Of a DNA stretch of 64,000 bases, positions 1-64,000 are shown one piece after another. Source of the DNA: an uncultured Gammaproteobacteria bacterium (GTDB lineage: Bacteria > Pseudomonadota > Gammaproteobacteria > Steroidobacterales > Steroidobacteraceae). Location of the stretch: positions 4,504 to 68,503 of the forward strand of contig CAVPJQ010000020.1 in NCBI GenBank assembly GCA_963705495.1. Direction: 5' to 3'. Both the position numbers and the translations under genes were made by a program. Below the pieces are notes generated by a model. That model saw nothing but the letters and a program-made list of their open reading frames with translations. It did not search any database and was not told where the DNA came from. Numbering within the stretch: position 1 is the stretch's first letter; the number at the start of each line of letters is the position of its first letter.

Positions 1-86
1 ACCTCGTACTGCGCCGACGCCCGCGGCGTGACTACGCTGCAGAGAACACCAAGAAAAACCGTGTATGTGGCCGAACGAAGAGGCAT
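1..86 (-). CDS. 5' end of an unidentified secreted protein (gene continues past the window start)
   Basis: ATG at 86..84 followed by signal-peptide-like MPLRSATYTVFLGVLCSVVTPRASAQYE. Only 28 codons are visible, so no family call is possible. Confidence 0.3.
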   Translation of the reverse strand, partial: MPLRSATYTVFLGVLCSVVTPRASAQYE

Positions 87-290
87 CCCAGCACGCGGCC
101 CGATAAAAACCACAATGGTATAGGCCGGCGCGATTCGTCACCACCCGCGAGGAAATCACATGGACCCCTCCAGCCCGCTTTCGGTCATCAGCGACTTGTG
201 TCAACCGGTTGACAGTTCTCCTGGACGGCTCAGGCCATCATTTGCGCCGTCCGATGTTCAACCCGGTTCAAGTTCACGAAGGAGATCGAG

Positions 291-431
291 ATGAGCAGGC
301 AGAATGGTTCAGGTTCGGTGCGCAGGGTCGTCGAGCAGGTGTTCGCCGGCATGGTCTTCATCAGCATGGTCGCATTTGTCGTGGGCGGCACGATCGCCAT
401 GTGCCTGCCGACCGCCACGCTGCTGGTCTGA
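291..431 (+). CDS. small hydrophobic protein, 46 aa, hypothetical
   Basis: GAAGGAG at 278-284, 6 nt before ATG 291. MSRQNGSGSVRRVVEQVFAGMVFISMVAFVVGGTIAMCLPTATLLV has one TM-like helix. Read manually because it is below the ORF-track length cutoff. Confidence 0.35.
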   Translation: MSRQNGSGSVRRVVEQVFAGMVFISMVAFVVGGTIAMCLPTATLLV

Positions 432-461
432 GTTCCGATCGGCAGTAGTAACGGTGCAGTC

Positions 462-725
462 ATGAATATTCGCATTCTTGCTTTTGGGAGCACGCTCGTT
501 GCTGTCGCCGCCATCGCACTCGCTCAGCGGCCGCACGGCACCAGCCACTTCGAGGAGCGCAATGGGATCAGGAGCGTCGACACCGCCTATTTGCCTTCGG
601 CAGCGGAACTCAGGTTGCGAGATTCCGCCAACACAGGCCTCCAGGCCTATTCCGGCATTCAATCCGCCAACTCGCGGCCAGCACGGACCGGGACGGACAA
701 CGCTTTGGACTACGGAGCGTTCTGA
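462..725 (+). CDS. hypothetical secreted protein, 87 aa
   Basis: ORF with N-terminal signal-like MNIRILAFGSTLVAVAAIALA. No recognisable family. Its 3' end overlaps the convergent epimerase gene. Confidence 0.35.
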   Translation: MNIRILAFGSTLVAVAAIALAQRPHGTSHFEERNGIRSVDTAYLPSAAELRLRDSANTGLQAYSGIQSANSRPARTGTDNALDYGAF

Positions 726-1740
726 GGGTCGCGGCTGAACCGATACACGATCGTGTTCACATAGAGTTGGCCGGGCCGCAGGATCGTGGACGGGAACATC
801 GGCAGATTCGGTGCGTTGGGGAACGCTTGAGGTTCCAGGGAGATCCCAGGCGCGAGCCCGGGATGCTCCCGCGACAGCGCCTGGCCGCCGTAGAACTGAA
901 GGCCCGGCTCGTCGCTGTGGAGCTGCAGCGTGATGCCCGAACGTTCCGAGCGCAGCTCCGCCACTTCCCTGCTCGTCGCATCGAGCGCGAAGCAATGATC
1001 GTACCCGCCGGCCAGTGCCAGTTGCGGGTGCCGGTCTGCCAGCGGCAGGCCCAGAGGACGGGATCTGCGGAAGTCGAACGGCGTGCCCTCCACCGGGCAG
1101 AGCTCACCACTTGGAATCAGGCCGCTATCCACGACCGGCAGGAAGCGAGCAGCAGAAACACGCAGGAAATGATCGCCCGCAAAGGCACGGGCGTGCACGC
1201 CGAGATTGAAGTACGGGTGATAGGTGAGATTGATCGGTGTCGCTGCGTCAGTGGTGGCTTCGAGTCGTATGTGCAGGTCGTCGCTTTCGACGGTGAAGTC
1301 GGCACTGACATCAAGGTTACCGGGATAGCCCTCTTCTCCGGCCGGCGAGTGCAATCCAAGCCGCAGGCGCTGCCGACTGACCGGGAACCAAATCGAGCAC
1401 TCTCCATACCCGCTTACCGAAGCCGAGCCGGCCGCCGTGCAGATGATTCGGGCCGTCGTTGGCAGCGAGATCAAAACGCCGCCCGTCCAGTTCGAACGAC
1501 GCGCCGCCAATGCGATTTGCAACGCGCCCGATGACAGAACCGACGAAGGCACGGTCACGAACGTATGCATCGAGGTCGGGCAGGCCCAGCACCAGGTCGC
1601 GACGGCCCGCGCGGGTCGGCAGCGTCAGGCGGCGCAGGATGCACCCATAGGTCAGGATCTGTGCCTGTAGTGCCGTCCGGGCCGCCGAGCGTCACACTCT
1701 CGATCGGCGTTCCGTCGCTCAGTAAGCCAAAGGGCTGCAT
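710..1740 (-). pseudogene. galM: aldose 1-epimerase (galactose mutarotase family), reading frame interrupted twice
   Basis: Three ORF pieces in different frames tile one mutarotase: MQPFGLLSDGTPIESVTLGG, then GRVANRIGGASFELDGRRFDLAANDGPNHLHGG, then NLTYHPYFNL...GGYDHCF. Frame changes lie near 1672 and 1390. Confidence 0.8.
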
Positions 1741-1968
1741 GACAATGCCGCTCGAGACGCTACTTCGTGGAGGTGCAGGTGCGATGCAAAAAAGGAATGC
1801 TACTACGAGATGCTCCCAGGGCACCTCGCTGCGTCAAGCGCAAGCGGCAGGACGACTTGCGTGAACCCTGGCGCGCATGAAGTTATGCTCGCGCCCGGGA
1901 ACAGGCGCGACACGTGAAATGTTTGATCGCTCGCCACGGTCCAGTGCTCGTACTCATGGCCACGGAAC

Positions 1969-2775
1969 ATGGACGGCGGATACCTCTACTACCGGCATAG
2001 GCTGCCGATACGCGTGATGCATTGGGTCAATGCCCTCGCATTGGCGTTGTTACTGATGAGCGGGCTACAGATCTTCAATGCATACCCGAGATTGCATTGG
2101 GGCAAGTCCTCGTACACTGGTGCCGCACCGTTGCTCGACATGCGCGCTGCGCCGGCGGTGGAGGAGGGTCCCGCTCGCATCCGCATCTTCGGTCACGCGT
2201 TCGAGAAGAACGGACTCCTTGCTGTGTTTCGCGACTCGAACGGCTTTCCGTCGTGGACGACCATTCCAGGCCCCAGGTGGCTGGCGATGGGAAGGCGCTG
2301 GCATTTCTTCTTCGCGTGGGTGTTCGTGATCAACGGCGCGCTCTACCTGGGATATTCCATCGCCAGCCGTCACTTGTCGCGCGACCTGGCTCCGACCCGA
2401 ACGGATTGGCGTTCGATCGGTCGTTCGATCCTCGATCATCTGCGGCTTCGTCATCCACAGGGCGAGGCCGCGAAGCACTACAACGTGCTGCAGAAGCTGG
2501 CCTATCTCGCTTTGATCTTCGTGCTGCTGCCCCTGATCGTCCTCACGGGATGGTCGATGTCGCCGTGGCTCAACTCGCTGTGGCCCGGCTGGGTGGACAT
2601 CCTCGGTGGACGACAATCGGGGCGCACGCTGCACTTCATTGCCGCGTGGCTCGTGGTGCTGTTTTTCCTGGTGCACGTCTTCGAGGTCATCGTGACCGGC
2701 TTCTGGAACAACCTGCGCTCGATGATTACAGGTCGATATCGAGTCTCGCCGGAACGGCCGGGGGAGGGAGCGTGA
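1969..2775 (+). CDS. membrane b-type cytochrome (cytochrome b561 / Ni-Fe hydrogenase b-subunit-like)
   Basis: 268-aa ORF with several TM helices and conserved His (RVMHWVNA..., HFIAAW). Its stop overlaps the start of the next gene (GTGA at 2772-2775). Confidence 0.75.
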   Translation: MDGGYLYYRHRLPIRVMHWVNALALALLLMSGLQIFNAYPRLHWGKSSYTGAAPLLDMRAAPAVEEGPARIRIFGHAFEKNGLLAVFRDSNGFPSWTTIPGPRWLAMGRRWHFFFAWVFVINGALYLGYSIASRHLSRDLAPTRTDWRSIGRSILDHLRLRHPQGEAAKHYNVLQKLAYLALIFVLLPLIVLTGWSMSPWLNSLWPGWVDILGGRQSGRTLHFIAAWLVVLFFLVHVFEVIVTGFWNNLRSMITGRYRVSPERPGEGA

Positions 2776-3542
2776 GCGCCAGCAGCCGGACCCGCAGAAC
2801 TTTCCTCCGCACTGCGTTGACCGCGGCTTCCGGGGCCCTTCTGGCAGGCTGCGATGCGCTTTCGCGCAGCAGTTGGTTCCCAAAGGTGCTGGGTGCGGGC
2901 GAGCACCTCAGCCGCAACGTTCAGCACTGGGCGACACCGCGCAAGTCGATGGCCCAGGAATTCACCGAGGCGGATCTCTCGCCGTTCTTTCGCAGCAATG
3001 GCACGGCGAATCCCGAGGATGCAACCTACCAGGCGCTCGCCCAGAACGATTTTGCGGACTGGCACCTGCAGGTGGACGGGCGCGTCGAGCGACCCATGGA
3101 ATTCAGCCTCGCGCAGCTGCGCGCCATGCGCAGCCGCACGCAGATCACGCGCCATGACTGTGTGGAAGGGTGGAGCGCGATCGGCAAGTGGACCGGTGTG
3201 CCCCTCGCCGAAGTGCTCGCGCTCGTGAGGCCCACGTCGGAAGCCAACTACGTGATGTTTCATTGCGCCGACCCGATGGACCGGTCCGGTGACAAGTACT
3301 ACGAAAGCATCGATATGGAGGATGCGTACCATCCGCAGACGATCCTGGCCTACGAGCTCAATGGCCACGCGCTGCCGATTGCGAACGGCGCGCCGCTACG
3401 CGTGCGCATTGAACGTCAGCTCGGATACAAGATGGCGAAATTCGTCATGCGCATCGAGCTGGTTGACAGCTTCGCTGACATCCGTGGGGGCCGCGGCGGC
3501 TATTGGGAAGACCAGGGTTACGAGTGGTATGCGGGCATCTGA
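2772..3542 (+). CDS. molybdopterin-dependent oxidoreductase (sulfite-oxidase fold, YedY-like), Tat-exported
   Basis: GTG 2772 is in frame with the long 2022..3542 ORF. Twin-arginine signal SRTRRTFLRTALTAASGALLAGC. Moco-domain motifs ITRHDCVEGWSAIGKWTGVPL and NGAPLRVRIERQLGYKMAKF. Confidence 0.8.
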   Translation: MSASSRTRRTFLRTALTAASGALLAGCDALSRSSWFPKVLGAGEHLSRNVQHWATPRKSMAQEFTEADLSPFFRSNGTANPEDATYQALAQNDFADWHLQVDGRVERPMEFSLAQLRAMRSRTQITRHDCVEGWSAIGKWTGVPLAEVLALVRPTSEANYVMFHCADPMDRSGDKYYESIDMEDAYHPQTILAYELNGHALPIANGAPLRVRIERQLGYKMAKFVMRIELVDSFADIRGGRGGYWEDQGYEWYAGI

Positions 3543-3556
3543 GGGGTGGCAGTCAT

Positions 3557-5838
3557 CTACATGTGCAGCTCAACCGTCAGGAACCACTCCCGCGGGCGGG
3601 CGTAGCTCGATGCCACTGGTCCCTGTACGGGTAATGAGTAGCCGCTGATGAGGTAGTGTTCATCGGTTGCATTGCGGACGCCCAGTGTGGCGGACCAGGC
3701 GCGCTCGCGGCACCCAGAGCAGTGCCAAGTTGTAGAGGCGTTCAGCAGATGAAAAGCTTCCTGCCTGAGTTCGGGTGTATTTTCGGCGTCATTGAAAGTC
3801 GCTGATCGATAGCTCCAGTCGATGCGCGCGGAAAGTGAGTCGGTGAGCGAGCCGATCGCACTCAGGTTTGCGGACCATTCCGGCGAATCGGTAAGCCGCG
3901 AGTCCAGTGTCAGATCCGGAACCGTGGGAGCGATGCGCTCGTAGCGTCCATGCAGATAACCGATGCCGCCTGCGAGGTGCAGCCGCGAATGCGGCGCAGC
4001 CTCGAACTCCAGTTCCCCGCCGCGAATGCGCGCATCGCCGGCGTTGCTCGTCACCGGCGAGAACGTCACCGGCTGCACGATGCGGATCTGCAGGTCCTCA
4101 TAGTCGCTCGTGAACATTGCGCCGCGCAGACGCAGCCTCCCAGCCAGCACTGTGGCCTTGGCGCCGATCTCCAGCACCTCGACCGTTTCGGGGCCGAAGG
4201 TCGGTAGAAACTGGCGCGGAGCCTGATTTCGCTGCACGAAGCCACCGCTCTTGAAGCCGGTTGACCAGGATGCGTAAAGCAACACGTCATCGAATGGCTT
4301 GACTTCGACGGCGGCACGGTAGGTCGGCCTGGAGAAGTCCAGCTCATTCTTCAGCGGCGGCACGATGACCAGGCCGACGGGTGGAATGCCCGTCACACTG
4401 CCAGTGAAATACTGGGTCGGGACATAGGACTTGTGCTCGTCGGTGTAGCGGGCGCCGGCGGTGAGCGCGACGGTCTTGCTGAGCCGATAGGTCGCCTGTC
4501 CGAAGAGCGCGATACTGCGATTGACGATGTCGCGTCCGCCGCTCTGCAGATCGAAGGCAGCGGCGCTGAAGTCCGAATCGTCGTCCGCCTTCTCATCCAA
4601 ATAGTAGAGCCCTGCAAGCCAGTCGAGCGGGCTCTCCGCGCCCGGGCTCATAAGCTGTAGCTCCTCAGAAAGCTGGCGCTGATCCACCGTCGCGCCCGGA
4701 ACCACAATATGGAATGGGGAGGAGTCGGTGTCGCGCACAAAGGACGCGTCAAAGGTTCGCCAGGCGCTGATCGAGCGCACCGTGAACAAAGGTAATTTCC
4801 AGTCGAGTGTCAGACTCGAGCCCCACAGATCGAGGCTGGATGCTTCCCGTCCCGTTCCGTAGTTAATGAAGGGGTCCGACGGCACATACCGCTCGTCGTA
4901 GACGCTGACGCCGACGCCGGAGCCGCCTGCGGCGCCATTCACCGGTGGCACATTGTTGAATGCGAAAGTCTGGCTCACCGGCGCGCCCGGTCGGGCATTG
5001 CCGTCACAGCCGCCGACGGCATTCGCCACAGGTGCCGGACAGATCTGCACCACGCGCTCGAGCGTCGCGGCGACGCCGCGTTCGTCCGCGTGCGTATAGT
5101 CGGCGCTGAAGGTGAGACTGAAGGCATCGCCCGGTGAGTACACGAGTTGTGCGTACGCTGCGCGGCGGTGTTTGTTTCCGAGCCAGTCGCCGGCGTTCGG
5201 ACGGTTGACATAGCCGTCCTGATCGAAGCGTGGCGAAGGACAGCTTGGAGCGCACGTTCCCGGACAATGGCACATCAATCCGGGCGAACGCGTCCACCCT
5301 GCTGTCGCTGCCGAGCGTGGCCCGCAATGTCAGCGCTTGCTCCTGAGCAGGAGGCCGCGAAATGACGTTGATGGCGCCGCCGACGGTGTTGCGGCCAAAC
5401 AGGGTTCCCTGCGGGCCACGCAGCACCTCGATGTGCTCGACGTCGGCGACATCGAGGAGCGAGCCCACCGCGCGTGCCACATAAACACCGTCAACGAACA
5501 GACCGACCCCGGGATCGGTGGTTTGCAGCATGTCGCTCTGACCAATGCCGCGGATGTATATCGAGGTTGCAGTGGAACCGCCGGTTTGCGTCACGATGCT
5601 GTCGAAGGACACGTTGGGTGCAAAGGCGGCAAGGGCGGCCAGATCGTGAGCGCCAGTCGCCAGCAACGAATCGCCATCGACCACCGAGATCGAGATCGGA
5701 ACCTCATCCAGAGGCTGCGCGCGCCGCTGTGCAGTGACGATGACTTCTTCGAGAGCGCTCTCGCCCGCGCGCCGTAGCGCACGCCAGGTAGGCGCACAGC
5801 AGACTGACTATTGCGAACGCCGCTCGTGGGGGCAGCAT
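3557..5838 (-). pseudogene. TonB-dependent receptor, reading frame interrupted twice
   Basis: Signal peptide MLPPRAAFAIVSLLCAYLA. Plug domain EEVIVTAQRR...IEVLRGPQGTLFGRNTVGGAINV. Beta-barrel ending in the aromatic-terminal ...WFLTVELHM. Frame changes lie near 5768 and 5225. Confidence 0.85.
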
Positions 5839-6004
5839 GAAGATCGCAAGGCGCCCCTTTGTTCTTATTGTGTGAAGGATCATCATGCGGCGCTCACTCA
5901 TGCGAAGCAATGAACTTTGTGTGAAGAGACGCTGACGCCGAAGTGATCAGGGATTCGAGAGGCGAGGCACGTCCGCTGTGCCTCACCTTGGTCGAATCGT
6001 CAAC

Positions 6005-6355
6005 TCAGCGGGCCGCCACGTTGATCGCATGCGCATGCAGCGCCGTAAGCGTCGGCGCGTTGACCGCCCTGACGGCCTCGTCGACGGTTGCCTTGTAGCA
6101 GTGCTTCCATCCCTTCCGTGCAGCCGGATACCACTGCGCATAGTCAGGGCCGCAAACCGTGCGCGCTGCAGCACTGATGCGGCGGTAGAGGGCGAGGGCG
6201 CCCGCCGCGTTGGCAAGGTTCAGGTCGGCGTAGCGGACGGTGACCGGGGTGGCGAGTGGTCGCGGCTGGGCGGAATCCGCAAACACGGTTCCCGAGCCAA
6301 CCAGGAGGACTACCAGGGCGGTGCGGGCCAGAGTCTTCACGGTTGAGGTCGTCAT
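6005..6355 (-). CDS. UrcA-family protein (small secreted protein)
   Basis: 116 aa with a signal peptide and the characteristic VRYADLNLANAAGALALYRRISAAARTVCG motif. Confidence 0.75.
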   Translation of the reverse strand: MTTSTVKTLARTALVVLLVGSGTVFADSAQPRPLATPVTVRYADLNLANAAGALALYRRISAAARTVCGPDYAQWYPAARKGWKHCYKATVDEAVRAVNAPTLTALHAHAINVAAR

Positions 6356-6486
6356 GTGGGCATCTCCTGTCGTGGGTCATTTGTCATTCGCGGGGCATTT
6401 GCCCTGCGGCCGCGGGCTACAGTCCCGCGGCGGCTCGCAGACTCTCGCAACCCACGCCCATGGGTACTTAATCCGCCTGAATCCGT

Positions 6487-8368
6487 ATGATTCGCTCTGA
6501 AAATATGAGCGCGACGAGTCAACACACGTACGTCTTCGGATTGTTCCGCCTGGATGTGGCCCGACGGGTACTGCAGTCGGCCGGTGGTGAGGTCGTCGAA
6601 TTGCCACCGCGGGCGTTCGACGCGCTCCTTTACCTGGTTGAGCATCCCGGGCGGCTGCTCGAGAAATCGGAAATCATGAAGGCCGTGTGGCCGAACGTGT
6701 TCGTCGAGGAGAACAACCTCAACCAGGCGATCTCGGCGATTCGTCGGGCACTCAGCGACAGCACGGACAAGCCCCGATACATCGCAACCGTGCCCTCGCG
6801 TGGTTATCAGTTCGTCGAACCGGTGACCACGCTGGGTCAAGGCATGGAGCACGATGCAGCTACGCACCTCGAAGCGAACGAACCGCCCGTGCGCCACAGG
6901 ATCCCGCACTGGCTGGGCTGGAGGTTCGCGGTGGCGCTTGTCGTGGGGGTGGCGTTCGCGACCGCAATTTCGGTAACGCTCTTGCGCGAGCCACGCGCCA
7001 ACGCAGCACACGCTGGCGGTGCTGCCGTTCAAGGCGTTGGTTTCCGACGAGCGCGACCCGGTGCTGGAATTCGGCATGGCCGACACGCTCATCACGCAGC
7101 TGAGTCAGACACGCGGGCTCATCGTATCGCCGCTAAGCTCGGTGCGTCGCTACACCGGTGTCGACCAGGACCCGCTCGTTGCCGGGCGCGAGCTGGGCGT
7201 GCAGAGCGTGCTCGAAGGACAACTGCATCGCGCCGGTGATCGTCTGCGTGTGTCCGTGCGGCTGCTCGATGCTGCGAGCGGCAAGCCGCGGTGGGCACGC
7301 CAGTTCGATGAGCGCTTTGCCGATGTGTTCGCGGTGCAAGATGCAATTGCAGCGAACGTTGCGGCTCACTTGCCGGGTGACATCGTGGGCAAGCCCGCTG
7401 CTCATGCGCTGCGGCACACCACCAGCGACCCGGAAGCCTACCAGTTGTATGTCGCAGGGCGTTTCCACTGGGCAGAACGAACTCCGGCGAGCATGCAGCT
7501 CGCGATCAACTACTTCGCGCAGGCGATTGCGCGAGATTCGCAGTACACGCTCGCGTATGCCGCCGTGGCGGACTGCTATGGTGTGCTCGGAGTTTTTGGA
7601 GTGATGGAGCCGCGCGAAGCGTTTGCAAAGGCCCGTGCGGCTGCCCAGCGGGCGCTCGAGCTCGATCCGGAGCTGGCGGAGGCGCACGCGACGATGGGAC
7701 ACATTCAAGTGCAGTACGACCTTGACTGGGACGCCGGCGAAAAGTCGTATCGCAGAGCGATCGAGCTCAATCCGCAATACTCGATGAGCTATTTCTGGCT
7801 GGGCATGCTTTACAACTACCGCGGCAGGTTCGATGAAGCGCTCGCGTACATGCGCACCGCACAGGAACTCGAGCCGCAGCAGAAGGCGCTCAGTGCCAAC
7901 ATCGGCAATGTGCTGTACCACGCGCGTCGCTACGATGAAGCCATCCAGCAGTTGCAGCACACGCTCACTATGGACGAAAACTTCGAACTGGCGCTCGCCC
8001 TTCTGGGCCGTGTGTACCTGGGCAAGGGAGATGCCGAGCATGCCCTGACCGTGTTCGGGCGCCGCCGCTCTCCGGGGCTTGGCCGGGACGCCGATTTCGT
8101 GCAGGCGTATGCCATGGCCGGCCGGCAAGCTGAGGCCCGCGCACTGTTGCAGCAGATGCAGGAAAGAGCGAAGACGACTTACGTATCTGCATATGAATTC
8201 GCGCTGGCCTACATCGGTCTCGGAGAACAGGACTTGGCGCTCGACTGGCTCGAGCGGGCGTTCGAACAGCGCGCACAGCACATTGCGCACCTGCCACAGG
8301 AACCCGCATTTGACGCGCTGCGGGGCAATCCGCGCTTGGAGCGACTGGTCGAGCGGCTGGCGCTGTAA
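6487..8368 (+). pseudogene. CadC/OmpR-type winged-helix transcriptional regulator with TM segment and periplasmic TPR domain, one frame interruption
   Basis: N-terminal wHTH (FGLFRLDVARRVL...ELPPRAFDALLYLVEHPGRLLEKSEIMKAVWP...YIATVPSRGYQF) and a TM helix, followed in another frame by LAVLPFKALVSDERD and TPR repeats. The frame change is near 7010. Confidence 0.75.
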
Positions 8369-8492
8369 CGGGTCCGCGCCGATCATGACGAGGTTCGGCA
8401 TGCCGGGCTGCGAATGCGAAGAGACGCCCTAACCCTTCCTCAGGTGCCTGGGCGGATGCTCTAGCGACCAGTTGCCTTTCGCAAGCGCGGCC

Positions 8493-8630
8493 TTAGGAAG
8501 CGCTGCGCGTAAACTGCTGCTCAGCCGGAGCGCGCTTGGTCAGCTGGTACTCTCTGACGTGATAGAAGCACGCGGCGATGAGAATGAGAGCCACGCCGAC
8601 TGACAAGAAAATGTGTATCCGGTCACTCAT
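8493..8630 (-). CDS. small membrane protein, 45 aa, hypothetical
   Basis: GGAG 6 nt upstream of ATG 8630. MSDRIHIFLSVGVALILIAACFYHVREYQLTKRAPAEQQFTRSAS has one TM helix. A degenerate copy of its 3' end lies at 11100-11152. Confidence 0.45.
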   Translation of the reverse strand: MSDRIHIFLSVGVALILIAACFYHVREYQLTKRAPAEQQFTRSAS

Positions 8631-8963
8631 GATGAACTCCGAAATGACCTCCGAACGGCAGCAATCATGGGACCGCAAAGCCTTCCTGGGTAGGCTTGCC
8701 GCTGTGAGGATTTCTATGGGACGAATCGTCCGAGGGCACACACATTTCCTCACGCGGCGCTCACACCGTGTCGTCTAGGAAAATCTTCACACGGCCATGC
8801 CTGCTCTTAGCGGCAGCGCTGACGCATCATCGTCGCACTTGGAGGGGACATGTGCGTCGATCTCAAGCGGTTCGCGGGGCGCCCCAGCCTGTTCCACCGT
8901 CTGAAGCGGTTGCTGAGCCCGGCACCCGTCGATGGCGGCAGCGTTGTGCATGCCCAACACCCA

Positions 8964-9062
8964 ATGATGTTTACCGAGTGCGTGGGCCGCCCGTACTTGA
9001 TCGGCGCCGGAACGTTCCTCGTTGCGACCTACCTGCAGTCGTATCTGCATGACCTGGACTGA
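8964..9062 (+). CDS. kdpF: candidate KdpF-like peptide, 32 aa
   Basis: [32 protein letters not shown] lies immediately upstream of the kdpA start and overlaps it. It is short and hydrophobic with a YL motif, as in KdpF. Called from position and size only. Confidence 0.4.
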
Positions 9063-10551
9063 CTTGTGGCAATACCTTGTATTCATCGCGGTTCTTACCG
9101 CCACGGTTCGGCCGCTCGGCTCGTATCTCGCCAAGGTCTTTGCCTATGAACCCACGTTTCTCGATCCGCTGGCTGCTCCCGTCGAAAGACTGATCCTGCG
9201 GCTGATCGGCCCGGCTGCTCGGCGGTCGATGAAATGGCGCGAGTATTTTCTCCAATTCCTTGTCTTTGGACTCGCCGGCGCAGCGCTCATCTTCGTGATC
9301 CTGACGCTGCAGCACTTGCTGCCTTTCTATGGTCTCGTCGGCAAGGACGTACTCACGACTCCGATGACAGTCGATCTTGCGGTGAATACCGCAATCAGTT
9401 TTGCGACGACCACGACCTGGCAGGCTTACGGCGGCGAAACGACGCTGAGCTACTTCAGCCAGATCGTCGCGCTGGCGTCGCAGAGCTTTCTAGCGGGAGC
9501 TGCTGGTCTTGCCATTGGAATTGCATTCATACGCGGTATCGCGACCGACGCCGGCGGCGTACTGGGCAATTTCTGGCGTGATGTGATCCGCGCCACCTTG
9601 TGGGTGCTTCTGCCGTTGAGCATCCCCGGCGCCCTGTTCCTCGTCTGGCAAGGCGTGCCGATGAACCTGCATGCCTATGCCACAGCCGCGACTTTGCAAG
9701 GCGCGCCGCAACTCATCGCGCAAGGCCCCGTGTCGGCGTTCGAGTTCATCGAAAACCTGGGCACGAATGGCGGCGGCTTTTTCAATGTCAACGACGCGCA
9801 TCCCTACGAGAACCCTTCGCCGCTGAGCAATTTCGTCCTGATGCTGGCCATCGCGCTGCTCCCAGCTGCCCTCTGTTACACCCTCGGCAAGATGACCGGA
9901 CAGCGTCGCCACGGTTGGCTCCTCTACTGGGTTATGACCCTACTCTTTGTCCTTGGACTGGCTGGCGTGCACTGGGGAGAGAGCGTCGGTAATCCGGCTC
10001 TCGCGCGCGCCGTGGCGCCTCACACCTTCGCTGCGGGCGCAGATGCGTGGACCGGCAACGTCGAGGGTAAGGAAGTACGCTTCGGCGCTGCCGGAACAGC
10101 GCTGGCGGTTGTCGGCACGTCGAACGGGGCTTCCGGCTCCTACGCCGCGATGGATGACAGCCTTTCCCCGCTCGGTGGCGGTATCGCACTCTTCAATATG
10201 CTTCTGGGCGAGGTGGCGTACGGCGGCCTCGGTACAGGTCTGATCAGCCTGGTCCTCGTTGCTCTGCTCGCTGTCTTCGTGGGCGCGCTCATGATCGGGC
10301 GCGCGCCCGCATATCTCGGCAACCAGATCGGCCCTCCGGAGATGAAGCTTATCGCCCTCTACATGCTCATCGCGGGAGCAGTGATTTTGCCGCTCACGGC
10401 CCTGGCGCTTACGACGACGGCGGGGCGCGCCGCGCTGACGACTAACCTTGGACCTCACGGACTCACGTCGGTCGCATTTGCGTACGCTTCGAGCTTCACC
10501 AGCAATGGCCAGAACTTCGCGGGTCTGAACGCCAACTCGCCCTTCTACAAC
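9049..10551 (+). pseudogene. kdpA: potassium-transporting ATPase subunit KdpA, C-terminally truncated and fused in frame to a kdpC fragment
   Basis: [16 protein letters not shown]... through ...[16 protein letters not shown] matches KdpA throughout ([31 protein letters not shown]). About 60-70 C-terminal residues are missing. Confidence 0.85.
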
Positions 10552-11059
10552 GCATATCCGCTGGTGATTCTCGCGCTCGCTCAGGCGTTTTTCCCGGGGC
10601 AAGCGAACGGCAGTCTGGTCCGCCGCGACGGCAGAGTCATCGGCTCGATGCTCATCGGCCAGAGGTTCGATGACGCCCGCTACTTCTGGGGGCGGCCGTC
10701 GGCGACATCACCGATGCCCTACAACGCGGCCGCATCGTCGGGAACGAATCTCGCTCCCACGAATCCGCAGCTCGCTACGGACGTGACAGCGCGCAGCAAT
10801 GCTCTCGCCAAAAGCACACGGCGATTCCGCTGCTCCGATCCCGCTGGACCTCGTGACGACATCCGGAAGTGGACTTGATCCTCATGTCAGCGTCCGCGCG
10901 ATGCTGTACCAGGTCGAGCGCGTCGCCGCTGCACGCGGACTTGATCCAGCCGCCGTGCGCGCACTCGTTGAGCAGCATATCGAGCCACCGGCTCTTGGCT
11001 TTCTCGGACAGCGCCGAGTCAATGTTCTCGCCGTGAATCTCGCACTCGACGAATATTAG
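10552..11059 (+). pseudogene. kdpC: KdpC fragment lacking its N-terminus, plus one frame interruption
   Basis: [23 protein letters not shown]...[44 protein letters not shown] is KdpC. A frame change near 10812 (A-run) leads to [19 protein letters not shown]...VNVLAVNLALDEY. No kdpB lies between the A and C parts. Confidence 0.85.
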
Positions 11060-11099
11060 TCCAAGCGCCGAAGGCGCCAGATCGCTCGTACGCGCAACT

Positions 11100-11152
11100 T
11101 TAGGAGGCGCAGCGCGTAATCTGCTGATCAGTCGGAGGGCGCTTGCTCAGTT
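11100..11152 (-). repeat. degenerate copy of the 3' end of the small gene at 8493-8630
   Basis: By hand alignment 44 of 51 nt are identical to 8493-8543, in the same orientation. It translates to LSKRPPTDQQITRCAS* (compare LTKRAPAEQQFTRSAS*) and is preceded by an in-frame stop. Confidence 0.6.
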
Positions 11153-11437
11153 AGGTTCTTCGTTCAGTGCGCGTCCGGAATGCCAATTAGAATTCTTTAG
11201 CACCCTCCAGGCAGCACAGGCTATTCGTACTATTCGCATCAGGCCGGCGGGCGCGGCAAGACGCGCCCAGCTCGATGCCACTGATCCCGCAGTGTATCAA
11301 GCATCATGACGCGAATTAATTGGACGTTCCGATCCGGCGTCGAGAATAATCACCAGCCGCACGAGACCCGGATGTTGTGCGCAGGCTGCTCAGGTCAACA
11401 CGCAAGCTATGTGTAAGTCAGCACTGGGGCGATCTCC

Positions 11438-12646
11438 GTGAATGTCTCCAACTTGCGCGGCATCGGTCAACTCGCGGTCGCAGCTGTGGTGGGAGTCACT
11501 GACATCGTGGAGGACATGCATCGCAGTATCGTGCGTGTGCCAACCGGCGCTGGCAAAACAGCCGTGCGTCCGGTGCACGCTATCTCCGGCCTGGTCTACC
11601 GAAGTATTCGCGGGGTAACGCGCGGGGTCGGCGTCGGCCTCGATTCGGTGTTGGTGCACGCCGCCCCGCTGCTCGCCGACGTTGCGGTCCCACCCTCCCT
11701 GCGACGTGAAGCCGTGATGGCCGCGCTCAATGGCATATTGGGCGACTATCTTGCTGCTACGAATAACCCACTGGCGATTGCCATGTGTTTGCGCGGGGGC
11801 GGACAACCTCTGGCATTGGAGCGCCGGGCGCTTGCATCCGCTTTCGCACGCACCGACCGAAAACTGCTCGTCCTGGCACATGGGTTGTGCATGACTGACA
11901 TGGAGCGGAACCGCAGGGGAGGCAATCACTGGTCTCCACTCGCGCGGGACCTCGGGTACACACCGATCTACTTGCAATACAACAGCGGCCGCCACATCTC
12001 CACAAACGGGCGGGAGTTTGCTGACGTGATGGAACGACTCCTTCGGGGGTGGCCTGCGCCCGTTGACGAGTTGGCTATCGTCGGCCACAGCATGGGTGGC
12101 TTGATCTCGCGCAGCGCCTGCCACTACGCGGGGCGTGCAGGCCATCGATGGCTACCGCTCCTGAAGAAGCTCATCTTTCTCGGTACCCCGCACCATGGGG
12201 CACCGCTCGAGCGGGTCGGCAACTGGGCGCAGGTTCTCTTGGGCCTCACCCCCTATACGGCTCCATTGGCGAGATTGGGCGAGATCCGGAGCGCGGGGGT
12301 CAAGGACCTCCGTTACGGCAACATCCTGGACGAGGATTGGGAAGGTCGGCGCGGCGATCATGCTCATGATCCGAGAAAGTCCGTGCCCCTTCCCGCCAAG
12401 GTGCAGTGTTTTGCAATTGCTGCGACCAAGGGGGCAAGGTCAGCCGGGTCGAGTAAGCGACTGTCCGGAGACGGACTGGTGCCTGTCAGGAGCGCGCTCG
12501 GCCATCACGAGAATCCTGCGCTGGCTCTTCTGATTCCAGAGTCTCGCCAATTCACAGCGTATGGATTGAATCACCTCGATCTGCGCACCAGCCGCGAGGT
12601 CCACGATCGAATCAGACTGTGGTTGTCTGAAACAAGGCCACACTAG
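11438..12646 (+). CDS. alpha/beta hydrolase (PGAP1/lipase-like)
   Basis: 402-aa intact ORF (GTG start) with nucleophile elbow GHSMGG and LGTPHHGAPLE downstream. Confidence 0.7.
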   Translation: MNVSNLRGIGQLAVAAVVGVTDIVEDMHRSIVRVPTGAGKTAVRPVHAISGLVYRSIRGVTRGVGVGLDSVLVHAAPLLADVAVPPSLRREAVMAALNGILGDYLAATNNPLAIAMCLRGGGQPLALERRALASAFARTDRKLLVLAHGLCMTDMERNRRGGNHWSPLARDLGYTPIYLQYNSGRHISTNGREFADVMERLLRGWPAPVDELAIVGHSMGGLISRSACHYAGRAGHRWLPLLKKLIFLGTPHHGAPLERVGNWAQVLLGLTPYTAPLARLGEIRSAGVKDLRYGNILDEDWEGRRGDHAHDPRKSVPLPAKVQCFAIAATKGARSAGSSKRLSGDGLVPVRSALGHHENPALALLIPESRQFTAYGLNHLDLRTSREVHDRIRLWLSETRPH

Positions 12647-12711
12647 CCACAGAGGAGCAACCAGCGACAATCCTGCAAAGCCGCTCCCGGGGAGCGGTTC
12701 CTCTGCACAGC

Positions 12712-14346
12712 CTAGCCCTTCCTCAGGTGTCTGGGCCAGATCCCGTAGCGGCCAGCCGAAAGGATGCCGTTCGGATCCACCGCATCCTTGACGGTTTCGT
12801 GAAAGCGCCGCAGCGCGTGATGGTTGAACGAATAAACGTTCATCACGTCGTCCTGGTAGATCACCGGCGTGCGGTACTCACCCCATCCGTGTTCGGCACT
12901 CACCTTCACCAGCTTGCGAAACGCCTCGCGATTGCGCTGGTTGAATTGGGCATCGCGAGTGACCGGGAAGAGAAAAAGAAACACGAAGCAGCGCTGCCAA
13001 TAGGTGAATGGCATCACCAGCGGATTCATCGGCAGGCCGTATTCGCGTGCGACTTCGCTGAACACCTTCTGCGCTTCGAAGATTGCTTCGCCCGTGCGGG
13101 GAATGATCGGCGAGAAGCCGACATGCCCATCGAGTCCAGGTCCGGCCTCGCTCCGTGCCAGGAGCGAGAAGATCGTGAGGCTAGGAATGCCAAACGCATT
13201 CTTCGATACTTTCTGGAGCTGCTCCGGCGTCAGAGGAATGCGGTAGTAGTCACCTTCGAGGAACTTCGCGCCCGCGATTGCGGCGAGTTTTTCCTTGGCG
13301 TAGTCCCATTGGGCGTGAATGATCTTGGTCGGTCCGTAGAATTGCAGCATTGCGCCCCAGAGTCCCTGGCCGACTTTTTGGGCGTGGGCCTCCAGCGCGC
13401 TCTTCGACGGGCCTCCGGGTGTGGCGAGCAGATCGAGAAGCTCATTGTCCGGCCGTGCGGCCACCTGGTCCGGCGGGCGCAAGCCTGAGTAGATGGGGCT
13501 GCCGAAATAGGGCATCCCGGTGACGATCTGGCAATTCTCCAGGTGCGTAACAATGTCCACGAGCGGGATGAGATCGTCGTACTTGTAGACGTGCACGAAG
13601 CCGTTGAGATAGGCCTCCGGTTCAGGCATCAACCAGAACCCCATCTTGGTGACGATGCCGAAGTTCGACTGCGAAAAGATGCCATCGATCGCCGGACCAA
13701 AGCCGGTCTTGAACTGCTGCCACGTCTTCGCGTTGGGTAATGCCCCCATGCCGGTGCGCACGACGTCGCCGTTGGCCAGGACGACTTCCATCCCGCAGTG
13801 CGCCTCGAAGTGGTTGCGGAAGGCTGCAGTCGTTACACCGCCGCCGCGATCGAGCGCGTTTCCAACCAGCGATCCCCAGCCCGGATCGGGGCAATCCATC
13901 CAGACTTTCAGGCCGCGCTCGGAGATGTAGCGATACAGATCGAAATACGACACGCCCGGCTCGACCAGTGCGTAGGCGTGGCGCTCGTTGACCTCGATGA
14001 CGCGGTCGAGGCGCTTCAGGTCCAGGATGACACTGCCTGAGAGCGCCGGCGCCGAGCCGCCGTATCCCAGATTGCGGCCGGTCGAAATGGTGTAGATCGG
14101 GATCCGGTATCGGTTCGCGGCTCTGACGACGGCTTGCACTTCCTCGACGGTGGATGGCGCAACCGCAGCTGAGGCGAGACGCTCCTCGGGCTCGCCCCAG
14201 ACCTGTGAGTACGCGTCACGATAGAGCGCGACATCCTCATCGCTCGTGAATACAAACGCCTTACCGACTGCGGCTTCGAATTCCTTGAGAGCAGCTGTGA
14301 AGTCAGTGTTGCTGACGCCCGGTGGAATCATCTTCGCCCCCTGCAT
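12712..14346 (-). CDS. FAD-binding oxidoreductase of the vanillyl-alcohol oxidase / p-cresol methylhydroxylase flavoprotein family
   Basis: 544-aa intact ORF. Strong resemblance to PchF/VAO (TISTGRNLGYGGSAP, GMEVVLANGDVVRTGMG, FGIVTKMGFWLMP, AVDPNGILSAGRYGI). An alternative start at 14331 has a better RBS. Confidence 0.85.
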   Translation of the reverse strand: MQGAKMIPPGVSNTDFTAALKEFEAAVGKAFVFTSDEDVALYRDAYSQVWGEPEERLASAAVAPSTVEEVQAVVRAANRYRIPIYTISTGRNLGYGGSAPALSGSVILDLKRLDRVIEVNERHAYALVEPGVSYFDLYRYISERGLKVWMDCPDPGWGSLVGNALDRGGGVTTAAFRNHFEAHCGMEVVLANGDVVRTGMGALPNAKTWQQFKTGFGPAIDGIFSQSNFGIVTKMGFWLMPEPEAYLNGFVHVYKYDDLIPLVDIVTHLENCQIVTGMPYFGSPIYSGLRPPDQVAARPDNELLDLLATPGGPSKSALEAHAQKVGQGLWGAMLQFYGPTKIIHAQWDYAKEKLAAIAGAKFLEGDYYRIPLTPEQLQKVSKNAFGIPSLTIFSLLARSEAGPGLDGHVGFSPIIPRTGEAIFEAQKVFSEVAREYGLPMNPLVMPFTYWQRCFVFLFLFPVTRDAQFNQRNREAFRKLVKVSAEHGWGEYRTPVIYQDDVMNVYSFNHHALRRFHETVKDAVDPNGILSAGRYGIWPRHLRKG

Positions 14347-14353
14347 GTCGTCG

Positions 14354-15133
14354 CTATTCTTGTTCGTTCAAAAACTCTGCTATCGCAGCGCGTGCCGCCG
14401 GGGATTCATCCAGCAACAGGTGCCCCGCCCGATTGATGATCCGGACGGTGGAGCCCGGAATGCGCGCCTGCCACTCCGGCGCGTTGCCGGCCGGCACCAT
14501 TCGATCCTCCCTTCCCCAGATCAGGAGCGTGGGCGCGCGCAGACGCGCAAGCCTGCGGGCGTCGAGTCCCTCGCTGAGCGCAATGCGTCCCGTCGTTTGA
14601 GCCTCGCGAGCGCGTGCCGCCAGGAACGCCGCGTCGGGGTCTTTCGGCCAAAAAGGCTGGACGATGTCGGGGTCGTGCACAAAGTATGAAGGCCACTCCT
14701 GGTACGCGATCCTTGAAAAGTCGGGCTGCGGGAATGCGGGTGCATAGATGCCGCCCGGGGCGACGAGCACGAGGCGCTGCACGCGATCCGGATGCAGGAG
14801 GGCGAATTCCGCTGCGAGGCGCCCGCCCAGAGATGCACCAGCCAGGTGAAACGACTTCAGACCCAGCGCATCGAACAGCGTCACGTAGTGTCTTACGAGA
14901 TCCTCGAGCGAGCCGATCGCTGGAGCATCTGCCGATTCGCCAAAGCCGGGGTGGTAGGGCAGCAGCACACGGAAGTGTGGGACCCAGTCCCGGGCGAACT
15001 CAAAACCATGGAAGGTGCCGCCGCCGTGGAAGTACACGAGGTCCGGTCCGGATCCCGCCGCGTACGCCACCGTACGGATGCCGGCGATGGTCAGCTCGAG
15101 TCGTTCGAAACCTGCTGTGCTGTAGGCCGTCAC
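14354..15133 (-). CDS. alpha/beta hydrolase (meta-cleavage-product hydrolase-like)
   Basis: 259-aa intact ORF (GTG start) with HGGGTFHG and nucleophile motif GASLGG. Confidence 0.75.
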   Translation of the reverse strand: MTAYSTAGFERLELTIAGIRTVAYAAGSGPDLVYFHGGGTFHGFEFARDWVPHFRVLLPYHPGFGESADAPAIGSLEDLVRHYVTLFDALGLKSFHLAGASLGGRLAAEFALLHPDRVQRLVLVAPGGIYAPAFPQPDFSRIAYQEWPSYFVHDPDIVQPFWPKDPDAAFLAARAREAQTTGRIALSEGLDARRLARLRAPTLLIWGREDRMVPAGNAPEWQARIPGSTVRIINRAGHLLLDESPAARAAIAEFLNEQE

Positions 15134-15148
15134 TCGGGGAGTCTACCT

Positions 15149-15229
15149 AAGAGGTGCCGGGTTTAAGTTATTTAGTTATCCACCCCGGTCGGAGCGGGAT
15201 AACTAAATAACTTAAACCCGGCACCTCTT
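15149..15229. repeat. perfect 33-bp inverted repeat (arms 15149-15181 and 15197-15229, 15-nt loop), AT-rich, intercistronic
   Basis: AAGAGGTGCCGGGTTTAAGTTATTTAGTTATCC / GGATAACTAAATAACTTAAACCCGGCACCTCTT read directly from the sequence. The right arm encodes the last six codons and the TAA stop of the monooxygenase gene. Confidence 0.9.
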
Positions 15230-16411
15230 CACGGGCATGGGCTGGCCTTCCACCAGCTTGCTGAGCGCCGTCGACAGCGAAAGACGCGCTGGATCCTCCG
15301 CTTGGCGCCGAAACTCCTCGAACTCCGCGCGTTGGCGGCCGAGATCCTTCTCCGACATGCGGCGCTTGAAGTCAGAGGCAATGGGGGAGCTGACCTCGAG
15401 AAAAACGCGACGCCGTTCGGTCGCATAGAAGTCGAGCACGCTTTCCGCTGCGCGCTCAGCGAGCACTGCGGCGAGGACATCGCTGAGCGCCGCTGCATCG
15501 ATGACCCCGCCGGTCAAACCCATTCCGCCGCAAGGATTGCAGGCATGGGCGGCATCGCCCGCGAGGAGCGTTCGGCCCACGCGGAACGTGGGCGCGCAAC
15601 GCTCGTGTACGCGATAGGGCGAATAGGCGACGATCCGGTAGGGCGCCGAAGGGTCGGGAAGGAGAACCGAGTACTTCTCCGCGATGCGTCGAGGGATATC
15701 GGTTTCCGGCAAGCTGGCGTCCTCTGAAAAGGTCACGCGCCAGAGATTCTCCCGGCCGAGGCGCGCCACCACCGCCCAGTTGGTCGGGTCCGCCACCATG
15801 TTCGCCGGTTCGAATCCATAGCGCTCGAAATCGTAGCTCACGTTGGTCGCCACAAACCGGTCCGGCCATGTGTGCCCTTCGAATGGCAGCGACAGGAGAC
15901 TGCGCACGGTGCTGCGTGCGCCGTCGGCGCCCACCACCCATTTCGCCCGGATGTCCTCGCGCCCCCGGGGCGTTTCGACGCTCAACGTGGCACCGGATGC
16001 GTCCTGGCTGAGTCCGACCAGACGCGTGTTCCAGCGCATCGCGGTACCAGGCAGTGCGCTGAAGTGCTGCAACACCAGTTGCGCCAACAGGTGCTGGCCG
16101 AAATGAGCGTTGTACGGGTAAGGGGAGTCGGGCGGGAATGTATCTGCGATACGAGCCACCTCGCCACTTGCCAGGAGGTGGAAGGCAAAGCTCTTGCTCA
16201 GATAGGCGATCGCGAGCGTGTCTTCCAACAACCCCAGTCGATCGAGGATCTTGAGGGTGGTCGGAAAATACACCGCTGCGCGTGGCGAATCGTTGATGCC
16301 CGGCTCGGCTTCGATCACCGTGACTGACCGGCCCGCCTGAGCCACGCCGAGCGCAGTCAGCAAGCCGACCGGTCCGGCTCCAACCACCACGACGTCACAG
16401 GTGTCGCTCAT
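15212..16411 (-). CDS. FAD-dependent aromatic-ring monooxygenase (PHBH-fold)
   Basis: 399-aa ORF. Dinucleotide-binding VVVVGAGPVGLLTALGVAQAG and the GDAAHACNPCGGMGLTGG motif. Confidence 0.85.
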   Translation of the reverse strand: MSDTCDVVVVGAGPVGLLTALGVAQAGRSVTVIEAEPGINDSPRAAVYFPTTLKILDRLGLLEDTLAIAYLSKSFAFHLLASGEVARIADTFPPDSPYPYNAHFGQHLLAQLVLQHFSALPGTAMRWNTRLVGLSQDASGATLSVETPRGREDIRAKWVVGADGARSTVRSLLSLPFEGHTWPDRFVATNVSYDFERYGFEPANMVADPTNWAVVARLGRENLWRVTFSEDASLPETDIPRRIAEKYSVLLPDPSAPYRIVAYSPYRVHERCAPTFRVGRTLLAGDAAHACNPCGGMGLTGGVIDAAALSDVLAAVLAERAAESVLDFYATERRRVFLEVSSPIASDFKRRMSEKDLGRQRAEFEEFRRQAEDPARLSLSTALSKLVEGQPMPVKRCRV

Positions 16412-16459
16412 GTCTGCCGGCTCACGGCAACCTCGGTTCGTGGGATCTGCAGCTCGACG

Positions 16460-16864
16460 TCAAACCTGGCCGTCCGGCGAATGCATGATCACCGGGCGCA
16501 CCTCGATGGGCATGTTCAGCGGCTTGCCGCCGGGGCCGGGCGCCGCCGAGGCACGAGCGGCGAGTTGCAACGCGCGCTCCGGGCTCTTCACGTCGATGAT
16601 CCAGTAGCCGGCCAGAAACTCTTTCGATTCCGCGAACGGGCCATCCGTAATCGCAGGCGTTCCGTCCTTGTTTGCGCGCACGATCTTTGCCTGGTCCGGT
16701 TCAGCCAGGCCGTTGGTGAGGACGAACTCTCCCGCATCGATGAGATCCTTGTTGAAACGGCGCAGAAAGTCCATGTGCGCCTTGACGTCCTCGGATGGCC
16801 ACAGGCCGATGTGAGACTTTTTCCATTCCGCCATCGGGAATTGCATGATCATCATGTACTTCAT
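16460..16864 (-). CDS. YCII-related domain protein
   Basis: Start taken at the internal ATG 16864, preceded by GAGGAA. MKYMMIMQF...DGPFAESKEFLAGYWIIDV is typical of the YCII/DGPF family. Confidence 0.7.
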   Translation of the reverse strand: MKYMMIMQFPMAEWKKSHIGLWPSEDVKAHMDFLRRFNKDLIDAGEFVLTNGLAEPDQAKIVRANKDGTPAITDGPFAESKEFLAGYWIIDVKSPERALQLAARASAAPGPGGKPLNMPIEVRPVIMHSPDGQV

Positions 16865-17085
16865 GGCCTGGTTCCTCGTCCTGTGGGCGCGCCCGAATCG
16901 GCGCTTTCGAACGTAGGTCGGAGCACGCAACGGGTTTTCGACATGCTGAATGGATTTCAGATTCGATTCACGTAGAGTACGCTTTCGTCAACGAGCATCG
17001 ACGCCAGTTCTGCGTCGTGTGGTCGAGCATCACCGGCACTGCACGCAAAGCTGTGGTGCCGCCGATCAGCAGTCAAGGAGATCAA

Positions 17086-18115
17086 ATGAGCGTACAGGCG
17101 CCCAGCGCTGAGCGGCAGATCTGGATATTCACCCAGATGCTGCGCATCCGCGCCTTTGAAGAACGCGTCAAGCGCACTTTTACCGAACACCCGGGCGTCA
17201 TCCGCGGTCACACGCATCTGGCTGACGGAGCCGAAGCATCGATCGTCGGCTCGCTCAGCCATTTCCGCAGCGGCGATGCAGCCCTCGCGACCTATCGCTG
17301 TCACGGTTACCCCCTCGTTCTCGGGCAGCGACCCGAACGCGATGATGGCCGAGATCTACGGTCGCGCGGATGGCCTCTGCAAGGGTCTCGGCGGGTCCAT
17401 GCACCTCACCGACGTGAAGCACGGCTTCCTGGGTACATCGGGCATTGTCGGCGCAGGCATTCCGCACGCGGCCGGCGCCGCCTGGGCCGCGCAGATCCGC
17501 AAGAAAGGCGAGGTCGTGTTCTGCTTCTTTGGCGACGGCGCATCGAAGCAGGGCGCTTTCTACGAGACGCTCAATATCGCCTCGCTGTGGAAGCTGCCAG
17601 CGATCTTCGTGATGGAGAACAACGGCTACAACGTCGTGACGACCACTGCGCAGGAGGATGCGAATGCGGCCAACGGCGAGCCACTTTCCGTCAAGGCAAA
17701 GGCCTTCTCGATGCCGGGCGTCACCGTCGATGGGACCGATCCGCTGGCGGTACATGCCACGGTCGGCGCGGCAGTCGAGCGGGCACGCACGGGCGCCGGC
17801 CCCACTCTGGTCGAATCGAAGGTCTACCGCCTTTCGGCCCACGGCAACATCATCGCCCCGCCCGGCGTGCCACTTCACTATCCAGAGCATGAGGCAATCA
17901 CGGTCTTCGGCAATCGCGCCGAGTACGAGGCGGCGCTGCGTGGCGATCCGGTGCCGCGCTTTCGCGGCACGTTGGTCCAGGGCGGCGTGCTGAGCGGTGC
18001 GAAGGCCGACGAGCTCGCAGCGCAGGCCGCGAAGGAAATGGACGCCGCCGTGACGTTCGGACTCAAGAGTCCCTTCCCCAAGCTCGAGTCCGCGCTCGAA
18101 AACATCTACGCATAG
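17086..18115 (+). pseudogene. thiamine-diphosphate-dependent 2-oxoacid (acetoin/pyruvate-type) dehydrogenase E1 alpha subunit, one frame interruption
   Basis: AAGGAG before ATG 17086. CHGYPLVLG then, in another frame, DPNAMMAEIYGR...GLGGSMH...FFGDGASKQGAFYETLNIASLWKLPAIFVMENNGY. There is an extra base in the GGG run at 17323-17325. Confidence 0.85.
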
Positions 18116-18128
18116 GCCGGAGCGACCC

Positions 18129-19098
18129 ATGGCACAGCTTCCATTCATCGCCGCGATCGATGCCGGCATCCACCAGGAGATGCGACGCGATCCGAAGGTC
18201 CTGTATTTCGGCCAGAACATGGCGACGACGGAGAATCACGAGTTCGTCGCTGCCTACGGGCACGACCGCGTACGCGTGACGCCCATCTCCGAGACTGCGG
18301 AGATCGGCATCGCGATCGGCGCGGCGATGGCGGGCCTGCGCCCGGTGGTCGAGCTCTACATGGCGGAGTTCATGCTCGTCGCCATGGACCAGGTGGTGAA
18401 CGAGGCACCGCGCTTCCGTTACATGTCCGGCGGACAGGTGAAGGTTCCCCTCGTGCTCAAGGCCGGGTTCGGCTTCGCCTGCGGCTGGGCAGGGCAGCAC
18501 ACGGGCTCGCTGACGGCACTGTTCATGGGCGTTCCTGGTCTCAAGGTCGTCGTGCCGTCCACGGCTGCCGATGCGAAGAGGCTTGATGGCGACGGCGATC
18601 CGTGATGACAACCCGGTCGTGTTCCTGCACCACTACCTGCTCACGCTCGAGCATGGCGAGGTGCCGGACGGTGAGTACCTGGTGCCGTTCGGCAAGGCCG
18701 AGGTCCGGCGCTCGGGCGGCGATGTCACGATCGTCGCCACCGGTTGGATGGTTCCGCGTTCTCTCGCCGCGGCCGAGAAACTGGCCAAGGAAGGTATCCA
18801 GGCTGAAGTGATCGACCCGCGCACTGTTGCGCCGCTGGACCTGGAGACGATTCTGAAGTCGGTCGCCAAGACGGGGCGGCTCGTGCTCGTCGATCAGGCG
18901 CCACGACATGCCACGGTCGCCGGCATCATTGCTGGCGATGTCGCTGAGCAGGGCTTCTCGTCGCTCAAGGCGCCGATCGTGCAGGTCACGGCTCGCGATG
19001 CGACGGTGCCTTACAGCGAGCCGCTCGAGGCGTACGTGATCCCCGACGAGGAAAGCATCATCGCTGGCGTTCGAAGCGTGCTCAAAGGTCGCCGATAA
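18129..19098 (+). pseudogene. 2-oxoacid dehydrogenase E1 beta subunit, one frame interruption
   Basis: MAQLPFIAAIDAGIHQEMRRDP...PSTAADAK then GLMATAIRDDNPVVFLHH...DPRTVAPLDLETI. There is a single extra base near 18579. Confidence 0.85.
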
Positions 19099-19124
19099 CG
19101 ATCTGGCGACGCGCGCGCCGGCCG

Positions 19125-20325
19125 CTAATCAAATCGCCAGTCGCGCCCCTCGAGAATCTCGACGAGACGCGCGAGAAACTGCGAGGCGAGGCGACCGTCG
19201 GCGACGCGATGATCCACCGTCAGCGTGAGCTCCGACTGTGGGCGCACCTCGATGTTTCCGATCCGCACCACGACGCAGTCTCGTTGCCGCCCGACCGCGA
19301 GAATCGCCGATTGCGGCGGGTTGATGATTGCAGTGAAGCGATCCGGGCCTCGTGCGCCGAGGTTCGAGAGGCTGATCGTTGCGCCGTCGAGCTCTTCGCG
19401 CTTCAGCCGACCCTTGAGGGCGCGCTCGACACAATCGGCGCGCCGGCGACCGAGCTCAATGAGTCCAAGCCGCTCGACGTCGTGAATCACGGGAACGAGC
19501 AAGCCGTTTTCCACGGCAACCACCAGGCCGATGTGAGCACCGTTGGCCTGCACGATGCGAGCAGTCGGGCGAGTCCGGATCTCCCAGGAAAGTCGCGTTC
19601 ATAGTCGGGAACTCGATGAGCGTTCGAGCGATCGCCTGTAGCAGAAAGTCGTTCATCGAGAGTTTGGCTGAGCTCGAAGACGGCGTCGCAGAGAGCTCGG
19701 CGCGTAGCGCCTGCAGTGCCGTCCAGTCGACCGAGCGCTCGACAATGAACTGCGGAATGGTCGCGTTACTCAGCGTCATGGCTCGCGCCAGCGCGCGGCG
19801 CATCGGCGCGAGTCCTTGGGGCGCCGATGCCGGCACGTGTGTGGCTCGTGCCGTCGCAGGTGATTCGATTGCCCGTCTCACGTCCTCGAGTTGAACACGT
19901 CCGCGCGGACCTGACCCCGCGATGCCGCCGAGATCGAGTCCGTGCTCGGCAGCAAGCTTGCGTGCGACCGGCGAACTCCGGATGCGATCGCCGGTGTCCG
20001 CTGCGAATGCAGGGGCGGAAGGCAACGCGGTTTCAAGTTCGGGCGTCCGCGCCTTTGGCGCCGTGGTCTGCGCTTGCTGTGGTGCGTCGGCTTCCACACG
20101 GGCGATTTGATCGCCGACGTTCGCTTCCTCGCCCACCTGCACCAGGATCTCGGCCAGGCGCCCACTCACGGTGGCCTCGATTTCGACAACCGACTTTTCC
20201 GTTTCAACTTCGACCAGCGGCTCGCCGAGCGTCACCGTGTCGCCCACGTTCTTGAGCCAGCGAGTGACCCGGACCGCCTCCATGACGAGGCCGACCTTCG
20301 GAATCTCCTGCGTAACCAGGGGCAC
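19125..20325 (-). pseudogene. dihydrolipoamide acyltransferase (E2) with one lipoyl domain, one frame interruption
   Basis: AGGAG plus GTG 20325. Lipoyl motif LVEVETEKSVVEIEA, E3-binding SSPVARKLAAEHGLDL, catalytic C-terminus TLTVDHRVADG. The frame change is near 19575. Confidence 0.85.
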
Positions 20326-20329
20326 CTCG

Positions 20330-21319
20330 TTACTCCTGCGCCTGTGCTTCGAGACCGAGCACGTGGCGCACGCCACGGACGATGTCGCTACTGCCGGGAA
20401 GCAGCGCGCGCTCGAGTTCTGGAGCAAAGGGAATGGGCGCGAAGGGACAGCCGACACGCACGACCGGAGCGTCGAGCTCGTCGAACAGCTCCGAGCCGAT
20501 GCGCGCCGCGATCTCGGCACCGACGCCACCGTTGCGCACGGCTTCGTGTGCGATCACGGCCCGGTGAGTCTTCGCGACCGATGCGGCGATCGTTGCCATG
20601 TCGAGCGGCACGAGAGTGCGCAGGTCGATGACCTCAGCAGAAACACCCGCGCGCGCCAGGGTCTCTGCGGCTGTCAGCGCATCTCGCACCATGGCCGAAT
20701 ACACGATCAAGGTCACATCGCTTCCAGCGCGCACAACCCGGGCCTTGCCGATCGGTGGCAGCTTTGCGTCGCTCGCCAGGGCTTCCTTCATTGTGTAGAG
20801 CCGCTTGTGCTCAATGAAAAGCACCGGTTCGCCGAGCCGAATCGAACTCTTGAGCAGGCCGTAGGCCTCGGCGGGCGAGGAGGGCGCCACGATCACCAGC
20901 CCTGGAACGTGGATGAACCAGGCCTCGAGGCTCTGCGAGTGCTGCGCTGCTGCGCCACCCGCAGCACCCGCCTGCGTACGCACTACGAGCGGAACGCTGA
21001 GCTGGCCGCCCGACATGTAGCGGTACTTGGCGGTTTGGTTCACGAGGCAATCCATGGCGAGGGTCGCAAAATCGATGAACATGATTTCGAGCACTGGCTT
21101 GAGACCGCACAGCGCGGCGCCGGTCGCGAGGCCCGTGATTGCCGCTTCGCTGATTGGCGTGTTGCGCACGCGCTTGGCACCGTGTTTCTGCGCGAGACCC
21201 TTGGTGACGCCGAAGGCTCCGCCCGCTGCGACGTCCTCGCCCAGCAAATGGACCGAGGCGTCGCGGGCGAGCTCCTCGTCGAGCGCGCGGCGAAGAATTT
21301 CGATGAAGGTGTGCTCCAT
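20330..21319 (-). CDS. 2-oxoacid dehydrogenase E1 beta subunit (second copy), intact
   Basis: MEHTFIEILRRALDEELARD...ISEAAITGLATGAALCGLKPV...VIDLRTLVPLD. It starts 5 nt after the TGA of the upstream alpha gene. Confidence 0.85.
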   Translation of the reverse strand: MEHTFIEILRRALDEELARDASVHLLGEDVAAGGAFGVTKGLAQKHGAKRVRNTPISEAAITGLATGAALCGLKPVLEIMFIDFATLAMDCLVNQTAKYRYMSGGQLSVPLVVRTQAGAAGGAAAQHSQSLEAWFIHVPGLVIVAPSSPAEAYGLLKSSIRLGEPVLFIEHKRLYTMKEALASDAKLPPIGKARVVRAGSDVTLIVYSAMVRDALTAAETLARAGVSAEVIDLRTLVPLDMATIAASVAKTHRAVIAHEAVRNGGVGAEIAARIGSELFDELDAPVVRVGCPFAPIPFAPELERALLPGSSDIVRGVRHVLGLEAQAQE

Positions 21320-21324
21320 GAAGC

Positions 21325-22312
21325 TCAGCCCGGCATCGCGTTGAACGATGGCGAACGGTAGACATCCTCGAGCACCGTCGCCGGATCGGGGCGCGGCGCA
21401 GCACGGGCGCGTTCGACGGCTTGCTGAACCTCCTGCTGTGGCGCGCTCCCCGATCGCGTCGAGTTCTTCGAGCTTGACGCCGCGCTCGATGAGCTGGCGT
21501 TCAGCCGCTCTATCGGGCACTTCTCCCGGATCGCGGCGAGCTCTTCCTTCGAGCGATACTGCTGTGCATCGCCGACATAGTGACCCGCCATGCGAAACGT
21601 CATGCACTCGAGCAGATACGGGCCCGACCCTTGCGCAGACAGTTCGATCGCTTCGCCGCGCGGCCGCATGCACGGTGGGCAGGTCGTTGCCGTCGATCGT
21701 CTTCGTGGCGATGGAGTAGGGCGCTGCGAAACTGCTGACGTGCGTAACGTTCGAGTGCTCCTCGCGGCTGGTGAACTCGGCGTAGCCGTTGTTCTCGCAC
21801 ACGAAGAGCACCGGAAGCCGCCACAGCGCGGCAAGGTTCAGCGTTTCGTGAAACGCGCCGGCGCCCGTCGCACCGTCGCCGAAGAACACGACGCTGATGT
21901 TCTGCTTACCCTGCGCCTGCGCCGCCCATGCAGCACCCGCGGCGAGAGCGAGGTTCCCTGCCACGACTCCGGTGGCGCCGAGTACGCCATTCGCTGCGTC
22001 GACCAGATGCATCGAGCCACCGCGACCGCGGCACAAGCCCTCTTCCCGGCCCAGAATCTCGGCGAATGTCGCCTGAAGGTCACTCCCCTTGGCGAGCACG
22101 TGGCCGTGGCCACGATGGCTGGTGAACAATGCGTCCTCCCGAGTGAGATGCGCGCAGACGCCCACAGCAACCGCTTCCTGCCCGGTCGATAGGTGGGGGA
22201 AACCAGGAATCTCCCCCGCGGCAGCGAGGCGCTGCACCTGGCCTTCGAACAGACGTATCCGCCAGAGCGCGTGATACATCTGCTTCCAGTCATCCAGCGT
22301 CGGTGAAGTCAC
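21325..22312 (-). pseudogene. 2-oxoacid dehydrogenase E1 alpha subunit (second copy), at least three frame interruptions
   Basis: N-terminal two thirds are intact (GRGGSMH, FFGDGATGAGAFHETLNLAALWRLPVLFVCENNGY). The C-terminal part alternates between two frames near 21665, 21520 and 21440. Confidence 0.8.
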
Positions 22313-22479
22313 AATTTCTGCCCGGGTTGTTGGTTTTCATGAATACCTTGAAAGCGCGCGAGCTGTCTCCATCGTCGGAGAAATGATACCGCCCGCGTCC
22401 GGGGCCTCGCGAGCGGATTGGGATGCTGCTAATGTCGCCGTCGGCCGTATCGCGACCAAAAACCAAGAACGGTGGGCGT

Positions 22480-23013
22480 ATGTCCAGTCAGCATCGGATT
22501 CGGACGGCTCTGTGGGTTGTTGCCGCAGCCGCATTGCTACCTTCGACGGCGTCAGTTGCGCAGAACTCAGCGGACCGCGACTTGAGCGAAATCAGCAGCT
22601 ACGTGCTGACCGACGCGGGTCTTGCCAAGTACACCCAGGCCGTCAAGAACCTGGGCCCCCTTGCGAAGGGGATGTCGGATCACTGCGCTGAAGGGGACGA
22701 CGATGACGGTGAGAGTGCTCACTCCCTGGATGAAACGGTGGCGCGCGTCGATGCGAATCCAGGCGTTCACGCGGCGATCAAGGCGGCGGGCATGACGACC
22801 CGCGAGTACCTCGTTTTCACCTTCTCCTTGTTTCAGAACGGCATGGGGGCTTGGGCGCTCGATCAGCCGGGTGGCAAGTTGCCGCCAGGCATGTCTTTGG
22901 AAAACGTGAAGTTCTATCGCGCGCACGAGGGCGCCATCAAGCAACTGAGCGCTGAGACCAAAGCCGCCGACTGTGAAGGTGGCGAGCGCGAGGACGAGGA
23001 CAACGCGCAATAG
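22480..23013 (+). CDS. hypothetical secreted protein with acidic C-terminus
   Basis: Signal peptide MSSQHRIRTALWVVAAAALLPSTASVAQ. No family recognised. Confidence 0.5.
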   Translation: MSSQHRIRTALWVVAAAALLPSTASVAQNSADRDLSEISSYVLTDAGLAKYTQAVKNLGPLAKGMSDHCAEGDDDDGESAHSLDETVARVDANPGVHAAIKAAGMTTREYLVFTFSLFQNGMGAWALDQPGGKLPPGMSLENVKFYRAHEGAIKQLSAETKAADCEGGEREDEDNAQ

Positions 23014-23028
23014 CGAGGCGACTGGCGA

Positions 23029-23907
23029 TCAGATGCCGGCCATGTCCCTGCACTTGTTTCCAGTGCAGTTCGGCTCCGCTACGCGTTCGCCGTACAAGCG
23101 CTCCGCAAGCTTCATATAGTCCCGCACGGCGTCGAGAGTGGCCGTGGACTTGTAGGAGTCCGTAGGAGCGCCCCGCAATGCGATAGTGGCCAGCACTCTC
23201 GAGTCGTTCCTTTCGTGAGACGGAATACGCTCAGTGACGAGGTAGTCCTTGTAGCGCTTCATGAAGGCCTGCATGGCACCGGTGGCGCCCCACCATTGCG
23301 GGCACATCGCGACATACGCCTGGTCGGCTTCGCGCTTGATGGCATCGTACTCGGCGAAGGCCCAGTCCGGTGTGCCACTCTCACCGACGCCCCAGCCTTC
23401 GGTGATGCCGAGCTTTTTCCGCAGAGCCGCGAAGTGCGTCCGCGGCGGTACCAGCGCCGTCTCCATCGCTGCGTGGTAACGCTTGAGCAGAGCCGTTTCC
23501 TCGGCCTCGATCGCTTGCTGCTTTTCGAGTTGCTGCGTGTGTTCGGCTTGGACCGCCTCGGGATCCGTTGCGCCCGTTTGCTGGAGGAGCTTCGTCGCGT
23601 TCTGGGGGTCCTTCATCATCAATTCCTGCATGCGAGCGGCCGTGGCCATGGGGTCCTCTCCCGCCGTCGAGCCCCAGTTGGAGATCTGATCGTTGACCTC
23701 CTTCTGCTTGGCGGCGTCGGCTGAGACGACCTGCAATGCCGCGGCATTGGTGGCGGCGAATTGATCCTGTGATGCGTAGCAGGCCGTCGGCAGCGGCACA
23801 GCCTTCGCCCAGGGGCTCGCTGGCGGTTGCGCGCAAAGACCGGACGCCATCGCCAATACACTTGCGCCCGTCGAGAAGAGCAAGCGGCCATAACATGAAC
23901 CGCGCAT
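23029..23907 (-). CDS. hypothetical secreted protein, 292 aa
   Basis: Intact ORF with signal-like N-terminus LLFSTGASVLAMASGLCA. No family recognised. Confidence 0.5.
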   Translation of the reverse strand: MRGSCYGRLLFSTGASVLAMASGLCAQPPASPWAKAVPLPTACYASQDQFAATNAAALQVVSADAAKQKEVNDQISNWGSTAGEDPMATAARMQELMMKDPQNATKLLQQTGATDPEAVQAEHTQQLEKQQAIEAEETALLKRYHAAMETALVPPRTHFAALRKKLGITEGWGVGESGTPDWAFAEYDAIKREADQAYVAMCPQWWGATGAMQAFMKRYKDYLVTERIPSHERNDSRVLATIALRGAPTDSYKSTATLDAVRDYMKLAERLYGERVAEPNCTGNKCRDMAGI

Positions 23908-24088
23908 GCGGCCTCCTTCAGCTGAGATGGATCGTCCGCTTGCGACAACGCGATGCGATCGCCAACGCTTGGAAACGAAGTGGGCTCTGGCCCATTATGG
24001 TTCATGGAGTCTGGGCCAGTCCTGCGCCCGAGTGTATGCTTTTGCGGCGATCGAGCCACTCCAATAACGAACTGGGAAGGGTAATAGC

Positions 24089-24529
24089 ATGGCCTTGCCT
24101 TTTTTTTGCCGCGCGTCGGGCGCTGTTTTGACCCTGCTCGGATCTCTGGTTGTCGTTGCGGCGGGCCCGCGGGCAGACACGCCAAGCGCCGCCGGGGATC
24201 TCTGGGAAGTGACGTCCAAGATGTCGATGGAGGGGATGCCGATGGAGATGCCGGCGCAGAAGATGAAAGTCTGCGCGGCGAAAGTGTGGACCAAGCCGCC
24301 GGCGGGCGACAACCCGCAGCAGAAGTGCATGCGCTCGGACTACGTGATCGACGGCGACAAAGTCACCTGGACCGAGAGTTGCGAGGGGCCGCCGATGACA
24401 GGCAAGGGCGAGATCACGCGGCAGGGTGACGATGCTTATGTCGGATCCATCCAATACAGCTCCGCACAGGGCAACATGACCATCAAGCTCGCTGGCCACA
24501 AAGTGGGGACCTGCGACAACCCCAGTTAG
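24089..24529 (+). CDS. DUF3617-like secreted protein
   Basis: 146 aa with a signal peptide, a conserved Cys pattern (KVCAAK...QKCMRSDY...ESCEG...GTCDN) and GDLWEV, typical of DUF3617. Confidence 0.65.
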   Translation: MALPFFCRASGAVLTLLGSLVVVAAGPRADTPSAAGDLWEVTSKMSMEGMPMEMPAQKMKVCAAKVWTKPPAGDNPQQKCMRSDYVIDGDKVTWTESCEGPPMTGKGEITRQGDDAYVGSIQYSSAQGNMTIKLAGHKVGTCDNPS

Positions 24530-24921
24530 GAAGCGCGCGGGGACTCGCCCGCACCGACCCGTGGTTCACGCCCGTTCGTGTTACGGATAGGGTCTGATTC
24601 TTTCCTCAATTTTCGTCAACGGAAAATTTCGTTCCCGCGGGGGTCGCACGCGCGACGTCGCGAATGTCATCTGGTGCACCGGGTTTCATCCGGGCTTCGA
24701 CTGGATTGATCTTCCCGTCTTTGTGCGTCTGCCATTCCTGCACGCGATGTCCTCGTCCATGGTCCATGGCGTTGGCCGGGACGCAGCGCGCATCGTCGCG
24801 CAGATCAGGTTGCGACTCGGTGCAGGGGCAGTCGCGTCACCGCAAGTCTGATTGGGAGCGCTACTTGATCCGCAACCCTATGTTTAGACGACAGTTCTAG
24901 CGTGTCCGGATCTAGGACCGT

Positions 24922-24963
24922 TGACTCAATGATCATTTAGAATACTGAACAGTCATTGAGTCA
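24922..24963. promoter_or_regulatory. candidate TetR operator: 11-bp perfect inverted repeat TGACTCAATGA-N20-TCATTGAGTCA
   Basis: Read directly from the sequence. It lies 44 nt upstream of the TetR-Rieske start in an AT-richer stretch. Confidence 0.5.
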
Positions 24964-25006
24964 GGCCGCCGGCCGGGATAAAATGCAGGCACACCGGGAG
25001 ACTCCA

Positions 25007-26858
25007 ATGTCCGCCAATATCCAGGGCAGCCCTGAGCTGCGACCCAGTGGCTCCAAGCTCGATCTGATCCGTGCCACCGTGGCTGCGATCTCGCGCCATG
25101 GCCTCTCGGAATTGACTTCGGCCAAGATCGCGAGCGCGGCGGGCCACACGGCCGCTTCGGTCAATTTTCACTTCGGCGTCCAAGGAAGCGCTGCTCCTCG
25201 CCACGTTGCGCGAGGTCTCCGAGGAGTTTGCCGAGAGCATGGCAGCCGTGCTCGCCGATGCAGGCGACGACGCATTGCTGGGCCTGCTCGGAATCATCGA
25301 TGCGAGCCTGAGCCGGCGACTGAGCGAGTCGCAGAAGATCGCGGTGTGGTACGCATTCCTGGCCGAGTCGAATGCGCGCCAGGACTACCAGCGCATCTGC
25401 GGTGAGCGCGACCAGTCTTACAGCCAGACGGTCACGACGCTTTGCACGCGGCTGATCGCCGCCCGCGGCGTCGAGGGCTGGCCCGACGCCGAGGCCGTCG
25501 CGCTCGGCCTGACGGGTCTCATCGATCAGCTGTGGCAGGGCATTCTGTTCGAAGGCGACGACTTCGATCGTGACGCTGCGAAGCGCCAGTGTCGCGCCTA
25601 TCTGTGCAGCGTCTTTCCGTGGCTCGCCGATCGTATCGAGGCAACTGCGCCGGCGAAAGCAAAGGTTCGAGCCTTGCAGCCGGAAGTGCGGACACCGACA
25701 GATCCGGCGCTGCGCTACACCTTGCCGGCCTGGGTCTATCACAGCGAGGAGTTTCACGAGCTCGAGAAGGAACACCTGTTCCTGCCTTCATGGCAGATCG
25801 TCTGTCATGTCAGCGAGCTCGCTTCTGCCGGGGACTATGTCGCGTTCGAGTTCTTCGGCCGGCGGGGCTTCGTCATCCGTGATGACGCCGGAACGCTGCG
25901 TGCCTTTGACAACGTGTGCGCGCATCGCGCGCACGCGGTCGTGGGCGGGCAGCGCGGTCACTGCGCGAAATTCCTGACCTGCCCGTACCACGGCTGGACC
26001 TATCATCTCGATGGACGCAATCGCAGTGTCAGCGCGCCCGACACGTTCCCGAAGTTCGATCGGTCGAAGTTCGGGCTCAAGCCGCTCGAGCTCGAAGTGT
26101 TCTGCGGCATGGTGTTCGTGAGGTTCCGCTCAGGCGAAGCGAGCGTCGCAGAGCGCATGGAGCCTCACAAGGCGGAGCTTGCTCATTACCGGATCGAGCA
26201 GATGGTGCCGCTCGACGAACTCTGGGTTCACGACGTGGAGATCGACTGGAAGAACCTGGTCGAGAACTATGTCGAGGACTACCACTTTCCCATGGGTCAC
26301 CCGGGCCTCTCGGCATTGATGGAGTCGCAGTACGATCGCGAGGTCCTGCCGGCGGGCACGATGCGCTTGAGTCACCGGATGCGCGAGACACCGCTCAAGT
26401 CCTGGAGCGCGCAGCGCTACGCGAAATTTCTGCCGACGATCGAACATCTGCCCGAGACCATGCGTCGCCGCTGGACCTACATCGGGCTGTTCCCCAATGT
26501 GTTCTTCGACATCTACCCGGAGTGGCTGGACTTCTTCCAGCTGGTGCCGACCGGGCCTGGGCGTACGCAGATCCGCGCCCGCTCGTATGGTTTCCCGGAT
26601 GACCGGCGCGAGATGCGGGCCGCTCGCTGGCTGTGCGCACGCCTCAACACACGTGTGCAGGCGGAAGATGAAGTGCTCACGCGCTCGGTGCAGCGGGGGC
26701 TCTCCTCCGGCGCGTATACGCAGGGCATTCTCTCGTCCAAGGAAATCGTGCTGGCCGGGTTCCAGGACTGGATCCGGGCTCGGCTACCGGTGACGCACCT
26801 CACGCAGGCGCCGGCCCGCGGCACAGTCGCGGCACGCAATTCCAGCCTGGCGATCTGA
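25007..26858 (+). pseudogene. BetI-type TetR regulator continuous with a Rieske [2Fe-2S] ring-hydroxylating oxygenase alpha subunit (no stop between them), one single-base frame interruption
   Basis: GGGAG RBS before ATG 25007. HTH LIRATVAAISRHGLSELTSAKIASAAGHTAASVNFHFG, extra base at 25178, then SKEALLLATL...AVWYAFLAE. A 25-aa linker follows, then the Rieske motif CAHRAHAV...CPYHGWTY and the catalytic domain NYVEDYHFPMGHP. Confidence 0.75.
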
Positions 26859-26869
26859 CGAGCGCCGGA

Positions 26870-28265
26870 TCAGATCGCGCGCAGGTACCACTCGTAGTCG
26901 CGATCCGTGATCTCGGCGTGGAAGCGGTCGCATTCTTCGCGACGGCACGTCGCGAACAGGTCGTGATAACGCTTGCCGAGGTACTGCGGCAGCACGGTTC
27001 CCTTGTCGAATGCATCGAGCGCCGCTTCCCAGCGCAGCGGCAGCCCAACCCTTTCCTCGATGACCTCGCCCTGCGCAACCATCGGGCCGGGTTCGATGCG
27101 GTTGGTGATTCCGTGGTGAATGCCCGCGAGAATCGCCGCCATCACCAGGTAGGGATTCCCATCGGCGCCACCGGGTCGATGTTCGATACGCGTGTCCTCG
27201 GGTGCTGAAAGTGGCACCCGCAGCGCGACCCCACGATGATTGACGCCCCAGTTGGGCGCGAGCGGGACGAACAGTCCGGGCCGATAGCGTCGATAGGAAT
27301 TCGCCGTAGGCGCGAAGATCGCCATGGATTCGGCCATCGTTGCCGCAAGACCGCCGACGGCGTGGCGCAGCGTGTCGGAAAATGGTTGCTCCGGAGCCAG
27401 GCCCGGCAAACACATTGCGACCGGATTTATCCGTAAGGCTGACGTGCACGTGCAGGCTGCAGCCCGCTGCCTGCGCAAACGGTTTCGCCATGAAGCTCGC
27501 GCCCAGGCCGTGCCGTCTCGCGACAGCCTTGACCGCCCGCTTCAAGAGTACGGCGTGGTCGCACGCACGCTCTGCGTTGGCCACGTGACGCAGATTTACC
27601 TCGAACTGGCCCGGCGAGAATTCCTTCAGCGTGGCGCCCGCGGGGATGTTCTGTGCTTCGCAGACCGCGTACAGCTCGGCCAGGAACGGATCGACATCCT
27701 CGACGTCCTCCATGCTGCCGTACTGTGGCCCATCCTGCGGCCGACGCGTCCCCGGTATGTTGCCAACCTTCGGGGAGGGGCGATTGCCGTCCGAGACCGG
27801 ATCCGCTGAATCGAGCAGATAGAACTCGAGCTCCGTCGCCGCCACGGCTGTCAGCCCCAATTCCTGCAGCGGTCGTGCAGCGTTTCTGAGCACCTGGCGC
27901 GGGTCGGCGAAGAACGGCTCGCCATTGGAATTCGCCATCACGAGCAGCAGCTGCGCGGTCGGCACCTGCGCCCAGGGCACGGGCGCAAGAGAGCCAGGCA
28001 CGGCCGTCGAGATCGCGTCTGGATCACCGTCACGGCTCCCGCTGTCGATGCGCTCGAACGTCTGCCCCTTGCTGTCGAGCAGCACAGTTGCGCCGCAGAA
28101 GTTGAGGCCTTCCTTGAAGGGCTTCGCGAACTCGTCACGCACGACTCGCTTGCCGCGCAGGATTCCCAGCATGTCCGGTTGCAGGAGCTCGAGCAGCTGC
28201 GTATCCGGGTATCGTTCGAGATAGGCCTGCAGCTCCCCAGGCGCGCGATTCGTTTCTTTGTTCAT
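26870..28265 (-). pseudogene. glutamine synthetase family protein (gamma-glutamylpolyamine synthetase, PuuA-like), one frame interruption
   Basis: MNKETNRAPGELQAYL...ELEFYLL...KEFSPGQFEVNL...ASFMAKPF then, in another frame, NSYRRY...NHRGVALRVP...RIEHRPGGADGNPYL. The frame change is near 27400. Its ATG overlaps the upstream stop (ATGA). Confidence 0.85.
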
Positions 28266-29100
28266 GAGTTCTTCCCCGCCGATTTGCCCGTGGCGCGGGC
28301 GCTGCGCCACGCGACTGCAGCCTTCGCCCCTTCGCGTTTCAGGATGGCATTGAATTCGCGCGACTCCGCGGACTCGGAAGTTTCGATGGTCACGTTCAGT
28401 TCGAGCGCCTGCAGCAGTGCCTCGCGCATGCCCGCCGATGTCGAGGCTGCGGTTGATCGCCTGTTTCGTCAGTTTCACGGCCAGCTGGATCATTGGCGGC
28501 GACGCGCCGGGCAAGCTCGAGAGTCCGGTCGAGCGCCTGTCCTGCCGGGACGACGCGATTGATCAGCCCCATGTCGAGCGCGTCGGCCGCGGTGACCCGA
28601 TCATCGCCGCTGAGGAGCAGATACTTCGCGCATTTCGGCCCAGCGAGCCAGGGCAGCAGCATCGCTACGATGCCGCTTCCGAATCGGACCTCTGGCGCAC
28701 CGAAAAAGCAGTCCTCGGACGCGACCGTGAGATCGCAGGCGAGCGCGAGCTCCATGGCACTGCCGAGGCAGTAGCCATGTGTAGCAGCGAGCGTGACCTT
28801 GGGACAATCCCAGAAGCGCATGATGATCTCAAAGTCGTTGCGCAACGCCTGGCGGACGTGCTCGGGTTCGGGCTTGCCGGCGCTTTCGATTTCCATGTCC
28901 AGATCGAAGCCGGCCGAGAAGGCGCGGCCGGCACCGGCGAGCACGATCGCGCGAACCGAGAGATCCGCTTCCGCGGCGTCGAGCGCACTTCCAAGTTGAG
29001 CGATCATCTGTTTGTTGATCGCGTTCAGTTTGTCGGGCCGGTTGAGCATCAACAGGGCGATGCCATCGCGAAGCTCGCTGCAAACCAGTGCACCGGCCAT
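28262..29100 (-). pseudogene. enoyl-CoA hydratase/isomerase (crotonase) family protein, two frame interruptions
   Basis: IALLMLNRPDKLNAI...LAGAGRAFSAGFDL...GYCLGSAMELALACD. C-terminus recovered in two other frames (IQLAVKLTKQAINRSLDIGG, MREALLQALELNVTIE...). Frame changes lie near 28495 and 28430. Confidence 0.8.
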
Positions 29101-29110
29101 CTGCGTCACC

Positions 29111-30635
29111 TCAGGACAGCCGAAACCACGCGGACTTCGACTGCATGTAGCTCTTGATGCTGTCGAAGCACTTGTCGCGCGCGTGACCCGACTGCTTGTA
29201 GCCGCCAAACGGCTGGGTCATGTCGCCTTCGTCGAAGGAGTTGATCCAGATGATGCCGGCCTCGATACCGCGCACCAGCCGGAACGCGGTGTCGAGATCG
29301 CGGGTCCAGACGCCGGCGGCAAGCCCGTAGATGGTGTCATTCGCTATGGCGATGGCCTCGTTCGACTCCATCGAACGGAATCACGGTGGCGACCGGGCCC
29401 GAAGATTTCCTGGCGTGCAATCGTCATGTCGTTACGCACGTCGGTGAAGAGAGTAGGGCTGACGTATGCGCCTGCATCCATACCCCGCGGTGCGCCGCCG
29501 CCGAACTGCAAGCGCGCGCCCTCGCGTCGTCCGGTCTCGATCAGGTTCAGCACCCGTTGCTGCGCTTCGCGCGTTACCAGCGGACCGAGGTTCGTCGCGG
29601 GATCGAGCGGATCACCCGGCTGAAAGGCGTCCTTGCCGAGCTCGATGAATCGCTCGACGAACCGCTCGTGGAGCGAGCGATCGACGAGCAGCCGCGAGCC
29701 GGCATTGCAGACCTCCCCCATGTTGGAAAATATCCCACGGTAGGCGGCGGTGACCGCACGATCGAGATCCTGCGACGTCGGCGAGGAACACCTGCGGTGA
29801 CTTGCCGCCGCACTCGAGCGCGACCTGCTTCATGTTCGACTGGCCCGCGTACTGGAGGATCAGCTTCCCGACCTCGGTCGAACCCGTGAAGGTGATCTTC
29901 GCGACGTCGGCGTGCAGCGCGAGCGCCTTGCCAGCGACTTCGCCCAGTCCGTTGACGACGTTGAACACGCCCGGCGGCCCGCCCGCCTCGACGAACAGTT
30001 CCGCAAGTCGCAGGCAACTCATGGGCGCCTGTTCCGCGGGCTTGAGGACCACCGTGTTGCCGGCGGCCAGCGCGGGAGCGATCTTCCACACGGCCATCAG
30101 CAGCGGATAGTTCCACGGCGAGATCGCGCCGACGACGCCGAGCGGCTCGCGCAGGACCATGTGCATGACGCCGGCTTCCGTGTTCGTGACGCTCGCCCTC
30201 GATCTTGTCGACGCACTCCGCCATGAAGCGAATCGTGTCGATGACGGAAGGCAGATCGACGCCGACCACGTCGGCGATCGGTTTGCCCATGTCGAGTGTT
30301 TCGAGCACCGCGAGGGATTCGGCGTGCTGTTCCACCAGCGTCGCGAAGCGATACATGATCTCCATGCGCTGCCGGGGCGCGATCCGTGACCAGGATCCGT
30401 CCTTGAACGCGCGCCTGGCCGCCGCAACTGCGCGATCGATGTCCTGCTCGGTGCCTGCCGACATCTCCGCGAGCGGTTCGCCGGTCGCCGGATTGACGGT
30501 CGCGAATCGTCCGCCTTTCGCGGCATCGACGTATCGACCCTCGATGAAGAGGCGTGTCTCGATGCGGGCGCGCGCCGCGTTCGCCGCAGCCTGCCAGCGC
30601 ACCTTGTCGTAGTTGCCTAGTGTCTGAAGGCTCAT
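29111..30635 (-). pseudogene. NAD-dependent aldehyde dehydrogenase (PuuC/PauC-like), at least four frame interruptions
   Basis: Four ORF pieces tile one ALDH: [11 protein letters not shown]...[56 protein letters not shown]...IANDTIYGLAAGVWT...GGYKQSG. Frame changes lie near 30190, 29760, 29397 and 29365. Confidence 0.85.
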
Positions 30636-32760
30636 CGAGCTTGCCTCGCTTGTGGCTCGACCTGGTGATGCGGCTGGCGACCGACGATGAGTGCATCGAC
30701 GATGACGCAGCCATTCGCGTGCACGATCACCGGATTCAAATCGATCTCACTCGACTCGATCGCCGAGACCGGCGACCACCGCGGAAAACTGCGCCGCCGT
30801 CCTGCAGAATGCGTCCACGGCTAGCGGGCGACTTGTAGCGCGGGCTGTGCAGAAGAGCGCCGAGCTTCAGCCGCTCGACTAACCTATGGGCTTCGGCGGC
30901 ATCGAAGGGCGGCAAAGCATAGACCACATCGGCGAGCGCCTCCACGTGCACGCCGCCGAATCCGACCAGCACGACAGGTCCGAACTGATCGTCGTGAACC
31001 ATGCCGAGCAGCATCTCCACGCCCGGGGTGCGGATCATCGGTGCGACCAGTGCGCGCGGACCGATCCGGTTCGACAGGTCCTGGTAAGCAGCGTCAGATC
31101 GGCCTCGTCCTCGATGTTCATCCGTACGCCGTCGCGGTCCGACTTGTGGTCGATGCCGCGCATGGCAGTCTTGAGGACGACGGGATAGCCGAGCTCGCGC
31201 GCGGCCGCGCGCGCTTCCAGCGCGCTCTCGACGATGCGACCCGGGTTGGCCGGGCAACTGGAAGTCCCGCAGCAGCGTCATCGCCTCGTGTTCATCGAGC
31301 TTCGCGTGGCTCGCGAGATGAGTGCGCCACTGGGTGAGTACCGGCTCCGGCAGCTGCGAACACAGGCCCGCGCTCGCGCGCTTGATGGTCGCGATAGTCC
31401 AGCAGGCACTTCGCCCCGCGCAGAAACGAACGGACGCCGTCGAGCACCGGGAAACCTGCACGTGTCGAGGCGATGACCTGCGCAGTCGGTTCCGGTACCC
31501 TGGTGATTGGCAACGAGAAATGCAGGCTTGCCGGACGCCGCGTGCCCCGCGCGCAGGTAGTCGAGATAACCGGAATGGATGCCGCCCCCTGCGACGCGAT
31601 CATGGATGACCGCGCCGAAGGCAGCGCCCGGATCACACATCAACGCGGCGAAGCATTCCTGCATCGCGACGTGATAGTCCGGGCCGCCGGTGCTCCAGGC
31701 ATCGAGGGGATTGATCGGCGGCAAGCCGGGATCAAGGAGTGCAGCGAGCTGCGCCGTGGTGGCGGAGCGAGATCTGCGTGAGCGGCACGCGCGCCTCATG
31801 AGCCAGATCGATGAGCAGCTGCCGTTCACCGCCCGAGTCGTGAATCGATACCAGACCGCCGGCCCCGACCGCGATGCGGCTGCGCGAACATGATGAGGGC
31901 CGTGGCGAGCTCATCCATGTCGTCCACGCGCTGCACGCCGTAGCGATCGAACAGCGCCTGATACACGGCGTCCTCGCCGGCGATGGCGCCCGAATGCGAG
32001 ACGGCCAACCTGGCGGACGAGCTCCGTACGACCCACCTTCAGCGCGACGATGGGTATGCCGCGCTCGTTGCGCCTTCTCGAACGCGCGAGCAAGCCCTTG
32101 CGGATTGCGCGCGGTCTCCATGAACAGGCCCACGGCGCGGGTCGTCGGCTGATCGAGCGCGAAGTCCAGGTACTCGTCCATCGTGACCGCCAGTTCCTGG
32201 CCGGTCGATACCACGAGGTTGAAGTCGATGCGCTCCTCGCTATCGACGATGCCGCACATTCCGGAGCCCGAGTGACTGATGTAGGCGACGTTTCCGCCGC
32301 GCGCGTGCACTCGCGTCTCGAATCCGCACGCCCAGATGCCAGCGGCGAAATTGTAGAAGCCCATGCCGTTGGCGCCGCAGACCACGAGTCCTGATGCGCG
32401 AATCTTCGCGAGCACGCGCTCCTGAAGATTTGGCTTGCGATCCTGCGCCAGCACGAGCGAAGACATGATCGTTGCGGCGCGCGCGCCATGAGCGATGACC
32501 TCGTCGAGCGCTGCTTCGATGCGCTCGTCGCTGACCGCGAAGATCACGTGCTCGACCGGCTCCGGCAGGGCCGCGAGTGAAGGAAAGCACGGCACACCGC
32601 AGACCGATTGATAGCGAGGGTTGACCGCAAACAGTGCACCATCGAATCCGCCTTTGAGGAGGTTTGCGACCTCGTGCGACCGACGGTTCCGGTGCGCTCG
32701 GTCGCGCCCACCACAGCGATTGAGTGTGGGACGAAGCAAGGGTTCCAGGCGATGAGGCAT
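30632..32760 (-). pseudogene. ADP-forming acyl-CoA synthetase (CoA-binding, succinyl-CoA-ligase-like and ATP-grasp domains), about eleven frame interruptions
   Basis: Pieces in all three frames tile one roughly 709-aa protein: SIAVVGATERTG, FAVNPRYQSVCGVPCF, VCGANGMGFYN, YISHSGSG, IPIVALKVGRTE, AVSHSGAIAGEDAVYQALFDRYGV, NPLDAWSTG, EIDLNPVIVH. Its stop overlaps the ALDH start (ATGA). Confidence 0.75.
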
Positions 32761-32783
32761 GTCAGCCCCGAACCGCGCGGCGG

Positions 32784-33980
32784 TCAGAAGTCCCCGGCGG
32801 GAGTGGCGCGGCGCCGCGGAGGATCGAAGAACACACCTTCGACCACGAGGCATCGCGCCATCACGCGCGACCACTTGAGCTCGCGCTGGTAATAGATTTC
32901 CGCCCAAAGCTCATCCCCCGGCTTACCCCAGGGCATGTTCAGCGAAGCGAGCGCGATGTTTGACTTTGCAGACGGCGACCATTCCGCGGACGTTACGGTA
33001 CCCACGACATTGCCATTGCGGTGAGCGTCGTAGATATAAGAGGAGCGTGCGGGCTTGTTACCTTCGACGTCCAGTCTCACCAGCCGATAGCGTGAGCCAC
33101 GGCGCTGCTCCTCGAGCAAGGCGCGGCGACCATTGAAATTGGGCTTGCCGAAGTCGACCAGACGGCCCAGATCGAGCTCGAACGGCGAGCGTGCACGATC
33201 GGGGTGGATCGCCTGGTCGGCGGGCAGGAAATCCACCTGCGCCTGGATGAAACCGGCCTCGATGCGCGCGACTTCCAGTGCATGAGTGCCCATTGGACGG
33301 ATCCCGTAAAGCGCTCCTTTTTCGAACAGGGCGTCCCAGAGCGCGAGCGCCTGTGAGGGCTCGACCCACAGCTCATAGCCGAGATCGCCCGTGAAACCGG
33401 TGCGTGAGACCATCAGCTCGCCGCCGGCAAACGGGAAATAGGCGATGCCAAACGGCGAGAGGCGTTCGATGCCAGAGCATCCGATAGCCTTCAGCACCGC
33501 ACAGCTGGTGGGTCCCTGCAGAGCGAGGGCGGCAACGTCGTGAGTGTCCTCGACGATTGATACGTCGAAACCGTGAGCTGAGCGCGACAGCCATTCGAGC
33601 TGGCGTTCCTGCGAGCAAAGTCGGTAGTCGCCTTCGCGAAGGTGAAACACCGTGCCATCGTCGATGACCTTGCCGTCATCGTTGCACCAGACGCTGTAGC
33701 CCACCCTGCCGGGCTTGATCTTGGCGACATCACGCGTGATCAGCCGGTTCAGGAACGGCAACGCGTCGGCGCCGGTAATGCGGTGCTTCGTCATCGGCGT
33801 GAGATCGAACACCGCGCAGGCGTTACGGATCGCCGCGTATTCCAGTGCCTCGTCGAAGTATGCATCTGCGGTCGTGTAGTCCTTCCACCGATGCCATTCG
33901 TTCAACGTGTTGAGCGCGGACGTGCGCGGATGGAACGGGGTCTGATAGACCGCGGTCCGGAAATGTTCCTTGTGCATCAT
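32784..33980 (-). CDS. GcvT-family aminomethyltransferase (folate-binding), stand-alone, intact
   Basis: 398 aa. NACAVFDLTPMTKHRITGADALPFLNRLITRD, SRTGFTGDLGYELW, ARIEAGF. Its ATG overlaps the upstream stop (ATGA at 33980-33977). Confidence 0.85.
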   Translation of the reverse strand: MMHKEHFRTAVYQTPFHPRTSALNTLNEWHRWKDYTTADAYFDEALEYAAIRNACAVFDLTPMTKHRITGADALPFLNRLITRDVAKIKPGRVGYSVWCNDDGKVIDDGTVFHLREGDYRLCSQERQLEWLSRSAHGFDVSIVEDTHDVAALALQGPTSCAVLKAIGCSGIERLSPFGIAYFPFAGGELMVSRTGFTGDLGYELWVEPSQALALWDALFEKGALYGIRPMGTHALEVARIEAGFIQAQVDFLPADQAIHPDRARSPFELDLGRLVDFGKPNFNGRRALLEEQRRGSRYRLVRLDVEGNKPARSSYIYDAHRNGNVVGTVTSAEWSPSAKSNIALASLNMPWGKPGDELWAEIYYQRELKWSRVMARCLVVEGVFFDPPRRRATPAGDF

Positions 33981-35557
33981 GCCGCGCGCTCCTGGCGGAG
34001 CACCGCGTGGGCTGCGTTCTTGCCCGCAGCCCCCATCACACCGCCGCCCGGGTGACATCCGGCGCCACACAGGTACAAACCGTTTACGGGCATCGCGTAT
34101 TGGGCCGCGCCCGGAACCGGCCGCAGCATGAGGAACTGATCGAGGGCGAGTTCGCCGTGGTGCCAGTGACCGCCGGTGATTCTGAATTCGCTTTCGATGT
34201 CGACCGGCAGGAGCAATTCGGATGCGATCACCTGGCGACGCAGGCCGGGAGCATATCGTTCGAGCACAGCCAGCGTGGCTTCGAGAAGCGCGGCTCGTGC
34301 CTTGTCAGTGCTTGCGCGCGGATCGAACGGCGCGTACTGCACGATCGCCGACAGCACGTGCTTGCCAGCCGGCGCCAGGGTTCTGTCATGGACGCTGGGG
34401 ATCGTGATCTCCAGTGCCGGAGCCGGCGAGCATTCACCGTATTTCGCGTGATCGAACGCGTGTTCGATGTAGACCGGATCCGGAGCGACAACCAACCGTT
34501 CACCCGCGAGATCCGGCTGCAGCCCCGCGAAGGAGGGCAGGCCATCGAGCGCGAGGTGCAGTTTCGCCGCCATTCCTTTGGTCCGAATGTGCCGGATTCG
34601 GTGCACGAAGCCTGTTTCGAGGTGGCGGGCGCCGAGCAGTTGGAGCAGCGTGCGTGAGGGATCCGCGTTCGAGATCACCGTAGTGGCTCCGACCTGCTCT
34701 CCGTTCTCGAGCTCCACGCCGGATACGCGATCGCCTTCGAGCATGATGCGTGCAACCGGGCTGCCGGTGCGCACGGTCGCTCCGCTCGCGGTCGCAGCCT
34801 TACCGAGTGCCTCGCTCACCGCGCCCATCCCGCCTTCCGGCAGCGACAAGCCACCGGCCACGCCCATCGCCTGCCCGCTCAGCCGGTGCAGCAACGCCAG
34901 CACCGAGTTGTTCGAGCGTGGCGCGAGATTCGTGCCCAACACTGCATCGAGTGCGAGGGTGCCCTTGAGTAGTGGTGAATCAAACGTCTCTTCGAGGACG
35001 TCGAAGATGTTGATGCCCGCGATACGCAGAAACTCACGCATTGAATCGCGGCCCAGGCGACGGATGTCGAGGCCCAGCATCGCCGCCGAGATGAGCTCCG
35101 ATCGGCCGCCGCCCAGGAGTCGCGGTGGACGGCGGTTGTGCTGTTGCCCGAGTACCCGCGCAAACCGCAGCATCTGCGCCTGGTATTCCCGTAGCGCAGT
35201 TCGGTCCTGCTCCGGCAGAGAGCCCGACTGCAGCTCCGCTCCATGCAGCACCAGGTGATTGCCGTTCGCATCGAGGGCGACGGTGCGCAGGTCGGCGCGC
35301 GCGGTCCTGAGTCCGTGCTGCGCCAGGCTGAGCTCGCGGCTGATGCTCGGATCGAGCAGATAGGAAAGATGTGCGCAGGCGGAAACTCGAAACCCCGGCG
35401 CAAAGTCGCGCGTGACCGCGGCGCCACCGATGCGGTTCGAAGCCTCGAGCACCAATACTTCGCGCCCCGCCTTGGCGAGGTATGCGGCGCACACGAGGCC
35501 GTTGTGTCCCGCGCCGATGATGATTGTGCGGTTGCCCTTGTTCATGGCGTCAGTCAT
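33977..35557 (-). CDS. NAD(P)/FAD-dependent oxidoreductase, phytoene-desaturase (CrtI/COG1233) family, copy B, intact
   Basis: 526 aa. IIIGAGHNGLVCAAYLAKAGREVLVLEASNRIGGAA and C-terminal LYLCGAGCHPGGGVMG. Confidence 0.85.
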   Translation of the reverse strand: MTDAMNKGNRTIIIGAGHNGLVCAAYLAKAGREVLVLEASNRIGGAAVTRDFAPGFRVSACAHLSYLLDPSISRELSLAQHGLRTARADLRTVALDANGNHLVLHGAELQSGSLPEQDRTALREYQAQMLRFARVLGQQHNRRPPRLLGGGRSELISAAMLGLDIRRLGRDSMREFLRIAGINIFDVLEETFDSPLLKGTLALDAVLGTNLAPRSNNSVLALLHRLSGQAMGVAGGLSLPEGGMGAVSEALGKAATASGATVRTGSPVARIMLEGDRVSGVELENGEQVGATTVISNADPSRTLLQLLGARHLETGFVHRIRHIRTKGMAAKLHLALDGLPSFAGLQPDLAGERLVVAPDPVYIEHAFDHAKYGECSPAPALEITIPSVHDRTLAPAGKHVLSAIVQYAPFDPRASTDKARAALLEATLAVLERYAPGLRRQVIASELLLPVDIESEFRITGGHWHHGELALDQFLMLRPVPGAAQYAMPVNGLYLCGAGCHPGGGVMGAAGKNAAHAVLRQERAA

Positions 35558-37166
35558 CTCGCCACCCTTCGGGCACGAGGTTGGGTCGATTGAGGTCCAG
35601 CAGGATCTCGCGCGCGGCGTTAGCGCCCGGTGCAGCCATCACGCCGCCGCCCGGGTGAGTGCCCGAGCCACACATGTAGAAGCCTTTGACTGGTCCGCGA
35701 TACTGCGCGTAGCCCGGGAAGGGCCGGTTGAACAACAGCTGATCCATCGTCAGCTCGCCCTGAAAGATGTTGCCCTCGGTCAGGCCGACTTCATTCTCGA
35801 GCTCGCGCGGCGTGCGCACTTCGACGTGGCGAATCAGCTGCTTGAAGTTCGGGCTGTAACGCGCGATCTGGTCGAGCACCGTTTGCTTGAACCCGTCGCG
35901 GTCCTGATCTGTCCAGTCGCGTCCATGGATCTTCGGCGGTACGTACTGCACGAATACCGACATGAAGTGCTTGCCGGCCGGCGCCATGGTCGGATCCGTC
36001 ATGGACGGAATCAGCAGATCAAGGTACGGCTCTTTCGACCAGGTGCCGTTCTTCCAGTCATCGTACGCGCGCTCCATTTTCTCGAGCGAATCGAGAAAAT
36101 GGATGTCGCCGAAGCGCAGCGGGTTGTCGCGCCCGAGCGCCGGAAACTCGGGAAGACCATCGAGCGCGATATTGAGCTTCCCCGATGAGCCGCGGATCTT
36201 GAAGTTGCGCGCGCGTTTGACGAATTGGGGCGTCAGGTCTTTTTCGTCGAACAGTTTGCCGTAAGTGCGCTTCGGGTCGAGGTTCGAGACGACAATCTTG
36301 GCGCGGTACTCGTTGCCATTCGCGGTCGCGACGCCTGTGACTCGGCCATTGCGAACCATCACACGCTCGACGGGTGCATCGGTGATGATTTCTCCACCGT
36401 GAGACTTGAACGACGATGCGATCGCCTTGGACACGGCACCCATCCCGCCGCGCGCGAACCCCCAGGAGCCGATGGACCCGTCGACGTCGCCCATGTAGTG
36501 ATGCAGGAGCACGTAGGCGGTCCCGGGCGAATAGACGCCGAGCGCGGTCCCGATGATGCCGCTTCCGGAGAGATGCGCCTTGATGAGGTCCGATTCGAAG
36601 TATTCGCCGAGAAAATCAGCGATGCTCATCGTGTAAAAGCGAATGGTGTCGTAGATCACTTCTTCGCCGAGCTTCGCGAATTCCTTGGCGAGATAGATCA
36701 TTTCGCGAATGTCCCGGGGCCGGAGCGAGGAGGGATCCGGGGGTGTGCGCAGCAACAACGGGCGGATGAACTTGCACTGACGCATGACGTCGGTCGAATA
36801 CCGGCTGTAGGCGTCGGCATCACGCGCGTTGTGTCGCGCGAATTCCCGCCGCTGCACGTGCTCGTCCGTGTAGTTGCCGAGGATGTCTCCGGTGCGCGTG
36901 ATCGTCACCCCACCGCCGTAGGGCACGACCTGTAATCCGTGGCGCGCCAGTTGCAGGTCGCGGAAGATCTCCGGTCGCAACAGGCTGCAAACGTACGAGC
37001 AGTTCGAGTAGATCCAGCCTTCCTGAATCTCGCGGCTGACCGCCGCACCGCCGATCCACGGGTTACGCTCGAGCACCAGCACCTTGAGCCCGGAGCGCGC
37101 CAGGTAGGCGGCGTTCGTCAGGCCGTTGTGGCCGGCGCCGACGACGATGGCATCGTAGTTCGTCAC
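35550..37166 (-). CDS. NAD(P)/FAD-dependent oxidoreductase, phytoene-desaturase (CrtI/COG1233) family, copy A, intact
   Basis: 538 aa. VVGAGHNGLTNAAYLARSGLKVLVLERNPWIGGAA and C-terminal FYMCGSGTHPGGGVMA. It overlaps the next gene by 8 nt. Confidence 0.85.
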   Translation of the reverse strand: MTNYDAIVVGAGHNGLTNAAYLARSGLKVLVLERNPWIGGAAVSREIQEGWIYSNCSYVCSLLRPEIFRDLQLARHGLQVVPYGGGVTITRTGDILGNYTDEHVQRREFARHNARDADAYSRYSTDVMRQCKFIRPLLLRTPPDPSSLRPRDIREMIYLAKEFAKLGEEVIYDTIRFYTMSIADFLGEYFESDLIKAHLSGSGIIGTALGVYSPGTAYVLLHHYMGDVDGSIGSWGFARGGMGAVSKAIASSFKSHGGEIITDAPVERVMVRNGRVTGVATANGNEYRAKIVVSNLDPKRTYGKLFDEKDLTPQFVKRARNFKIRGSSGKLNIALDGLPEFPALGRDNPLRFGDIHFLDSLEKMERAYDDWKNGTWSKEPYLDLLIPSMTDPTMAPAGKHFMSVFVQYVPPKIHGRDWTDQDRDGFKQTVLDQIARYSPNFKQLIRHVEVRTPRELENEVGLTEGNIFQGELTMDQLLFNRPFPGYAQYRGPVKGFYMCGSGTHPGGGVMAAPGANAAREILLDLNRPNLVPEGWRDD

Positions 37167-37178
37167 GCTCAGGCGCCT

Positions 37179-38517
37179 TTATCCCGCGCGATGCGCGGGC
37201 CCGGAGTTTCGTGCCGCGTTCACGACGCGATCCACGGCGATCTCGAAGCGCTCGAGGGTTTCCGTGAGGCAGCGTTCATCGTGCGCCTCGCAGATGAACC
37301 AGGGTTCGCGCGAGTCCGGCTCGCACAGCACACCCAGATCGTGCAGCTCCGGTGCCAGCGCCTCGTAGAAGGTGTAATCGCTGGAGGCCCAGTCGCGATA
37401 GTCTCGCGGCGGCGTCTCGCTGAAGAACAGTCCGCTCATCGATGGGATGCCCGCTGAACGAGTGCCTGATGCCCCGCTGCGACAGAATCTGGCTGATGCC
37501 GGCGCGCAGGCGCGTGCCGTACTCCGCGATGGTCTGCAGCGCGGGCGTTTCGGCAAGGATCTGCAGGCACTTTTCGGCGGCGGCGAGCGCGACCGAATGA
37601 GCGGTGAATGTGCCGCCGTGCACGACGCCCTTGCCGAGCCGGCGCATGATGTCCTCCCGGCCGGCCAGCACCGAAATCGGGTAGCCATTCGCCATCGCCT
37701 TGGCGAACGTGCACAGATCGCTGCGCACACCAAACAGTTCCTGGCAGCCGCCCCGTGCCACACGGAACCCGGTCTTCACCTCATCGATGATCAACAGGAC
37801 GCCGTAGCGGTCGCAAAGTGCGCGCGCGGCGTGCAGATATTCGCGTGTCGCCGCGATCGAGCAGCAGTTGCCCATGATCGGCTCGATGAGAAACGCTGCG
37901 ATCTGGTCCCCATAGGCCTTGAACACGCTTTCCAGCCGATCGGCATCGTTCATTGGCACCGCGTGCAGGAGCGAGCGCAGGATTCCCGGCACGCCGGCGC
38001 TGTAGGGGACGAGGTGCGGGTCTCCGGCCGACGGGCGCCAGCCCTCGATCAAAGTCGTCCACAGCGCGGCGTCAAACACGCCGTGGTATCCGCCTTCGAT
38101 GACGACGTACGAGTCCCGGCCCGTGTGCGCGCGGGCGAGACGCAATGCGGCCATGACGGCCTCGGTGCCCGAGTTTGAAAAGCGCACCAGCTCTGCGGCC
38201 GGCACCATGCGCGAGATGCGCTCCGCCACCGCGTATTCGCGCTCCGTCCCGAGCGCAAAAACGCCACCCACCTCGATGCCGGCGCGGGCTGCCTCATCGA
38301 TTCTGGGATCCGCGTAGCCCAGGATGCACGGGCCGTAGGCCAGCCGGTAGTCGATGTATTCATTGCCATCGATGTCGCGGAGGCGGGCACCCTTGCCAGA
38401 GGCCGCGTAGATGGTCTTGTCGTCGCCCCAGTAACGGAAGTTCGATGAGACGCCCAGCGGCAGCCGGGTGATGGCCTTCTGGAAGTGCGCGTTGGATTTT
38501 CTGAGGCTTCGTGCCAT
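37179..38517 (-). pseudogene. class-III (PLP) aminotransferase, glutamate-1-semialdehyde aminomutase-like, one frame interruption
   Basis: GGGAGGG RBS plus ATG 38517. GARLRDIDGNEYIDY, FSNSGTEAVMAALRLARAHTGR, LIIDEVKTGFR, TFAKAMANGYP. The C-terminus continues in the 37179..37763 frame. The frame change is near 37440. Confidence 0.85.
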
Positions 38518-38600
38518 GGTTTTACCCTCCCGTCGGCGCGTCCCCAGAGGCTTCCGACAGCCCGCACAGGGTCCCACAAAAACCGGGTCGGCGTCCATCC

Positions 38601-38625
38601 CACTGAATAGCTGTTCATTCATTGA
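38601..38625. promoter_or_regulatory. candidate operator in the divergent promoter region (imperfect palindrome TGAATAGCTGTTCA plus TCATTGA half-site)
   Basis: Lies in the 141-nt divergent intergenic region. It shares the TCAATGA/TCATTGA and TGAACAG words with the 24922-24963 repeat. Confidence 0.3.
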
Positions 38626-38658
38626 TTTGGGCCCGGAAGCGGTTATTATCGGCCCCGG

Positions 38659-39417
38659 ATGCCCGCGTGGGCTTACGAGTTGCTGGCTTTGCCGCAGTCG
38701 AACCAGAACCCCAAGCGGCGGCGCCCGGTCAAGGCGTCGCGCCGCACGGCTGCGCCCGAAGAACGCCGGCAGCAGCTGATCGAGGCGACCATCCGCTGCG
38801 TCGCGAATCGGGGCCTGGCGCAGACCACCATCGCCACCGTGGCGCGGGAGGCGGGCCTGAGCCAGGGCATCATCAACCTGCACTTTCGCAGCAAGGACCG
38901 CTTGCTCATCGCTACGCTGCGATACCTGGCGGACGAATACCGCAGCGCTTGCGAGGAAGCGGCTGCCGCGGCGGGAGCTTCGCCTGTCGCCGGGCTGCAG
39001 GCGATGGTCGATCTGGATTTTCAACGCAGCATCTGCACGCGGGACAAGCTCGCTGTCTGGTTTGCCTTCTGGGGTGAGCGCCGATTCCGGCCAACGTATC
39101 GGCGCATCTGCGCAGCGCGCGACAAGTCCTACGAAGATCGGGTGCGCGTCCTGTGCGCAAGACTGTGTCAGCAGGGCGCCTATCCCGATGTGGATCCGGC
39201 GCTGGTGGCTGACGGACTCTCGGCACTGACCGATGGTCTGTGGCTTGACCTGCTCGTCAGGCCCGACTCGATGAGCCGGGAGCTGGCGCGACGAATCAGC
39301 ATGTCGTATCTCGCGGATGCTTTTCCGCGTCACTTCGAGCGTCCCGCGATTGAGCGACGCATCGCGGCCGATCGACGCGTCACCGCGAACCGACCGGCTG
39401 TGGTCGGCGCAAGATAG
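38659..39417 (+). CDS. TetR-family (BetI-type) transcriptional regulator
   Basis: 252 aa. HTH LIEATIRCVANRGLAQTTIATVAREAGLSQGIINLHFRSKDRLL. The C-domain AVWFAFWGERRFRPTYRRICAARDKSY is paralogous to the TetR part at 25007. Confidence 0.85.
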   Translation: MPAWAYELLALPQSNQNPKRRRPVKASRRTAAPEERRQQLIEATIRCVANRGLAQTTIATVAREAGLSQGIINLHFRSKDRLLIATLRYLADEYRSACEEAAAAAGASPVAGLQAMVDLDFQRSICTRDKLAVWFAFWGERRFRPTYRRICAARDKSYEDRVRVLCARLCQQGAYPDVDPALVADGLSALTDGLWLDLLVRPDSMSRELARRISMSYLADAFPRHFERPAIERRIAADRRVTANRPAVVGAR

Positions 39418-39423
39418 CTCATC

Positions 39424-40593
39424 ATGCAGATCATCCTTGATGAGGCGGCGAGGGCGTGGCGCGAGCGTGCCGCGCAGTTCGCCAGCCAGGAATTGATCCC
39501 CTGGGAGGTAGAAGCCGAACTCAACGAGGGGAAATTGCCACCCGAGGTGAAGGCGCGGCACCGCAAACTCGCAGTCGAACTAGGCTTCAGCGCGATGGAC
39601 GTACCGGCTGCGCATGGCGGCCGCGACGCGCGTGTGATCGATCAGGTGGCGGTCTGGGAGCAGCTTGGCAGGGTCACCAACGCGTTGTGTTGGTGCTTTT
39701 CCGAGCCTCATCGCTGGATGTTCGAGGCCTGCAGCCGGGAGCAGCTCGAGCGGTACGTGCTGCCCCTCATGAGCGGCAAGCGCAAGGAGTGCTACGCAAT
39801 CACGGAGAGCGGCTCGGGCTCGGACGTCGAGTCGATCCAGACCACCGCGCAACGCTGTCCCGGCGGCTACTCGATTCGCGGGGAGAAGTGGTACGTCACG
39901 AGCGCCAATCACGCCGATTATTTCATCCTGCAGGCGCGGCTCACCGACGGACCGCACGCGGGGTCGCACTCGCTCTTCTTCATCGACAAGGATCAGCCCG
40001 GCATCGAGCTGGTGCGCACACCGGCTTTCAGTCACACCTTCAGTGATCATCATCCGATCTACCGGTTCAACGACGTCGTGGTGCCGGAGAGCCAGCGCCT
40101 CGGCGCGGAAGGCGACGGCATGCAGCACGCCCATAGCTGGTTCCGCCGCGAACGGCTGATGATCGCGGCGCGCTGCTGCGGCGCCTCCAGTCGCTTGATT
40201 GAAGAGGCGAGCGCCTTCGCCAGCACGCGCATGATCGGCGGTGAGCCGCTGGCTGAACGGCAGATGATCCAGGCGATGCTGGCGGACAGCGTGACCGAGC
40301 TCTGGGCGGCACGGCTCATCACCTACGAGGCCGCGCAGGCGCACGATCGCGGCGAAGAGCTGAGGTCCCTCCATGCGCGCTGCGCGATCGCGAAGCTCTA
40401 CGCCTCGGAGGCCGCGAACCGGATTGTCGACCGCGCATTGCAGATATTCGGCGGGCGAGGCTACATGCGCGAAAACTGCGTCGAGCGATTCTTTCGGGAA
40501 TTGCGCGTGGATCGGATCTGGGAGGGCGCCAGTGAAATTCAGCGTCTCATCATCGCGCGAGCGCTGCAGAAGCGCGGGCTCGAGGGGATGTAA
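39424..40593 (+). CDS. acyl-CoA dehydrogenase family protein, intact
   Basis: 389 aa. CYAITESGSGSDV, GEKWYVTSA, QIFGGRGYMREN...RIWEGASEIQ. Confidence 0.85.
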   Translation: MQIILDEAARAWRERAAQFASQELIPWEVEAELNEGKLPPEVKARHRKLAVELGFSAMDVPAAHGGRDARVIDQVAVWEQLGRVTNALCWCFSEPHRWMFEACSREQLERYVLPLMSGKRKECYAITESGSGSDVESIQTTAQRCPGGYSIRGEKWYVTSANHADYFILQARLTDGPHAGSHSLFFIDKDQPGIELVRTPAFSHTFSDHHPIYRFNDVVVPESQRLGAEGDGMQHAHSWFRRERLMIAARCCGASSRLIEEASAFASTRMIGGEPLAERQMIQAMLADSVTELWAARLITYEAAQAHDRGEELRSLHARCAIAKLYASEAANRIVDRALQIFGGRGYMRENCVERFFRELRVDRIWEGASEIQRLIIARALQKRGLEGM

Positions 40594-40596
40594 CGG

Positions 40597-41688
40597 GTGA
40601 AAGCGCTTGCGCTCCTCATCGCCGCAGTCGCTGCCGCGTGTGCGGTCGCTGCCGGGAGCGCAGAAGAGAAGATCCTGAACGTCTTCACGTGGCCGGACTA
40701 CATCGGTCCGAACACCATTGCAGACTTCGAAAAGGAGTACGGAATCAAGGTGAACTACGACACCTACGATTCCACCGAAATGGCGGAGGCGCGGCTACTG
40801 GCCGGTCGTACGGGTTACGACGTGGTTGATCACGCCGAACGTTATTCGGCGCGCCTGATCCCGATCGGCGTCTACCGTCCGCTCAATCGCGCCAAGCTCA
40901 CCAACTGGGGGAACCTCGACCCCTGGGTGCTCAACACCCTGCAGTCAGCGGATCCGGGCAATCGCTATGGCGTGCCGTATCTGTGGGGCACGACCGGATT
41001 TACCTACAACGTGAAGATGATCCGTGAGCGCATGCCGAACGCACCGGTCGACAGCGCAGACATGATCTTCAAGCCGGAGGTCGCGCGCCATTTCGCGGAT
41101 TGCGGCATCTCGTTCCTCGATGAGCCCACCGACGTGATCCCGATGGCCATGATCTATCTCGGCCACGATGCCAACAGCGTTGATCCTGCCGATCTCGCGC
41201 AAGTCGAGAAGCTTCTCAAGGCGGTGCGCCCGTACATCCGCTACTTCAGCTCGGCGAAGATGCTGGTCGACTTGCCCAACGAGGAGGTCTGCATTGCGAT
41301 GAGCTGGTCGGGAGACTACGCGCAGGCGATGTACCGGGCACAGGAGGTTGGCAAGCCGGTCGAGCTCGCATACACGACACCGCGCGAAGGGACGCTGGCG
41401 TGGTTCGACCTGTGGTTCATTCCGGCGGATGCGCCGCATCCCGACAACGCCCACCTGTTCCTGAATTACCTGTTGCGCCCGAAGGTGATCGCGGACATCA
41501 GCAACGAGGTCCGGTATGCGGCGCCAAACATTCCGGCCATGCCCTTCGTTGTGCCCGAGGTTCGCAATGATCCCGCGGTGTACCCGCCCGAAGAGGTGCG
41601 GCTCAGCCTGCACAAGGGCGTTCTTCACAGCCCGAAGGAGGAGCGCGCGAGGTCCCGTCTGTGGTCCCGCGTGAAGACCGGACTGTGA
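40597..41688 (+). CDS. potF: polyamine (putrescine/spermidine-type) ABC transporter periplasmic binding protein
   Basis: GTG start and signal peptide. Collinear similarity to PotF: LNVFTWPDYIGPNTIADFEKEYGIKVNYDTYDS, YLWGTTGFTYN, FLNYLLRPKVIADIS. Confidence 0.85.
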   Translation: MKALALLIAAVAAACAVAAGSAEEKILNVFTWPDYIGPNTIADFEKEYGIKVNYDTYDSTEMAEARLLAGRTGYDVVDHAERYSARLIPIGVYRPLNRAKLTNWGNLDPWVLNTLQSADPGNRYGVPYLWGTTGFTYNVKMIRERMPNAPVDSADMIFKPEVARHFADCGISFLDEPTDVIPMAMIYLGHDANSVDPADLAQVEKLLKAVRPYIRYFSSAKMLVDLPNEEVCIAMSWSGDYAQAMYRAQEVGKPVELAYTTPREGTLAWFDLWFIPADAPHPDNAHLFLNYLLRPKVIADISNEVRYAAPNIPAMPFVVPEVRNDPAVYPPEEVRLSLHKGVLHSPKEERARSRLWSRVKTGL

Positions 41689-42788
41689 GCGAACCTCCAT
41701 CGCCGCTGGTACAGATCCGTGAACTCTCGAAGCATTTCGATGGCGTCGTAGCGGTGGATCGAGTGTCCCTCGACATTCTTCGCAGCGAATTGTTCGCGAT
41801 CCTGGGCAGCTCCGGATGCGGCAAGACCACGCTGCTCAGGATGCTGGCGGGTTTCGAGCCGCCGACTTCGGGCCGGATCCTCATCGACGGCGTCGATGTC
41901 ACCGATGCGCCCCCTTACGAGCGCCCGGTCAACATGATGTTCCAGTCCTACGCACTGTTTCCGCACATGACCGTGACCCAGAACGTCGCCTACGGGCTCA
42001 AGAAGGAACGGGTTCCAGCCGCCCAGATCAAGGAGCGGGTCGGCGAGATGCTCGCGCTCGTCAAGCTCGAACCTCTCGCCGACCGCAAGCCAGACAAGCT
42101 TTCCGGTGGGCAGCAGCAGCGCGTGGCGCTCGCTCGAGCTCTGGTCAAGCGGCCCAAACTGCTGCTGCTCGATGAACCACTGGCGGCGCTCGACAAGAAG
42201 CTGCGCGAGCACACGCAGTTCGAGCTCGCCAACATCCAATACCAACTTGGCACGACCTTCGTCGTCGTCACGCACGACCAGGACGAAGCGATGACGCTTG
42301 CGAGCCGCATCGCCGTGATGGCGGAAGGGCGGATCGCGCAGGTGGGCACTCCAGGCGAGGTGTACGAGTACCCGGCCAACCGCTACGTCGCAAGCTTCGT
42401 CGGCAACATCAACCTGATCGAGGGTCGCGTAGCGAGTGCGAATGCAGGACGTTTATCGCTGCGTTGTGATGCGCTCAATGCGGATCTGGCGGTGCTGTGC
42501 GAGGAGGAGATCGGGTCCGGCGCTGCGGTCAGCGTGGCCGTGCGTCCCGAAAAGATCACGATCAGCCGCAACGCCCCGAACGGCGAGGATCGCAACGTCG
42601 TCAAGGGCATTGTCCGCGACCTCGGCTACTTCGGCGATCAATCGCTGTATCGCGTGCGGCTGCAGAGTGGAGCCGTGTTGCAGGTCAGCGCACAGAATCT
42701 GCGGCGCTCAGCAAAGCTGACCGTGGAGTGGGACGACGAAGTGTATCTGTCGTGGGAAGTCTCCAGCACGATCCTGTTGCGCTCATGA
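41685..42788 (+). CDS. potG: polyamine ABC transporter ATP-binding protein
   Basis: GTGA overlap with potF. Walker A GSSGCGKTT, signature LSGGQQQRVALARAL, Walker B LLLLDEP. Confidence 0.85.
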   Translation: MSEPPSPLVQIRELSKHFDGVVAVDRVSLDILRSELFAILGSSGCGKTTLLRMLAGFEPPTSGRILIDGVDVTDAPPYERPVNMMFQSYALFPHMTVTQNVAYGLKKERVPAAQIKERVGEMLALVKLEPLADRKPDKLSGGQQQRVALARALVKRPKLLLLDEPLAALDKKLREHTQFELANIQYQLGTTFVVVTHDQDEAMTLASRIAVMAEGRIAQVGTPGEVYEYPANRYVASFVGNINLIEGRVASANAGRLSLRCDALNADLAVLCEEEIGSGAAVSVAVRPEKITISRNAPNGEDRNVVKGIVRDLGYFGDQSLYRVRLQSGAVLQVSAQNLRRSAKLTVEWDDEVYLSWEVSSTILLRS

Positions 42789-43702
42789 GCGAAGAATCCT
42801 CCAACACGGGCCCTCAGAGCGAGCGCTGGCTGCGCAGGACGGTGATGCTGCCGTACCTGTGGCTGCTGCTGTTCTTTCTCGCCCCGTTCTTGATCATCCT
42901 CAAGATCAGCTTCGCTGATCCGATCGTTGCACAGCCGCCGTTCACGGCGCTGCTCGAATGGGGCCGGCAGGGATTCGAAGGGATCAGGGCCACGTTCGAC
43001 AACTACCTGTTCCTGTTTGAGGACGGCTACTACGCGATCATCTATCTTGCGTCGCTGAAGATGGCGGCGATCGGCACGTTGCTGTGTCTTCTGCTCGGCT
43101 ATCCGATGGCGTACTTCATTGCGCGCCAGCCGCCGCGCCGCCGCCAGATTCTGCTGCTCGCGGTCATCCTGCCGTTCTGGATCTCGTTCCTGTTGCGCGT
43201 GTATGCGTGGATCGGCCTGTTGAGCAACAAGGGGATCATCAACCACTTCCTGGTGAGCGTGGGCATCATCGATCGACCGCTGCCGTTGCTCTACAACAAC
43301 TTCGCCGTGTATCTCGGCATCCTCTATTCGTACCTGCCGTTCATGATTCTGCCTCTGTACGCGAATCTGGAGCGCCAGAACCTGGACCTGCTGGACGCGG
43401 CTGCGGACCTCGGCGCCAAGCGCTGGCAGGTCTTTCTCGATGTCACGCTGCCGCTGTCGAAGCCCGGCATCATCGGCGGATGCCTGCTGGTGTTCATTCC
43501 CGCCGTGGGCGAGTTCACGATCCCGGCGCTGCTCGGTGGCGCCGATACGCTGATGATCGGCCGCGTTCTGTGGGATGAATTCTTTGTGAGCCGCGACTGG
43601 CCGGTGGCGTCCGCCGTGTCCGTCGTGCTGCTGCTCTTGCTGATTGCCCCGATTCTCTGGTTCCAGCACCACCAGAATCGCGAGCAGGAGGCGGGGCGAT
43701 GA
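42785..43702 (+). CDS. potH: polyamine ABC transporter permease
   Basis: ATGA overlap with the upstream gene. Multi-TM protein with EAA-like loop LDAAADLGAKRWQVFLDVTLPLSKPG. Confidence 0.8.
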   Translation: MSEESSNTGPQSERWLRRTVMLPYLWLLLFFLAPFLIILKISFADPIVAQPPFTALLEWGRQGFEGIRATFDNYLFLFEDGYYAIIYLASLKMAAIGTLLCLLLGYPMAYFIARQPPRRRQILLLAVILPFWISFLLRVYAWIGLLSNKGIINHFLVSVGIIDRPLPLLYNNFAVYLGILYSYLPFMILPLYANLERQNLDLLDAAADLGAKRWQVFLDVTLPLSKPGIIGGCLLVFIPAVGEFTIPALLGGADTLMIGRVLWDEFFVSRDWPVASAVSVVLLLLLIAPILWFQHHQNREQEAGR

Positions 43703-44505
43703 AGCGTCGGTCGCTTCTGCTGCTGAGTATTGCGTGCTTTGGCTATGCGCTCTTGTACGTGCCGATCCTGTCGGTGGTGATCTACTCGTTCAATGCCTCG
43801 CGTCTCGTGACGCTCTGGGGAGGCTTCTCGACGCGCTGGTATGTAAGTCTGCTGGCGGACGATGAGTTGCTGGCCGCAGCTTTTCTGAGTCTGCGCATCG
43901 CCATCGTGAGTGCCACGCTGGCAACGGCGCTCGGCGCATTGGTTGCGCTGGCCCTGCACCGCGTGCAAAGGCTGCGGGGACGAATCCTGCTGAGCGGCAT
44001 GGTCACAGCCCCCCTCGTGATGCCGGAGATCATCACCGGCTTGTCGCTGCTGTTCCTGTTCATCTCGATGGCCAATCTGATTGGCTGGCCTGCGACTCGT
44101 GGCGCGACCACCATCACGATTGCGCACATCACGTTCTCCATGGCGTACGTGGTGGTCGTGGTTCGCTCGCGGCTCGCTGCCCTGGACGAGTCGCTCGAGG
44201 AAGCGGCCATGGACCTCGGCGGCAAGCCGGTGGCCGTCTTCTTCGACATCACGGTACCCATGCTGCTGCCGGCTTTGGTCTCAGGCTGGCTGTTGTCGTT
44301 TACGTTGTCGCTCGATGACCTGGTGATCTCGAGCTTCGTTTCGGGACCCGGGGCCACGACGCTGCCGATGCTGATATTTGCAAAAGTGCGTCTCGGCGTG
44401 ACCCCTGACATCAATGCAATCACGACGATTATCATTGCGCTGGTGGTCCTTGCAGTGGCGATTGCGGCCGTGATTTCCGGCCGGCGTCGCCCGGCGACGG
44501 GGTGA
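43699..44505 (+). CDS. potI: polyamine ABC transporter permease
   Basis: ATGA overlap with the upstream gene. 268-aa multi-TM protein with EAA-like loop LEEAAMDLGGKPVAVFFDITVP. Confidence 0.8.
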   Translation: MKRRSLLLLSIACFGYALLYVPILSVVIYSFNASRLVTLWGGFSTRWYVSLLADDELLAAAFLSLRIAIVSATLATALGALVALALHRVQRLRGRILLSGMVTAPLVMPEIITGLSLLFLFISMANLIGWPATRGATTITIAHITFSMAYVVVVVRSRLAALDESLEEAAMDLGGKPVAVFFDITVPMLLPALVSGWLLSFTLSLDDLVISSFVSGPGATTLPMLIFAKVRLGVTPDINAITTIIIALVVLAVAIAAVISGRRRPATG

Positions 44506-44510
44506 GAGCG

Positions 44511-45752
44511 ATGAATGAAGGTCTAACGCAACGGAGCGAAAGCAGGGCAGCGTGCGCTGAACACCTGGAGCGGCGAGCGCTCGTTGCCGGGCGTCCTGTA
44601 TCGCGATCCGACGACCTATGAGGAGGAGATCCAGCGGATCTTCTTCAAGTCCTGGCTCTATGTCGGGCACGCGAGCCAGATTCCGCAGCGCGGCGACTAT
44701 TTCCTGTTCGAGATCGCAGGCGAGTCCGTGATCGTCGTGCGCGATGGCGAGGGCCAGATCAACGCGTTGCTGAACGTGTGCCGCCATCGCGGATCGCGCA
44801 TCTGTGACGCAGGCGACCGGGCGTGCCTCGCGACTCGTGTGCCGCTATCACGGTTGGACCTACGGTCTCGACGGCTCGCTGCGTGCAGCAGGGCACACAC
44901 CGGCAGACTTCGACAAGGCAAACCTCGGGCCTGCGCCGGCTGCACGCCAAGGTGTTCGCAGGACTGATCTTCATCAACTTCGACGCGGCGCCGGCGCCCT
45001 TCGAAGCCATCGCGAACGATCTGGCTGCGCCGCTGGCGCCGTACGCGCTGGAGCACAGCAAGGTCGCACACCGTCAGAACTATCCCATCGCCAGCAACTG
45101 GAAGCTCGCCGTCGAGAACTACTGCGAGTGCTACCACTGCGCGCCTGCGCATCCGGAATATACGGTTGGACACGGGCGCGCGATTCCCCGCAAGGAACAG
45201 GCAGCCCTCTTGCCTGAAGTGATGGCACGCGCGCCCGAGGCGGGCCTCACACAGCACGACATTCGCCACTCATGGCTCGACGCGCAGGCGCTCGGCGTTG
45301 AGTGCAGCTTCGAGCGCTATCCGCTGTTGCGCGGTCATCAGACCGGCAGCCGCGACGGCAAGCGCGTCGCACCCTTCCTTGGCACGATCAAGGCCTACGA
45401 TGGAGGCGCAACCGACCTGCATCTGGGTCCGATGACTTTCGGCCTCGCCTATTGTGATCACGTCGTTCTCTACCGCTTCACGCCGCGCGGACTGCGCAAC
45501 ACGGATTGCGAGATCACCTGGCTCGTGAACGAAACGGCGGTCGAAGGCAAGGACTACGATCGCGCCGAACTGACCTGGCTGTGGGACGTCACGACCATTG
45601 CGGACAAGGAAATCATCGAGCGCAACCAGTTGGGTGTGGACTCGCGCTTTTACGAGCCCGGGCCCCTGTCGCCGATGGAGGATTTCACGCTGCGGTTCCT
45701 GCAGTGGTACGTCGCAACGATGCGTGGCGCGAATAGCGGGGCGGCCAGATAA
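44511..45752 (+). pseudogene. Rieske [2Fe-2S] ring-hydroxylating oxygenase alpha subunit (second copy), two or three frame interruptions
   Basis: YRDPTTYEEEIQRIFFKSW, CRHRGSRIC, then CRYHGWTYGLDG in another frame, then ENYCECYHCAPAHPEY. Frame changes lie near 44810 and 44930. The start is uncertain: ATG 44511 needs one more frame change near 44545, otherwise TTG 44584. Confidence 0.8.
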
Positions 45753-45827
45753 GACAGAACCGCTTCGATCGGCAATTGCGGCCGAGGCGATCGATGGTTA
45801 CTCTCGATTGACACTGGGGGGTGAGTC

Positions 45828-48203
45828 ATGACAGGCCCGAACAAGAAATCTCCAGGCATGGGATCGCAGGAGCTGACCGCCGCGATCTCAGCCATCCTGG
45901 CAGTGACGGGGACAGCATCGGCTCAAGAGCAACCGTCATCCGGCGCCACACTGGAGGAGGTCATCGTGACCGCCACCAAGCGTGAGGAGCGCTTGCAGGA
46001 CGTACCCGAATCGATCACCGCAATCGACTCGGACGCGATCCTGAAGCGTGGCCTGTTCCAGATGGACGACTATGCGCGCCTGGTTCCGGGTCTGTCGATC
46101 AGCGATCGCGAGCCAGGGGGCACAACCATCGTTTTCCGAGGCGTCGCCACGTCCGGTCTGCAGTTCGGCTCCGTTTCCTCCTCGGCGCTCTATCTCGACG
46201 AACAGCCGATCACGCAGAGCGGCCGCAATCCGGATCCACGACTGATCGACGTCGAGCGAGTCGAAGCCCTGCGCGGGCCGCAGGGTACGCTTTACGGCGC
46301 GAGCTCTCAGTCCGGGACGCTGCGGATCATCACCAACAAGCCGGATCCGACCAGGCTTGAGACCTGGTTCGACGCGCAAATGTCGAACGCTCAGCGACGG
46401 AGGCACGGGCTACGATCTCAGCGCCATGATCAACGTGCCGCTGGTCGCGGATCGACTCGCGCTGCGCCTGGTGGGCTTCACAGCCGAAGACGCCGGCTTC
46501 ATCGACAACGTGTTGAGCGACAGCCAGGGCGGCACCTTCGACAACGAGAACGTACTTAAGAAGGACGTCAATACGACCACGACTACTGGTGGGCGAGCGG
46601 CGCTCGGTCTGAATGTGACCGATAACGTACAGGCCACGCTGTCGGCGGTATTCCAGGACCTTCACGCGGATGGGCATGGGGATGTCAATCAGGCGCAGGC
46701 GACCTGCACCAGGTCCGCTTCGAGAATGAAAACCTGGATGACCACTGGTACCAGCTCGCGCTGACGCTCGATGCGTCCCTGCCATTCGGCCAGGCGGTGG
46801 TTGCGGCCTCCTATTTCAATCGCAAGCTTCGCTACGAGGCGGACGCCACGGACTATGAGTTCCAGTTCAATCAGAGCTTCATCAACTGCGTTCCTTCACC
46901 GACCGCGCCCTGTTCCCCCTCCTACGATTTTGGCGGCGACCCCAGGGGCTTCGCGATCAACCGCGAGGACACCGAGATCACGACCCTGGAGGCGCGCTTG
47001 TCTTCAAAGACGGGCTCGGAGAGCCGCTGGGCATGGCTGGTGGGGGCTTTCTACAGTGATGAGAAGGGCAAGACCGCATTCGACAGTTTCGTGCGTGGCT
47101 ACGAGAACACGCCGTCATTCGCGTACTTCAACTACTACGAGACTCGCTTGACGGGCAACACGCTCGATCCAACCCAGACCTGGTTCCTGGGCCGCTACGA
47201 CACCGACCTCGAGCAGGTGGCGGTGTTCGGGGAGCTGAGCTTCGATGTGACCGAGAACTTCACGATTACGGCCGGCGGGCGCTGGTTCGACTACGACCGC
47301 AAATTTGCACAGATCCAGGAGCAACCGGAAGGCTTCACCGGCGCATCGCGCCTCGACAACACCGAAAAGACCAGCGAAAGCGGCACGGTCCTGAAACTGA
47401 ACGCTACCTATCGATTTGATCGCGACCGGCTCGTCTACGCCACCTATTCGGAGGGCTTTCGCGTCGGCGGCGCGAACCCGCTGAAGGGGAACACGGTGTT
47501 GCCGAGATTCTATGACTCCGACGAACTGAAGAACTACGAGATCGGCGCGAAAACCGAGTGGCTGGAGCACCGTCTGCGATTCAACATCTCCGCCTACTAC
47601 ATGAAATGGGACAACTTCGCGGTGCAGATCGAGGATCCGCAACCGAACGTTTTCCAGCTGGGCTACGTCAACCTGGCGAGTGCCGAGATCAAGGGCTTCG
47701 AGGCGGAGTTCGCTGCAACGCTCAGCCAGCACTGGCTGCTCGACGGTTCGCTTGCGTACAACAACGCGGAGACTTCGGAGGCATCGTCGTTTTCGACCAC
47801 GGATGAGAATGGCGAAACGTTCGAATTTGGAGTGACGAAAGGTGCGCGCCTGCCACTGTCACCGGACTGGAGCGCGTCGCTCGGCATCGAGTTCCGTCCC
47901 GGCGGACTCATCTTCAATGCGCAGCCCTATCTGCGCTTCGACTATTCGTATGTCGGCGATTCGGTCAACTCGCTCGAAGGCATCGAGTCGGTCGTTCTCG
48001 ACACCCCGGTCGATACGCAGAAGGCCTACCAGATCGGCGATCTGCGCTTCGGGCTGGACGGGGATCACTGGAGCGGCTCGATCTTCATCGACAATGTCTG
48101 GGACGAGCGCGCGGATTTGTTCCTGAGCAACCGCTGGGGCGTGCAACGGCAAGCAATCAATCCGCCGCGTACCCTGGGCGTGCAGGTTCGGTATACGTTC
48201 TGA
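45828..48203 (+). pseudogene. TonB-dependent receptor, two frame interruptions
   Basis: Signal peptide, LEEVIVTATKREERLQD, VEALRGPQGTLYGASSQSGTLRI, and a barrel ending ...LGVQVRYTF. Frame changes lie near 46385 and 46700. Confidence 0.85.
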
Positions 48204-48237
48204 TCGTGCCCTGACCATTCTCGTCGCAACTTCGGTC

Positions 48238-49157
48238 GTGCGCGGCAGCCGCCAGGGCGAGAGCCATGGTGGCGTGTACCTGATCGATTTCGACGCTGAC
48301 CGTGCAGTCCAGGTACTCGACTGGAACACGATGGACATCGACTGGCAGGGGCGCGGCTGGGATCGCGGTCTGCGCGGCATCGCGTTTGATGGCGAGGTCG
48401 TCTTCATTGCAGCGAGCGATGAGTTGTTCGCCTACACGCCAGACTTCAAGCTGCTTGGATCGTGGCGCAACCGCTATCTCAAGCACTGCCACGAGATCCA
48501 TCGCCACGAGCGGACACTCTTTCTGACCTCGACCGGGTTCGATTCCATCCTCGGCTTCGACCTGGACCGCAAGGGTTTCGTCTGGGGGCTCAACATCGCT
48601 GCGGAGGGCGATGTGTTCGCCGGAAAGCCATTCGATCCTGAGTTTGGCGACGGTCCAGAGGCTTCGAATGCGCTGCATCTGAACAATGTTCATTGCGAGC
48701 GCGGTGGCATGTATATCAGCGGCCTGCGGACGGGCGGAGTGCTGCTATTCAACGGCCGGGAACTGCGCCGCTGGGCCCAGCTGCCCATCGGCGTGCACAA
48801 CGCACGCCCGTTTCGCGATGGTGTGCTTTTCAACGACACCGAAGCCGATGTCGTGAGGTACGTGTCGCGCGACAGTGAGCGTGTATTTCCCGTGCCGCGC
48901 TTTCCGGAGGAAAGCCTCACTCATCGTCGACCCCGAGGACTCGAGGCTGGCGCGACAGGCGTTCGCACGCGGCCTGTGCGTGATCGACGCAGAGACCATC
49001 GCCTGCGGTTCGTCGCCCTCGACGGTTACGCTGCGCCGACCTGAAGCCCGGCGGCAAGGCTCGTAGCGCAACCCTTACGCACGACGTCCGCAACGCAATT
49101 CACGGCCTGGAGGTCTGGCCCTTTGGCTGGAACCCGCCGACCGACCGCAAGGCCTGA
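48238..49157 (+). pseudogene. hypothetical protein (possibly beta-propeller-like), two frame interruptions near the 3' end
   Basis: SRQGESHGGVYLIDFD...LFLTSTGFDSILGFDL. The C-terminus was recovered in two other frames (LIVDPEDSRLARQAFARGLCVIDAETIACGSSPSTVTL, ADLKPGGKARSATLTHDVRNAIHGLEVWPFGW). The true start is unclear: there is no ATG, and GTG 48238 was taken. Confidence 0.5.
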
Positions 49158-49209
49158 GGGCTGCAGGAAGATTTGCCCGGGTCGCTCGCCCGCCTATAGG
49201 CTTCATCAC

Positions 49210-49800
49210 ATGGACATCGGTGTAGCGCTGCGTTCCTTCGGCAAGGTGGACTCAGAGGCGCTGGCCGCCCAGATTCTCGCTGCCGACGAAGCGGTCTGGA
49301 ACGAATACGTCGAGCGGCAAAAGAGCTATGAGGTTCACGAGCAGACCCGTTCGATCGTGCTCCTGTTCGCCGAGATCTCAAACTGGCCCGCTGTCGATGT
49401 CAGCAAGCAGCCAGGATGGGATCGCTTTGCCGGAACCGCCGTGCCGCTCATGCACCAGATCATTCGCAACTGGTATCCGCCCGGCGGCACGATCATTCGC
49501 GCCATGGCGGCCCGGTTATTCGCAGGTGGAAAGATACTCCCGCATCGCGACTCGCATCCGTCGTTCGGCGCGGGTCATCGGATTCATGTGCCAATCGCGA
49601 CCAACCCGCGCGTGCGCTTCATGATCGACGGCCGACCCGCCCGGCTGGAAGTCGGCCACGCCTACGAGATCAACAATCAGAAAACCCACAGCGTCATGAA
49701 CAAGGGCGACACGGATCGCATCCACTTCATCTTCGACTACGTGCCCCCGACCAGTCCTGCCGGTACTGCGGCGCCTCAGGCGCGATCAGACGATTCGTAA
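49210..49800 (+). CDS. aspartyl/asparaginyl beta-hydroxylase-family (cupin, 2OG-Fe) protein
   Basis: 196 aa. GGKILPHRDSHPSFGAGHRIHVPIATNPRVRFMIDG...AYEINNQKTHSVMNKGDTDRIHFIFDY matches the AspH-domain pattern. Confidence 0.7.
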   Translation: MDIGVALRSFGKVDSEALAAQILAADEAVWNEYVERQKSYEVHEQTRSIVLLFAEISNWPAVDVSKQPGWDRFAGTAVPLMHQIIRNWYPPGGTIIRAMAARLFAGGKILPHRDSHPSFGAGHRIHVPIATNPRVRFMIDGRPARLEVGHAYEINNQKTHSVMNKGDTDRIHFIFDYVPPTSPAGTAAPQARSDDS

Positions 49801-51788
49801 CGCCGATAGCGGTCGCGAATGGGCTCGATGACCGTGATCAGCTCATCGAGATGCTGCGCGTAGTTTCGCCAGTGGCCTATCGACCGATCGTAGATCGGCT
49901 GGCGCACCTGCTCCGCGCTGGGCGTGCGTACTGGCCGATCGCTCTCGTAGAACCGCAGACACGCGTCCTCCCACGCCAGCCCACAGAAGTCCAGTAGCCG
50001 GCGCACCTGCGCCTCGAAGTCGGTCACCACCTGCTCGTACTGCACGGTCAGCACGCGGCCGGGGAGCACTTCGGCCCAGTGATCCATCATCCGCTGATAC
50101 TGCAGGTAGTACTCGCCGATCTCGGTGAGGTCGTAGGTGAAGTTCTGCCCTTTGGCAAACAGCTGTCGATAGCAGCTGACGCAGGCATCGAGCGGGTGGC
50201 GGCGCGCGTCGATGATCCTGGCGTTCGGCAGGATCATCGACAGGAAACCAATGTTGGGGAAGTTGTTCGGCATCTTGTCGATGAACCGCGGCGCGCCCGA
50301 GCGGCGATGCAGCTGCGCGTAAGCGAGGTAGTCCTTGCCCAGCGACTCGAAGTTCTGCGGCTCGAGCTCGCGCACCGCTTCCGGATAGTTGATGCCGTCG
50401 GCCCGGTTGCGGTTGAGCCAGGTGGCGACCCTGCCCAGGTACGGAAGCTCGCTCGTGCCCTCGACCTGGCTATGACTTGCGAGGATCTGCTCGAGCAGCG
50501 TCGACCCCGAGCGCGGCAGACCCAGGATAAAGATGGGCGCGGGATCCGGATGGCCGACGCCGCGTTGAGCTTGCAGGAAATCCGCTGAAAACACCTTCAC
50601 CAGACGATCGTTGGTCACTTCGGTGAGCACGGGATCGTAGGCGACCTCCGCGCGCTGCTTCGTGTTGCCGGTGCTGTAGAAATGCCATGCACGCTCGAAA
50701 TCGCTGCGATCCTCATACGCCTTGCCCAGCGCGAACAGAAAGTTCACCTCCGACTGTGCCGTGAGCCCGCTGCCGCCAACGCGACGTTCCATTTCGGCGA
50801 CGGTTGCAGCATCGAAGCGGTAGGTCTTGAGGTTCGCGAGACTCCAGTAGGTCTCCCCCAGATCGGGACGCTGTCGAATGCATTCGTTGTAGGAGGCGAC
50901 GGCCTCCTCATAGCGACCGATGGCCTTGAGCAAGTGACCGAGTCCAATCAGCGCACCGATGTGTCCGGGACGCAGTTGGAGGCACCGCCGATACGCGTCG
51001 ATGGCTTCGTGCGTGAATGCCGCCGGAGCCAGCGTGGACGCGCGCAGGAAGTGGGCCTGCGGACTGGCGGCATCGAGGGTGAGGGCCCGGTCGAAACACT
51101 CGAGGGCCTCAGCGTATCGGTCCTGCTCCTTGAGCAGCCGGCCAAGATCGAGAATCGCCGCCAGGAAATCAGGGGCAAGCGAAATCGCTTTCTGTAGCAG
51201 CGATTCCGCCTCCACGGCGCGTCCAGCCTGCGCGGCGATCAGCCCGAGGAGTCGGATCGCGTCGACGTTGTGCGGGTCATGACGAAGAATTCGGCGGTAC
51301 AGATGCTCGGCTTCATCGAGCCGGCCTTCCTTCTGATGTTCCGCGGCGAGCGCCATCATGCGCCGCTCCGGCGACAGCTCGAAGCAGCGCTCAAACGCCT
51401 GGTCAGCGTCAGCGCCTCGCCCGAGCATGGCCAGTGCCTTGCCGAGCGCGAACCACGCTCTTTCGAGCTTCGGGTCCAGATGCGTGGCTCGTTCCAGGTG
51501 CGGCAGGGCCTCGGCGGCGCGATTCTGCTGCACGAGCAGATAGCCAAGGTCTTCGTGCGGCTTTGCAAACGTCGGGGCGTCGGCAATCGCCTTGAGCAGC
51601 AACTCTTCGGCGTCCGCCGATTGATTCAGCTTGATCAGCAAGGCACCGAGGAGCGCGCGCATGTTGACGTCGCGCGGGTAGATTTCGAGCGCCTGTCGGC
51701 AGCGGGCCTCGGCTGTGGCGAGATCCCCTGAGTTGATGAGCGCGATCGCCTCGTCGAAGACCGCTTTCGGCGCGATCAGAGAACGCAT
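49776..51788 (-). CDS. TPR-repeat-containing sulfotransferase, intact
   Basis: 670 aa. About 9 TPR repeats followed by a sulfotransferase domain with PAPS 5'-phosphosulfate loop ILGLPRSGSTLLEQIL and RRHPLDACVSCY. Its 3' end overlaps the convergent hydroxylase gene by 25 nt. Confidence 0.8.
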   Translation of the reverse strand: MRSLIAPKAVFDEAIALINSGDLATAEARCRQALEIYPRDVNMRALLGALLIKLNQSADAEELLLKAIADAPTFAKPHEDLGYLLVQQNRAAEALPHLERATHLDPKLERAWFALGKALAMLGRGADADQAFERCFELSPERRMMALAAEHQKEGRLDEAEHLYRRILRHDPHNVDAIRLLGLIAAQAGRAVEAESLLQKAISLAPDFLAAILDLGRLLKEQDRYAEALECFDRALTLDAASPQAHFLRASTLAPAAFTHEAIDAYRRCLQLRPGHIGALIGLGHLLKAIGRYEEAVASYNECIRQRPDLGETYWSLANLKTYRFDAATVAEMERRVGGSGLTAQSEVNFLFALGKAYEDRSDFERAWHFYSTGNTKQRAEVAYDPVLTEVTNDRLVKVFSADFLQAQRGVGHPDPAPIFILGLPRSGSTLLEQILASHSQVEGTSELPYLGRVATWLNRNRADGINYPEAVRELEPQNFESLGKDYLAYAQLHRRSGAPRFIDKMPNNFPNIGFLSMILPNARIIDARRHPLDACVSCYRQLFAKGQNFTYDLTEIGEYYLQYQRMMDHWAEVLPGRVLTVQYEQVVTDFEAQVRRLLDFCGLAWEDACLRFYESDRPVRTPSAEQVRQPIYDRSIGHWRNYAQHLDELITVIEPIRDRYRRYESSDRA

Positions 51789-51795
51789 GGCGGGA

Positions 51796-53190
51796 TCAGG
51801 GCAGGGCGCGCAGCGGTTGCCGCGCCTGATCAAGGGAGCGGCCGATCTTGTCGGCCATCTCGTCAATCTCCGCATGCGTGATGACGAGCGGCGGGCACAT
51901 GACGATGGTGTCGCGAATGGCTCGCACCATCAGCCCGTTCTCGATACAGAGGTCACGCACGATGGGTCCCGCTGTTCCTTCCTTGTCTCCGAAACGAGCA
52001 TTCGTGCCCTTCTCGCGCACGATCTCTATGCCGCCAATCAGGCCCAGGGAGCGCGCCTCGCCGACGAGTTCGTGGGCGCCGAGGCGCGCCAGTGCCGCGG
52101 CGAAATAGGGACCTGCATCCGTGGCAACGCGCTGCACCAGGCCCTCGCGCTCGATGATCTCGATGTTCTTGAGAGCGACCGCGGCTGCTGTGGGATGGCC
52201 CGAATAGGTGAAGCCATGTGCAAACTCGTCATTCTTTTCTTTCAGCGCATTTACGATGCGAGCTTGCACCGCGGTCGCTGAGATCGGCGCATAGCCGGAA
52301 GACAGACCCTTCGCCATGGTCACGATGTCGGGCGTCACCTCGTAGTGTTGATGGCCGAACCATCGCCCAAGGCGTCCAAAACCGCAGATCACTTCGTCGC
52401 AGACCAACAGGATGCCGTGACGGCGACAGATCGCCTCGACCCGAGGCCAGTAGCCGGGCGGCGGAATGATGACGCCGCCTGCTCCCTGGACGGGCTCGCC
52501 GATGAAAGCCGCCACGTTTTCCGGACCGACTGCGAGGATGCGCTCCTCGATCGCGTTTGCCGCGCGCTCTGCGAAGGCCTGCGGGCTCTCACCAAAGCCC
52601 TCGCCGAACCAGTACGGCTGCATGACATGCTCGATGCCGGGAATGGGAAGGTCGCCCTGCACATGCATGTGTTTCATGCCGCCGAGACTGGCCGCGGCCA
52701 CGGTGGAACCGTGATACGCGTTCCAGCGGCTGATGAAAATCTTGCGCCGTGGCTGTCCCACCGACGCCCAGTAATGGCGCACGAGACGCAGAGCAGTGTC
52801 ATTCGCCTCTGAGCCTGAATTGCTGAAGAAGAAATGCGTCAGCTCGCCGCCGGTGAGCTTCGCCAGCTGCGTCGCCAGCAGTACGACAGGAGTCGTCGCC
52901 GTCCTGAAGAAAGTATTGTAGAAAGGCAGCTCGAGCATCTGATCGTACGCGGCGCGCGCCAGCTCCTCGCGTCCATAGCCAACGTTCACGCACCACAGAC
53001 CCGCCATGCCGTCGAGCAGCTCGCGCCCGTCGGCATCGTAGATGCGACTACCCTTGGCGCGGACGATGATGCGGCTGCCACCGAGCTGCTCCATGAGCCG
53101 GTAGTTCTGTTGCGCCGGAAGATGGTGGGCGAGATCGAGGCGCCGCAGAGTCTTGTGATCAGTGGTCGGAGTTGTCATTGGCCTGCTCAT
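51796..53190 (-). CDS. class-III omega-aminotransferase (putrescine/beta-alanine-pyruvate aminotransferase-like), intact
   Basis: 464 aa. GLWCVNVGYGREEL, FFSNSGSEANDTALRL, LVCDEVICGFGRLG, TMAKGLSSGYAPI. Confidence 0.85.
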   Translation of the reverse strand: MSRPMTTPTTDHKTLRRLDLAHHLPAQQNYRLMEQLGGSRIIVRAKGSRIYDADGRELLDGMAGLWCVNVGYGREELARAAYDQMLELPFYNTFFRTATTPVVLLATQLAKLTGGELTHFFFSNSGSEANDTALRLVRHYWASVGQPRRKIFISRWNAYHGSTVAAASLGGMKHMHVQGDLPIPGIEHVMQPYWFGEGFGESPQAFAERAANAIEERILAVGPENVAAFIGEPVQGAGGVIIPPPGYWPRVEAICRRHGILLVCDEVICGFGRLGRWFGHQHYEVTPDIVTMAKGLSSGYAPISATAVQARIVNALKEKNDEFAHGFTYSGHPTAAAVALKNIEIIEREGLVQRVATDAGPYFAAALARLGAHELVGEARSLGLIGGIEIVREKGTNARFGDKEGTAGPIVRDLCIENGLMVRAIRDTIVMCPPLVITHAEIDEMADKIGRSLDQARQPLRALP

Positions 53191-54889
53191 GAGTGTCGCT
53201 GGGACCGATCAGCTGGGCCCCATCGTTGAAGGTGTAGACGACCTTGGTGGCAAGGACGTCGGCGCTCGAGCTCGAAGCATCGAGGCTTCGATCGAGCACA
53301 ATGATATTCGCAGCCTTTCCAGGCTCCAATGAGCCCACCTCCGCCTCACGCTCCAGCATGCGTGCGGCGTTGATCGTGTACGCGGTATACATCTCGCGCA
53401 GTGTCAGTTCTTCGCCTTTGCCAAGCACACCGCGTTGCGGCTCCGCGGGATTGGTCCGCGACATCGCTATCGCGATCGCCTCGAAGGGATTGTAAGTGGA
53501 AACGTCCCAGTCGCTTCCACCCGCGACCCTCGCGCCAGCCGCCCACAGCGTGCGTTCGGGGTACAGTCTCGCCTGGCGTTCGGGACCGATGTAGGGGAGC
53601 ACGGCTTCGACGGAGTAGTTGTCCGGCCGTGCCCACTGCAGTTGGAGCGAGGCGGTGACGTCGAGCGCGCGAAACCGGGGAATGTCCGCCGGATCCACAA
53701 GCTCGAGATGCGCGAAGCTGTACGAGCGCTTGCTGCCCTGCGCACGGGCGGCAGCGAATGCGTCCAAACCGACACGCGCCGCGCGGTCGCCGATCGCGTG
53801 AATGTGGATGCCGAACCCTTCAGCGTCGGCGCGCCGCACGAAGTCAATGAGAGGCCCCGTCTCATAATAGAGTGGGCCGAGGTTCTTGCCGGGTTTGCCA
53901 TTCGCCTCGAGATAGGGCTCAAGCACGGCGGCGGTTTGCGACGGAGACTCCATGACGCCGTCCTCAAAGAGCTTGATGACTCCAGCGCGCAGCTGTGGCT
54001 GCGACTCCGCGAGCTTGCGCAAATCCTTGAGGCGTGAGAACTCGTCGTCGCTCGTGACTCCGTTGCTCCCGAGCGCGAACGTGACTCGTGCGGGCAGCTG
54101 GTTCTTGCGGGCGAGGCTGACGTAGGTGTCAACGGTCTCAGCGTCCGTATTGGCTTCCATAAACGTAGTGATCCCCGACGCGGCGAGGTCGTGCAGCGCC
54201 TTCACCAACACGCGCTCGCGTTGCTCCGGAGTGGGTTTGTCAAGGTGGTCCGTGACAAGATCAACGGCTTCGTCGACCAGAAACCCCGTCGGCATGCCGT
54301 TTCGATCGCGACCGATGCGTCCGCCCGCGGGATCTGCCGTCTCGCGCCCGATTCCGACACGATTGAGCGCCATGGTGTTGGCCCAGCCGTTGTGACCGTC
54401 AGCGCCCCACAGCAGGAGTGGCCGGCCCGGGACGATGGCATCGATTGACTTGCGATCAGCCCTGAATCCCGCGCCGTTCAGACCTTGCACGACGACCCAG
54501 CCTGCCCCCGGAGTGCGTTCGGCACACTGGCGAACGAGCGGCACAACTTGAGGCAGAGTGAGTGGCTTGTCGCCCAAAGTGCAGTAGTCGAGCGCGAGCG
54601 CGCCGTCCATGAGGTGAATGTGCGTGTCGATCAGGCCTGGCAGCACCGTGACGCCCTTGACTCGCAGCACCCGCGTGGTCTTGCCGATCCAGCCCTGCGC
54701 ACCCGCATCGTCACCGATGTACGCAATCTTGCCGGAGCGAACCGCCAGCGCGGATGCATCGGGCTGCGCAGAATTCATGGTGACAACGGCTGCATCGAGG
54801 ATGACGAGGTCAGCGACCTCCGCCTGAGGTTTGCGCGCGCAGGCTGATACGAGAAGCACAGCCACCAGCATGCAGATCCTGACGATCAT
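53159..54889 (-). CDS. metal-dependent amidohydrolase (amidohydrolase-3/YtcJ-like), probable lipoprotein, intact
   Basis: Start at ATG 54889 (MIVRICMLVAVLLVSAC lipobox). VLPGLIDTHIHL, HIHAIGDRA, GSDWDV. It overlaps the next gene's start by 20-32 nt. Confidence 0.8.
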   Translation of the reverse strand: MIVRICMLVAVLLVSACARKPQAEVADLVILDAAVVTMNSAQPDASALAVRSGKIAYIGDDAGAQGWIGKTTRVLRVKGVTVLPGLIDTHIHLMDGALALDYCTLGDKPLTLPQVVPLVRQCAERTPGAGWVVVQGLNGAGFRADRKSIDAIVPGRPLLLWGADGHNGWANTMALNRVGIGRETADPAGGRIGRDRNGMPTGFLVDEAVDLVTDHLDKPTPEQRERVLVKALHDLAASGITTFMEANTDAETVDTYVSLARKNQLPARVTFALGSNGVTSDDEFSRLKDLRKLAESQPQLRAGVIKLFEDGVMESPSQTAAVLEPYLEANGKPGKNLGPLYYETGPLIDFVRRADAEGFGIHIHAIGDRAARVGLDAFAAARAQGSKRSYSFAHLELVDPADIPRFRALDVTASLQLQWARPDNYSVEAVLPYIGPERQARLYPERTLWAAGARVAGGSDWDVSTYNPFEAIAIAMSRTNPAEPQRGVLGKGEELTLREMYTAYTINAARMLEREAEVGSLEPGKAANIIVLDRSLDASSSSADVLATKVVYTFNDGAQLIGPSDTHEQANDNSDH

Positions 54890-54935
54890 TGTTCGCTCTC
54901 TCCGCAGGAAATCCGGGCTACTAGTCTTCGTCACG

Positions 54936-55925
54936 CTATCGGGTGACGTCTATCACGATACGGCCGCGGACGCCGCCGCTGAGGATGAGATCGGCCAGCT
55001 GAGGAAGTTTCGACATGGGCTCTTCAGTGGTGATGTTCGCAAGGCGCTCTGGCTCGAGATCTCTTGCGAGGCGCGCCCAGGCCGCTTGACGGGCGGTTTG
55101 CGGAGCCATCACCGAATCCACGCCCAACAATGCGATGCCGCGCAGGATATGCGGTAGCACGGTGGCTTTCGGCATGCTGGCGCCGCCGGCGAGGCCGCAG
55201 GCGGCTACCGCGCCGCCATACAGCGTCTGTGCCAGAACATTGACGAGGGCGAGTCCGCCGACTGTATCGATACCCGCGCCCCAGCGCTCCTTCTGCAGCG
55301 GGCCGCCCTCGGCCAGCAATTCTTCCCTACTGACGAAGGCTGTGGCACCGAGCTTCGTCAGGTAGTCGTGCGTCGTGGGACGCCCAGTCGAGGCCGTGAC
55401 CGAATAGCCGCGCGCCGACGCGAGGGCAACTGCAATCGAACCGACGCCGCCTGCCGCGCCCGTCACCAGCACGGGCCCGTTGCGGACGCCCCAACGTTCG
55501 ATCGCATCAACGCACAAAGCAGCCGTGTATCCAGCGGTCCCGATGGCCATCGCTTGCTTGGTCGAAAAGCAATCCGGAATCCGAACGAGCCACTCCCCCT
55601 TGACTCGTTGATAGCGCGTGTAGCCACCGGATTGCGTTTCGGACAGACCCCAGCCGTTGACTGCTACTCGCTCACCCGGCTTGAACTCCGGGTTCCGGCT
55701 CTCGACTACCCTACCCGCCAGATCGATGCCTGCGATCAGTGGCGGTTTACGCACGATCTTCTGCTTGCCGGAGATCGCGAGTCCGTCCTTATAGTTCAGG
55801 GTCGAAAACTCGACTTCGACCAGAACATCGTGTGCGGGAAGGTCATCAAGAGTGAGTGATTTGAAGGTGGCCTTGGGCTTGCCGTCAATTTCTTCGATGA
55901 CAAGGGCCTGAAAGGTTTCAGCCAT
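54936..55925 (-). CDS. MDR-family NADPH:quinone/acrylyl-CoA reductase (YhdH/AcuI-like), intact
   Basis: Collinear with YhdH: VEVEFSTLNYKDGLAISGKQKIVRKPPLIAGIDLAGRV, VLVTGAAGGVGSIAV. Start chosen at the ATG with GGAG upstream. ATG 55937 is also possible. Confidence 0.8.
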   Translation of the reverse strand: MAETFQALVIEEIDGKPKATFKSLTLDDLPAHDVLVEVEFSTLNYKDGLAISGKQKIVRKPPLIAGIDLAGRVVESRNPEFKPGERVAVNGWGLSETQSGGYTRYQRVKGEWLVRIPDCFSTKQAMAIGTAGYTAALCVDAIERWGVRNGPVLVTGAAGGVGSIAVALASARGYSVTASTGRPTTHDYLTKLGATAFVSREELLAEGGPLQKERWGAGIDTVGGLALVNVLAQTLYGGAVAACGLAGGASMPKATVLPHILRGIALLGVDSVMAPQTARQAAWARLARDLEPERLANITTEEPMSKLPQLADLILSGGVRGRIVIDVTR

Positions 55926-56018
55926 TGGCTGCTCCATTTGCGCAGTGAGGAGGCCGCGTTCTCAGTTCGAATACCGCTCGGCCCTCGTAAGGATACAACA
56001 GGCTCCGCGAGCGCGGAT

Positions 56019-56771
56019 TCAGTGCAGGGGGCGGGTGTACGTGAGCATCAAGCCACCATTCACTGGCACAACCATGAATGCCGAGCGGGGCGCGCGTGCC
56101 TCACCGCGGTGCATCGTGAAATGCGCGGTTGCAATTCCCAATGCAGCCCCGGCAACGGTGTCTGACAACCAGTGGACGTTGTCATGGATTCGAGCGTAGG
56201 CAGTGGCGCTCGCAAGGCCGTACCCGAGCGCTCGTCGCAGCCAGCGGTACTCGTCACCGCCGGATTCGGCGAGCACCGTGCCGATGGCAAAGGTCGCACT
56301 GACGTGCAGGGATGGAAATGAGTCACCGCCCTGGAACCATTCATCGACCTGGGTGGTCTCGTTGGGCCTCTTGCGCCCCGACGCGAATTTTAGAAGCGTG
56401 GTGCTGATGGCACTGAATCCGGCCGCTTCCAGCATCTCCCGCCCCTCTTCATAACCATCCCGATCGTCAAAGAGTGCGGCAAAGGCCCACGTGCCGACGA
56501 CCATTGCTGCCGCGGGAGCGGCATCGCGCAGGCTGTTAGGGTCGCTCCCATCGAGCGTCGCATTCGAACCGCTCGCAAAGTGTGCCCGCACATTGTCGTC
56601 ATATTCGTGCGCCACGCCGATGGCCACTATCGTTTCGCCAAAGTACAGCCAATCATTCTTGTCCCATCGAGCGGGCGCTGTGAAATACAGCTTGGTGTCC
56701 TCCAGCAGCGCGTGGCCATTCAATGGCCTGGCAGCACACTGCTGAGACAGCCAGAAACTGGCAATCAGCAA
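56019..56771 (-). CDS. PAP2-superfamily phosphatase
   Basis: Motifs GRKRPNE, SFPSLH and ARIHDNVHWLSDT. The start is uncertain: TTG 56771 was taken and there is no upstream ATG/GTG. Confidence 0.7.
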   Translation of the reverse strand: MLIASFWLSQQCAARPLNGHALLEDTKLYFTAPARWDKNDWLYFGETIVAIGVAHEYDDNVRAHFASGSNATLDGSDPNSLRDAAPAAAMVVGTWAFAALFDDRDGYEEGREMLEAAGFSAISTTLLKFASGRKRPNETTQVDEWFQGGDSFPSLHVSATFAIGTVLAESGGDEYRWLRRALGYGLASATAYARIHDNVHWLSDTVAGAALGIATAHFTMHRGEARAPRSAFMVVPVNGGLMLTYTRPLH

Positions 56772-56899
56772 TGCGTATGTGAGAGGGAGGGGTATGCGCG
56801 ACGGCAGAATACTTTTGCCTAGAGTCTAGCCGGTGGTAACGTTGTTTCGGGAGAGAGCGTTTTTCGCTCACGAGTTCCATCGACCATCGGGGATTAGAC

Positions 56900-57271
56900 G
56901 TGCGAGCCTCCAAAAATCAATCGCTCATCGCACGAATTCGGTTCGCATGCTCAGGATTCGCACAGGGCCTGCGTGCTGAGCAGAGCCTGCGCTTGCACGT
57001 ATTGGCATTCGCGTTGGTGTTGGTCGCGCTGAGCGTATTTCGCCCCGAACCCGCATGGTGGGCGCTCGTCATTCTTGCAAGCGCGGGAGTCATTTCCGCT
57101 GAACTATTCAACACCGCGATAGAGCGTCTTGCGGACCGTCTGCATCCGGAGGCCCATCCCGCCATCGGCATGGTCAAGGACTGCGCCGCCGCTGCGGTTC
57201 TGATCGCCGCACTGGCGGCGCTGGCAGTTGCGGCGGCTCTCCTCGTACACCTGATCGCACGTGGTCAATGA
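56900..57271 (+). CDS. dgkA: diacylglycerol kinase (prokaryotic DgkA family)
   Basis: 123 aa, GTG start, three TM helices, ISAELFNTAIERLADRL motif. Confidence 0.8.
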   Translation: MRASKNQSLIARIRFACSGFAQGLRAEQSLRLHVLAFALVLVALSVFRPEPAWWALVILASAGVISAELFNTAIERLADRLHPEAHPAIGMVKDCAAAAVLIAALAALAVAAALLVHLIARGQ

Positions 57272-57327
57272 CGTGCAAATCCGATTGCCGTACTCGTCCG
57301 GCAACACTTCAACTGGGAGGCAAGCAA

Positions 57328-58284
57328 ATGGAACCGAATCCCCACATCCTGAAGCATCACCACATCACTCTGAATGTCGGCACCGCTCAGGACGATTACG
57401 ACTTTCACACCAAAGTGCTCGGATTGAAGAGCGTGAAGAAGACGGCGCTCTATGACGGAGACGAGCCGATCTATCACCTCTACTATGGCAATGATCTCGG
57501 CGACGAAAGTACCCTGATCACCTGCTTTCCGATGCGTCAGTCCGGTCGCAAGGCGCGCCCCGGTACGGGCCAGATCAAGACGCTTGCCCTGTCCGTACCG
57601 CGATCGTCGCTCAAGTTTTGGCAAGAGCACCTCAAAAAGCACGGCATCAACACACTCGATGACGAGCGATTTGGCGAGCGGATGCTTCGATTCAAGCACC
57701 CCTGCGGAATCGAATATGCCTTTGTCGGCATCGACGATGACAGTCGAAAGCCCTACTCGAACGGCGTAGTTCCCTCGGAGTGTGGCATTCGGGGCACGCA
57801 CGGCATCACGGTGTCGGTGCGTGACTCGGAAAACTCCGAAGAATTCATTCAGGACGGTTGGAGCGGTAAAAATCGACGCATCGATGGCACAACGATTCGC
57901 TATGAAGTCGGAACAGGCGGCACGGGCACGATCGTTGATTTCCTGAAGGAGCCGACTGTTCCCCAGGGTTCGTGGGCCTATGGCGAGGGTACGGTTCATC
58001 ACTGCGCCTTCAAAGTCGCAACGCTCGACATCCAGAGCAACGTCAAGTTTCGACTGGAAGGCCTGGGATACACCGATACATCGGATCGGAAGGATCGTGG
58101 ATACTTCGACTCGATCTACGTACGCACGCCCGCTGGCGCGCTGTTCGAAGCTTGCGTCTCCAAGGCCGAGGGATTTCTTGTCGACGAGTGCTACGAGGAT
58201 CTCGGCAAGAGCCTGCAGATTCCGCCCCCGTTCCGCGACCGCGAGAAAAGTATTGCTTCGTACCTTGAGCCGCTCAAGTACTAG
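57328..58284 (+). CDS. VOC-family ring-cleaving dioxygenase (two glyoxalase-like domains)
   Basis: GGGAGG before ATG 57328. HHITLNVGTAQDDYDFHTKVLGLK...HLYYG and a second repeat THGITVSV...VHHCAF...GYFDSIYVRTPAGALFE. Confidence 0.75.
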   Translation: MEPNPHILKHHHITLNVGTAQDDYDFHTKVLGLKSVKKTALYDGDEPIYHLYYGNDLGDESTLITCFPMRQSGRKARPGTGQIKTLALSVPRSSLKFWQEHLKKHGINTLDDERFGERMLRFKHPCGIEYAFVGIDDDSRKPYSNGVVPSECGIRGTHGITVSVRDSENSEEFIQDGWSGKNRRIDGTTIRYEVGTGGTGTIVDFLKEPTVPQGSWAYGEGTVHHCAFKVATLDIQSNVKFRLEGLGYTDTSDRKDRGYFDSIYVRTPAGALFEACVSKAEGFLVDECYEDLGKSLQIPPPFRDREKSIASYLEPLKY

Positions 58285-58301
58285 GGCAGTAACCTCATCG
58301 A

Positions 58302-59201
58302 ATGCACGCGAGCGCAGAACAAGGCACCCTCAAGTTTTCAATCGCTTTGACGGTATTGCTGGGCGTGCTCGGTGTCGCAAGCGGACTCGTAACTAGCTCG
58401 CAAGCCATCATCTTCGATGGCATGTACAGCTTCGTCGACGTTGTGCCAACGGTCGTGTCGCTGCTCGTGGTGAAACTGATCGCTCGAGGAACAAGTCAGC
58501 GCTTCCAGTTTGGATACTGGCATCTTGAACCCCTGGTGGCCGTGCTCCGCGACAGCATTCTGGTGGTGGCCTGCATCTACGCCGCGATCGATGCTGTGAA
58601 GACGCTGACCAGCGGCGGTCACGATGTGGAGTATGGGCGAGCCGCGTTGTGGGCGGGCATTCTCTGCGTCATCGGTTTTGCGATGACGCTGTTTCTGAGC
58701 CGGCGCGCCAAGGCACTTCAGTCCCCGATGCTCAAACTCGATGCACGGAGCTGGGTGGTGAGCGCATTCCTCAGCCTGGCGCTCTTGATCGGCTTTGCCA
58801 TAGCCACGGCGCTTGCAGATACGCCATTGCAAGGCTGGATCCCGTACCTGGATGCAATTGCGCTCCTCAGCATGGCGCTCATCATGTTGCCCATGCCGCT
58901 GATTGGTTTGTGGCGCTCAATGAGCGACGTACTCCAGGTGGCCCCGGATGAGCTCGACACCCAAGTTCACGCCGTCATGGCCAGTGTCGTGAAGGAACGC
59001 CAATTTCTCGACTATTCGAGCTACATCGCGAAGGCGGGTCGCGGGAGATTCGTCGAGATTCACGTACTGGTATCTCCGGAATCTCGAATCGATACCGCAA
59101 CGGCAGATGCGATCCGGCGCGACGTTTCAGATCGCCTCGGTGCCGCCACGCCGACCTTTTGGCTCACGATCGATTTCACCGCCGACCGAAGATGGCTGTG
59201 A
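58302..59201 (+). CDS. cation diffusion facilitator family transporter
   Basis: 299 aa with six TM helices. SQAIIFDGMYSFVDV and a cytoplasmic C-terminal domain. Confidence 0.75.
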   Translation: MHASAEQGTLKFSIALTVLLGVLGVASGLVTSSQAIIFDGMYSFVDVVPTVVSLLVVKLIARGTSQRFQFGYWHLEPLVAVLRDSILVVACIYAAIDAVKTLTSGGHDVEYGRAALWAGILCVIGFAMTLFLSRRAKALQSPMLKLDARSWVVSAFLSLALLIGFAIATALADTPLQGWIPYLDAIALLSMALIMLPMPLIGLWRSMSDVLQVAPDELDTQVHAVMASVVKERQFLDYSSYIAKAGRGRFVEIHVLVSPESRIDTATADAIRRDVSDRLGAATPTFWLTIDFTADRRWL

Positions 59202-59943
59202 GGCTGTATGTTCGGGGTGAGGCGAATTCGCGAGTCAATGCAGACCCATGGCGGATCTTGGTTTGGCCCTAAAGTCTTGATCTTGAAGGGCAGGTGGCTG
59301 TCTGCTTTCAGCCCCTACTGAGCCCGCACGCCCGACACTCACGCGATCTCTGGCGGCAGGTAGCGCAGGCGCTCGATGCGATCGGGGGACGCTTGCCGGG
59401 CGATTCCGGCTCGCCGGCCCGCATTTGCCCTTTGACGGCGGCGATGCGGGGAGCTGGAACTCGATCGACTGACTGCCCCGCAGAAAAGGGTCCTGAGATC
59501 ATTCACGCGCGTTCGCCGATAGATCGCTCCGTCGTCAGGAGTCCGTACGTAGCGGTCGAAGAACTCGTTGCTCAGTGAAGGCGTTCATTCGCTCGTCGAC
59601 ACCACCAGCGAACTGTTGCTGCTGTATGGGATGAGGCGGGCTGCTCGGCCTGCCGAATTGAACCACCCGTTGTCCTGCCTGGACGCGCCCCGATGAGCTT
59701 GTCGGCAGCACGCGCGGATGTCCCCGTGATCATTACCCGCGTGTCTACGGCAGGCACTGAAACGAGAAGTTCGCTTCACCCCCGAGACGTTGTTGTGTTT
59801 TATATATGCAAGGTGTATTTATAGACAAAACAAAGTATCGTTTTGGTTATGTGACGTGGCGGTCGGTGACACCGCCTTGTCGGGACGCGAACCAGAAATC
59901 TTTGGGTGTACGCCCTTTGGTACACCCGCACTTGGAGGGGGAT

Positions 59944-62665
59944 ATGCACAAGTCGGCACTCGCGGGGTTAATCAATAGCGCTCTGGTGATAGCAGGACTG
60001 CTGTGGAGTGCGATGTCAGCCCACGCGCAAGGAGCGGCAGCAAGTGAGGCAGTAATAGAAAAGGTCGAGGTGACCGGCATTCGCTACAGCTTGGCGGAAT
60101 CCGTCGGGGCCAAACGCGCTGCGGACATCATCAGCGATTCGATCATGGCTGAAGATATCGGCAAGTTCCCGCAGCAGAATATGGCGGAATCGCTCCAACG
60201 TATCACCGGCGTCCAGATAACGCGGAGCAAGGGCGAGGGACAGTTGGTGAGCGTGCGCGGGCTCGATCCGAAATTCACCCAATTGCTGTACAACGGCCGA
60301 TACCTGCCTGCGGCAAGCGGCTCACGGAATTTCGACTTCACCATTCTTAGCGCGGACTTTGTTAACGCGTTGGAGGTTGCGAAGACGCCTACCGCTGATT
60401 CCCTCGATGGCGGTATCGCGGCGACGATTGATGTCAAGACGGCGCAGCCCCTGGACCTCGGAGGTCGCCGAGCAGTCGTAAACGCTGAAGCTATCCACGA
60501 AAGCAATCCGGACTCTGTCCAGCCCCATCTTTCGGCGTTTTTCTCTGACACCTTTTCGGAGGATCGGGTCGGCCTTGCACTTGGCGTTGACTACAGCAAG
60601 CGCGACCTGCAGGTGGAGAGATTCGAGGCCTTCGGTTTCGAAAATGGCGTCGAAGCGAACCGAGTGCCGCAACTGGACTACAACGTCGACGGTGACTTCA
60701 ACGATACGTTCCGGTTCAACCACGCGTCGAACTACGGCATGGACCTGGGAGACCGGGAGCGCAAGAGCGTGATGGCTTCGCTTCAGTTTCGTCCAAATGA
60801 GGCGTTCGAAGGGCGCGCGGACATTCTGTACTCGGAGTTCGATACTGACGCGCTGTTCCCGGTGAACTCGCATCGCTTCACGAACAATCTCGGGCCGGTC
60901 GTCGGCAGCATCCAGGATGGAAACGGCGCCCTGATTTCCCTGGACTCTGATGGCGTCGATCATCGCAACAACGCAAGAACTGGTCAGGAAGAAGATGAGC
61001 TGAGGGCGTGGGGTTTGGGCGGTACCTATGCCGTGGGCGATTGGACGCTTGATGGCGAGCTGTCCTATGGCAAGTCGAAGCGCAAGATCTCCTCGCTATC
61101 GCTCGAAGTTATCGGGCGAGCCCGCGTTTCCTACGATTTCACCAATGACCCTGCGGGGATACCCGACCTTACGTATCAGCGTGGCTTTGACCAGTTCGAT
61201 GCGAACGACTATCGCGCTATCGGCTTCAACGGTCCGCTCGATGAGCCAACCGAAGATGAAACCCGCGATGTGCGGTTCGACGTCAAGTACAGCATGCACG
61301 GGTGGATGGAGACTCTCGGATTCGGTGCAAGCTGGGGCAAGCGTGAGCATTCGACGGACAGCAACTTCATTCAGGTTGGGGCGCAGGATCTCGCGACGTT
61401 GTTAGGGGTTGCCTTCGACCCGACCATCGAGGGCGGAAGTTTCAACGGTGCGCCGTGGATGCGTGAATTCGGCGATTCCGGCTATTTGTCTGGCTATGAC
61501 GGCGGATCATCGTTCCCGAAGACCTGGTTGTCTGCCGATCCAAACGCTCTGCTCGCGGACATCCCGCTCTCCGAACTCGCCCAGATGTTTCCTCCGGTGC
61601 AGTTTCCGACAGCTGTTTCGAACGTTCAGGAGGACGTGGGTGCCGCATATATCCGCGGCGATTTCAAGCTTGCCGACGGGCGTGTGTCCGGGAACATTGG
61701 ATTGCGTTACGTCCGGACTGACCAAAAGACCTTTGGCTTCGTCCCGGACTTCAGCCAGATCATCTTTGACCAGGGTGGCGCGGTGACCTTTGTACCGGAA
61801 GCTGCACCAACGACAATTGACCGCAGTTACAACAACTGGCTACCCAGTTTGAATCTACGTTTTGGGCTTACGGAAGACTTGATCGCACGCTTCGGGGCGG
61901 CGCGCGTCCTCTCCCGTCCGGATCTGGGCGTAATTACGCCGACGACGGTCGTCAACGCCAATGTCCGCACGATCACCTCCGGCAACCCCAACGTCGATCC
62001 GTACCTGGCGGATCAATTCGATGTTTCGCTGGAATGGTATCTAAATCAGGAGAGCTTGCTGTCACTCGCGTTCTTCTATAAGGACGTGAAGAATTTCATT
62101 GTTTCGACCAGCAGCCTCGAGACTCACACGGTGCAACTGGCGAACGGCGGTGGCACGGTGGATATAGAGTTCACTCATTTCCAACCTGACAACGGTGCGA
62201 ACACGACGCTCAAAGGTGTCGAAGTCAGCTATCAGCAGCCCTTCACATTCCTGCCCGCGCCTTTTGATGGCTTCGGCGTCCTACTCAACTATACGTACAT
62301 TGACGCTGGCGAAATTTCGGTGGTGGCCGGCGGCCCGTCGCTGCCATTGCCCGGGGTGTCGAAGAATAGCTACAACGCAATCGCGTACTACGAGAAGCCG
62401 CGCTTCGGTATGTACCTCGCCTATAACTACAGAGATGACTTCGTCTACGATCAGAGTAGCTATTTCGGCGATGGCGAGTTTGGAGACGACTATGCACAGC
62501 TCGATTTATCCGCGCGCTTCAACTTCACTGACAAGTTCGCATGTGACACTGGGGGTAACCAACCTCACCGACGAACCCCTGATACGCACGGACAATCTCG
62601 GCTATAACCGAGGCTACGAGCTGAACGGACGCCGGACCACCCTGGCGCTGCGCTACGAATTCTAG
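59944..62665 (+). pseudogene. TonB-dependent receptor (glycan/oligosaccharide-type, TIGR01782-like), one frame interruption near the 3' end
   Basis: Signal peptide MHKSALAGLINSALVIAGLLWSAMSAHA. IEKVEVTGIR, ISDSIMAEDIGKFPQQNMAESLQRITGVQI. An extra base near 62541 precedes VTLGVTNLTDEP...TLALRYEF. Confidence 0.85.
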
Positions 62666-62745
62666 TGAGCCTCATTGGTGTCAAGGTTGACTCACATCGA
62701 GGAGATACGGGTTGCGTCTTGACGTGCCTGAAGGACAAATCGCGC

Positions 62746-64000
62746 GTGGCATGGAAAACACTGCTGCTGGGGGCCGCATGTCTAGTTCATGCGGCCCAAT
62801 CGGAAGAGCGGACCATCGCCGCAGGTTCAGCCGAAGGTTCGGCAACAGTGTTTCGCGTGGATGCATCTCATGCTGGCAAGAGCGGCGATCGTGCATTCGC
62901 AACTGTAGGGGAGGCTCTAGAAGCAGCGGCGCAGCTCAAGCGCCAGCGGTCTTCAGCTGCTATCAGAATTGAGATCGCCGCTGGCGACTACTATGTGGCT
63001 GAGTCGCTGAAGATCGGGCCAGAGCTGTCCGGAACAAGCGAGTTACCTACAGAGATTACCGCGGTATCTGTAGCGGGGCCGCGGCTACTTGCAGGCCGCA
63101 AGTTGACGTCGCGATGGCGGCCCTATCGCAATGGCATCATGCAGGCGACTGTCAGCGGCGCATCCTTTGATCAGCTCTTTGTAGATGGAAAGCGCCAGGT
63201 GCGCGCGCGCTATCCCAATTTCGACCCGCAGGCGGTCGTGCTCAATGGCTATGCCGCGGATGCGCTTGCGCCGGAGCGAGTCAAGCGTTGGAAAGATCCA
63301 ACGGGTGGCGTCGTGCACGCGCTGCATGAGAATCGCTGGGGCGGCGTCCAAGTGCCCATCCTCGGCAAGAATCCAGACGGCTCGCTGATTTTCGGCGAAG
63401 GCGTGGGTAACAACCGGCCCTCCAGGCCGCATCCGCAATATAGATACGTCGAGAATATCTTCGAGGAGCTCGACACGGCCGGCGAGTGGTACATGAACGT
63501 CGGTACGTCGACGTTGTACTTCATGCCACCGCGCGATGCGAACTTGCGTGAAGCGACCGTCGAGGTTAGCGGCGTTGCTCGCGTGTTTGACATCCAGGGC
63601 GACAATCAATCGCCCGTGCGCCACGTGCGGATCTCAGGCCTCACGCTCGGTCATACCGGATCATCGTTCCTGCAAAGCACTGAGCCACTGCTGCGCAGCG
63701 ACTGGATGATTGCCCGCGAAGCAGCCATTTACCTCGAGAACACCGAGGACGTGATCGTCTCTGAGAACGAGCTTTCGCAACTGGGTGGCAACGCCATATT
63801 CGTCAGTGGATACAATCGTCGCGCCACGATCAAGGGCAACCACGTCCACGACATCGGCGGCAGCGCGATCAGCTTCGTGGGTCGGCCGCAGGCCGTGCGT
63901 TCACCAAGCTTCCGCTATCAGAACTTCATCACGCTCGAAGAACTTGATCGCACGGTCGGCCCAAAGACGCCCGAATATCCTGCTGATTCGCGCGCCGAGG
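62746..64000 (+). CDS. secreted right-handed parallel beta-helix repeat protein (partial, continues past the window end)
   Basis: Absent from the ORF track because it has no stop in the window. Manual translation from GTG 62746 (AAGGA RBS) gives signal VAWKTLLLGAACLVHA, then FATVGEALEAA...IEIAAGDYYV, NHVHDIGGSAISFVG. Confidence 0.65.
   Translation, partial: MAWKTLLLGAACLVHAAQSEERTIAAGSAEGSATVFRVDASHAGKSGDRAFATVGEALEAAAQLKRQRSSAAIRIEIAAGDYYVAESLKIGPELSGTSELPTEITAVSVAGPRLLAGRKLTSRWRPYRNGIMQATVSGASFDQLFVDGKRQVRARYPNFDPQAVVLNGYAADALAPERVKRWKDPTGGVVHALHENRWGGVQVPILGKNPDGSLIFGEGVGNNRPSRPHPQYRYVENIFEELDTAGEWYMNVGTSTLYFMPPRDANLREATVEVSGVARVFDIQGDNQSPVRHVRISGLTLGHTGSSFLQSTEPLLRSDWMIAREAAIYLENTEDVIVSENELSQLGGNAIFVSGYNRRATIKGNHVHDIGGSAISFVGRPQAVRSPSFRYQNFITLEELDRTVGPKTPEYPADSRAE

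Follow-up and report, generated by a model that had tools for sequence, protein, structure and literature searches.

Trigger enzymes, also described as enzyme-repressor fusions, combine a DNA-binding repressor and an enzyme of the regulated pathway in one polypeptide, as in PutA, BirA and NadR. Few bacterial protein families have been studied as well as TetR repressors and Rieske oxygenases, yet the fusion of both seems unstudied: no publication on a natural covalent TetR-Rieske fusion came up in a literature search, and the database names of such proteins are generic only ('SRPBCC family protein', 'TetR family transcriptional regulator'). The locus described here, found in a 64,000-nucleotide stretch of DNA (the window), resembles PutA-type proteins in that a repressor module and a pathway enzyme appear in one chain with apparent autoregulation; it differs from them in the TetR fold, in place of a ribbon-helix-helix or winged helix-turn-helix, and in an unrelated enzyme. 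For the individual modules, the closest described systems are BetI, the TetR-family repressor that controls the bet genes in response to choline, and the alpha-only Rieske oxygenase CntA (PDB 6y8j, 6zgp; PMC7948474).

The product of the locus is best taken, with a probability of roughly 0.7, to be a single polypeptide of approximately 616 residues made of a TetR module, a disordered linker and an alpha-only CntA-like Rieske oxygenase, the G at position 25178 being spurious. The gene comprises the following features.

24996 to 25000, plus strand: Shine-Dalgarno sequence GGGAG, 6 nt 5' of the ATG, read directly from the sequence
25007 to 25177, plus strand: TetR helix-turn-helix domain, first 57 codons (PF00440, 27.3 bits, cut-off 24)
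25178, plus strand: extra G breaking the frame, absent from genomes G008, G018 and G009 and from contig L014
25179 to 25643, plus strand: rest of the TetR module, a BetI-type ligand and dimerisation domain (PF13977, 56.5 bits, cut-off 27)
25644 to 25703, plus strand: flexible interdomain linker, approximately 20-25 residues, Ala/Pro/Arg/Lys-rich (from AF2 pLDDT values and alignment)
25788 to 26057, plus strand: Rieske [2Fe-2S] domain (PF00355, 64.8 bits) with C-x-H (TGC codon at 25917) and C-x-x-H
26220 to 26786, plus strand: catalytic mononuclear iron domain (PF00848, 133.5 bits) with the motif ENYVEDYHFPMGH and the carboxylate of ...AEDE...
26856 to 26858, plus strand: stop codon of the fusion gene, read directly

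The start codon is the ATG at 25007-25009, which opens 57 codons (MSANIQ...VNFHFG) matching the TetR_N model, and GGGAGACTCC(A/C)ATG is kept in the upstream regions of loci L003, L004, L005 and L014. From 25179 to 26858 a single open frame of 559 codons encodes TetR_C_6 (PF13977, residues 36-145), the linker, the Rieske domain (PF00355, residues 204-293) and the catalytic domain (PF00848, residues 348-536), all above their cut-offs. The next gene, encoding a GS-like ligase on the minus strand, is convergent with the stop codon. The first-pass annotation had described a complete TetR, consisting of a helix-turn-helix and a ligand domain, that runs into a complete Rieske oxygenase without a stop codon once the base at 25178 is removed; this description is borne out by the orthologs, which have one frame, and by the two TetR domains, both above cut-off. 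The motifs that it listed (CAHRAHAV, CPYHGWTY and DYHFPMGHP) are all found in the translation, its estimate of a 25-residue linker agrees with the segment given above, and the other two frames, in which it saw no alternative end for the TetR, both lack a nearby stop codon. The intact ortholog P0003 also has both TetR Pfam domains. In an AF2 model of an ortholog the TetR helices extend to residue 212 with pLDDT values mostly of 83-96, and the values drop below 50 at residues 216-225, with both flanking domains confidently folded.

The fusion is ancient and conserved. Orthologs were detected in 17 of 201 genomes of the same family (this genome counted), and the junction is covered in all 17; the stop codon between the domains that had been suggested as the sign of two genes is absent from 16 of them. 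The proposed database search for proteins combining TetR_N, Rieske and ring-hydroxylating domains returned at least 120 protein clusters (90% identity clustering), 74-95% identical and approximately 612-616 residues long, that carry PF00440, PF13977, PF00355 and PF00848. Furthermore, dozens of distinct 50%-identity clusters (550-630 residues) align over the whole query, and single-frame fusions are also present in other Gammaproteobacteria, in one Kiloniellaceae MAG and in one Spirochaetales MAG. The continuous frame recurs in hundreds of independent assemblies and is therefore not due to chance. The fusion had been called unusual, which holds for an uncharacterised architecture but not in the sense of rarity in metagenomes.

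Separate adjacent genes, TetR then Rieske, occur in loci L028 and L034 of uncultured Betaproteobacteria and in several Actinomycetota. They share gene order, orientation and homologous families with the fusion, whereas a stop codon and a short gap are found where the window's clade has one frame, and the separate pair is likely to be the ancestral state. A single origin of the fusion is no more than possible, as the tree of the loci, with its long branches, calls for at least 3-5 gains or losses. Locus L010 (genome G038) appears unfused, yet its contig ends 3 nt upstream of the L010 ATG.

These distant gene pairs, together with an error-prone assembly, lend some substance to the alternative that two real genes are present here, with a stop codon lost in this genome or assembly and with the oxygenase originally starting at an internal codon. 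The codons indicated by the first-pass annotation do exist, namely an in-frame TTG at 25674 and GTG at 25686 in the linker, preceded by AAGG at 25662-25665. However, the TTG with its AAGG is confined to loci of the same genus, the linkers of L005, L019 and L023 contain no in-frame start codon at all, and no conserved internal start was found across the linkers compared. Between the SVFP and TLPAW anchors (30-45 residues) the linker varies in sequence and length by whole codons only, and a scan of 24500-27100 revealed no promoter-like site inside the gene. Both an internal start and an internal promoter are rejected on these grounds, and by taking into account also the junctions of the 17 family orthologs, uninterrupted in 16, and those of the at least 120 clusters from independent assemblies, the lost stop codon becomes barely credible.

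A different doubt concerns the state of this copy. The sequence around the extra base reads CACTTCGGC[G]TCCAAGG, and the frameshift stands in the deposited sequence; were it real, a +1 frameshift in the helix-turn-helix domain would make the copy a true pseudogene, lacking the repressor module and yielding no more than a protein truncated at its N-terminus. Compared with L014, the remainder of the 1.85-kb gene has no unambiguous indel, which is below the expectation from the local error density, so that the 25178 indel could in principle be genuine. On the other side, nearly all genes of the neighbouring conserved operon are broken alike by isolated, non-homopolymer 1-nt insertions while still being approximately 94% identical to the intact relative. 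With respect to an intact, 93.7%-identical contig, the window contains approximately 20 isolated 1-nt indels, mostly insertions, at 26860-32730, and 51 gaps over 12.8 kb, of which those in coding DNA are mostly isolated 1-nt insertions. Protein conservation is also high on either side of the frameshift, with 51 of the first 57 residues identical to P0003 (manual count) and 95% identity beyond it. Orthologs without the G and the many isolated 1-nt insertions in the window indicate that the frameshift most probably arose as an error of the assembly, which would be the practical lesson for this window, and that a pseudogene is very unlikely.

The TetR module of the fusion belongs to the BetI type, with PF00440 and PF13977 above the Pfam gathering scores and BetI models as the top regulator matches in NCBIfam. 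It is not BetI itself, the scores of the NCBIfam equivalog models being well below their cut-offs (TIGR03384, 85.1 bits versus 201.3; NF001978, 77.6 versus 118). The two regulators have in common TetR_N combined with a BetI-type TetR_C_6, palindromic operators overlapping the promoter and a quaternary-amine theme; apart from the score, the fusion differs from BetI in its covalent tie to an enzyme and in having two operators in tandem, at a period of 20 nt.

The oxygenase module is a Rieske alpha subunit, as judged from the CAHRAH and CPYH ligands and from PF00355 and PF00848. Its closest matches in sequence and in fold are CntA (E-value 5e-36; TM-score 0.82-0.84) and stachydrine demethylase, CntA being both the top PDB sequence match and the top fold match, at approximately 25% identity. 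The Rieske ligands C304, H306, C325 and H328 show no variation among 67 fused proteins, and Y421, E423, H426, H431 and D554, which align with CntA Y203, E205, H208, H213 and D323, are kept in 66 of the 67; all nine residues are kept in 66 of 67 at identities down to approximately 49%. Alignment to CntA thereby places a 2-His-1-carboxylate site with a bridging carboxylate three residues N-terminal to the first His, as well as the cation-binding Tyr, at equivalent positions. Group Va enzymes carry an aromatic residue at the position of CntA Y203, and those of subgroup Vb an Asn (PMC7948474); by these definitions the Tyr of ENYVEDYH, which precedes the bridging Glu by two residues and aligns to Y203, assigns the module to subgroup Va. 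The enzyme is nevertheless not CntA proper, as EDYHF replaces ECYHC, so that the Cys pair C206/C209 that flanks the first iron His of CntA is absent, the fusion lacks an adjacent CntB-type reductase gene, with no PF00175 reductase on the contig, and an extra N-terminal TetR module of approximately 230 residues is present. Nor is it GbcA, for which the equivalog model NF058607, with its cut-off of 670 bits, gave 114.6-118.9 bits. A group V quaternary-amine oxygenase of the CntA-like subgroup Va is the best explanation of these data, with the substrate class predicted from homology and gene context. Both modules keep, at the sequence level, the residues that define their families.

The region upstream of the gene and one site further downstream contain the following candidate regulatory elements.

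24924 to 24941, no strand: putative operator O1, 18-bp imperfect palindrome ACTCAATGATCATTTAGA (position weight matrix, PWM, 27.6 bits; best in the genome)
24944 to 24961, no strand: putative operator O2, 18-bp imperfect palindrome ACTGAACAGTCATTGAGT (PWM 25.6 bits; second-best in the genome)
24956 to 24984, plus strand: sigma-70-like promoter, TTGAGT, 17 nt, TAAAAT, the only promoter-like site in 24500-27100
38602 to 38619, no strand: single operator-like site ACTGAATAGCTGTTCATT (PWM 19.5 bits; third-best in the genome)

The PWM was derived from 29 sites of other loci, with the window's own sites excluded, and was used to scan the whole 3.58-Mb genome. O1 lies within a perfect 11-bp inverted repeat (24922-24932 / 24953-24963), and O2, whose start is offset by 20 nt from that of O1, overlaps the -35 box. 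Each of the other 15 fused genes in the comparison, the most divergent at 36% protein identity, has a site matching O1 at the equivalent upstream position. O2 is kept in these 15 loci as well, at a period of 19-21 nt to O1, and a TAnAAT box is present at equal distance in the orthologous upstream regions. The earlier presumption that the regulator controls the enzyme to which it is joined gains indirect support from this pair of conserved, palindromic TetR-type operators at the promoter of the fusion gene itself, with DNA binding as a predicted property.

Of the features that characterise trigger enzymes, the single polypeptide is present, and so is a conserved, predicted double operator at its own promoter. 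The fusion is best read as a self-repressing enzyme-regulator for quaternary-amine catabolism, for which DNA binding, inducer and substrate are predicted from the sequence. TetR dimers of the fusion would occupy O1 and O2 and thereby repress the monocistronic gene that encodes them; a quaternary or methylated amine, either substrate or product of the oxygenase, would free the repressor from DNA, and the oxygenase module would then attack that amine. Sensing need not use the active site, as the TetR module has its own ligand pocket. Since Rieske alpha subunits are trimeric and TetR proteins dimeric, the fusion would have to form an assembly larger than a trimer, such as a pair of trimers, which could offer two TetR dimers to two operators approximately two helical turns apart. 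A fuller version of this proposal, which is possible but tentative, envisages a working bifunctional trigger enzyme, with an active quaternary-amine Rieske oxygenase and tethered TetR dimers that repress their own promoter; as the dimer modules cannot pair within one trimer core, a higher-order assembly is postulated in which paired trimers clamp the operators 20 bp apart. The substrate or redox state of the oxygenase would also modulate release from DNA, and relatives devoid of the iron site would represent the final stage of such a design, as pure sensors. The fusion provides a natural system for enzyme-regulator coupling in one chain, with dimeric and trimeric modules in one protein, and its compact promoter-operator-repressor unit could become a biosensor part, given the ligand.

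How far the oxygenase module is catalytic has to be weighed by taking into account the gene content. No dedicated reductase gene was found near the fusion, nor in the flanks of L020, L024 and L041, and PF00175 has two matches in the whole genome (92% complete), none on the contig; these only two FNR-type reductases are encoded one next to ubiD and the other, PaaE, within the paa cluster. With no reductase gene nearby, catalysis by the fusion in vivo stays putative. The same observation favours the alternative that the protein is essentially a regulator, its oxygenase module being a ligand- or redox-sensing input with little or no catalysis, as do the presence of a second Rieske alpha gene in the same island and the properties of related proteins. 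In a paralogous fused clade (L035, L036, L038, L039 and L044) and in the Spirochaetales fusion L041 the mononuclear-iron ligands have been lost and the genes retained, the former clade adjoining an unfused, intact Rieske gene and the latter an MttB-family gene. An oxygenase-like module can evidently persist non-catalytically, which makes a mainly sensory role conceivable here, and with these dead-site relatives the family illustrates the decay of an enzyme into a sensor domain. However, Rieske oxygenases often rely on a reductase that is shared or encoded at a distance, and conservation of the iron ligands, bridging Glu and cation-binding Tyr in 66 of the 67 proteins of the window's clade is that expected of a working active site, so that an essentially regulatory protein is unlikely in the present case.

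The fusion gene lies in an island that also encodes the GS-like ligase, GcvT, amine oxidases and a Pot-like ABC importer, a context that appears to carry the quaternary-amine theme; the fusion would mark an uncharacterised methylated/quaternary-amine catabolic island in soil and sediment Steroidobacteraceae. Beyond O1 and O2, only the 38602 site stood out in the genome-wide search for a regulon. Its score is not significant alone, as shuffled genomes give 0-4 matches as strong, and no regulon can be claimed for this reason. The site lies in the divergent region that separates the amine-catabolic operon, on the minus strand, from a second BetI-type TetR gene on the plus strand (38659-39414), and it is kept at the same place in genomes G008, G004, G018, G021 and G009 with 12.8-21.1 bits. 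It is a possible point of cross-regulation, through which the fusion may also act on the neighbouring amine-catabolic island, or it may instead be a site of the second TetR. Further PWM matches, at C14:106597-106743, resemble the sites of another regulator.

The gene at 25007-26858 on the + strand of the window encodes a BetI-type TetR repressor that continues through a linker into a CntA-like Rieske oxygenase. The frame is interrupted at CACTTCGGC[G]TCCAAGG in the window sequence; the first-pass annotation had described it as continuous once base 25178 is removed, and both the sequence and the Pfam domain matches confirmed this reading. The gene is monocistronic, with the following parts.

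25007, + strand: ATG start of the TetR part, preceded by GGGAG (24996-25000); the 57 codons that follow match the TetR helix-turn-helix domain
25179 to stop at 26856-26858, + strand: single open frame of 559 codons

The 559-codon frame contains PF13977 (BetI-type TetR C-terminal), PF00355 (Rieske) and PF00848 (ring-hydroxylating catalytic), each above its Pfam cut-off, along with all of the oxygenase motifs quoted in the first-pass annotation.

The G at 25178 is missing from a DNA alignment of three compared genomes (G008, G018 and G009), which read CACTTCGGC-TCCAAGG, and likewise from the ENA contig L014, 93.7% identical to the window at the DNA level and with every gene called intact. Alignment of window positions 19100-32750 with L014 required 51 gaps over 12.8 kb. 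Within the coding DNA at 26860-32730, approximately 20 isolated, non-homopolymer 1-nt indels were found, with insertions predominating; the window genes broken by 1-nt indels are those of E1/E2, the GS-like protein, crotonase, aldehyde dehydrogenase and CoA-ligase. Because it is of the same type as these neighbouring indels, the G at 25178 was taken to be an assembly insertion error, with an estimated probability of 0.85-0.9, while a true and recent pseudogene in the window's genome, to which the same interruption would also correspond, is considered improbable. The indel density is patchy along the window, being zero within 32730-36870 by comparison with L014.

While the window copy mainly contributes a probable assembly artefact, the TetR-Rieske fusion is real, and its family is widespread and apparently unstudied. 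A search of 5.8 billion proteins returned at least 120 clusters of approximately 612-616 residues at 74-95% identity (source assemblies from NCBI, JGI, ENA and Logan), each of those listed carrying PF00440, PF13977, PF00355 and PF00848, that is, the TetR_N, Rieske and ring-hydroxylating architecture that the first-pass annotation had proposed to look for. NCBI labels the cluster proteins, from Steroidobacteraceae MAGs, no more specifically than ‘SRPBCC family protein’ or ‘TetR family transcriptional regulator’. An exhaustive search of 50%-identity representatives added dozens of proteins of 550-630 residues spanning the entire query, down to 25-35% identity. Among named records, in which every fused example is a MAG, single-frame fusions were found in several Steroidobacteraceae, in two other Gammaproteobacteria (53-55% identity), in a Kiloniellaceae (49%) and in a Spirochaetales (36%) genome, and a second, paralogous clade of TetR-Rieske fusions was also present. 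Within the window's taxonomic family, an ortholog is found in 17 of 201 species genomes (the window's genome included) and in 6 of 40 genera. A stop codon between the domains of orthologs had been named as the finding that would speak against a fusion: all 17 alignments cover the junction, and 16 frames are uninterrupted, the other having a single TGA.

The alternative, namely a lost stop codon with the oxygenase originally starting at TTG 25674 or GTG 25686, was based on in-frame codons that do follow AAGG as described. The TTG and AAGG are, however, confined to the window's own genus, the fused loci L005, L019 and L023 have no in-frame ATG, GTG or TTG in the stretch that the conserved SVFP and TLPAW anchors enclose, and the only promoter-like site within 24500-27100 lies 5' of the TetR start, with none inside the gene. 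Thus, a lost stop was rejected as very improbable. The stretch between the anchors is 30-45 residues long, variable in sequence and in frame every time. In the AlphaFold2 model of a 95%-identical ortholog, two confident domains (mean pLDDT 86.7) are separated by residues 216-225 with pLDDT below 50, which indicates a predicted flexible tether.

Separate, adjacent genes are likely the ancestral arrangement. Unfused neighbouring TetR and Rieske genes are found among distant relatives, in the betaproteobacterial loci L028 and L034 (16-nt gap) and in Actinomycetota. In the oxygenase-domain tree the window belongs to a 17-sequence clade with full support, made up of 15 fusions, the genuinely unfused G035 and one sequence truncated at a contig end. 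Across the whole tree the fused state costs at least 3-5 changes, so that one or several origins of the fusion are both possible.

By sequence, CntA (E 5e-36) is the nearest solved structure, followed by stachydrine demethylase, and the fold ranking agrees (TM-score 0.82-0.84 for CntA, approximately 0.75 for Stc2); in the fold search no solved structure aligned past the oxygenase part. Alignment of the fusion motif ENYVEDYHFPMGH with CntA DNYMECYHCGPAH places Y421, E423, H426 and H431 on CntA Y203, E205, H208 and H213, with D554 corresponding to D323. In CntA, Y203 makes the cation-π contact to the trimethylammonium group and marks subgroup Va, and E205 is the bridging glutamate (PMC7948474). 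Of 67 fused proteins, 66 keep these five residues together with the four Rieske ligands. The fusion scores far under the GbcA equivalog cut-off and, unlike CntA, has no cysteine pair; therefore, on sequence grounds, the module is placed in the quaternary-amine group as a member in its own right. No reductase gene was found near the fusion, and the genome's only two FNR-type reductases adjoin ubiD or lie within the paa cluster.

Some relatives have lost the active site. The paralogous fused clade, in which the first Rieske His is lost and the entire 2-His-1-carboxylate iron site is absent, comprises five loci.

L035:6810-8687, - strand: paralogous fusion
L036:6743-8560, - strand: paralogous fusion
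L038:6690-8495, - strand: paralogous fusion
L039:6770-8611, - strand: paralogous fusion
L044:7206-8939, - strand: paralogous fusion

Each has an intact unfused Rieske alpha gene 2-3 kb away and looks like a regulator whose sensor is an inactivated copy of the enzyme. In the Spirochaetales fusion (L041) the Rieske cluster ligands are kept, and the two iron His and the Va tyrosine are lost. Retention of such fusions shows that the oxygenase-like module can persist as a non-catalytic part, presumably for sensing. Oxygenase-to-repressor signalling is thus conceivable even in fully equipped fusions.

Two operator candidates and a promoter precede the gene.

24924-24941, no strand: O1, 18-bp imperfect palindrome ACTCAATGATCATTTAGA, putative operator
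24944-24961, no strand: O2, 18-bp imperfect palindrome ACTGAACAGTCATTGAGT, putative operator
24956-24984, + strand: predicted promoter (TTGAGT-17-TAAAAT), the sole prediction; O2 overlaps the -35 hexamer

O1 and O2, spaced by 20 nt, jointly form a perfect 11-bp inverted repeat, as detected by a repeat finder. A palindrome pair with a 19-21-nt period lies at equal distance 5' of the other 15 fused genes examined, including those of 36-55% identity (consensus ACTGAATGATCATTCAGT). With a weight matrix built without the window's own sites, O1 (27.6 bits) and O2 (25.6 bits) rank first and second in the 3.58-Mb genome. Since O2 over the -35 hexamer is a classic promoter-occlusion layout, the natural inference is that the fusion represses its own gene.

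As read from the sequence, the fusion is one polypeptide whose two modules both keep their family residues; it has a predicted flexible linker and, over the -35 hexamer of its gene, a double operator that is conserved. In the mechanism proposed, its TetR dimers would shut off the promoter of the fusion gene itself until a quaternary or methylated amine lifted repression, and the oxygenase module would then attack that same amine. TetR proteins are dimers. Rieske alpha subunits are trimeric, CntA being an α3 protein (PMC7948474), so that the fusion would have to assemble beyond the trimer; a higher assembly could bring two TetR dimers to operators approximately two helical turns apart. As a principle, the fusion of an enzyme to a repressor is known, as are the families of both parts; no description of the TetR-Rieske architecture was found in the literature.

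A conserved operon converges on the fusion gene in the window, with genes for a GS-like gamma-glutamyl ligase, crotonase, aldehyde dehydrogenase, two-subunit ADP-forming CoA ligase, GcvT and two amine-oxidase-type flavoproteins.

26870-28514, - strand: GS-like gamma-glutamyl ligase gene, tail-to-tail with the oxygenase gene

The same convergent arrangement of a GS-like gene is seen with the fused gene of G028 and with the unfused ortholog of G035 (L008:2018-3388; L009:87-1460), and such a conserved pairing may be a clue to the pathway. The Spirochaetales fusion (L041:1980-5818) directly follows a gene of the MttB family (quaternary-amine methyltransferase type), and its operator candidate is a palindrome of 32 bp; the neighbours of the Kiloniellaceae fusion encode a solute-binding protein and a DAO flavoprotein, and L020 has an MFS transporter gene nearby, as well as a GS-like one. 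These contexts, like the second TetR operon described below, fit catabolism of methylated or quaternary amines. In the Gammaproteobacteria MAGs L020:1705-7074 and L022:3866-7065 an unfused Rieske alpha paralogue lies immediately 3' of the fused gene; in L020, a single OvoA-like gene (DinB + FGE-sulfatase + methyltransferase) lies on its 5' side.

A third, single site lies further along the window.

38602-38619, no strand: operator-like site ACTGAATAGCTGTTCATT, third in the genome (19.5 bits)
38659-45749: second TetR operon, with a BetI-type TetR first (38659-39414), acyl-CoA dehydrogenase, Pot-like ABC importer and a second, frameshifted Rieske alpha gene

The site occupies the divergent region between the eight-gene amine-catabolic operon and the second TetR gene, and is kept at the matching place in five related genomes. 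Its score is attained in shuffled genomes and it may really belong to the second TetR, so that the site is regarded only as a possible point of cross-talk with the fusion. On another contig of the same genome, three TGAATGA-N-TTCATTC-like sites (C14:106597-106743), clustered where a crotonase gene and an acyl-CoA dehydrogenase gene diverge, are probably operators of another TetR-type regulator.

Follow-up and report, generated by a model that had tools for sequence, protein, structure and literature searches.

Between positions 26870 and 38517, the minus strand of a 64,000-nucleotide stretch of Steroidobacteraceae DNA (the window, meaning the whole stretch that was analysed) carries eight gene families in one order. 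An original prediction, made from the sequence, saw here an amine-catabolism operon that matches no characterised pathway. Most of these genes are interrupted in this copy, which raises the question of whether the operon is a functional pathway at all and, if so, what it degrades.

The operon and its frame breaks

A Pfam profile search recovered the predicted families in the predicted order. Gene 1 encodes a class-III (HemL/GntE-like) aminotransferase (37179..38517; Aminotran_3, 1.9e-61) with an RBS-like GGGAGGG upstream of its ATG. It is followed by two paralogous FAD flavoproteins, the CrtI/COG1233-type Crt1 (35550..37166; 538 aa; Amino_oxidase and NAD_binding_8) and the CrtI-type Crt2 (33977..35557; 526 aa; Amino_oxidase, 1e-21), and by a stand-alone GcvT-like folate-binding protein (32784..33980; 398 aa; GCV_T and GCV_T_C). 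Then come an ADP-forming (NDP-forming) acyl-CoA synthetase, ACS (30632..32760; ~705 aa; CoA_binding_2, Succ_CoA_lig and ATP-grasp_5), a PuuC-like NAD(P) aldehyde dehydrogenase, ALDH (29111..30635; ~506 aa; Aldedh), a crotonase-family enoyl-CoA hydratase, ECH (28262..29100; ~273 aa; ECH_1, 8e-41) and a glutamine-synthetase-like (GS-like) gamma-glutamyl ligase (26870..28265; ~459 aa; Gln-synt_C). All seven junctions read off the sequence as predicted, namely, in gene order, a 12-nt gap, an 8-nt overlap (ATGACTGA, with the Crt2 start inside the Crt1 end), an ATGA overlap of Crt2 with the GcvT-like gene, a 23-nt gap, an ATGA overlap of ACS with ALDH, a 10-nt gap before ECH, and an ATGA overlap of ECH with the GS-like gene. 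The proposed single expression unit survived testing.

Only Crt1, Crt2 and the GcvT-like gene are uninterrupted among the eight; the other five are frame-broken by 21 single-base indels, 18 of them insertions, each exactly 1 bp and private to this sequence. Private 1-bp indels number one in the aminotransferase, 12 in ACS, four in ALDH, two in ECH and one in the GS-like gene. In the aminotransferase, an insertion near 37447 shifts the frame, and the C-terminus runs on in another frame to the true stop, a TAA at 37179-37181. The three ACS domains are scattered over three frames, the Aldedh profile is matched piecewise in different frames across four insertions, both ECH insertions lie near the 3' end, and an insertion at 27392 splits the Gln-synt_C profile (2-168 / 173-344) over two frames.

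The clustering of these indels in the five genes, with zero in the other three, would fit a decaying pseudogene cluster of which only Crt1, Crt2 and the GcvT-like gene still function. We consider this highly improbable. After frame correction the genes show purifying selection (dN/dS 0.03-0.18), 65-93% of the private substitutions are at third codon positions, a bias equal to that in intact relatives, and all eight genes are intact in the relatives (ACS, for example, in L002, L003 and L091). Because the indels are private and these signatures hold, the breaks are sequence errors rather than decay, and the interrupted genes, whose possible death had been named as a reason to doubt the operon, are not dead. 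Unrelated genes in the window, an E1 dehydrogenase at 17-19 kb and the Rieske genes, are split alike, and the nearest relatives come from long-read metagenome bins.

Conservation and the three-gene core

The complete eight-gene order is present in 33 of 80 species-representative loci (Steroidobacteraceae, Lysobacterales and Woeseiaceae), an arrangement far beyond chance, so the operon does not fall for want of conserved gene order in relatives. Independent gene calls on a 1.35-Mb contig show the same order with every gene intact. Most carriers are Steroidobacteraceae of soil and freshwater. Conservation reaches further for Crt1-Crt2-GcvT-like, whose order is kept in 70 of the 80 loci. This triad is also found in cultured Shinella, Rhizobium, Fuscovulum and Parasedimentitalea, with its start/stop overlaps kept from Gammaproteobacteria to Rhizobiaceae and Rhodobacterales. 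In a second copy in L075 the order is permuted to Crt2-Crt1-GcvT, and all three genes are still there. On the basis of its order, its conserved overlaps and the completeness of the permuted copy, we treat the translationally coupled triad as a unit; it, rather than the GS/ALDH pair, is the invariant functional core. The three proteins may form one enzyme.

Recurring partners of the triad are a BetI-type TetR (55 triad-bearing loci), a PotF-type importer, a class-III aminotransferase and GbcA-like Rieske oxygenases, sometimes with FolD/PurU or PuuA/PuuB-like genes. Two non-orthologous types of class-III aminotransferase alternate beside the triad (45 and ~10 loci). FolD and PurU adjoin it in L075 and PurU in L079, and L068 has the order aminotransferase-triad-DAO-GS-DAO, in which the DAO genes encode PuuB-like oxidases. 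The original prediction had drawn parallels to gamma-glutamylation of polyamines and to folate-linked demethylation, and these partners make both relevant; what shifts is the centre of the system, from GS/ALDH to the triad.

Crt1 and Crt2 share 36-37% identity, and Crt1 is the more conserved paralogue (60-65% identity to alphaproteobacterial orthologues). Both keep the N-terminal GxGxxG and C-terminal HPGGG FAD motifs. By sequence they belong to the carotenoid desaturase/ketolase family (best match CrtO, 274 bits; nearest solved structure of Crt1, CrtI 4dgk, 1e-19), and amine oxidases align to them in the FAD-binding N-terminus only. The AF2 model of Crt1 (pLDDT 80; best Foldseek match 4rep, TM 0.72) superposes on carotenoid desaturases; its fit to the amine oxidoreductases NicA2, MAO, putrescine oxidase and Pnao is almost as good, with TM 0.55-0.61 for the first three. 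Context and this shared fold are what suggest an amine-oxidising role.

The GcvT-like protein aligns with the T-protein motifs FD(L/V)..M, IDDG/IDDL and SRTG(F/Y)TG. Its best matches are T-proteins (GcvT, 209 bits) and the C-terminal GcvT-like domain of trimethylamine N-oxide (TMAO) demethylase, Tdm (NCBIfam 248 bits; PDB 9q5a, 2e-44).

The divergent flank

The unit is a divergon that also takes in a plus-strand series of TetR, acyl-CoA dehydrogenase (ACAD), PotFGHI-type importer and Rieske genes, as well as a convergent TetR-Rieske fusion gene; Pfam and NCBIfam agree with the TetR, ACAD, importer and Rieske families that had been named in the flanks. In the divergent intergenic region, the palindrome TGAATAGCTGTTCA (38604..38617) is a candidate operator of the BetI-type TetR and abuts a sigma-70-like promoter at 38622-38649. 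A TGAA-N6-TTCA motif lies at the equivalent position in ~37 of 44 related loci, and the whole window holds 2 matches to it (0.47 expected). The regulator gene (38659..39417; TetR_N and TetR_C_6) may instead begin at 38776, the start called in L091, and its orthologue scores 118.9 bits on the NCBIfam BetI model PRK00767 (cut-off 118).

Six nucleotides downstream lies the gene for a short-chain ACAD (39424..40593; Acyl-CoA_dh N, M and C), with acryloyl-CoA reductase AcrC (186 bits) and crotonobetainyl-CoA dehydrogenase CaiA (181 bits) as best NCBIfam matches, both below cut-off. The importer (40597..44505) comprises a binding protein (40597-41688), an ATPase (~41682-42788) and two permeases (42785-43702 and 43699-44505). 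Its binding protein is 46% identical to E. coli PotF (4e-103) and keeps W37, Y40, W244, D247, D278 and Y314, with the changes E185->D, F276->W, S85->A, S87->R and A182->E; both acidic clusters of the PotF diamine site are kept. The plus-strand operon ends with a GbcA-like Rieske oxygenase alpha subunit (44533..45752, mapped by tblastn), which is split over three frames, with Rieske and Ring_hydroxyl_A in different frames, and is intact at 408 aa in L091. The convergent gene (25007..26858, plus strand; ~616 aa) fuses a BetI-type TetR to a GbcA-like oxygenase (TetR_C_6, Rieske and Ring_hydroxyl_A in one open frame). Near 25177 it has a single private insertion; 17 related loci share this continuous ORF, and the product of an independent gene call is 620 aa long and has all four Pfam domains. 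GbcA is the best NCBIfam match of related oxygenases (~130-150 bits, cut-off 670).

Known pathways and the likely substrate

Profile searches of each product agree on the families, and none of the eight operon products reaches an NCBIfam equivalog cut-off. The aminotransferase is closest to GntE (456 bits, cut-off 525), ALDH to PuuC (556 bits, cut-off 850), and the GS-like protein to gamma-glutamylputrescine synthetase (200 bits, cut-off 650) and type III GS (188 bits, cut-off 470). Catalytic motifs are present in the intact orthologues of ALDH (ECGGK and VCNAGS) and in the ECH orthologue (both Glu motifs, MELA and PEV). Product names in the source annotation are generic, a search of the available literature library found no paper on this gene set, and no solved structure was found describing this system, all in line with the view that no characterised pathway matches.

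Dimethylglycine/sarcosine dehydrogenases and 4-methylaminobutyrate oxidase oxidise an N-CH3 group and form methylene-THF. The operon resembles these THF-linked N-demethylases (also dimethylglycine oxidase, the heterotetrameric sarcosine oxidase SoxABDG and the N-methylglutamate dehydrogenase MgdABCD) in pairing a putative flavin oxidation partner with a GcvT-fold folate module that would capture the C1 unit, and in having FolD and PurU near the triad in some genomes. However, their flavin domain is of DAO/SoxB type, either fused to the GcvT fold or in complex with it; the operon instead has two CrtI-family paralogues and a separate GcvT-like subunit, without SoxD/SoxG-type subunits. Unlike Tdm, the GcvT-like protein lacks the N-terminal catalytic DUF1989 metal domain, its 248 bits fall far below the Tdm cut-off of 1100, and its partners are flavoproteins. 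With the gamma-glutamylation pathways (E. coli PuuABCDE/PuuP; Pseudomonas PauA-D, SpuC and SpuDEFGH) it shares a GS-like ligase, a PuuC-like ALDH, a class-III aminotransferase and a PotF/SpuD-like importer, and one relative adds PuuB-like DAO oxidases. However, all scores are below equivalog cut-offs, and folate module, Rieske oxygenases and CoA-dependent steps are extra. As predicted, a scan of the window's larger ORFs turned up no gene of the PuuB, PuuD, Mgs or Mgd type.

With moderate confidence, we read the locus as a functional, BetI/TetR-controlled divergon catabolising an N-methylated, polyamine-like amine, possibly an N-methylated putrescine or diaminopropane derivative or a quaternary aminoalkyl-ammonium compound. 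The compound would be taken up by the PotF-type ABC system, and its N-methyl groups would be removed by the GbcA-like Rieske monooxygenases and a Crt1-Crt2-GcvT complex. In this complex the two CrtI-fold FAD proteins may oxidise the N-CH3 bond to an iminium, with the coupled GcvT-like subunit handing the C1 unit to tetrahydrofolate to give 5,10-methylene-THF. The aminotransferase would then turn the resulting primary amine into an aldehyde, ALDH would oxidise this to the acid, and the synthetase would form the CoA thioester, which ACAD would desaturate and crotonase hydrate, leading into beta-oxidation-type metabolism. The GS-like ligase might gamma-glutamylate a free amino group of the substrate or of the released amine.

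The C1/folate link follows from the match of the GcvT-like protein to T-proteins and to the formaldehyde-capturing domain of TMAO demethylase, and from FolD/PurU adjacency; the amine/polyamine link from the PotF-like binding protein, the alternating aminotransferases, the L068 order and the best matches to PuuC and gamma-glutamylputrescine synthetase; and the methyl-ammonium link from the regulator at the BetI cut-off and the GbcA-like oxygenases. Several points weigh against this reading. FolD/PurU adjacency is confined to 2 of 80 loci, several distant loci (L061, L066) have no amine signal among the triad neighbours, and a Puu-type route is incomplete without the gamma-glutamyl hydrolase PuuD. 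The neighbouring genes include neither a reductase to serve the Rieske oxygenases nor an electron acceptor that the flavoproteins could use, and we know of no abundant natural N-methylated polyamine established as a substrate. C-N oxidation by the flavoproteins lacks homology support, given their family and an amine-oxidase match limited to the FAD N-terminus. Additionally, in a related cluster of Shinella sumterensis a single CrtI-like gene and GcvT are tied directly to ECH-ACS-HADH (order ECH-ACS-HADH-CrtI-like-GcvT), so that, instead of a free polyamine, an acyl-CoA or an omega-amino acid could be what the pathway really acts on.

That cluster is followed by a gene of the dehydrocarnitine-cleavage family BKACE, which, with the CaiA match (second-best for ACAD), the BetI-type regulators and the GbcA-like oxygenases, speaks for a quaternary amine of gamma-butyrobetaine/carnitine type. 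Aminotransferase and ALDH would give trimethyl- or dimethyl-aminobutyrate, ACS, ACAD and ECH a carnitinyl-CoA-like product as in the Cai (CaiABCD) and Sinorhizobium Bco pathways, and oxygenases and triad would demethylate a glycine-betaine/dimethylglycine/sarcosine-type product. In Sinorhizobium an NDP-forming synthetase activates gamma-butyrobetaine. We nevertheless think this unlikely, as every match is far below its equivalog cut-off, CoA-transferase, thioesterase and carnitine dehydrogenase are missing, and the importer is polyamine-type rather than an OpuAC/BCCT-type betaine system. The GS-like ligase is left without a role, and the alphaproteobacterial triad keeps aminotransferase and PotF-like importer as constant partners without CoA enzymes. 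Unlike GbcAB, the oxygenases have no adjacent GbcB-type reductase, and one is fused to a TetR domain.

It is rather unlikely that the genes are merely co-located, with Crt1/Crt2 desaturating or oxygenating a carbon chain (acyl-CoA or alkyl) as CrtI, CrtD and CrtO do and the GcvT-like protein serving a separate C1 function. Kinship in sequence and fold to carotenoid desaturases and ketolase favours this, as do single CrtI-like homologues elsewhere that adjoin CoA ligases, ALDH and ECH; however, the three genes stay strictly linked, their stop and start codons overlapping, across phyla-level distances and even where their order is permuted, and amine-type partners are constant.

Methylamine catabolism without N-methylglutamate is quite improbable. 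The GS-like protein would be a gamma-glutamylmethylamide synthetase, the triad would demethylate gamma-glutamylmethylamide to glutamine and methylene-THF, and ACAD/crotonase would free methylamine from a methylamino-acyl-CoA, a nitrogen analogue of DmdC/DmdD. This would explain the absent PuuD-type hydrolase and suits the near-equal scores on type III GS/GmaS-type and PuuA-type models and the three arrangements in which GS-like genes recur near the triad. However, outside Gammaproteobacteria a GS-like gene is missing from most triad loci, aminotransferase and importer go unexplained, and the scheme is purely logical, without homology support. A sulfonium route, in which aminotransferase and ALDH turn dimethylsulfoniopropylamine into dimethylsulfoniopropionate (DMSP) for DmdA-, DmdB-, DmdC- and DmdD-like steps by the GcvT-like protein, ACS, ACAD and ECH, fits six gene families and a Fuscovulum cluster whose last gene is annotated as DMSP-lyase family, but is very improbable, because the GcvT-like protein scores only 140 bits on DmdA (cut-off 410), less than on TMAO demethylase or GcvT, and is locked to two flavoproteins where DmdA acts alone, the synthetase is ADP-forming rather than AMP-forming, the carriers live mainly in soil and freshwater, and the DMSP pathway offers nothing that corresponds to the flavoprotein pair or to the aminotransferase, ALDH, GS and Rieske genes, with the BetI-type regulators unexplained as well.

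Overall, the operon is a real, conserved pathway that matches none characterised, and by kinship it is a new variation on folate-linked amine demethylases and polyamine catabolism.

Organization of the divergon

The original prediction placed eight minus-strand genes within 26870-38517, and six-frame analysis together with Pfam scans recovers them in the order claimed: a class-III aminotransferase (AT), two CrtI-type FAD flavoproteins (Crt1 and Crt2), a stand-alone GcvT-like protein, an ADP-forming acyl-CoA synthetase (ACS), an aldehyde dehydrogenase (ALDH), a crotonase (ECH) and a glutamine synthetase-like (GS-like) ligase. The seven junctions read from the sequence also agree with it (12-nt gap, 8-nt overlap ATGACTGA, ATGA, 23-nt gap, ATGA, 10-nt gap, ATGA), and the two flavoproteins are paralogous as proposed, with 36-37% identity between them. 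This operon is one arm of a divergon, the closely packed plus-strand arm of which encodes a BetI-type TetR regulator, a short-chain acyl-CoA dehydrogenase (ACAD), a PotFGHI-type importer and a GbcA-like Rieske oxygenase. Approximately 6 kb past the plus-strand operon, the minus strand (51796-54949) encodes a large Amidohydro_3 protein and another class-III aminotransferase, of the omega type. Over the last 8 kb of the window (56000-64000) G+C falls from ~0.63 to 0.58-0.59, and this segment, with its genes for PAP2, cation efflux and a TonB receptor, could belong to a separate genomic island or mark a compositional boundary.

The TetR protein matches PF13977 at 5e-24, and its orthologue in the related locus L003 just reaches the threshold of the BetI model (PRK00767, 118.9 bits vs a cut-off of 118). 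The divergent intergenic region contains the imperfect palindrome TGAATAGCTGTTCA at 38604-38617, adjoining a sigma-70-like promoter; it was found by pattern search and missed by an inverted-repeat search. With TGAA-N6-TTCA occurring at the equivalent site in approximately 37 of 44 related loci and the motif being rare in the window, this palindrome is a plausible candidate operator of the regulator. Promoter and terminator scans were at background except at a single promoter-like site preceding the TetR gene, and an Rfam search of the window detected neither riboswitches nor RNA elements of any other family. The GS-like gene of the operon faces a convergent plus-strand gene (25007-26858) which, as one continuous gene, fuses a further BetI-type TetR (~215 aa) to the alpha subunit of a second GbcA-like Rieske oxygenase (~400 aa). 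The fusion is continuous in 17 related loci (L001, L002, L008, L009, L012, L014-L017, L020, L021, L023, L028, L039, L040, L049, and L057) and in the independently gene-called contig L091, where the 620-aa product carries TetR_N, TetR_C_6, Rieske, and Ring_hydroxyl_A domains. Such a regulator-enzyme fusion is unusual and possibly follows a PutA-like logic.

The operon had been described as matching no characterised pathway, and this still stands: none of the eight products, nor the ACAD, the PotF-like protein or the oxygenases, reaches NCBIfam equivalog level, and the gene set is not described in the open-access papers or preprints searched, although a description in a subscription journal is possible. 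The AT comes closest to GntE (456 bits, cut-off 525), the ALDH to PuuC (556 bits, cut-off 850) and the GS-like ligase to gamma-glutamylputrescine synthetase (GGputSyn; 200 bits, cut-off 650), and identity with PuuC and PuuA was rejected on these scores. The ACS has the CoA-binding, ligase-CoA flavodoxin and ATP-grasp Pfam domains of an ADP-forming acyl-CoA synthetase, with the phosphohistidine segment SHSGAIAG in its unbroken orthologue, and its best equivalog matches reach 228-285 bits vs cut-offs of 1200-1300. The unbroken orthologues of the transaminase, ALDH, crotonase and NDP-forming synthetase display the catalytic motifs expected of active members of these families. In the plus-strand arm, the best matches of the ACAD are acryloyl-CoA reductase and crotonobetainyl-CoA dehydrogenase. 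The PotF-like binding protein is 46% identical to E. coli PotF (4e-103) and keeps the aromatic and acidic pocket residues W37, Y40, W244, D247, D278, and Y314, with differences at the distal end of the pocket (S85A, S87R, A182E, E185D, F276W); since it scores 383 bits vs an NCBIfam cut-off of 636, it is a relative rather than an equivalog of PotF.

Frame breaks in the assembled operon

In the window only the Crt1, Crt2 and GcvT-like genes are uninterrupted, with the remaining five operon genes shifting frame 1 to 12 times each. A seven-way alignment attributes 18 single-base insertions and 3 single-base deletions to the window alone (at 37447, 37172, 32730, 32672, 32066, 32018, 31872, 31769, 31485, 31357, 31249, 31094, 30829, 30752, 30195, 29771, 29397, 29364, 28486, 28433, and 27392); each of the six relatives in the same alignment has at most one private indel. 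Roughly two thirds of the insertions have no identical neighbouring base, and they therefore show no homopolymer preference. The nearest relatives are two metagenome bins (L001 and L002, ~93% nucleotide identity) and many Steroidobacteraceae MAGs, and all eight genes are unbroken in both bins and in the MAGs, as they are on a 1.35-Mb contig with independent gene calls.

One explanation of the breaks is true pseudogenisation of the operon, and dead genes would have undermined the original prediction. Once the frames are corrected, dN/dS against L002 lies at 0.03-0.18 in all of the genes, whether broken or unbroken, and 65-77% of the window-private substitutions in broken genes lie at codon position 3, just as the private substitutions of L001 and L002 do. 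Real decay is rejected on these values, on the third-position bias and on the private, 1-bp nature of the indels, and the interrupted genes, under undiminished purifying selection and unbroken in relatives, are not dead. The uniform 1-bp size, the insertion bias, the privacy to one assembly and the undiminished purifying selection instead point to consensus errors of the source assembly.

The same splitting affects unrelated genes of the window, namely an E1 dehydrogenase gene at 17.1-19.1 kb and both Rieske genes. The private indels are strongly clustered: the 2.1-kb ACS gene contains 12, and both Crt1-GcvT (4.8 kb) and TetR-PotI (5.8 kb) are free of them; the cluster spans 27392-32730, and scattered others occur at 17.1-19.1 kb, 25177, 37447, and 44.8-44.9 kb. 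This clustering at 27.4-32.7 kb suggests a local problem of assembly, polishing, quality or coverage. The fused E1 alpha/beta 2-oxoacid dehydrogenase component is present in two copies, one on the plus strand lying over three frames (17090-19098) and one unbroken on the minus strand (20330-22336, 668 aa), with an E2 acyltransferase fragment at 19125-19598. Elsewhere, a single plus-strand open frame (9001-10878) runs from most of KdpA (profile positions 2-483 of 548) directly into part of KdpC; KdpB is missing in between, through either a genuine deletion or an artefact of assembly. For annotation, the operon shows why pseudogenisation should not be read from clustered 1-bp frameshifts in long-read metagenome assemblies.

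The Crt1-Crt2-GcvT triad and its partners

Conservation was assessed over 80 loci, obtained from a scan with the GcvT-like protein of one genome per species. The gene order recurs, with all eight genes in order in 33 of these loci and most of the others running into contig ends, and it still holds in Lysobacterales, Woeseiaceae and a marine single-cell genome, where GcvT identity is down at 58-68%. Crt1-Crt2-GcvT, hereafter the triad, forms the invariant core and is found in 70 of the 80 loci, and its carriers include soil, freshwater and marine-sediment Proteobacteria. Cultured Alphaproteobacteria also carry it (Shinella zoogloeoides ATCC 19623, Rhizobium sp. SL42, Fuscovulum ytuae, and Parasedimentitalea marina), with Crt1 identities of 60-65% and start/stop overlaps as in the window. 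The triad is repeatedly accompanied by a BetI-like TetR (55 loci) and by a class-III aminotransferase, which is HemL/GntE-like in 45 loci and of the omega-transaminase type in ~10, as well as by GbcA-like Rieske oxygenases and by PotF-family binding proteins with their ABC partners; two cultured strains add a large OYE/TMADH-type Fe-S flavoprotein. Within the triad cluster of Fuscovulum, and close to the triad in two other loci (L040 and L065), there is a homologue of the window amidohydrolase.

Other loci vary this arrangement. An Acidiferrobacterales locus (L068, AT-Crt1-Crt2-GcvT-DAO-GS-DAO) places the triad within a Puu-like gene set. A Cellvibrionales MAG (L075, 4015-17185) has three GcvT-like genes, two Crt pairs and two triads, one of them permuted to Crt2-Crt1-GcvT, with FolD, PurU, a GATase and both MFS and SSF transporters at their flanks; as a family, the triads have evidently branched out to other substrates. 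PurU is also found near the triad in L079. The neighbours in the distant triad loci L061 and L066 gave no substrate clue, and plasmid homologues of Crt1 (35-41% identity) were singletons in unrelated contexts and uninformative.

The source names of 120 close homologues go no further than "phytoene dehydrogenase-like" or "NAD(P)/FAD-dependent oxidoreductase," and no database record matches the Crt1 sequence of the window exactly. The dinucleotide-binding motif at the N-terminus and the HPGGG motif at the C-terminus are retained in both Crt1 and Crt2, and their best NCBIfam match is the CrtO ketolase (274 and 213 bits, respectively, vs a cut-off of 1000), with crtI_fam scores of 113-129 bits vs 238. 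By sequence, their only solved relatives are carotenoid desaturases (PDB 4dgk), and the Crt1 AlphaFold model (pLDDT 80) superposes best on the desaturase 4rep (TM 0.72), followed by NicA2, monoamine oxidases, putrescine oxidase and pseudooxynicotine amine oxidase (TM 0.55-0.61). They cover the Pfam Amino_oxidase profile end to end at a modest 66-78 bits, and their PDB sequence matches to amine oxidases are confined to the FAD-binding N-terminus. The GcvT-like protein has GCV_T (2e-57) and GCV_T_C domains, and its FD..M, IDDG, and SRTG(F/Y)TG motifs align with those of T-proteins and of the formaldehyde-capturing domain of TMAO demethylase (Tdm). The C-terminal domain of Tdm is its best NCBIfam match, at 248 bits vs a cut-off of 1100, and identity with Tdm was rejected; identity with GcvT was likewise rejected (TIGR00528, 146 bits vs 236; PRK00389, 209 bits vs 300), and no gcvH or gcvP was found among the scanned window ORFs.

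A proposed role in methylated-amine catabolism

Folate-coupled flavoprotein demethylation is known in two architectures, DAO-type fusions and Sox/Mgd heterotetramers. Functionally, the triad would resemble the THF-linked flavoprotein demethylases (DMGDH, SARDH, SoxABDG, MgdABCD, and 4-methylaminobutyrate oxidase), and it has in common with them a GcvT-fold folate-binding module with T-protein motifs; however, their defining DAO/SoxB-type flavin domain is absent from it, and its flavoproteins belong instead to the CrtI family (crtI_fam, CrtO; PDB 4dgk, 4rep). How strictly the three genes are linked, their conserved translational coupling and the FolD/PurU neighbours seen on occasion argue for Crt1, Crt2 and the GcvT-like protein acting as one enzyme that passes a C1 unit to tetrahydrofolate. 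For the 5,10-methylene-THF that such an enzyme would form from an N-methyl amine, the sole support is indirect and comes from the FolD/PurU neighbours in L075 and L079. An N-methylated polyamine-like substrate is suggested by the constant polyamine-type importer, by a transaminase recruited twice independently, by Puu-like genes in some relatives, and by the BetI- and GbcA-like components, whose business in other systems is methyl-ammonium groups. We infer the complex and its C-N chemistry as well as the step order and the substrate, and consider it an evenly balanced proposition that the triad is one folate-linked demethylase in the catabolism of such an amine. Methyl groups would be stripped by the Rieske oxygenases first and the triad second, the resulting primary amine would be converted to an aldehyde by transamination, and in Steroidobacteraceae and their allies the skeleton would go onward via the ALDH, CoA activation, the ACAD and the crotonase; the GS-like ligase would act on a free amino group. 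A fuller claim, which we hold a little more tentatively, is that the triad is an unrecognised class of heteromeric folate-coupled amine demethylase on a carotenoid-desaturase fold, defining an undescribed and widespread route for N-methylated polyamines or aminoalkyl-ammonium compounds with a PotF-type importer, GbcA-like oxygenases, a transaminase and a CoA module.

A gamma-butyrobetaine/carnitine-like route has much in common with this model and draws support from the CaiA-like ACAD and from a variant cluster on a Shinella sumterensis plasmid (L088, NZ_CP132306.1, 9123-18261). There, downstream of a PotF-like ABC system, ECH, an ADP-forming ACS and a 3-hydroxyacyl-CoA dehydrogenase (HADH) are followed by a single CrtI-like gene (41% identity to Crt1) and GcvT, and then by an aldolase and a BKACE-family gene. 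Direct demethylation of gamma-glutamylmethylamide is a further rival. The operon products and scanned neighbours include no MgsABC or MgdABCD of the N-methylglutamate pathway, as the original prediction had stated. The operon is similar to the Puu/Pau pathway, with which the window locus shares a PotF/SpuD-type polyamine binding protein, but it lacks PuuB and PuuD: no DAO-type or GATase/C26 gene occurs in the operon or the scanned window ORFs, in keeping with the same prediction, and DAO genes were seen in this comparison only in the distant relative L068. A DMSP-amine or DMSP route is another rival; the operon has a logic similar to that of DmdABCD, but the GcvT-like protein is not DmdA (PRK12486, 140 bits vs a cut-off of 410). 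The CrtI-like proteins might also have a non-amine role, for which carotenoid biosynthesis (CrtI, CrtD, CrtO) is rejected by scores below cut-off and by neighbours that are amine and CoA catabolic genes. Neither these rivals nor true pseudogenisation account for the whole range of partners better than the demethylase model does. The gene families are familiar, and the core enzyme architecture and the pathway appear to be both widespread and not yet assigned.

Uncultured Steroidobacteraceae, Lysobacterales and Woeseiaceae from soils, lakes and sediments keep the operon in dozens of genomes, which makes it probable that its substrate is a methylated amine common in the environment, with a turnover that has not yet been assigned. 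Cultured carriers such as Shinella zoogloeoides ATCC 19623 put the question within direct experimental reach. If the triad is a folate-coupled demethylase, it would represent a third flavoprotein architecture for a reaction class central to C1 and nitrogen cycling, and it would provide a function for many "phytoene dehydrogenase-like" genes of non-carotenogenic bacteria.

What the first reader, a model, noticed from the sequence alone, without database searches (positions are those of the whole stretch)
32784..37166. Stand-alone GcvT-like protein coupled to two CrtI-type flavoproteins: a possible split, folate-dependent N-demethylase
In dimethylglycine oxidase, the sarcosine oxidase alpha subunit and N-methylglutamate dehydrogenase, a GcvT-fold folate domain is fused to or complexed with a DAO-type flavoprotein. 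There it captures the methylene unit released by amine oxidation.

Here a free 398-aa GcvT homologue is start/stop-overlapped with two paralogous 526- and 538-aa flavoproteins. These belong to the phytoene-desaturase/amine-oxidase fold (COG1233), not the DAO fold. The overlaps are an 8-nt overlap and an ATGA overlap.

These three genes are also the only part of the eight-gene operon with no frame interruption (4.4 kb). That is consistent with either selection or better consensus quality.

This would be a different structural solution for oxidative N-demethylation or deamination.
Basis: inference. Interest (0 to 1): 0.65.

Follow-up and report, generated by a model that had tools for sequence, protein, structure and literature searches.

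The report
PYROXD2-type flavoproteins coupled to folate protein
Two bacterial relatives of the orphan human enzyme PYROXD2 are always encoded just upstream of a stand-alone folate-binding protein, which suggests an undescribed way of stripping methyl groups off amines and gives a testable function for the human gene.

Summary
Three overlapping minus-strand genes encode two paralogous FAD flavoproteins (538 and 526 aa) and a 398-aa stand-alone GcvT-fold protein.

- **Not the ordinary assignments.** The flavoproteins are not carotenoid desaturases. They are full-length homologues of mammalian PYROXD2 (39% and 36% identity). PYROXD2 is an orphan mitochondrial flavoprotein whose variants explain about 50% of human plasma N6-methyl-lysine variance. 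The GcvT-like protein scores below every GcvT cut-off. It is most like the formaldehyde-capturing folate domain of TMAO demethylase.
- **Conserved unit.** The order A-B-GcvT is kept in 63 of 63 related loci with enough flank, across several different neighbourhoods. It is also kept in seven alphaproteobacterial replicons.
- **Frequent partners.** These are a GbcA-like Rieske oxygenase, a class-III aminotransferase, an aldehyde dehydrogenase and a PotF-type transporter.
- **Best reading (about 0.55, inferred).** The trio is a folate-coupled oxidative N-demethylase module for a methylated amine.
- **Frame interruptions.** The frameshifts in neighbouring genes look like consensus errors, not decay.
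- **Literature.** I found no description of this arrangement in the searchable literature.

The parts
35550..37166 (-). Flavoprotein A (538 aa), PYROXD2 family, the more conserved paralogue
   Evidence: ORF. Pfam PF01593 over the full length. It is 39% identical (367 bits) to mouse PYROXD2. Orthologues are 61-66% identical in Alphaproteobacteria. The GxGxxG...E, GGMG and HPGGG motifs are kept.
33977..35557 (-). Flavoprotein B (526 aa), PYROXD2 family, the faster-evolving paralogue with a clade-specific GGHWHHGEL motif
   Evidence: ORF. It is 36% identical (304 bits) to mouse PYROXD2 and 37% identical to A. It forms its own clade containing Gamma and Alpha orthologues. The FAD motifs are kept. 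The 8-nt overlap with A is read.
32784..33980 (-). Stand-alone GcvT-fold folate-binding protein (398 aa)
   Evidence: Pfam GCV_T plus GCV_T_C. The best NCBIfam match is the C-terminal half of TMAO demethylase (237 bits), and it scores below all GcvT and DmdA cut-offs. The best PDB match is Tdm 9q5a. The alignment keeps TRDV (Tdm R480) and the DDGT motif. The ATGA overlap with B is read.
37179..38517 (-). Class-III aminotransferase, GntE/HemL-like; frameshifted in this window near 37447
   Evidence: tblastn with the intact L002 gene gives 2 pieces. The NCBIfam test was run on the intact L002 orthologue (about 85% identical to the window gene), not on the window gene: GntE 463 bits against a cut-off of 525. 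It lies next to the trio in many loci.
30635..32760 (-). ADP-forming acyl-CoA synthetase (about 706 aa when intact), multiply frameshifted here
29105..30635 (-). Aldehyde dehydrogenase, PuuC-like, frameshifted here
   Evidence: The NCBIfam test was run on the intact L002 orthologue, not on the window gene: PuuC 552 bits against a cut-off of 850.
28262..29100 (-). Enoyl-CoA hydratase, frameshifted here
26870..28265 (-). Glutamine-synthetase-like ligase (resembles gamma-glutamyl-amine synthetase), frameshifted here
   Evidence: The NCBIfam test was run on the intact L002 orthologue, not on the window gene: GGputSyn 197 bits and type III GS 188 bits, both below their cut-offs.
25007..26858 (+). 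BetI-like TetR domain fused to a GbcA-like Rieske oxygenase alpha subunit (about 614 aa), frameshifted near 25177
   Evidence: It is one uninterrupted ORF in 21 of 21 related loci.
38659..39417 (+). TetR-family regulator, transcribed divergently from the operon
39424..40593 (+). Acyl-CoA dehydrogenase
40597..44505 (+). PotF-type polyamine ABC transporter: binding protein, ATPase and two permeases
   Evidence: The NCBIfam test was run on the intact L002 orthologue, not on the window gene: PotF 374 bits.
44584..45752 (+). Second Rieske oxygenase alpha subunit, split over three frames here
   Evidence: Pfam Ring_hydroxyl_A. The CxH...CRYHGW Rieske motifs are seen in adjacent frames.

Best explanation
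The three genes form an autonomous, horizontally mobile catabolic module. It consists of two paralogous FAD enzymes of the PYROXD2 family plus a stand-alone folate-binding GcvT-fold protein.

**Proposed mechanism (inferred).**
1. Each flavoprotein oxidises an N-methyl C-N bond of a tertiary or secondary amine to an iminium.
2. The two paralogues either carry out two successive demethylations (dimethyl to monomethyl to primary amine) or form a heterodimer.
3. The GcvT-like protein traps the one-carbon unit (iminium or formaldehyde) on tetrahydrofolate as 5,10-methylene-THF. This is what the homologous domain does in TMAO demethylase, dimethylglycine oxidase and sarcosine oxidase.
4. Where a GbcA-like Rieske oxygenase is present, as in this window (two copies), it would remove the first methyl from a quaternary ammonium, which flavin amine oxidases cannot attack.
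5. In this operon the resulting primary amine would then be transaminated (class-III aminotransferase), oxidised (ALDH), CoA-activated and beta-oxidised (ADP-forming ligase, ACAD, ECH). Uptake would be by a PotF-type transporter.

The substrate is an N-methylated omega-amine or polyamine-like compound whose identity is unknown.

**Shown:** gene structure, family assignments, conservation and synteny.
**Inferred:** all of the chemistry and any physical complex.
For: 1. **The trio is the invariant unit.** The order A-B-GcvT is found in 63 of 63 loci with enough flank, across at least four different neighbourhoods.
2. **One-to-one co-occurrence on plasmids.** The seven records carrying an orthologue of A (61-66% identity) are exactly the seven carrying an orthologue of the GcvT-like protein (47-53%). 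The next-best GcvT-like hits (36% or less) are TMAO demethylases.
3. **Conserved translational coupling.** The 4-nt B/GcvT overlap is kept in 8 of 9 gene-called loci from Gamma- and Alphaproteobacteria.
4. **The GcvT-like protein resembles a formaldehyde-capturing domain.** It aligns best to the THF domain of Tdm, and that domain has been shown to take up channelled formaldehyde (PMC13619132).
5. **A and B are PYROXD2 homologues**.
6. **Human genetics points to methylated amines.**
   - Human PYROXD2 variants explain about 50% of the variance in N6-methyl-lysine and 48% in N6,N6-dimethyl-lysine. They also affect N-methylpipecolate and NMR signals assigned to TMA and DMA (PMC8109053; PMC5780481).
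   - Lower PYROXD2 expression goes with higher levels of these methylated amines (PMC3169529). That is what one expects if the enzyme consumes them.
7. **Recurrent amine-catabolic partners.**
   - A GbcA-like Rieske oxygenase lies within 10 kb in 27 of 44 full-flank loci.
   - It is also present in all four alphaproteobacterial plasmids inspected.
   - A class-III aminotransferase recurs next to the trio.
8. **A second PYROXD2-like subfamily shows similar associations.**
   - It sits next to a gcvT gene in Shinella sumterensis.
   - It sits next to a Rieske oxygenase in the four named isolates sampled.
   - It sits near MTHFR and a GFA-domain (formaldehyde-activating family) gene in a gammaproteobacterial MAG.
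Against: - There are no biochemical data for any member of the family, and PYROXD2 itself has no assigned reaction.
- No A/B-GcvT fusion protein appeared among the 150 best representatives; the single 920-aa hit is a tandem GcvT.
- Many PYROXD2-like homologues have no GcvT or folate gene nearby.
- The Rieske partner is absent within 10 kb in 17 of 44 loci.
- Stand-alone GcvT-family proteins such as DmdA and LigM are methyltransferases in their own right, so the GcvT-like protein may not need the flavoproteins.
- One aromatic residue that stacks on THF in Tdm (F672) is an Arg here.
- No electron acceptor such as ETF is encoded nearby.
Confidence: 0.55

Rival explanations
1. The partners are in the same pathway but are not mechanistically coupled. 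The GcvT-like protein would be a DmdA-like methyltransferase that moves a methyl group directly from an onium substrate to THF. The two flavoproteins would do something else, such as polyamine-oxidase-like cleavage at the chain-side C-N bond or a C-C desaturation.
For: - The operon has the same logic as DMSP demethylation: a GcvT-family enzyme, a CoA ligase, an ACAD and an ECH.
- One related locus carries a PF02574 S-methyltransferase beside the trio.
- PF01593 includes polyamine oxidases.
- The transporter is PotF-type.
Against: - The DmdA model scores only 130 bits against a cut-off of 410, whereas the Tdm folate domain scores 237.
- Strict adjacency and the conserved start/stop overlap of B and GcvT across classes are more than pathway membership usually produces.
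- In humans, lower PYROXD2 expression raises rather than lowers the TMA and DMA signals, which argues against amine release by chain-side cleavage.
Confidence: 0.2
2. The trio is an analogue of N-methylglutamate dehydrogenase or heterotetrameric sarcosine oxidase that acts on a gamma-glutamylated or otherwise conjugated N-methyl amine. The GS-like ligase would first conjugate the amine, and the trio would oxidise the conjugate.
For: - A GS-like ligase lies in the same operon in this window and in about 40 related loci.
- The SoxA family model matches the GcvT-like protein at 146 bits.
Against: - The GS-like gene is missing from most other contexts of the trio.
- No amidase or PuuD-like gene was seen.
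Confidence: 0.1
3. [quoted passage not shown]
For: The best NCBIfam names are CrtO and crtI_fam for the flavoproteins, and GcvT models do match the third protein.
Against: - All scores are far below the cut-offs: CrtO 277 and 219 against 1000; crtI_fam 119 and 132 against 238; GcvT 151 against 236 and 212 against 300.
- No carotenoid genes and no gcvH or gcvP were found in the annotated neighbourhoods or among the window ORFs screened.
- The flavoproteins are about five times closer in bit score to PYROXD2 than to CrtI.
Confidence: 0.02

Closest known systems
Mammalian PYROXD2 (orphan mitochondrial flavoprotein)
   Same: - Full-length homology: 39% and 36% identity, with the same FAD motifs.
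- PYROXD2 nests among the bacterial clades in a distance tree.
- Human genetics ties it to N-methylated amines.
   Different: - PYROXD2 is a single gene with no dedicated GcvT partner known.
- Its reaction is unassigned.
- Here two paralogues are coupled to a folate protein.
Dimethylglycine oxidase/dehydrogenase, sarcosine dehydrogenase, heterotetrameric sarcosine oxidase, N-methylglutamate dehydrogenase
   Same: - A flavoprotein is paired with a GcvT-fold folate module that captures the methyl-derived one-carbon unit.
- Two paralogous flavoenzymes serving successive demethylations has a precedent in DMGDH and SARDH (established knowledge).
   Different: - Those flavoproteins have the DAO fold and are fused to, or stably complexed with, the folate module.
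- Here the fold is PF01593/PYROXD2-type and the folate protein is separate.
TMAO demethylase Tdm
   Same: Its C-terminal THF domain is the closest characterised relative of the GcvT-like protein. That domain receives formaldehyde rather than an H-protein-bound aminomethyl group.
   Different: In Tdm the catalytic partner is a Zn-dependent DUF1989 domain fused in cis. There is no flavin and no DUF1989 here.
LSD1/KDM1 and polyamine oxidases (PF01593 amine oxidases)
   Same: The superfamily is the same. LSD1 is a flavin N-methyl-lysine demethylase that releases formaldehyde (PMC3936616).
   Different: The relationship is only distant. Matches to amine oxidases in the PDB cover just the ~50-80-residue N-terminal FAD-binding region.
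CrtI/CrtO carotenoid desaturases and ketolases
   Same: They share the overall fold family (COG1233) and are the best-named NCBIfam models.
   Different: - Scores are far below the cut-offs.
- There is no carotenoid gene context.
- The neighbourhoods are amine-catabolic.
DMSP demethylation pathway (DmdA-DmdB-DmdC-DmdD)
   Same: The operon logic matches: a GcvT-family enzyme, a CoA ligase, an acyl-CoA dehydrogenase and an enoyl-CoA hydratase.
   Different: - DmdA works alone without flavoproteins.
- The DmdA model scores only 130 against a cut-off of 410.

Membership tests
Glycine cleavage T protein (GcvT) | Score at or above the NCBIfam equivalog/subfamily cut-offs | tested here: not met
   TIGR00528 scores 151.4 against 235.85; PRK00389 scores 211.9 against 300; PRK13579 scores 121 against 459.
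Glycine cleavage T protein (GcvT) | Genomic association with gcvH and gcvP | tested here: not met
   None was found among the window ORFs screened or in nine gene-called neighbourhoods. A whole-genome check was not possible.
Glycine cleavage T protein (GcvT) | GcvT fold with its C-terminal barrel | tested here: met
   PF01571 at 194.7 bits and PF08669 at 37.7 bits.
CrtI / phytoene desaturase family (TIGR02734) and CrtO | Score at or above the family cut-off | tested here: not met
   crtI_fam scores 119.1 and 131.9 against 238.1; CrtO scores 277.4 and 219.2 against 1000.
CrtI / phytoene desaturase family (TIGR02734) and CrtO | Carotenoid biosynthesis gene neighbourhood | tested here: not met
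   No crt genes appear in any inspected context.
PYROXD2 family | Full-length homology to animal PYROXD2 that is stronger than to any other characterised family | tested here: met
   367 bits at 39% identity and 304 bits at 36%, both end to end, against 74-81 bits to CrtI. PYROXD2 nests among the bacterial clades. UniRef gives this name to related bacterial proteins.
PYROXD2 family | Shared catalytic activity | not testable with these tools
   No reaction is assigned to PYROXD2 in the papers found.
Folate-coupled oxidative N-demethylases (DMGO / SoxBDAG type) | GcvT-fold folate module with folate-site residues | tested here: inconclusive
   The fold is present. The Tdm R480 equivalent (TRDV), the F582 equivalent and the DDGT motif are kept, but the F672 equivalent is Arg. 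THF binding itself was not tested.
Folate-coupled oxidative N-demethylases (DMGO / SoxBDAG type) | DAO-fold flavoprotein fused to or complexed with the folate module | tested here: not met
   The flavoproteins are PF01593/PYROXD2-type; DAO matches only the N-terminal ~50 residues. No fusion was found. Complex formation is not testable here.
TMAO demethylase (Tdm) | N-terminal DUF1989 Zn domain fused to the THF domain | tested here: not met
   Only model positions 384-761 of 763 match, scoring 237 bits against a cut-off of 1100. The protein is 398 aa with no extra domain.
DMSP demethylase DmdA | Score at or above the equivalog cut-off | tested here: not met
   PRK12486 scores 130.4 against 410.

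The most novel reading that the evidence does not exclude
The PYROXD2 family, animal PYROXD2 included, would be a previously unrecognised class of flavin N-methyl-amine demethylases. Animal PYROXD2 would then be a candidate for the never-cloned free N6-methyl-lysine demethylase of kidney ('epsilon-alkyllysinase'). In bacteria, two such enzymes would assemble with a dedicated GcvT-fold protein into a formaldehyde-channelling complex that takes a di- or tri-methylated amine down to the primary amine.
Probability: 0.4. Interest if true: 0.85.

Novelty: new variant of a known kind. Interest (0 to 1): 0.72.

Why it matters
Folate-coupled oxidative N-demethylation is known only with DAO-fold flavoproteins (dimethylglycine, sarcosine and N-methylglutamate enzymes) and with the metal-dependent Tdm. 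A PYROXD2-fold version would be a third, independent solution.

The wider point concerns the human gene. PYROXD2 underlies one of the strongest metabolite QTLs in humans and is a mitochondrial disease gene, yet the papers I could search assign it no reaction. The bacterial gene neighbourhoods give an independent argument that the family handles N-methyl amines:
- a dedicated folate one-carbon trap;
- GbcA-like quaternary-amine oxygenases;
- MTHFR and a formaldehyde-activating enzyme.

They also supply cultured organisms in which this can be tested directly.

Tried and rejected
- **Literature.** Searches combining aminomethyltransferase or GcvT with phytoene dehydrogenase or COG1233, PYROXD2 with demethylase, Rieske with phytoene dehydrogenase and betaine, and all PYROXD2 papers since 2022 found no description of the trio or of a PYROXD2 reaction. 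The library lacks most subscription journals.
- **Natural fusions.** I looked for a flavoprotein-GcvT fusion among the 150 best 50%-identity cluster representatives of the GcvT-like protein. None was found; the 920-aa hit is a tandem GcvT and the 762-aa hit is probably Tdm-type.
- **Old pseudogenes.** I tested whether the frameshifted neighbours are decaying genes. This is rejected: after removing the inserted bases, dN/dS is 0.03-0.17 with essentially no stop codons.
- **Obligatory Rieske partner.** I tested whether the Rieske partner is always present. It is not; it is absent within 10 kb in 17 of 44 full-flank loci.
- **Longest-ORF gene calling.** This was misleading in these GC-rich loci and was replaced by a GC3 filter and by gene calls from the look-up tool.
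- **Structure prediction.** I did not run it. Only single chains can be modelled and no coordinates are returned, so it could test neither a complex nor the active site.
- **Substrate identity.** It could not be narrowed beyond a methylated omega-amine or polyamine-like compound. 5-Aminovalerate betaine, methylated diamines and N-methyl-lysine-like compounds all fit parts of the operon, but none is supported specifically.
Full report
**What is there.** On the minus strand, three ORFs run head to tail:
- flavoprotein A at 35550-37166 (538 aa, GTG start);
- flavoprotein B at 33977-35557 (526 aa);
- a 398-aa GcvT-like protein at 32784-33980.

The junctions read from the DNA are ATGACTGA (an 8-nt overlap of the A stop with the B start) and ATGA (the B stop with the GcvT start). 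Pfam finds GCV_T and GCV_T_C in the third protein. Both flavoproteins match Amino_oxidase (PF01593) over their full length, while DAO matches only the first ~50 residues. A and B are 37% identical.

**The operon and the frame interruptions.** An intact version of the locus from a JGI metagenome (L002) shows the full layout:
- Main operon: class-III aminotransferase, A, B, GcvT-like, ADP-forming acyl-CoA synthetase, aldehyde dehydrogenase, enoyl-CoA hydratase, GS-like ligase.
- Convergent gene: a TetR-Rieske fusion.
- Divergent set: TetR, acyl-CoA dehydrogenase and a PotF-type ABC transporter.

The window is about 93% identical in DNA to two Steroidobacteraceae-like MAG contigs, L004 and L005. 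Relative to both of them it carries about 19 single-base insertions between 27392 and 32730, one more at 37447, and none in the trio.

If 20 events fell uniformly over the 11.6-kb operon, zero hits in the 4.4-kb trio would have a probability of about 8e-5 (my arithmetic). The clustering is therefore real. However, three observations argue against old gene decay:
- Every event is an insertion.
- After removing the insertions, the interrupted genes have dN/dS of 0.03-0.17 and essentially no stop codons.
- Unrelated genes elsewhere in the window are split too: a second Rieske gene, a TonB receptor and the TetR-Rieske fusion.

I read the interruptions as local consensus errors or very recent events. 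They are not evidence that selection spares the trio.

**What the proteins are.**
- *Flavoproteins.* They fail every carotenoid model: crtI_fam scores 119 and 132 against a cut-off of 238, and CrtO scores 277 and 219 against 1000. The best solved structure, CrtI 4dgk, scores only 74-81 bits.
- *Link to PYROXD2.* The sequences reminded me of the orphan human protein PYROXD2. I recalled its sequence from memory as a lead and used that to retrieve genuine database entries. I then compared the window proteins with mouse PYROXD2 (P0224). A is 39% identical end to end (367 bits, E 4e-125) and B is 36% (304 bits). That is as close as A and B are to each other.
- *Tree and motifs.* In a distance tree, the A and B clades each contain Gamma- and Alphaproteobacterial orthologues, so the duplication predates the spread of the cassette. 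Mammalian PYROXD2 nests among the bacterial A-type and single-copy types. Both paralogues keep the dinucleotide-binding motif, GGMG and the C-terminal HPGGG motif. B has its own GGHWHHGEL signature and evolves faster (43% against 66% identity between the window and Shinella).
- *GcvT-like protein.* It scores below all GcvT cut-offs and below the DmdA cut-off. Its best model is the C-terminal half of TMAO demethylase (237 bits over model positions 384-761). Its best PDB match is the Paracoccus Tdm structure 9q5a.
- *Folate-site residues.* The alignment keeps the TRDV arginine (Tdm R480), the F582 equivalent and an identical DDGT motif. The canonical T-protein SHMG motif is TPMT here, and Tdm F672 is an Arg.
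- *What the Tdm domain does.* It binds THF and receives formaldehyde through a tunnel (PMC13619132).

**Conservation.**
- A scan of one genome per GTDB species found 401 relatives of the GcvT-like protein. The 80 best (69% identity or more) are mostly Steroidobacteraceae MAGs.
- In all 63 loci with at least 3.25 kb upstream, A and B sit directly before the GcvT-like gene.
- The neighbourhood changes while the trio does not:
  - the eight-gene operon of this window;
  - a minimal Rieske-A-B-GcvT cassette with an S58 peptidase and an Xaa-Pro-dipeptidase-like amidohydrolase;
  - a GntR-S58-trio-aminotransferase arrangement;
  - a Rieske and PF02574 methyltransferase context;
  - loci where the trio stands among unrelated genes.
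- In the plasmid collection, the seven records with an orthologue of A (Shinella, Ensifer, Rhizobium, Fuscovulum, Parasedimentitalea) are exactly the seven with an orthologue of the GcvT-like protein. The next-best GcvT-like hits are Tdm proteins.
- The ATGA overlap of B and GcvT is kept in 8 of 9 gene-called loci across the two classes.

**Partners.**
- Every neighbouring Rieske protein tested has GbcA, the glycine betaine monooxygenase, as its best NCBIfam model (116-246 bits, below the cut-off).
- A Rieske gene lies within 10 kb in 27 of 44 full-flank loci and in all four alphaproteobacterial plasmids inspected. The window has two.
- A class-III aminotransferase closest to the guanitoxin enzyme GntE (463 bits against 525) is frequent.
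- The alphaproteobacterial loci add a 680-aa OYE-type flavoprotein. By my own recollection this resembles the type that demethylates N-methylproline and dimethylglycine.
- A second PYROXD2-like subfamily (41% identical to A) points the same way:
  - it is followed directly by a gcvT gene in Shinella sumterensis;
  - it sits beside a Rieske gene in Ancylobacter, Inquilinus, Methyloraptor and Acidiphilium;
  - it sits beside MTHFR and near a glutathione-dependent formaldehyde-activating enzyme in a gammaproteobacterial MAG.
- Other homologues have no such neighbour. None sits with carotenoid genes.

**The human side.**
- The PYROXD2 missense variant rs2147896 explains about 50% of the variance of plasma N6-methyl-lysine and 48% of N6,N6-dimethyl-lysine. 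It also associates with N-methylpipecolate, trimethyl-lysine and their N2-acetyl derivatives (PMC8109053; PMC5780481; PMC13352909).
- The haplotype with lower PYROXD2 expression has higher NMR signals assigned to TMA and DMA (PMC3169529). This fits an enzyme that consumes methylated amines.
- No paper I could search assigns PYROXD2 a reaction.
- A kidney enzyme that oxidatively demethylates free N6-methyl-lysine to lysine and formaldehyde was described in 1963-64 (PMC3936616). Linking it to PYROXD2 is my speculation.

**Interpretation.** The most economical reading is that the trio is a folate-coupled oxidative N-demethylase built from a different flavoprotein family than the known ones.
1. 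A and B oxidise N-methyl groups, either as two successive steps or as a heterodimer.
2. The GcvT-like protein fixes the one-carbon unit on THF.
3. Where present, the GbcA-like oxygenase handles the quaternary stage.
4. The aminotransferase and ALDH dispose of the resulting primary amine.

I put this at about 0.55.

The main rival, at about 0.2, is that the GcvT-like protein is a self-sufficient DmdA-like methyltransferase and the flavoproteins do another step. A gamma-glutamyl-conjugate variant is possible (0.1). The 'ordinary GcvT plus carotenoid desaturases' reading is essentially excluded. Nothing here shows a physical complex, and no fusion protein was found.

**Novelty.** This is a new variant of a known kind of system. 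It is sharpened by the PYROXD2 assignment and by the conservation data, and corrected on the meaning of the frameshifts.

Noticed in passing
window 25007-26858 (+); L002 18156-20000: A BetI-like TetR DNA-binding and ligand domain is fused in one polypeptide to a GbcA-like Rieske oxygenase alpha subunit (about 606-621 aa). It is an uninterrupted ORF in 21 of 21 related loci; in the window it is frameshifted near 25177. A transcription factor fused to an oxygenase is unusual.
   Followed up: partly
window 27392-32730 and 37447: There are about 20 single-base differences from both closest relatives, and all are insertions in the window. They are not in homopolymers, cluster in four adjacent genes and are absent from the trio. 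dN/dS stays low once they are removed. The cause of this insertion-only, clustered pattern is unexplained.
   Followed up: partly
window 44584-45752 (+): A second Rieske oxygenase alpha subunit lies directly after the last ABC permease gene and is split over three reading frames. Two Rieske genes also flank the trio in Fuscovulum and Parasedimentitalea.
   Followed up: partly
L098, L100, L101, L102 (Ancylobacter, Inquilinus, Methyloraptor, Acidiphilium): A Rieske oxygenase and a single-copy PYROXD2-like gene lie next to or within one gene of each other (start/stop-overlapped in Acidiphilium, separated by a small HTH-cupin gene in Methyloraptor). In three of the four a binding-protein ABC transporter lies nearby; Ancylobacter also has an aminotransferase and an ALDH.
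   Followed up: partly
L099 7001-11148: In a gammaproteobacterial MAG, a PYROXD2-like gene is followed by a Trp_halogenase-type flavoprotein and an MTHFR gene. A GFA (formaldehyde-activating) gene and a luciferase-like monooxygenase lie just upstream.
   Followed up: no
L088 5023-14161 (Shinella sumterensis plasmid): This cluster contains ECH, an ADP-forming CoA ligase, a 3-hydroxyacyl-CoA dehydrogenase, a single PYROXD2-like gene, a gcvT that passes the TIGR00528 cut-off, a class II aldolase and a BKACE. It is a second, independent pairing of the two families.
   Followed up: partly
L084 18392-18637; L087 18394-18645: A conserved hypothetical gene of about 81 aa lies immediately after the GcvT-like gene in Shinella and Rhizobium. 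It matches no NCBIfam family. It could be a small extra subunit.
   Followed up: no
window 9022-10878 (+): One 618-aa ORF matches KdpA (residues 20-519) and then KdpC (511-599), with no KdpB between them. This may be a deletion or an assembly artefact.
   Followed up: no
window 45828-48203 (+): A TonB-dependent receptor is split into at least three ORFs in different frames. This is further evidence of consensus problems outside the operon.
   Followed up: no
window 56001-64000: G+C drops from about 0.62-0.65 to 0.58-0.59 over the last 8 kb. I did not examine this region.
   Followed up: no
window 49776-54934 (-): A TPR-sulfotransferase, another class-III aminotransferase and an Amidohydro_3 gene lie here. 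TPR-sulfotransferase and amidohydrolase genes also flank the minimal Rieske-trio cassette in L092 and L093.
   Followed up: no
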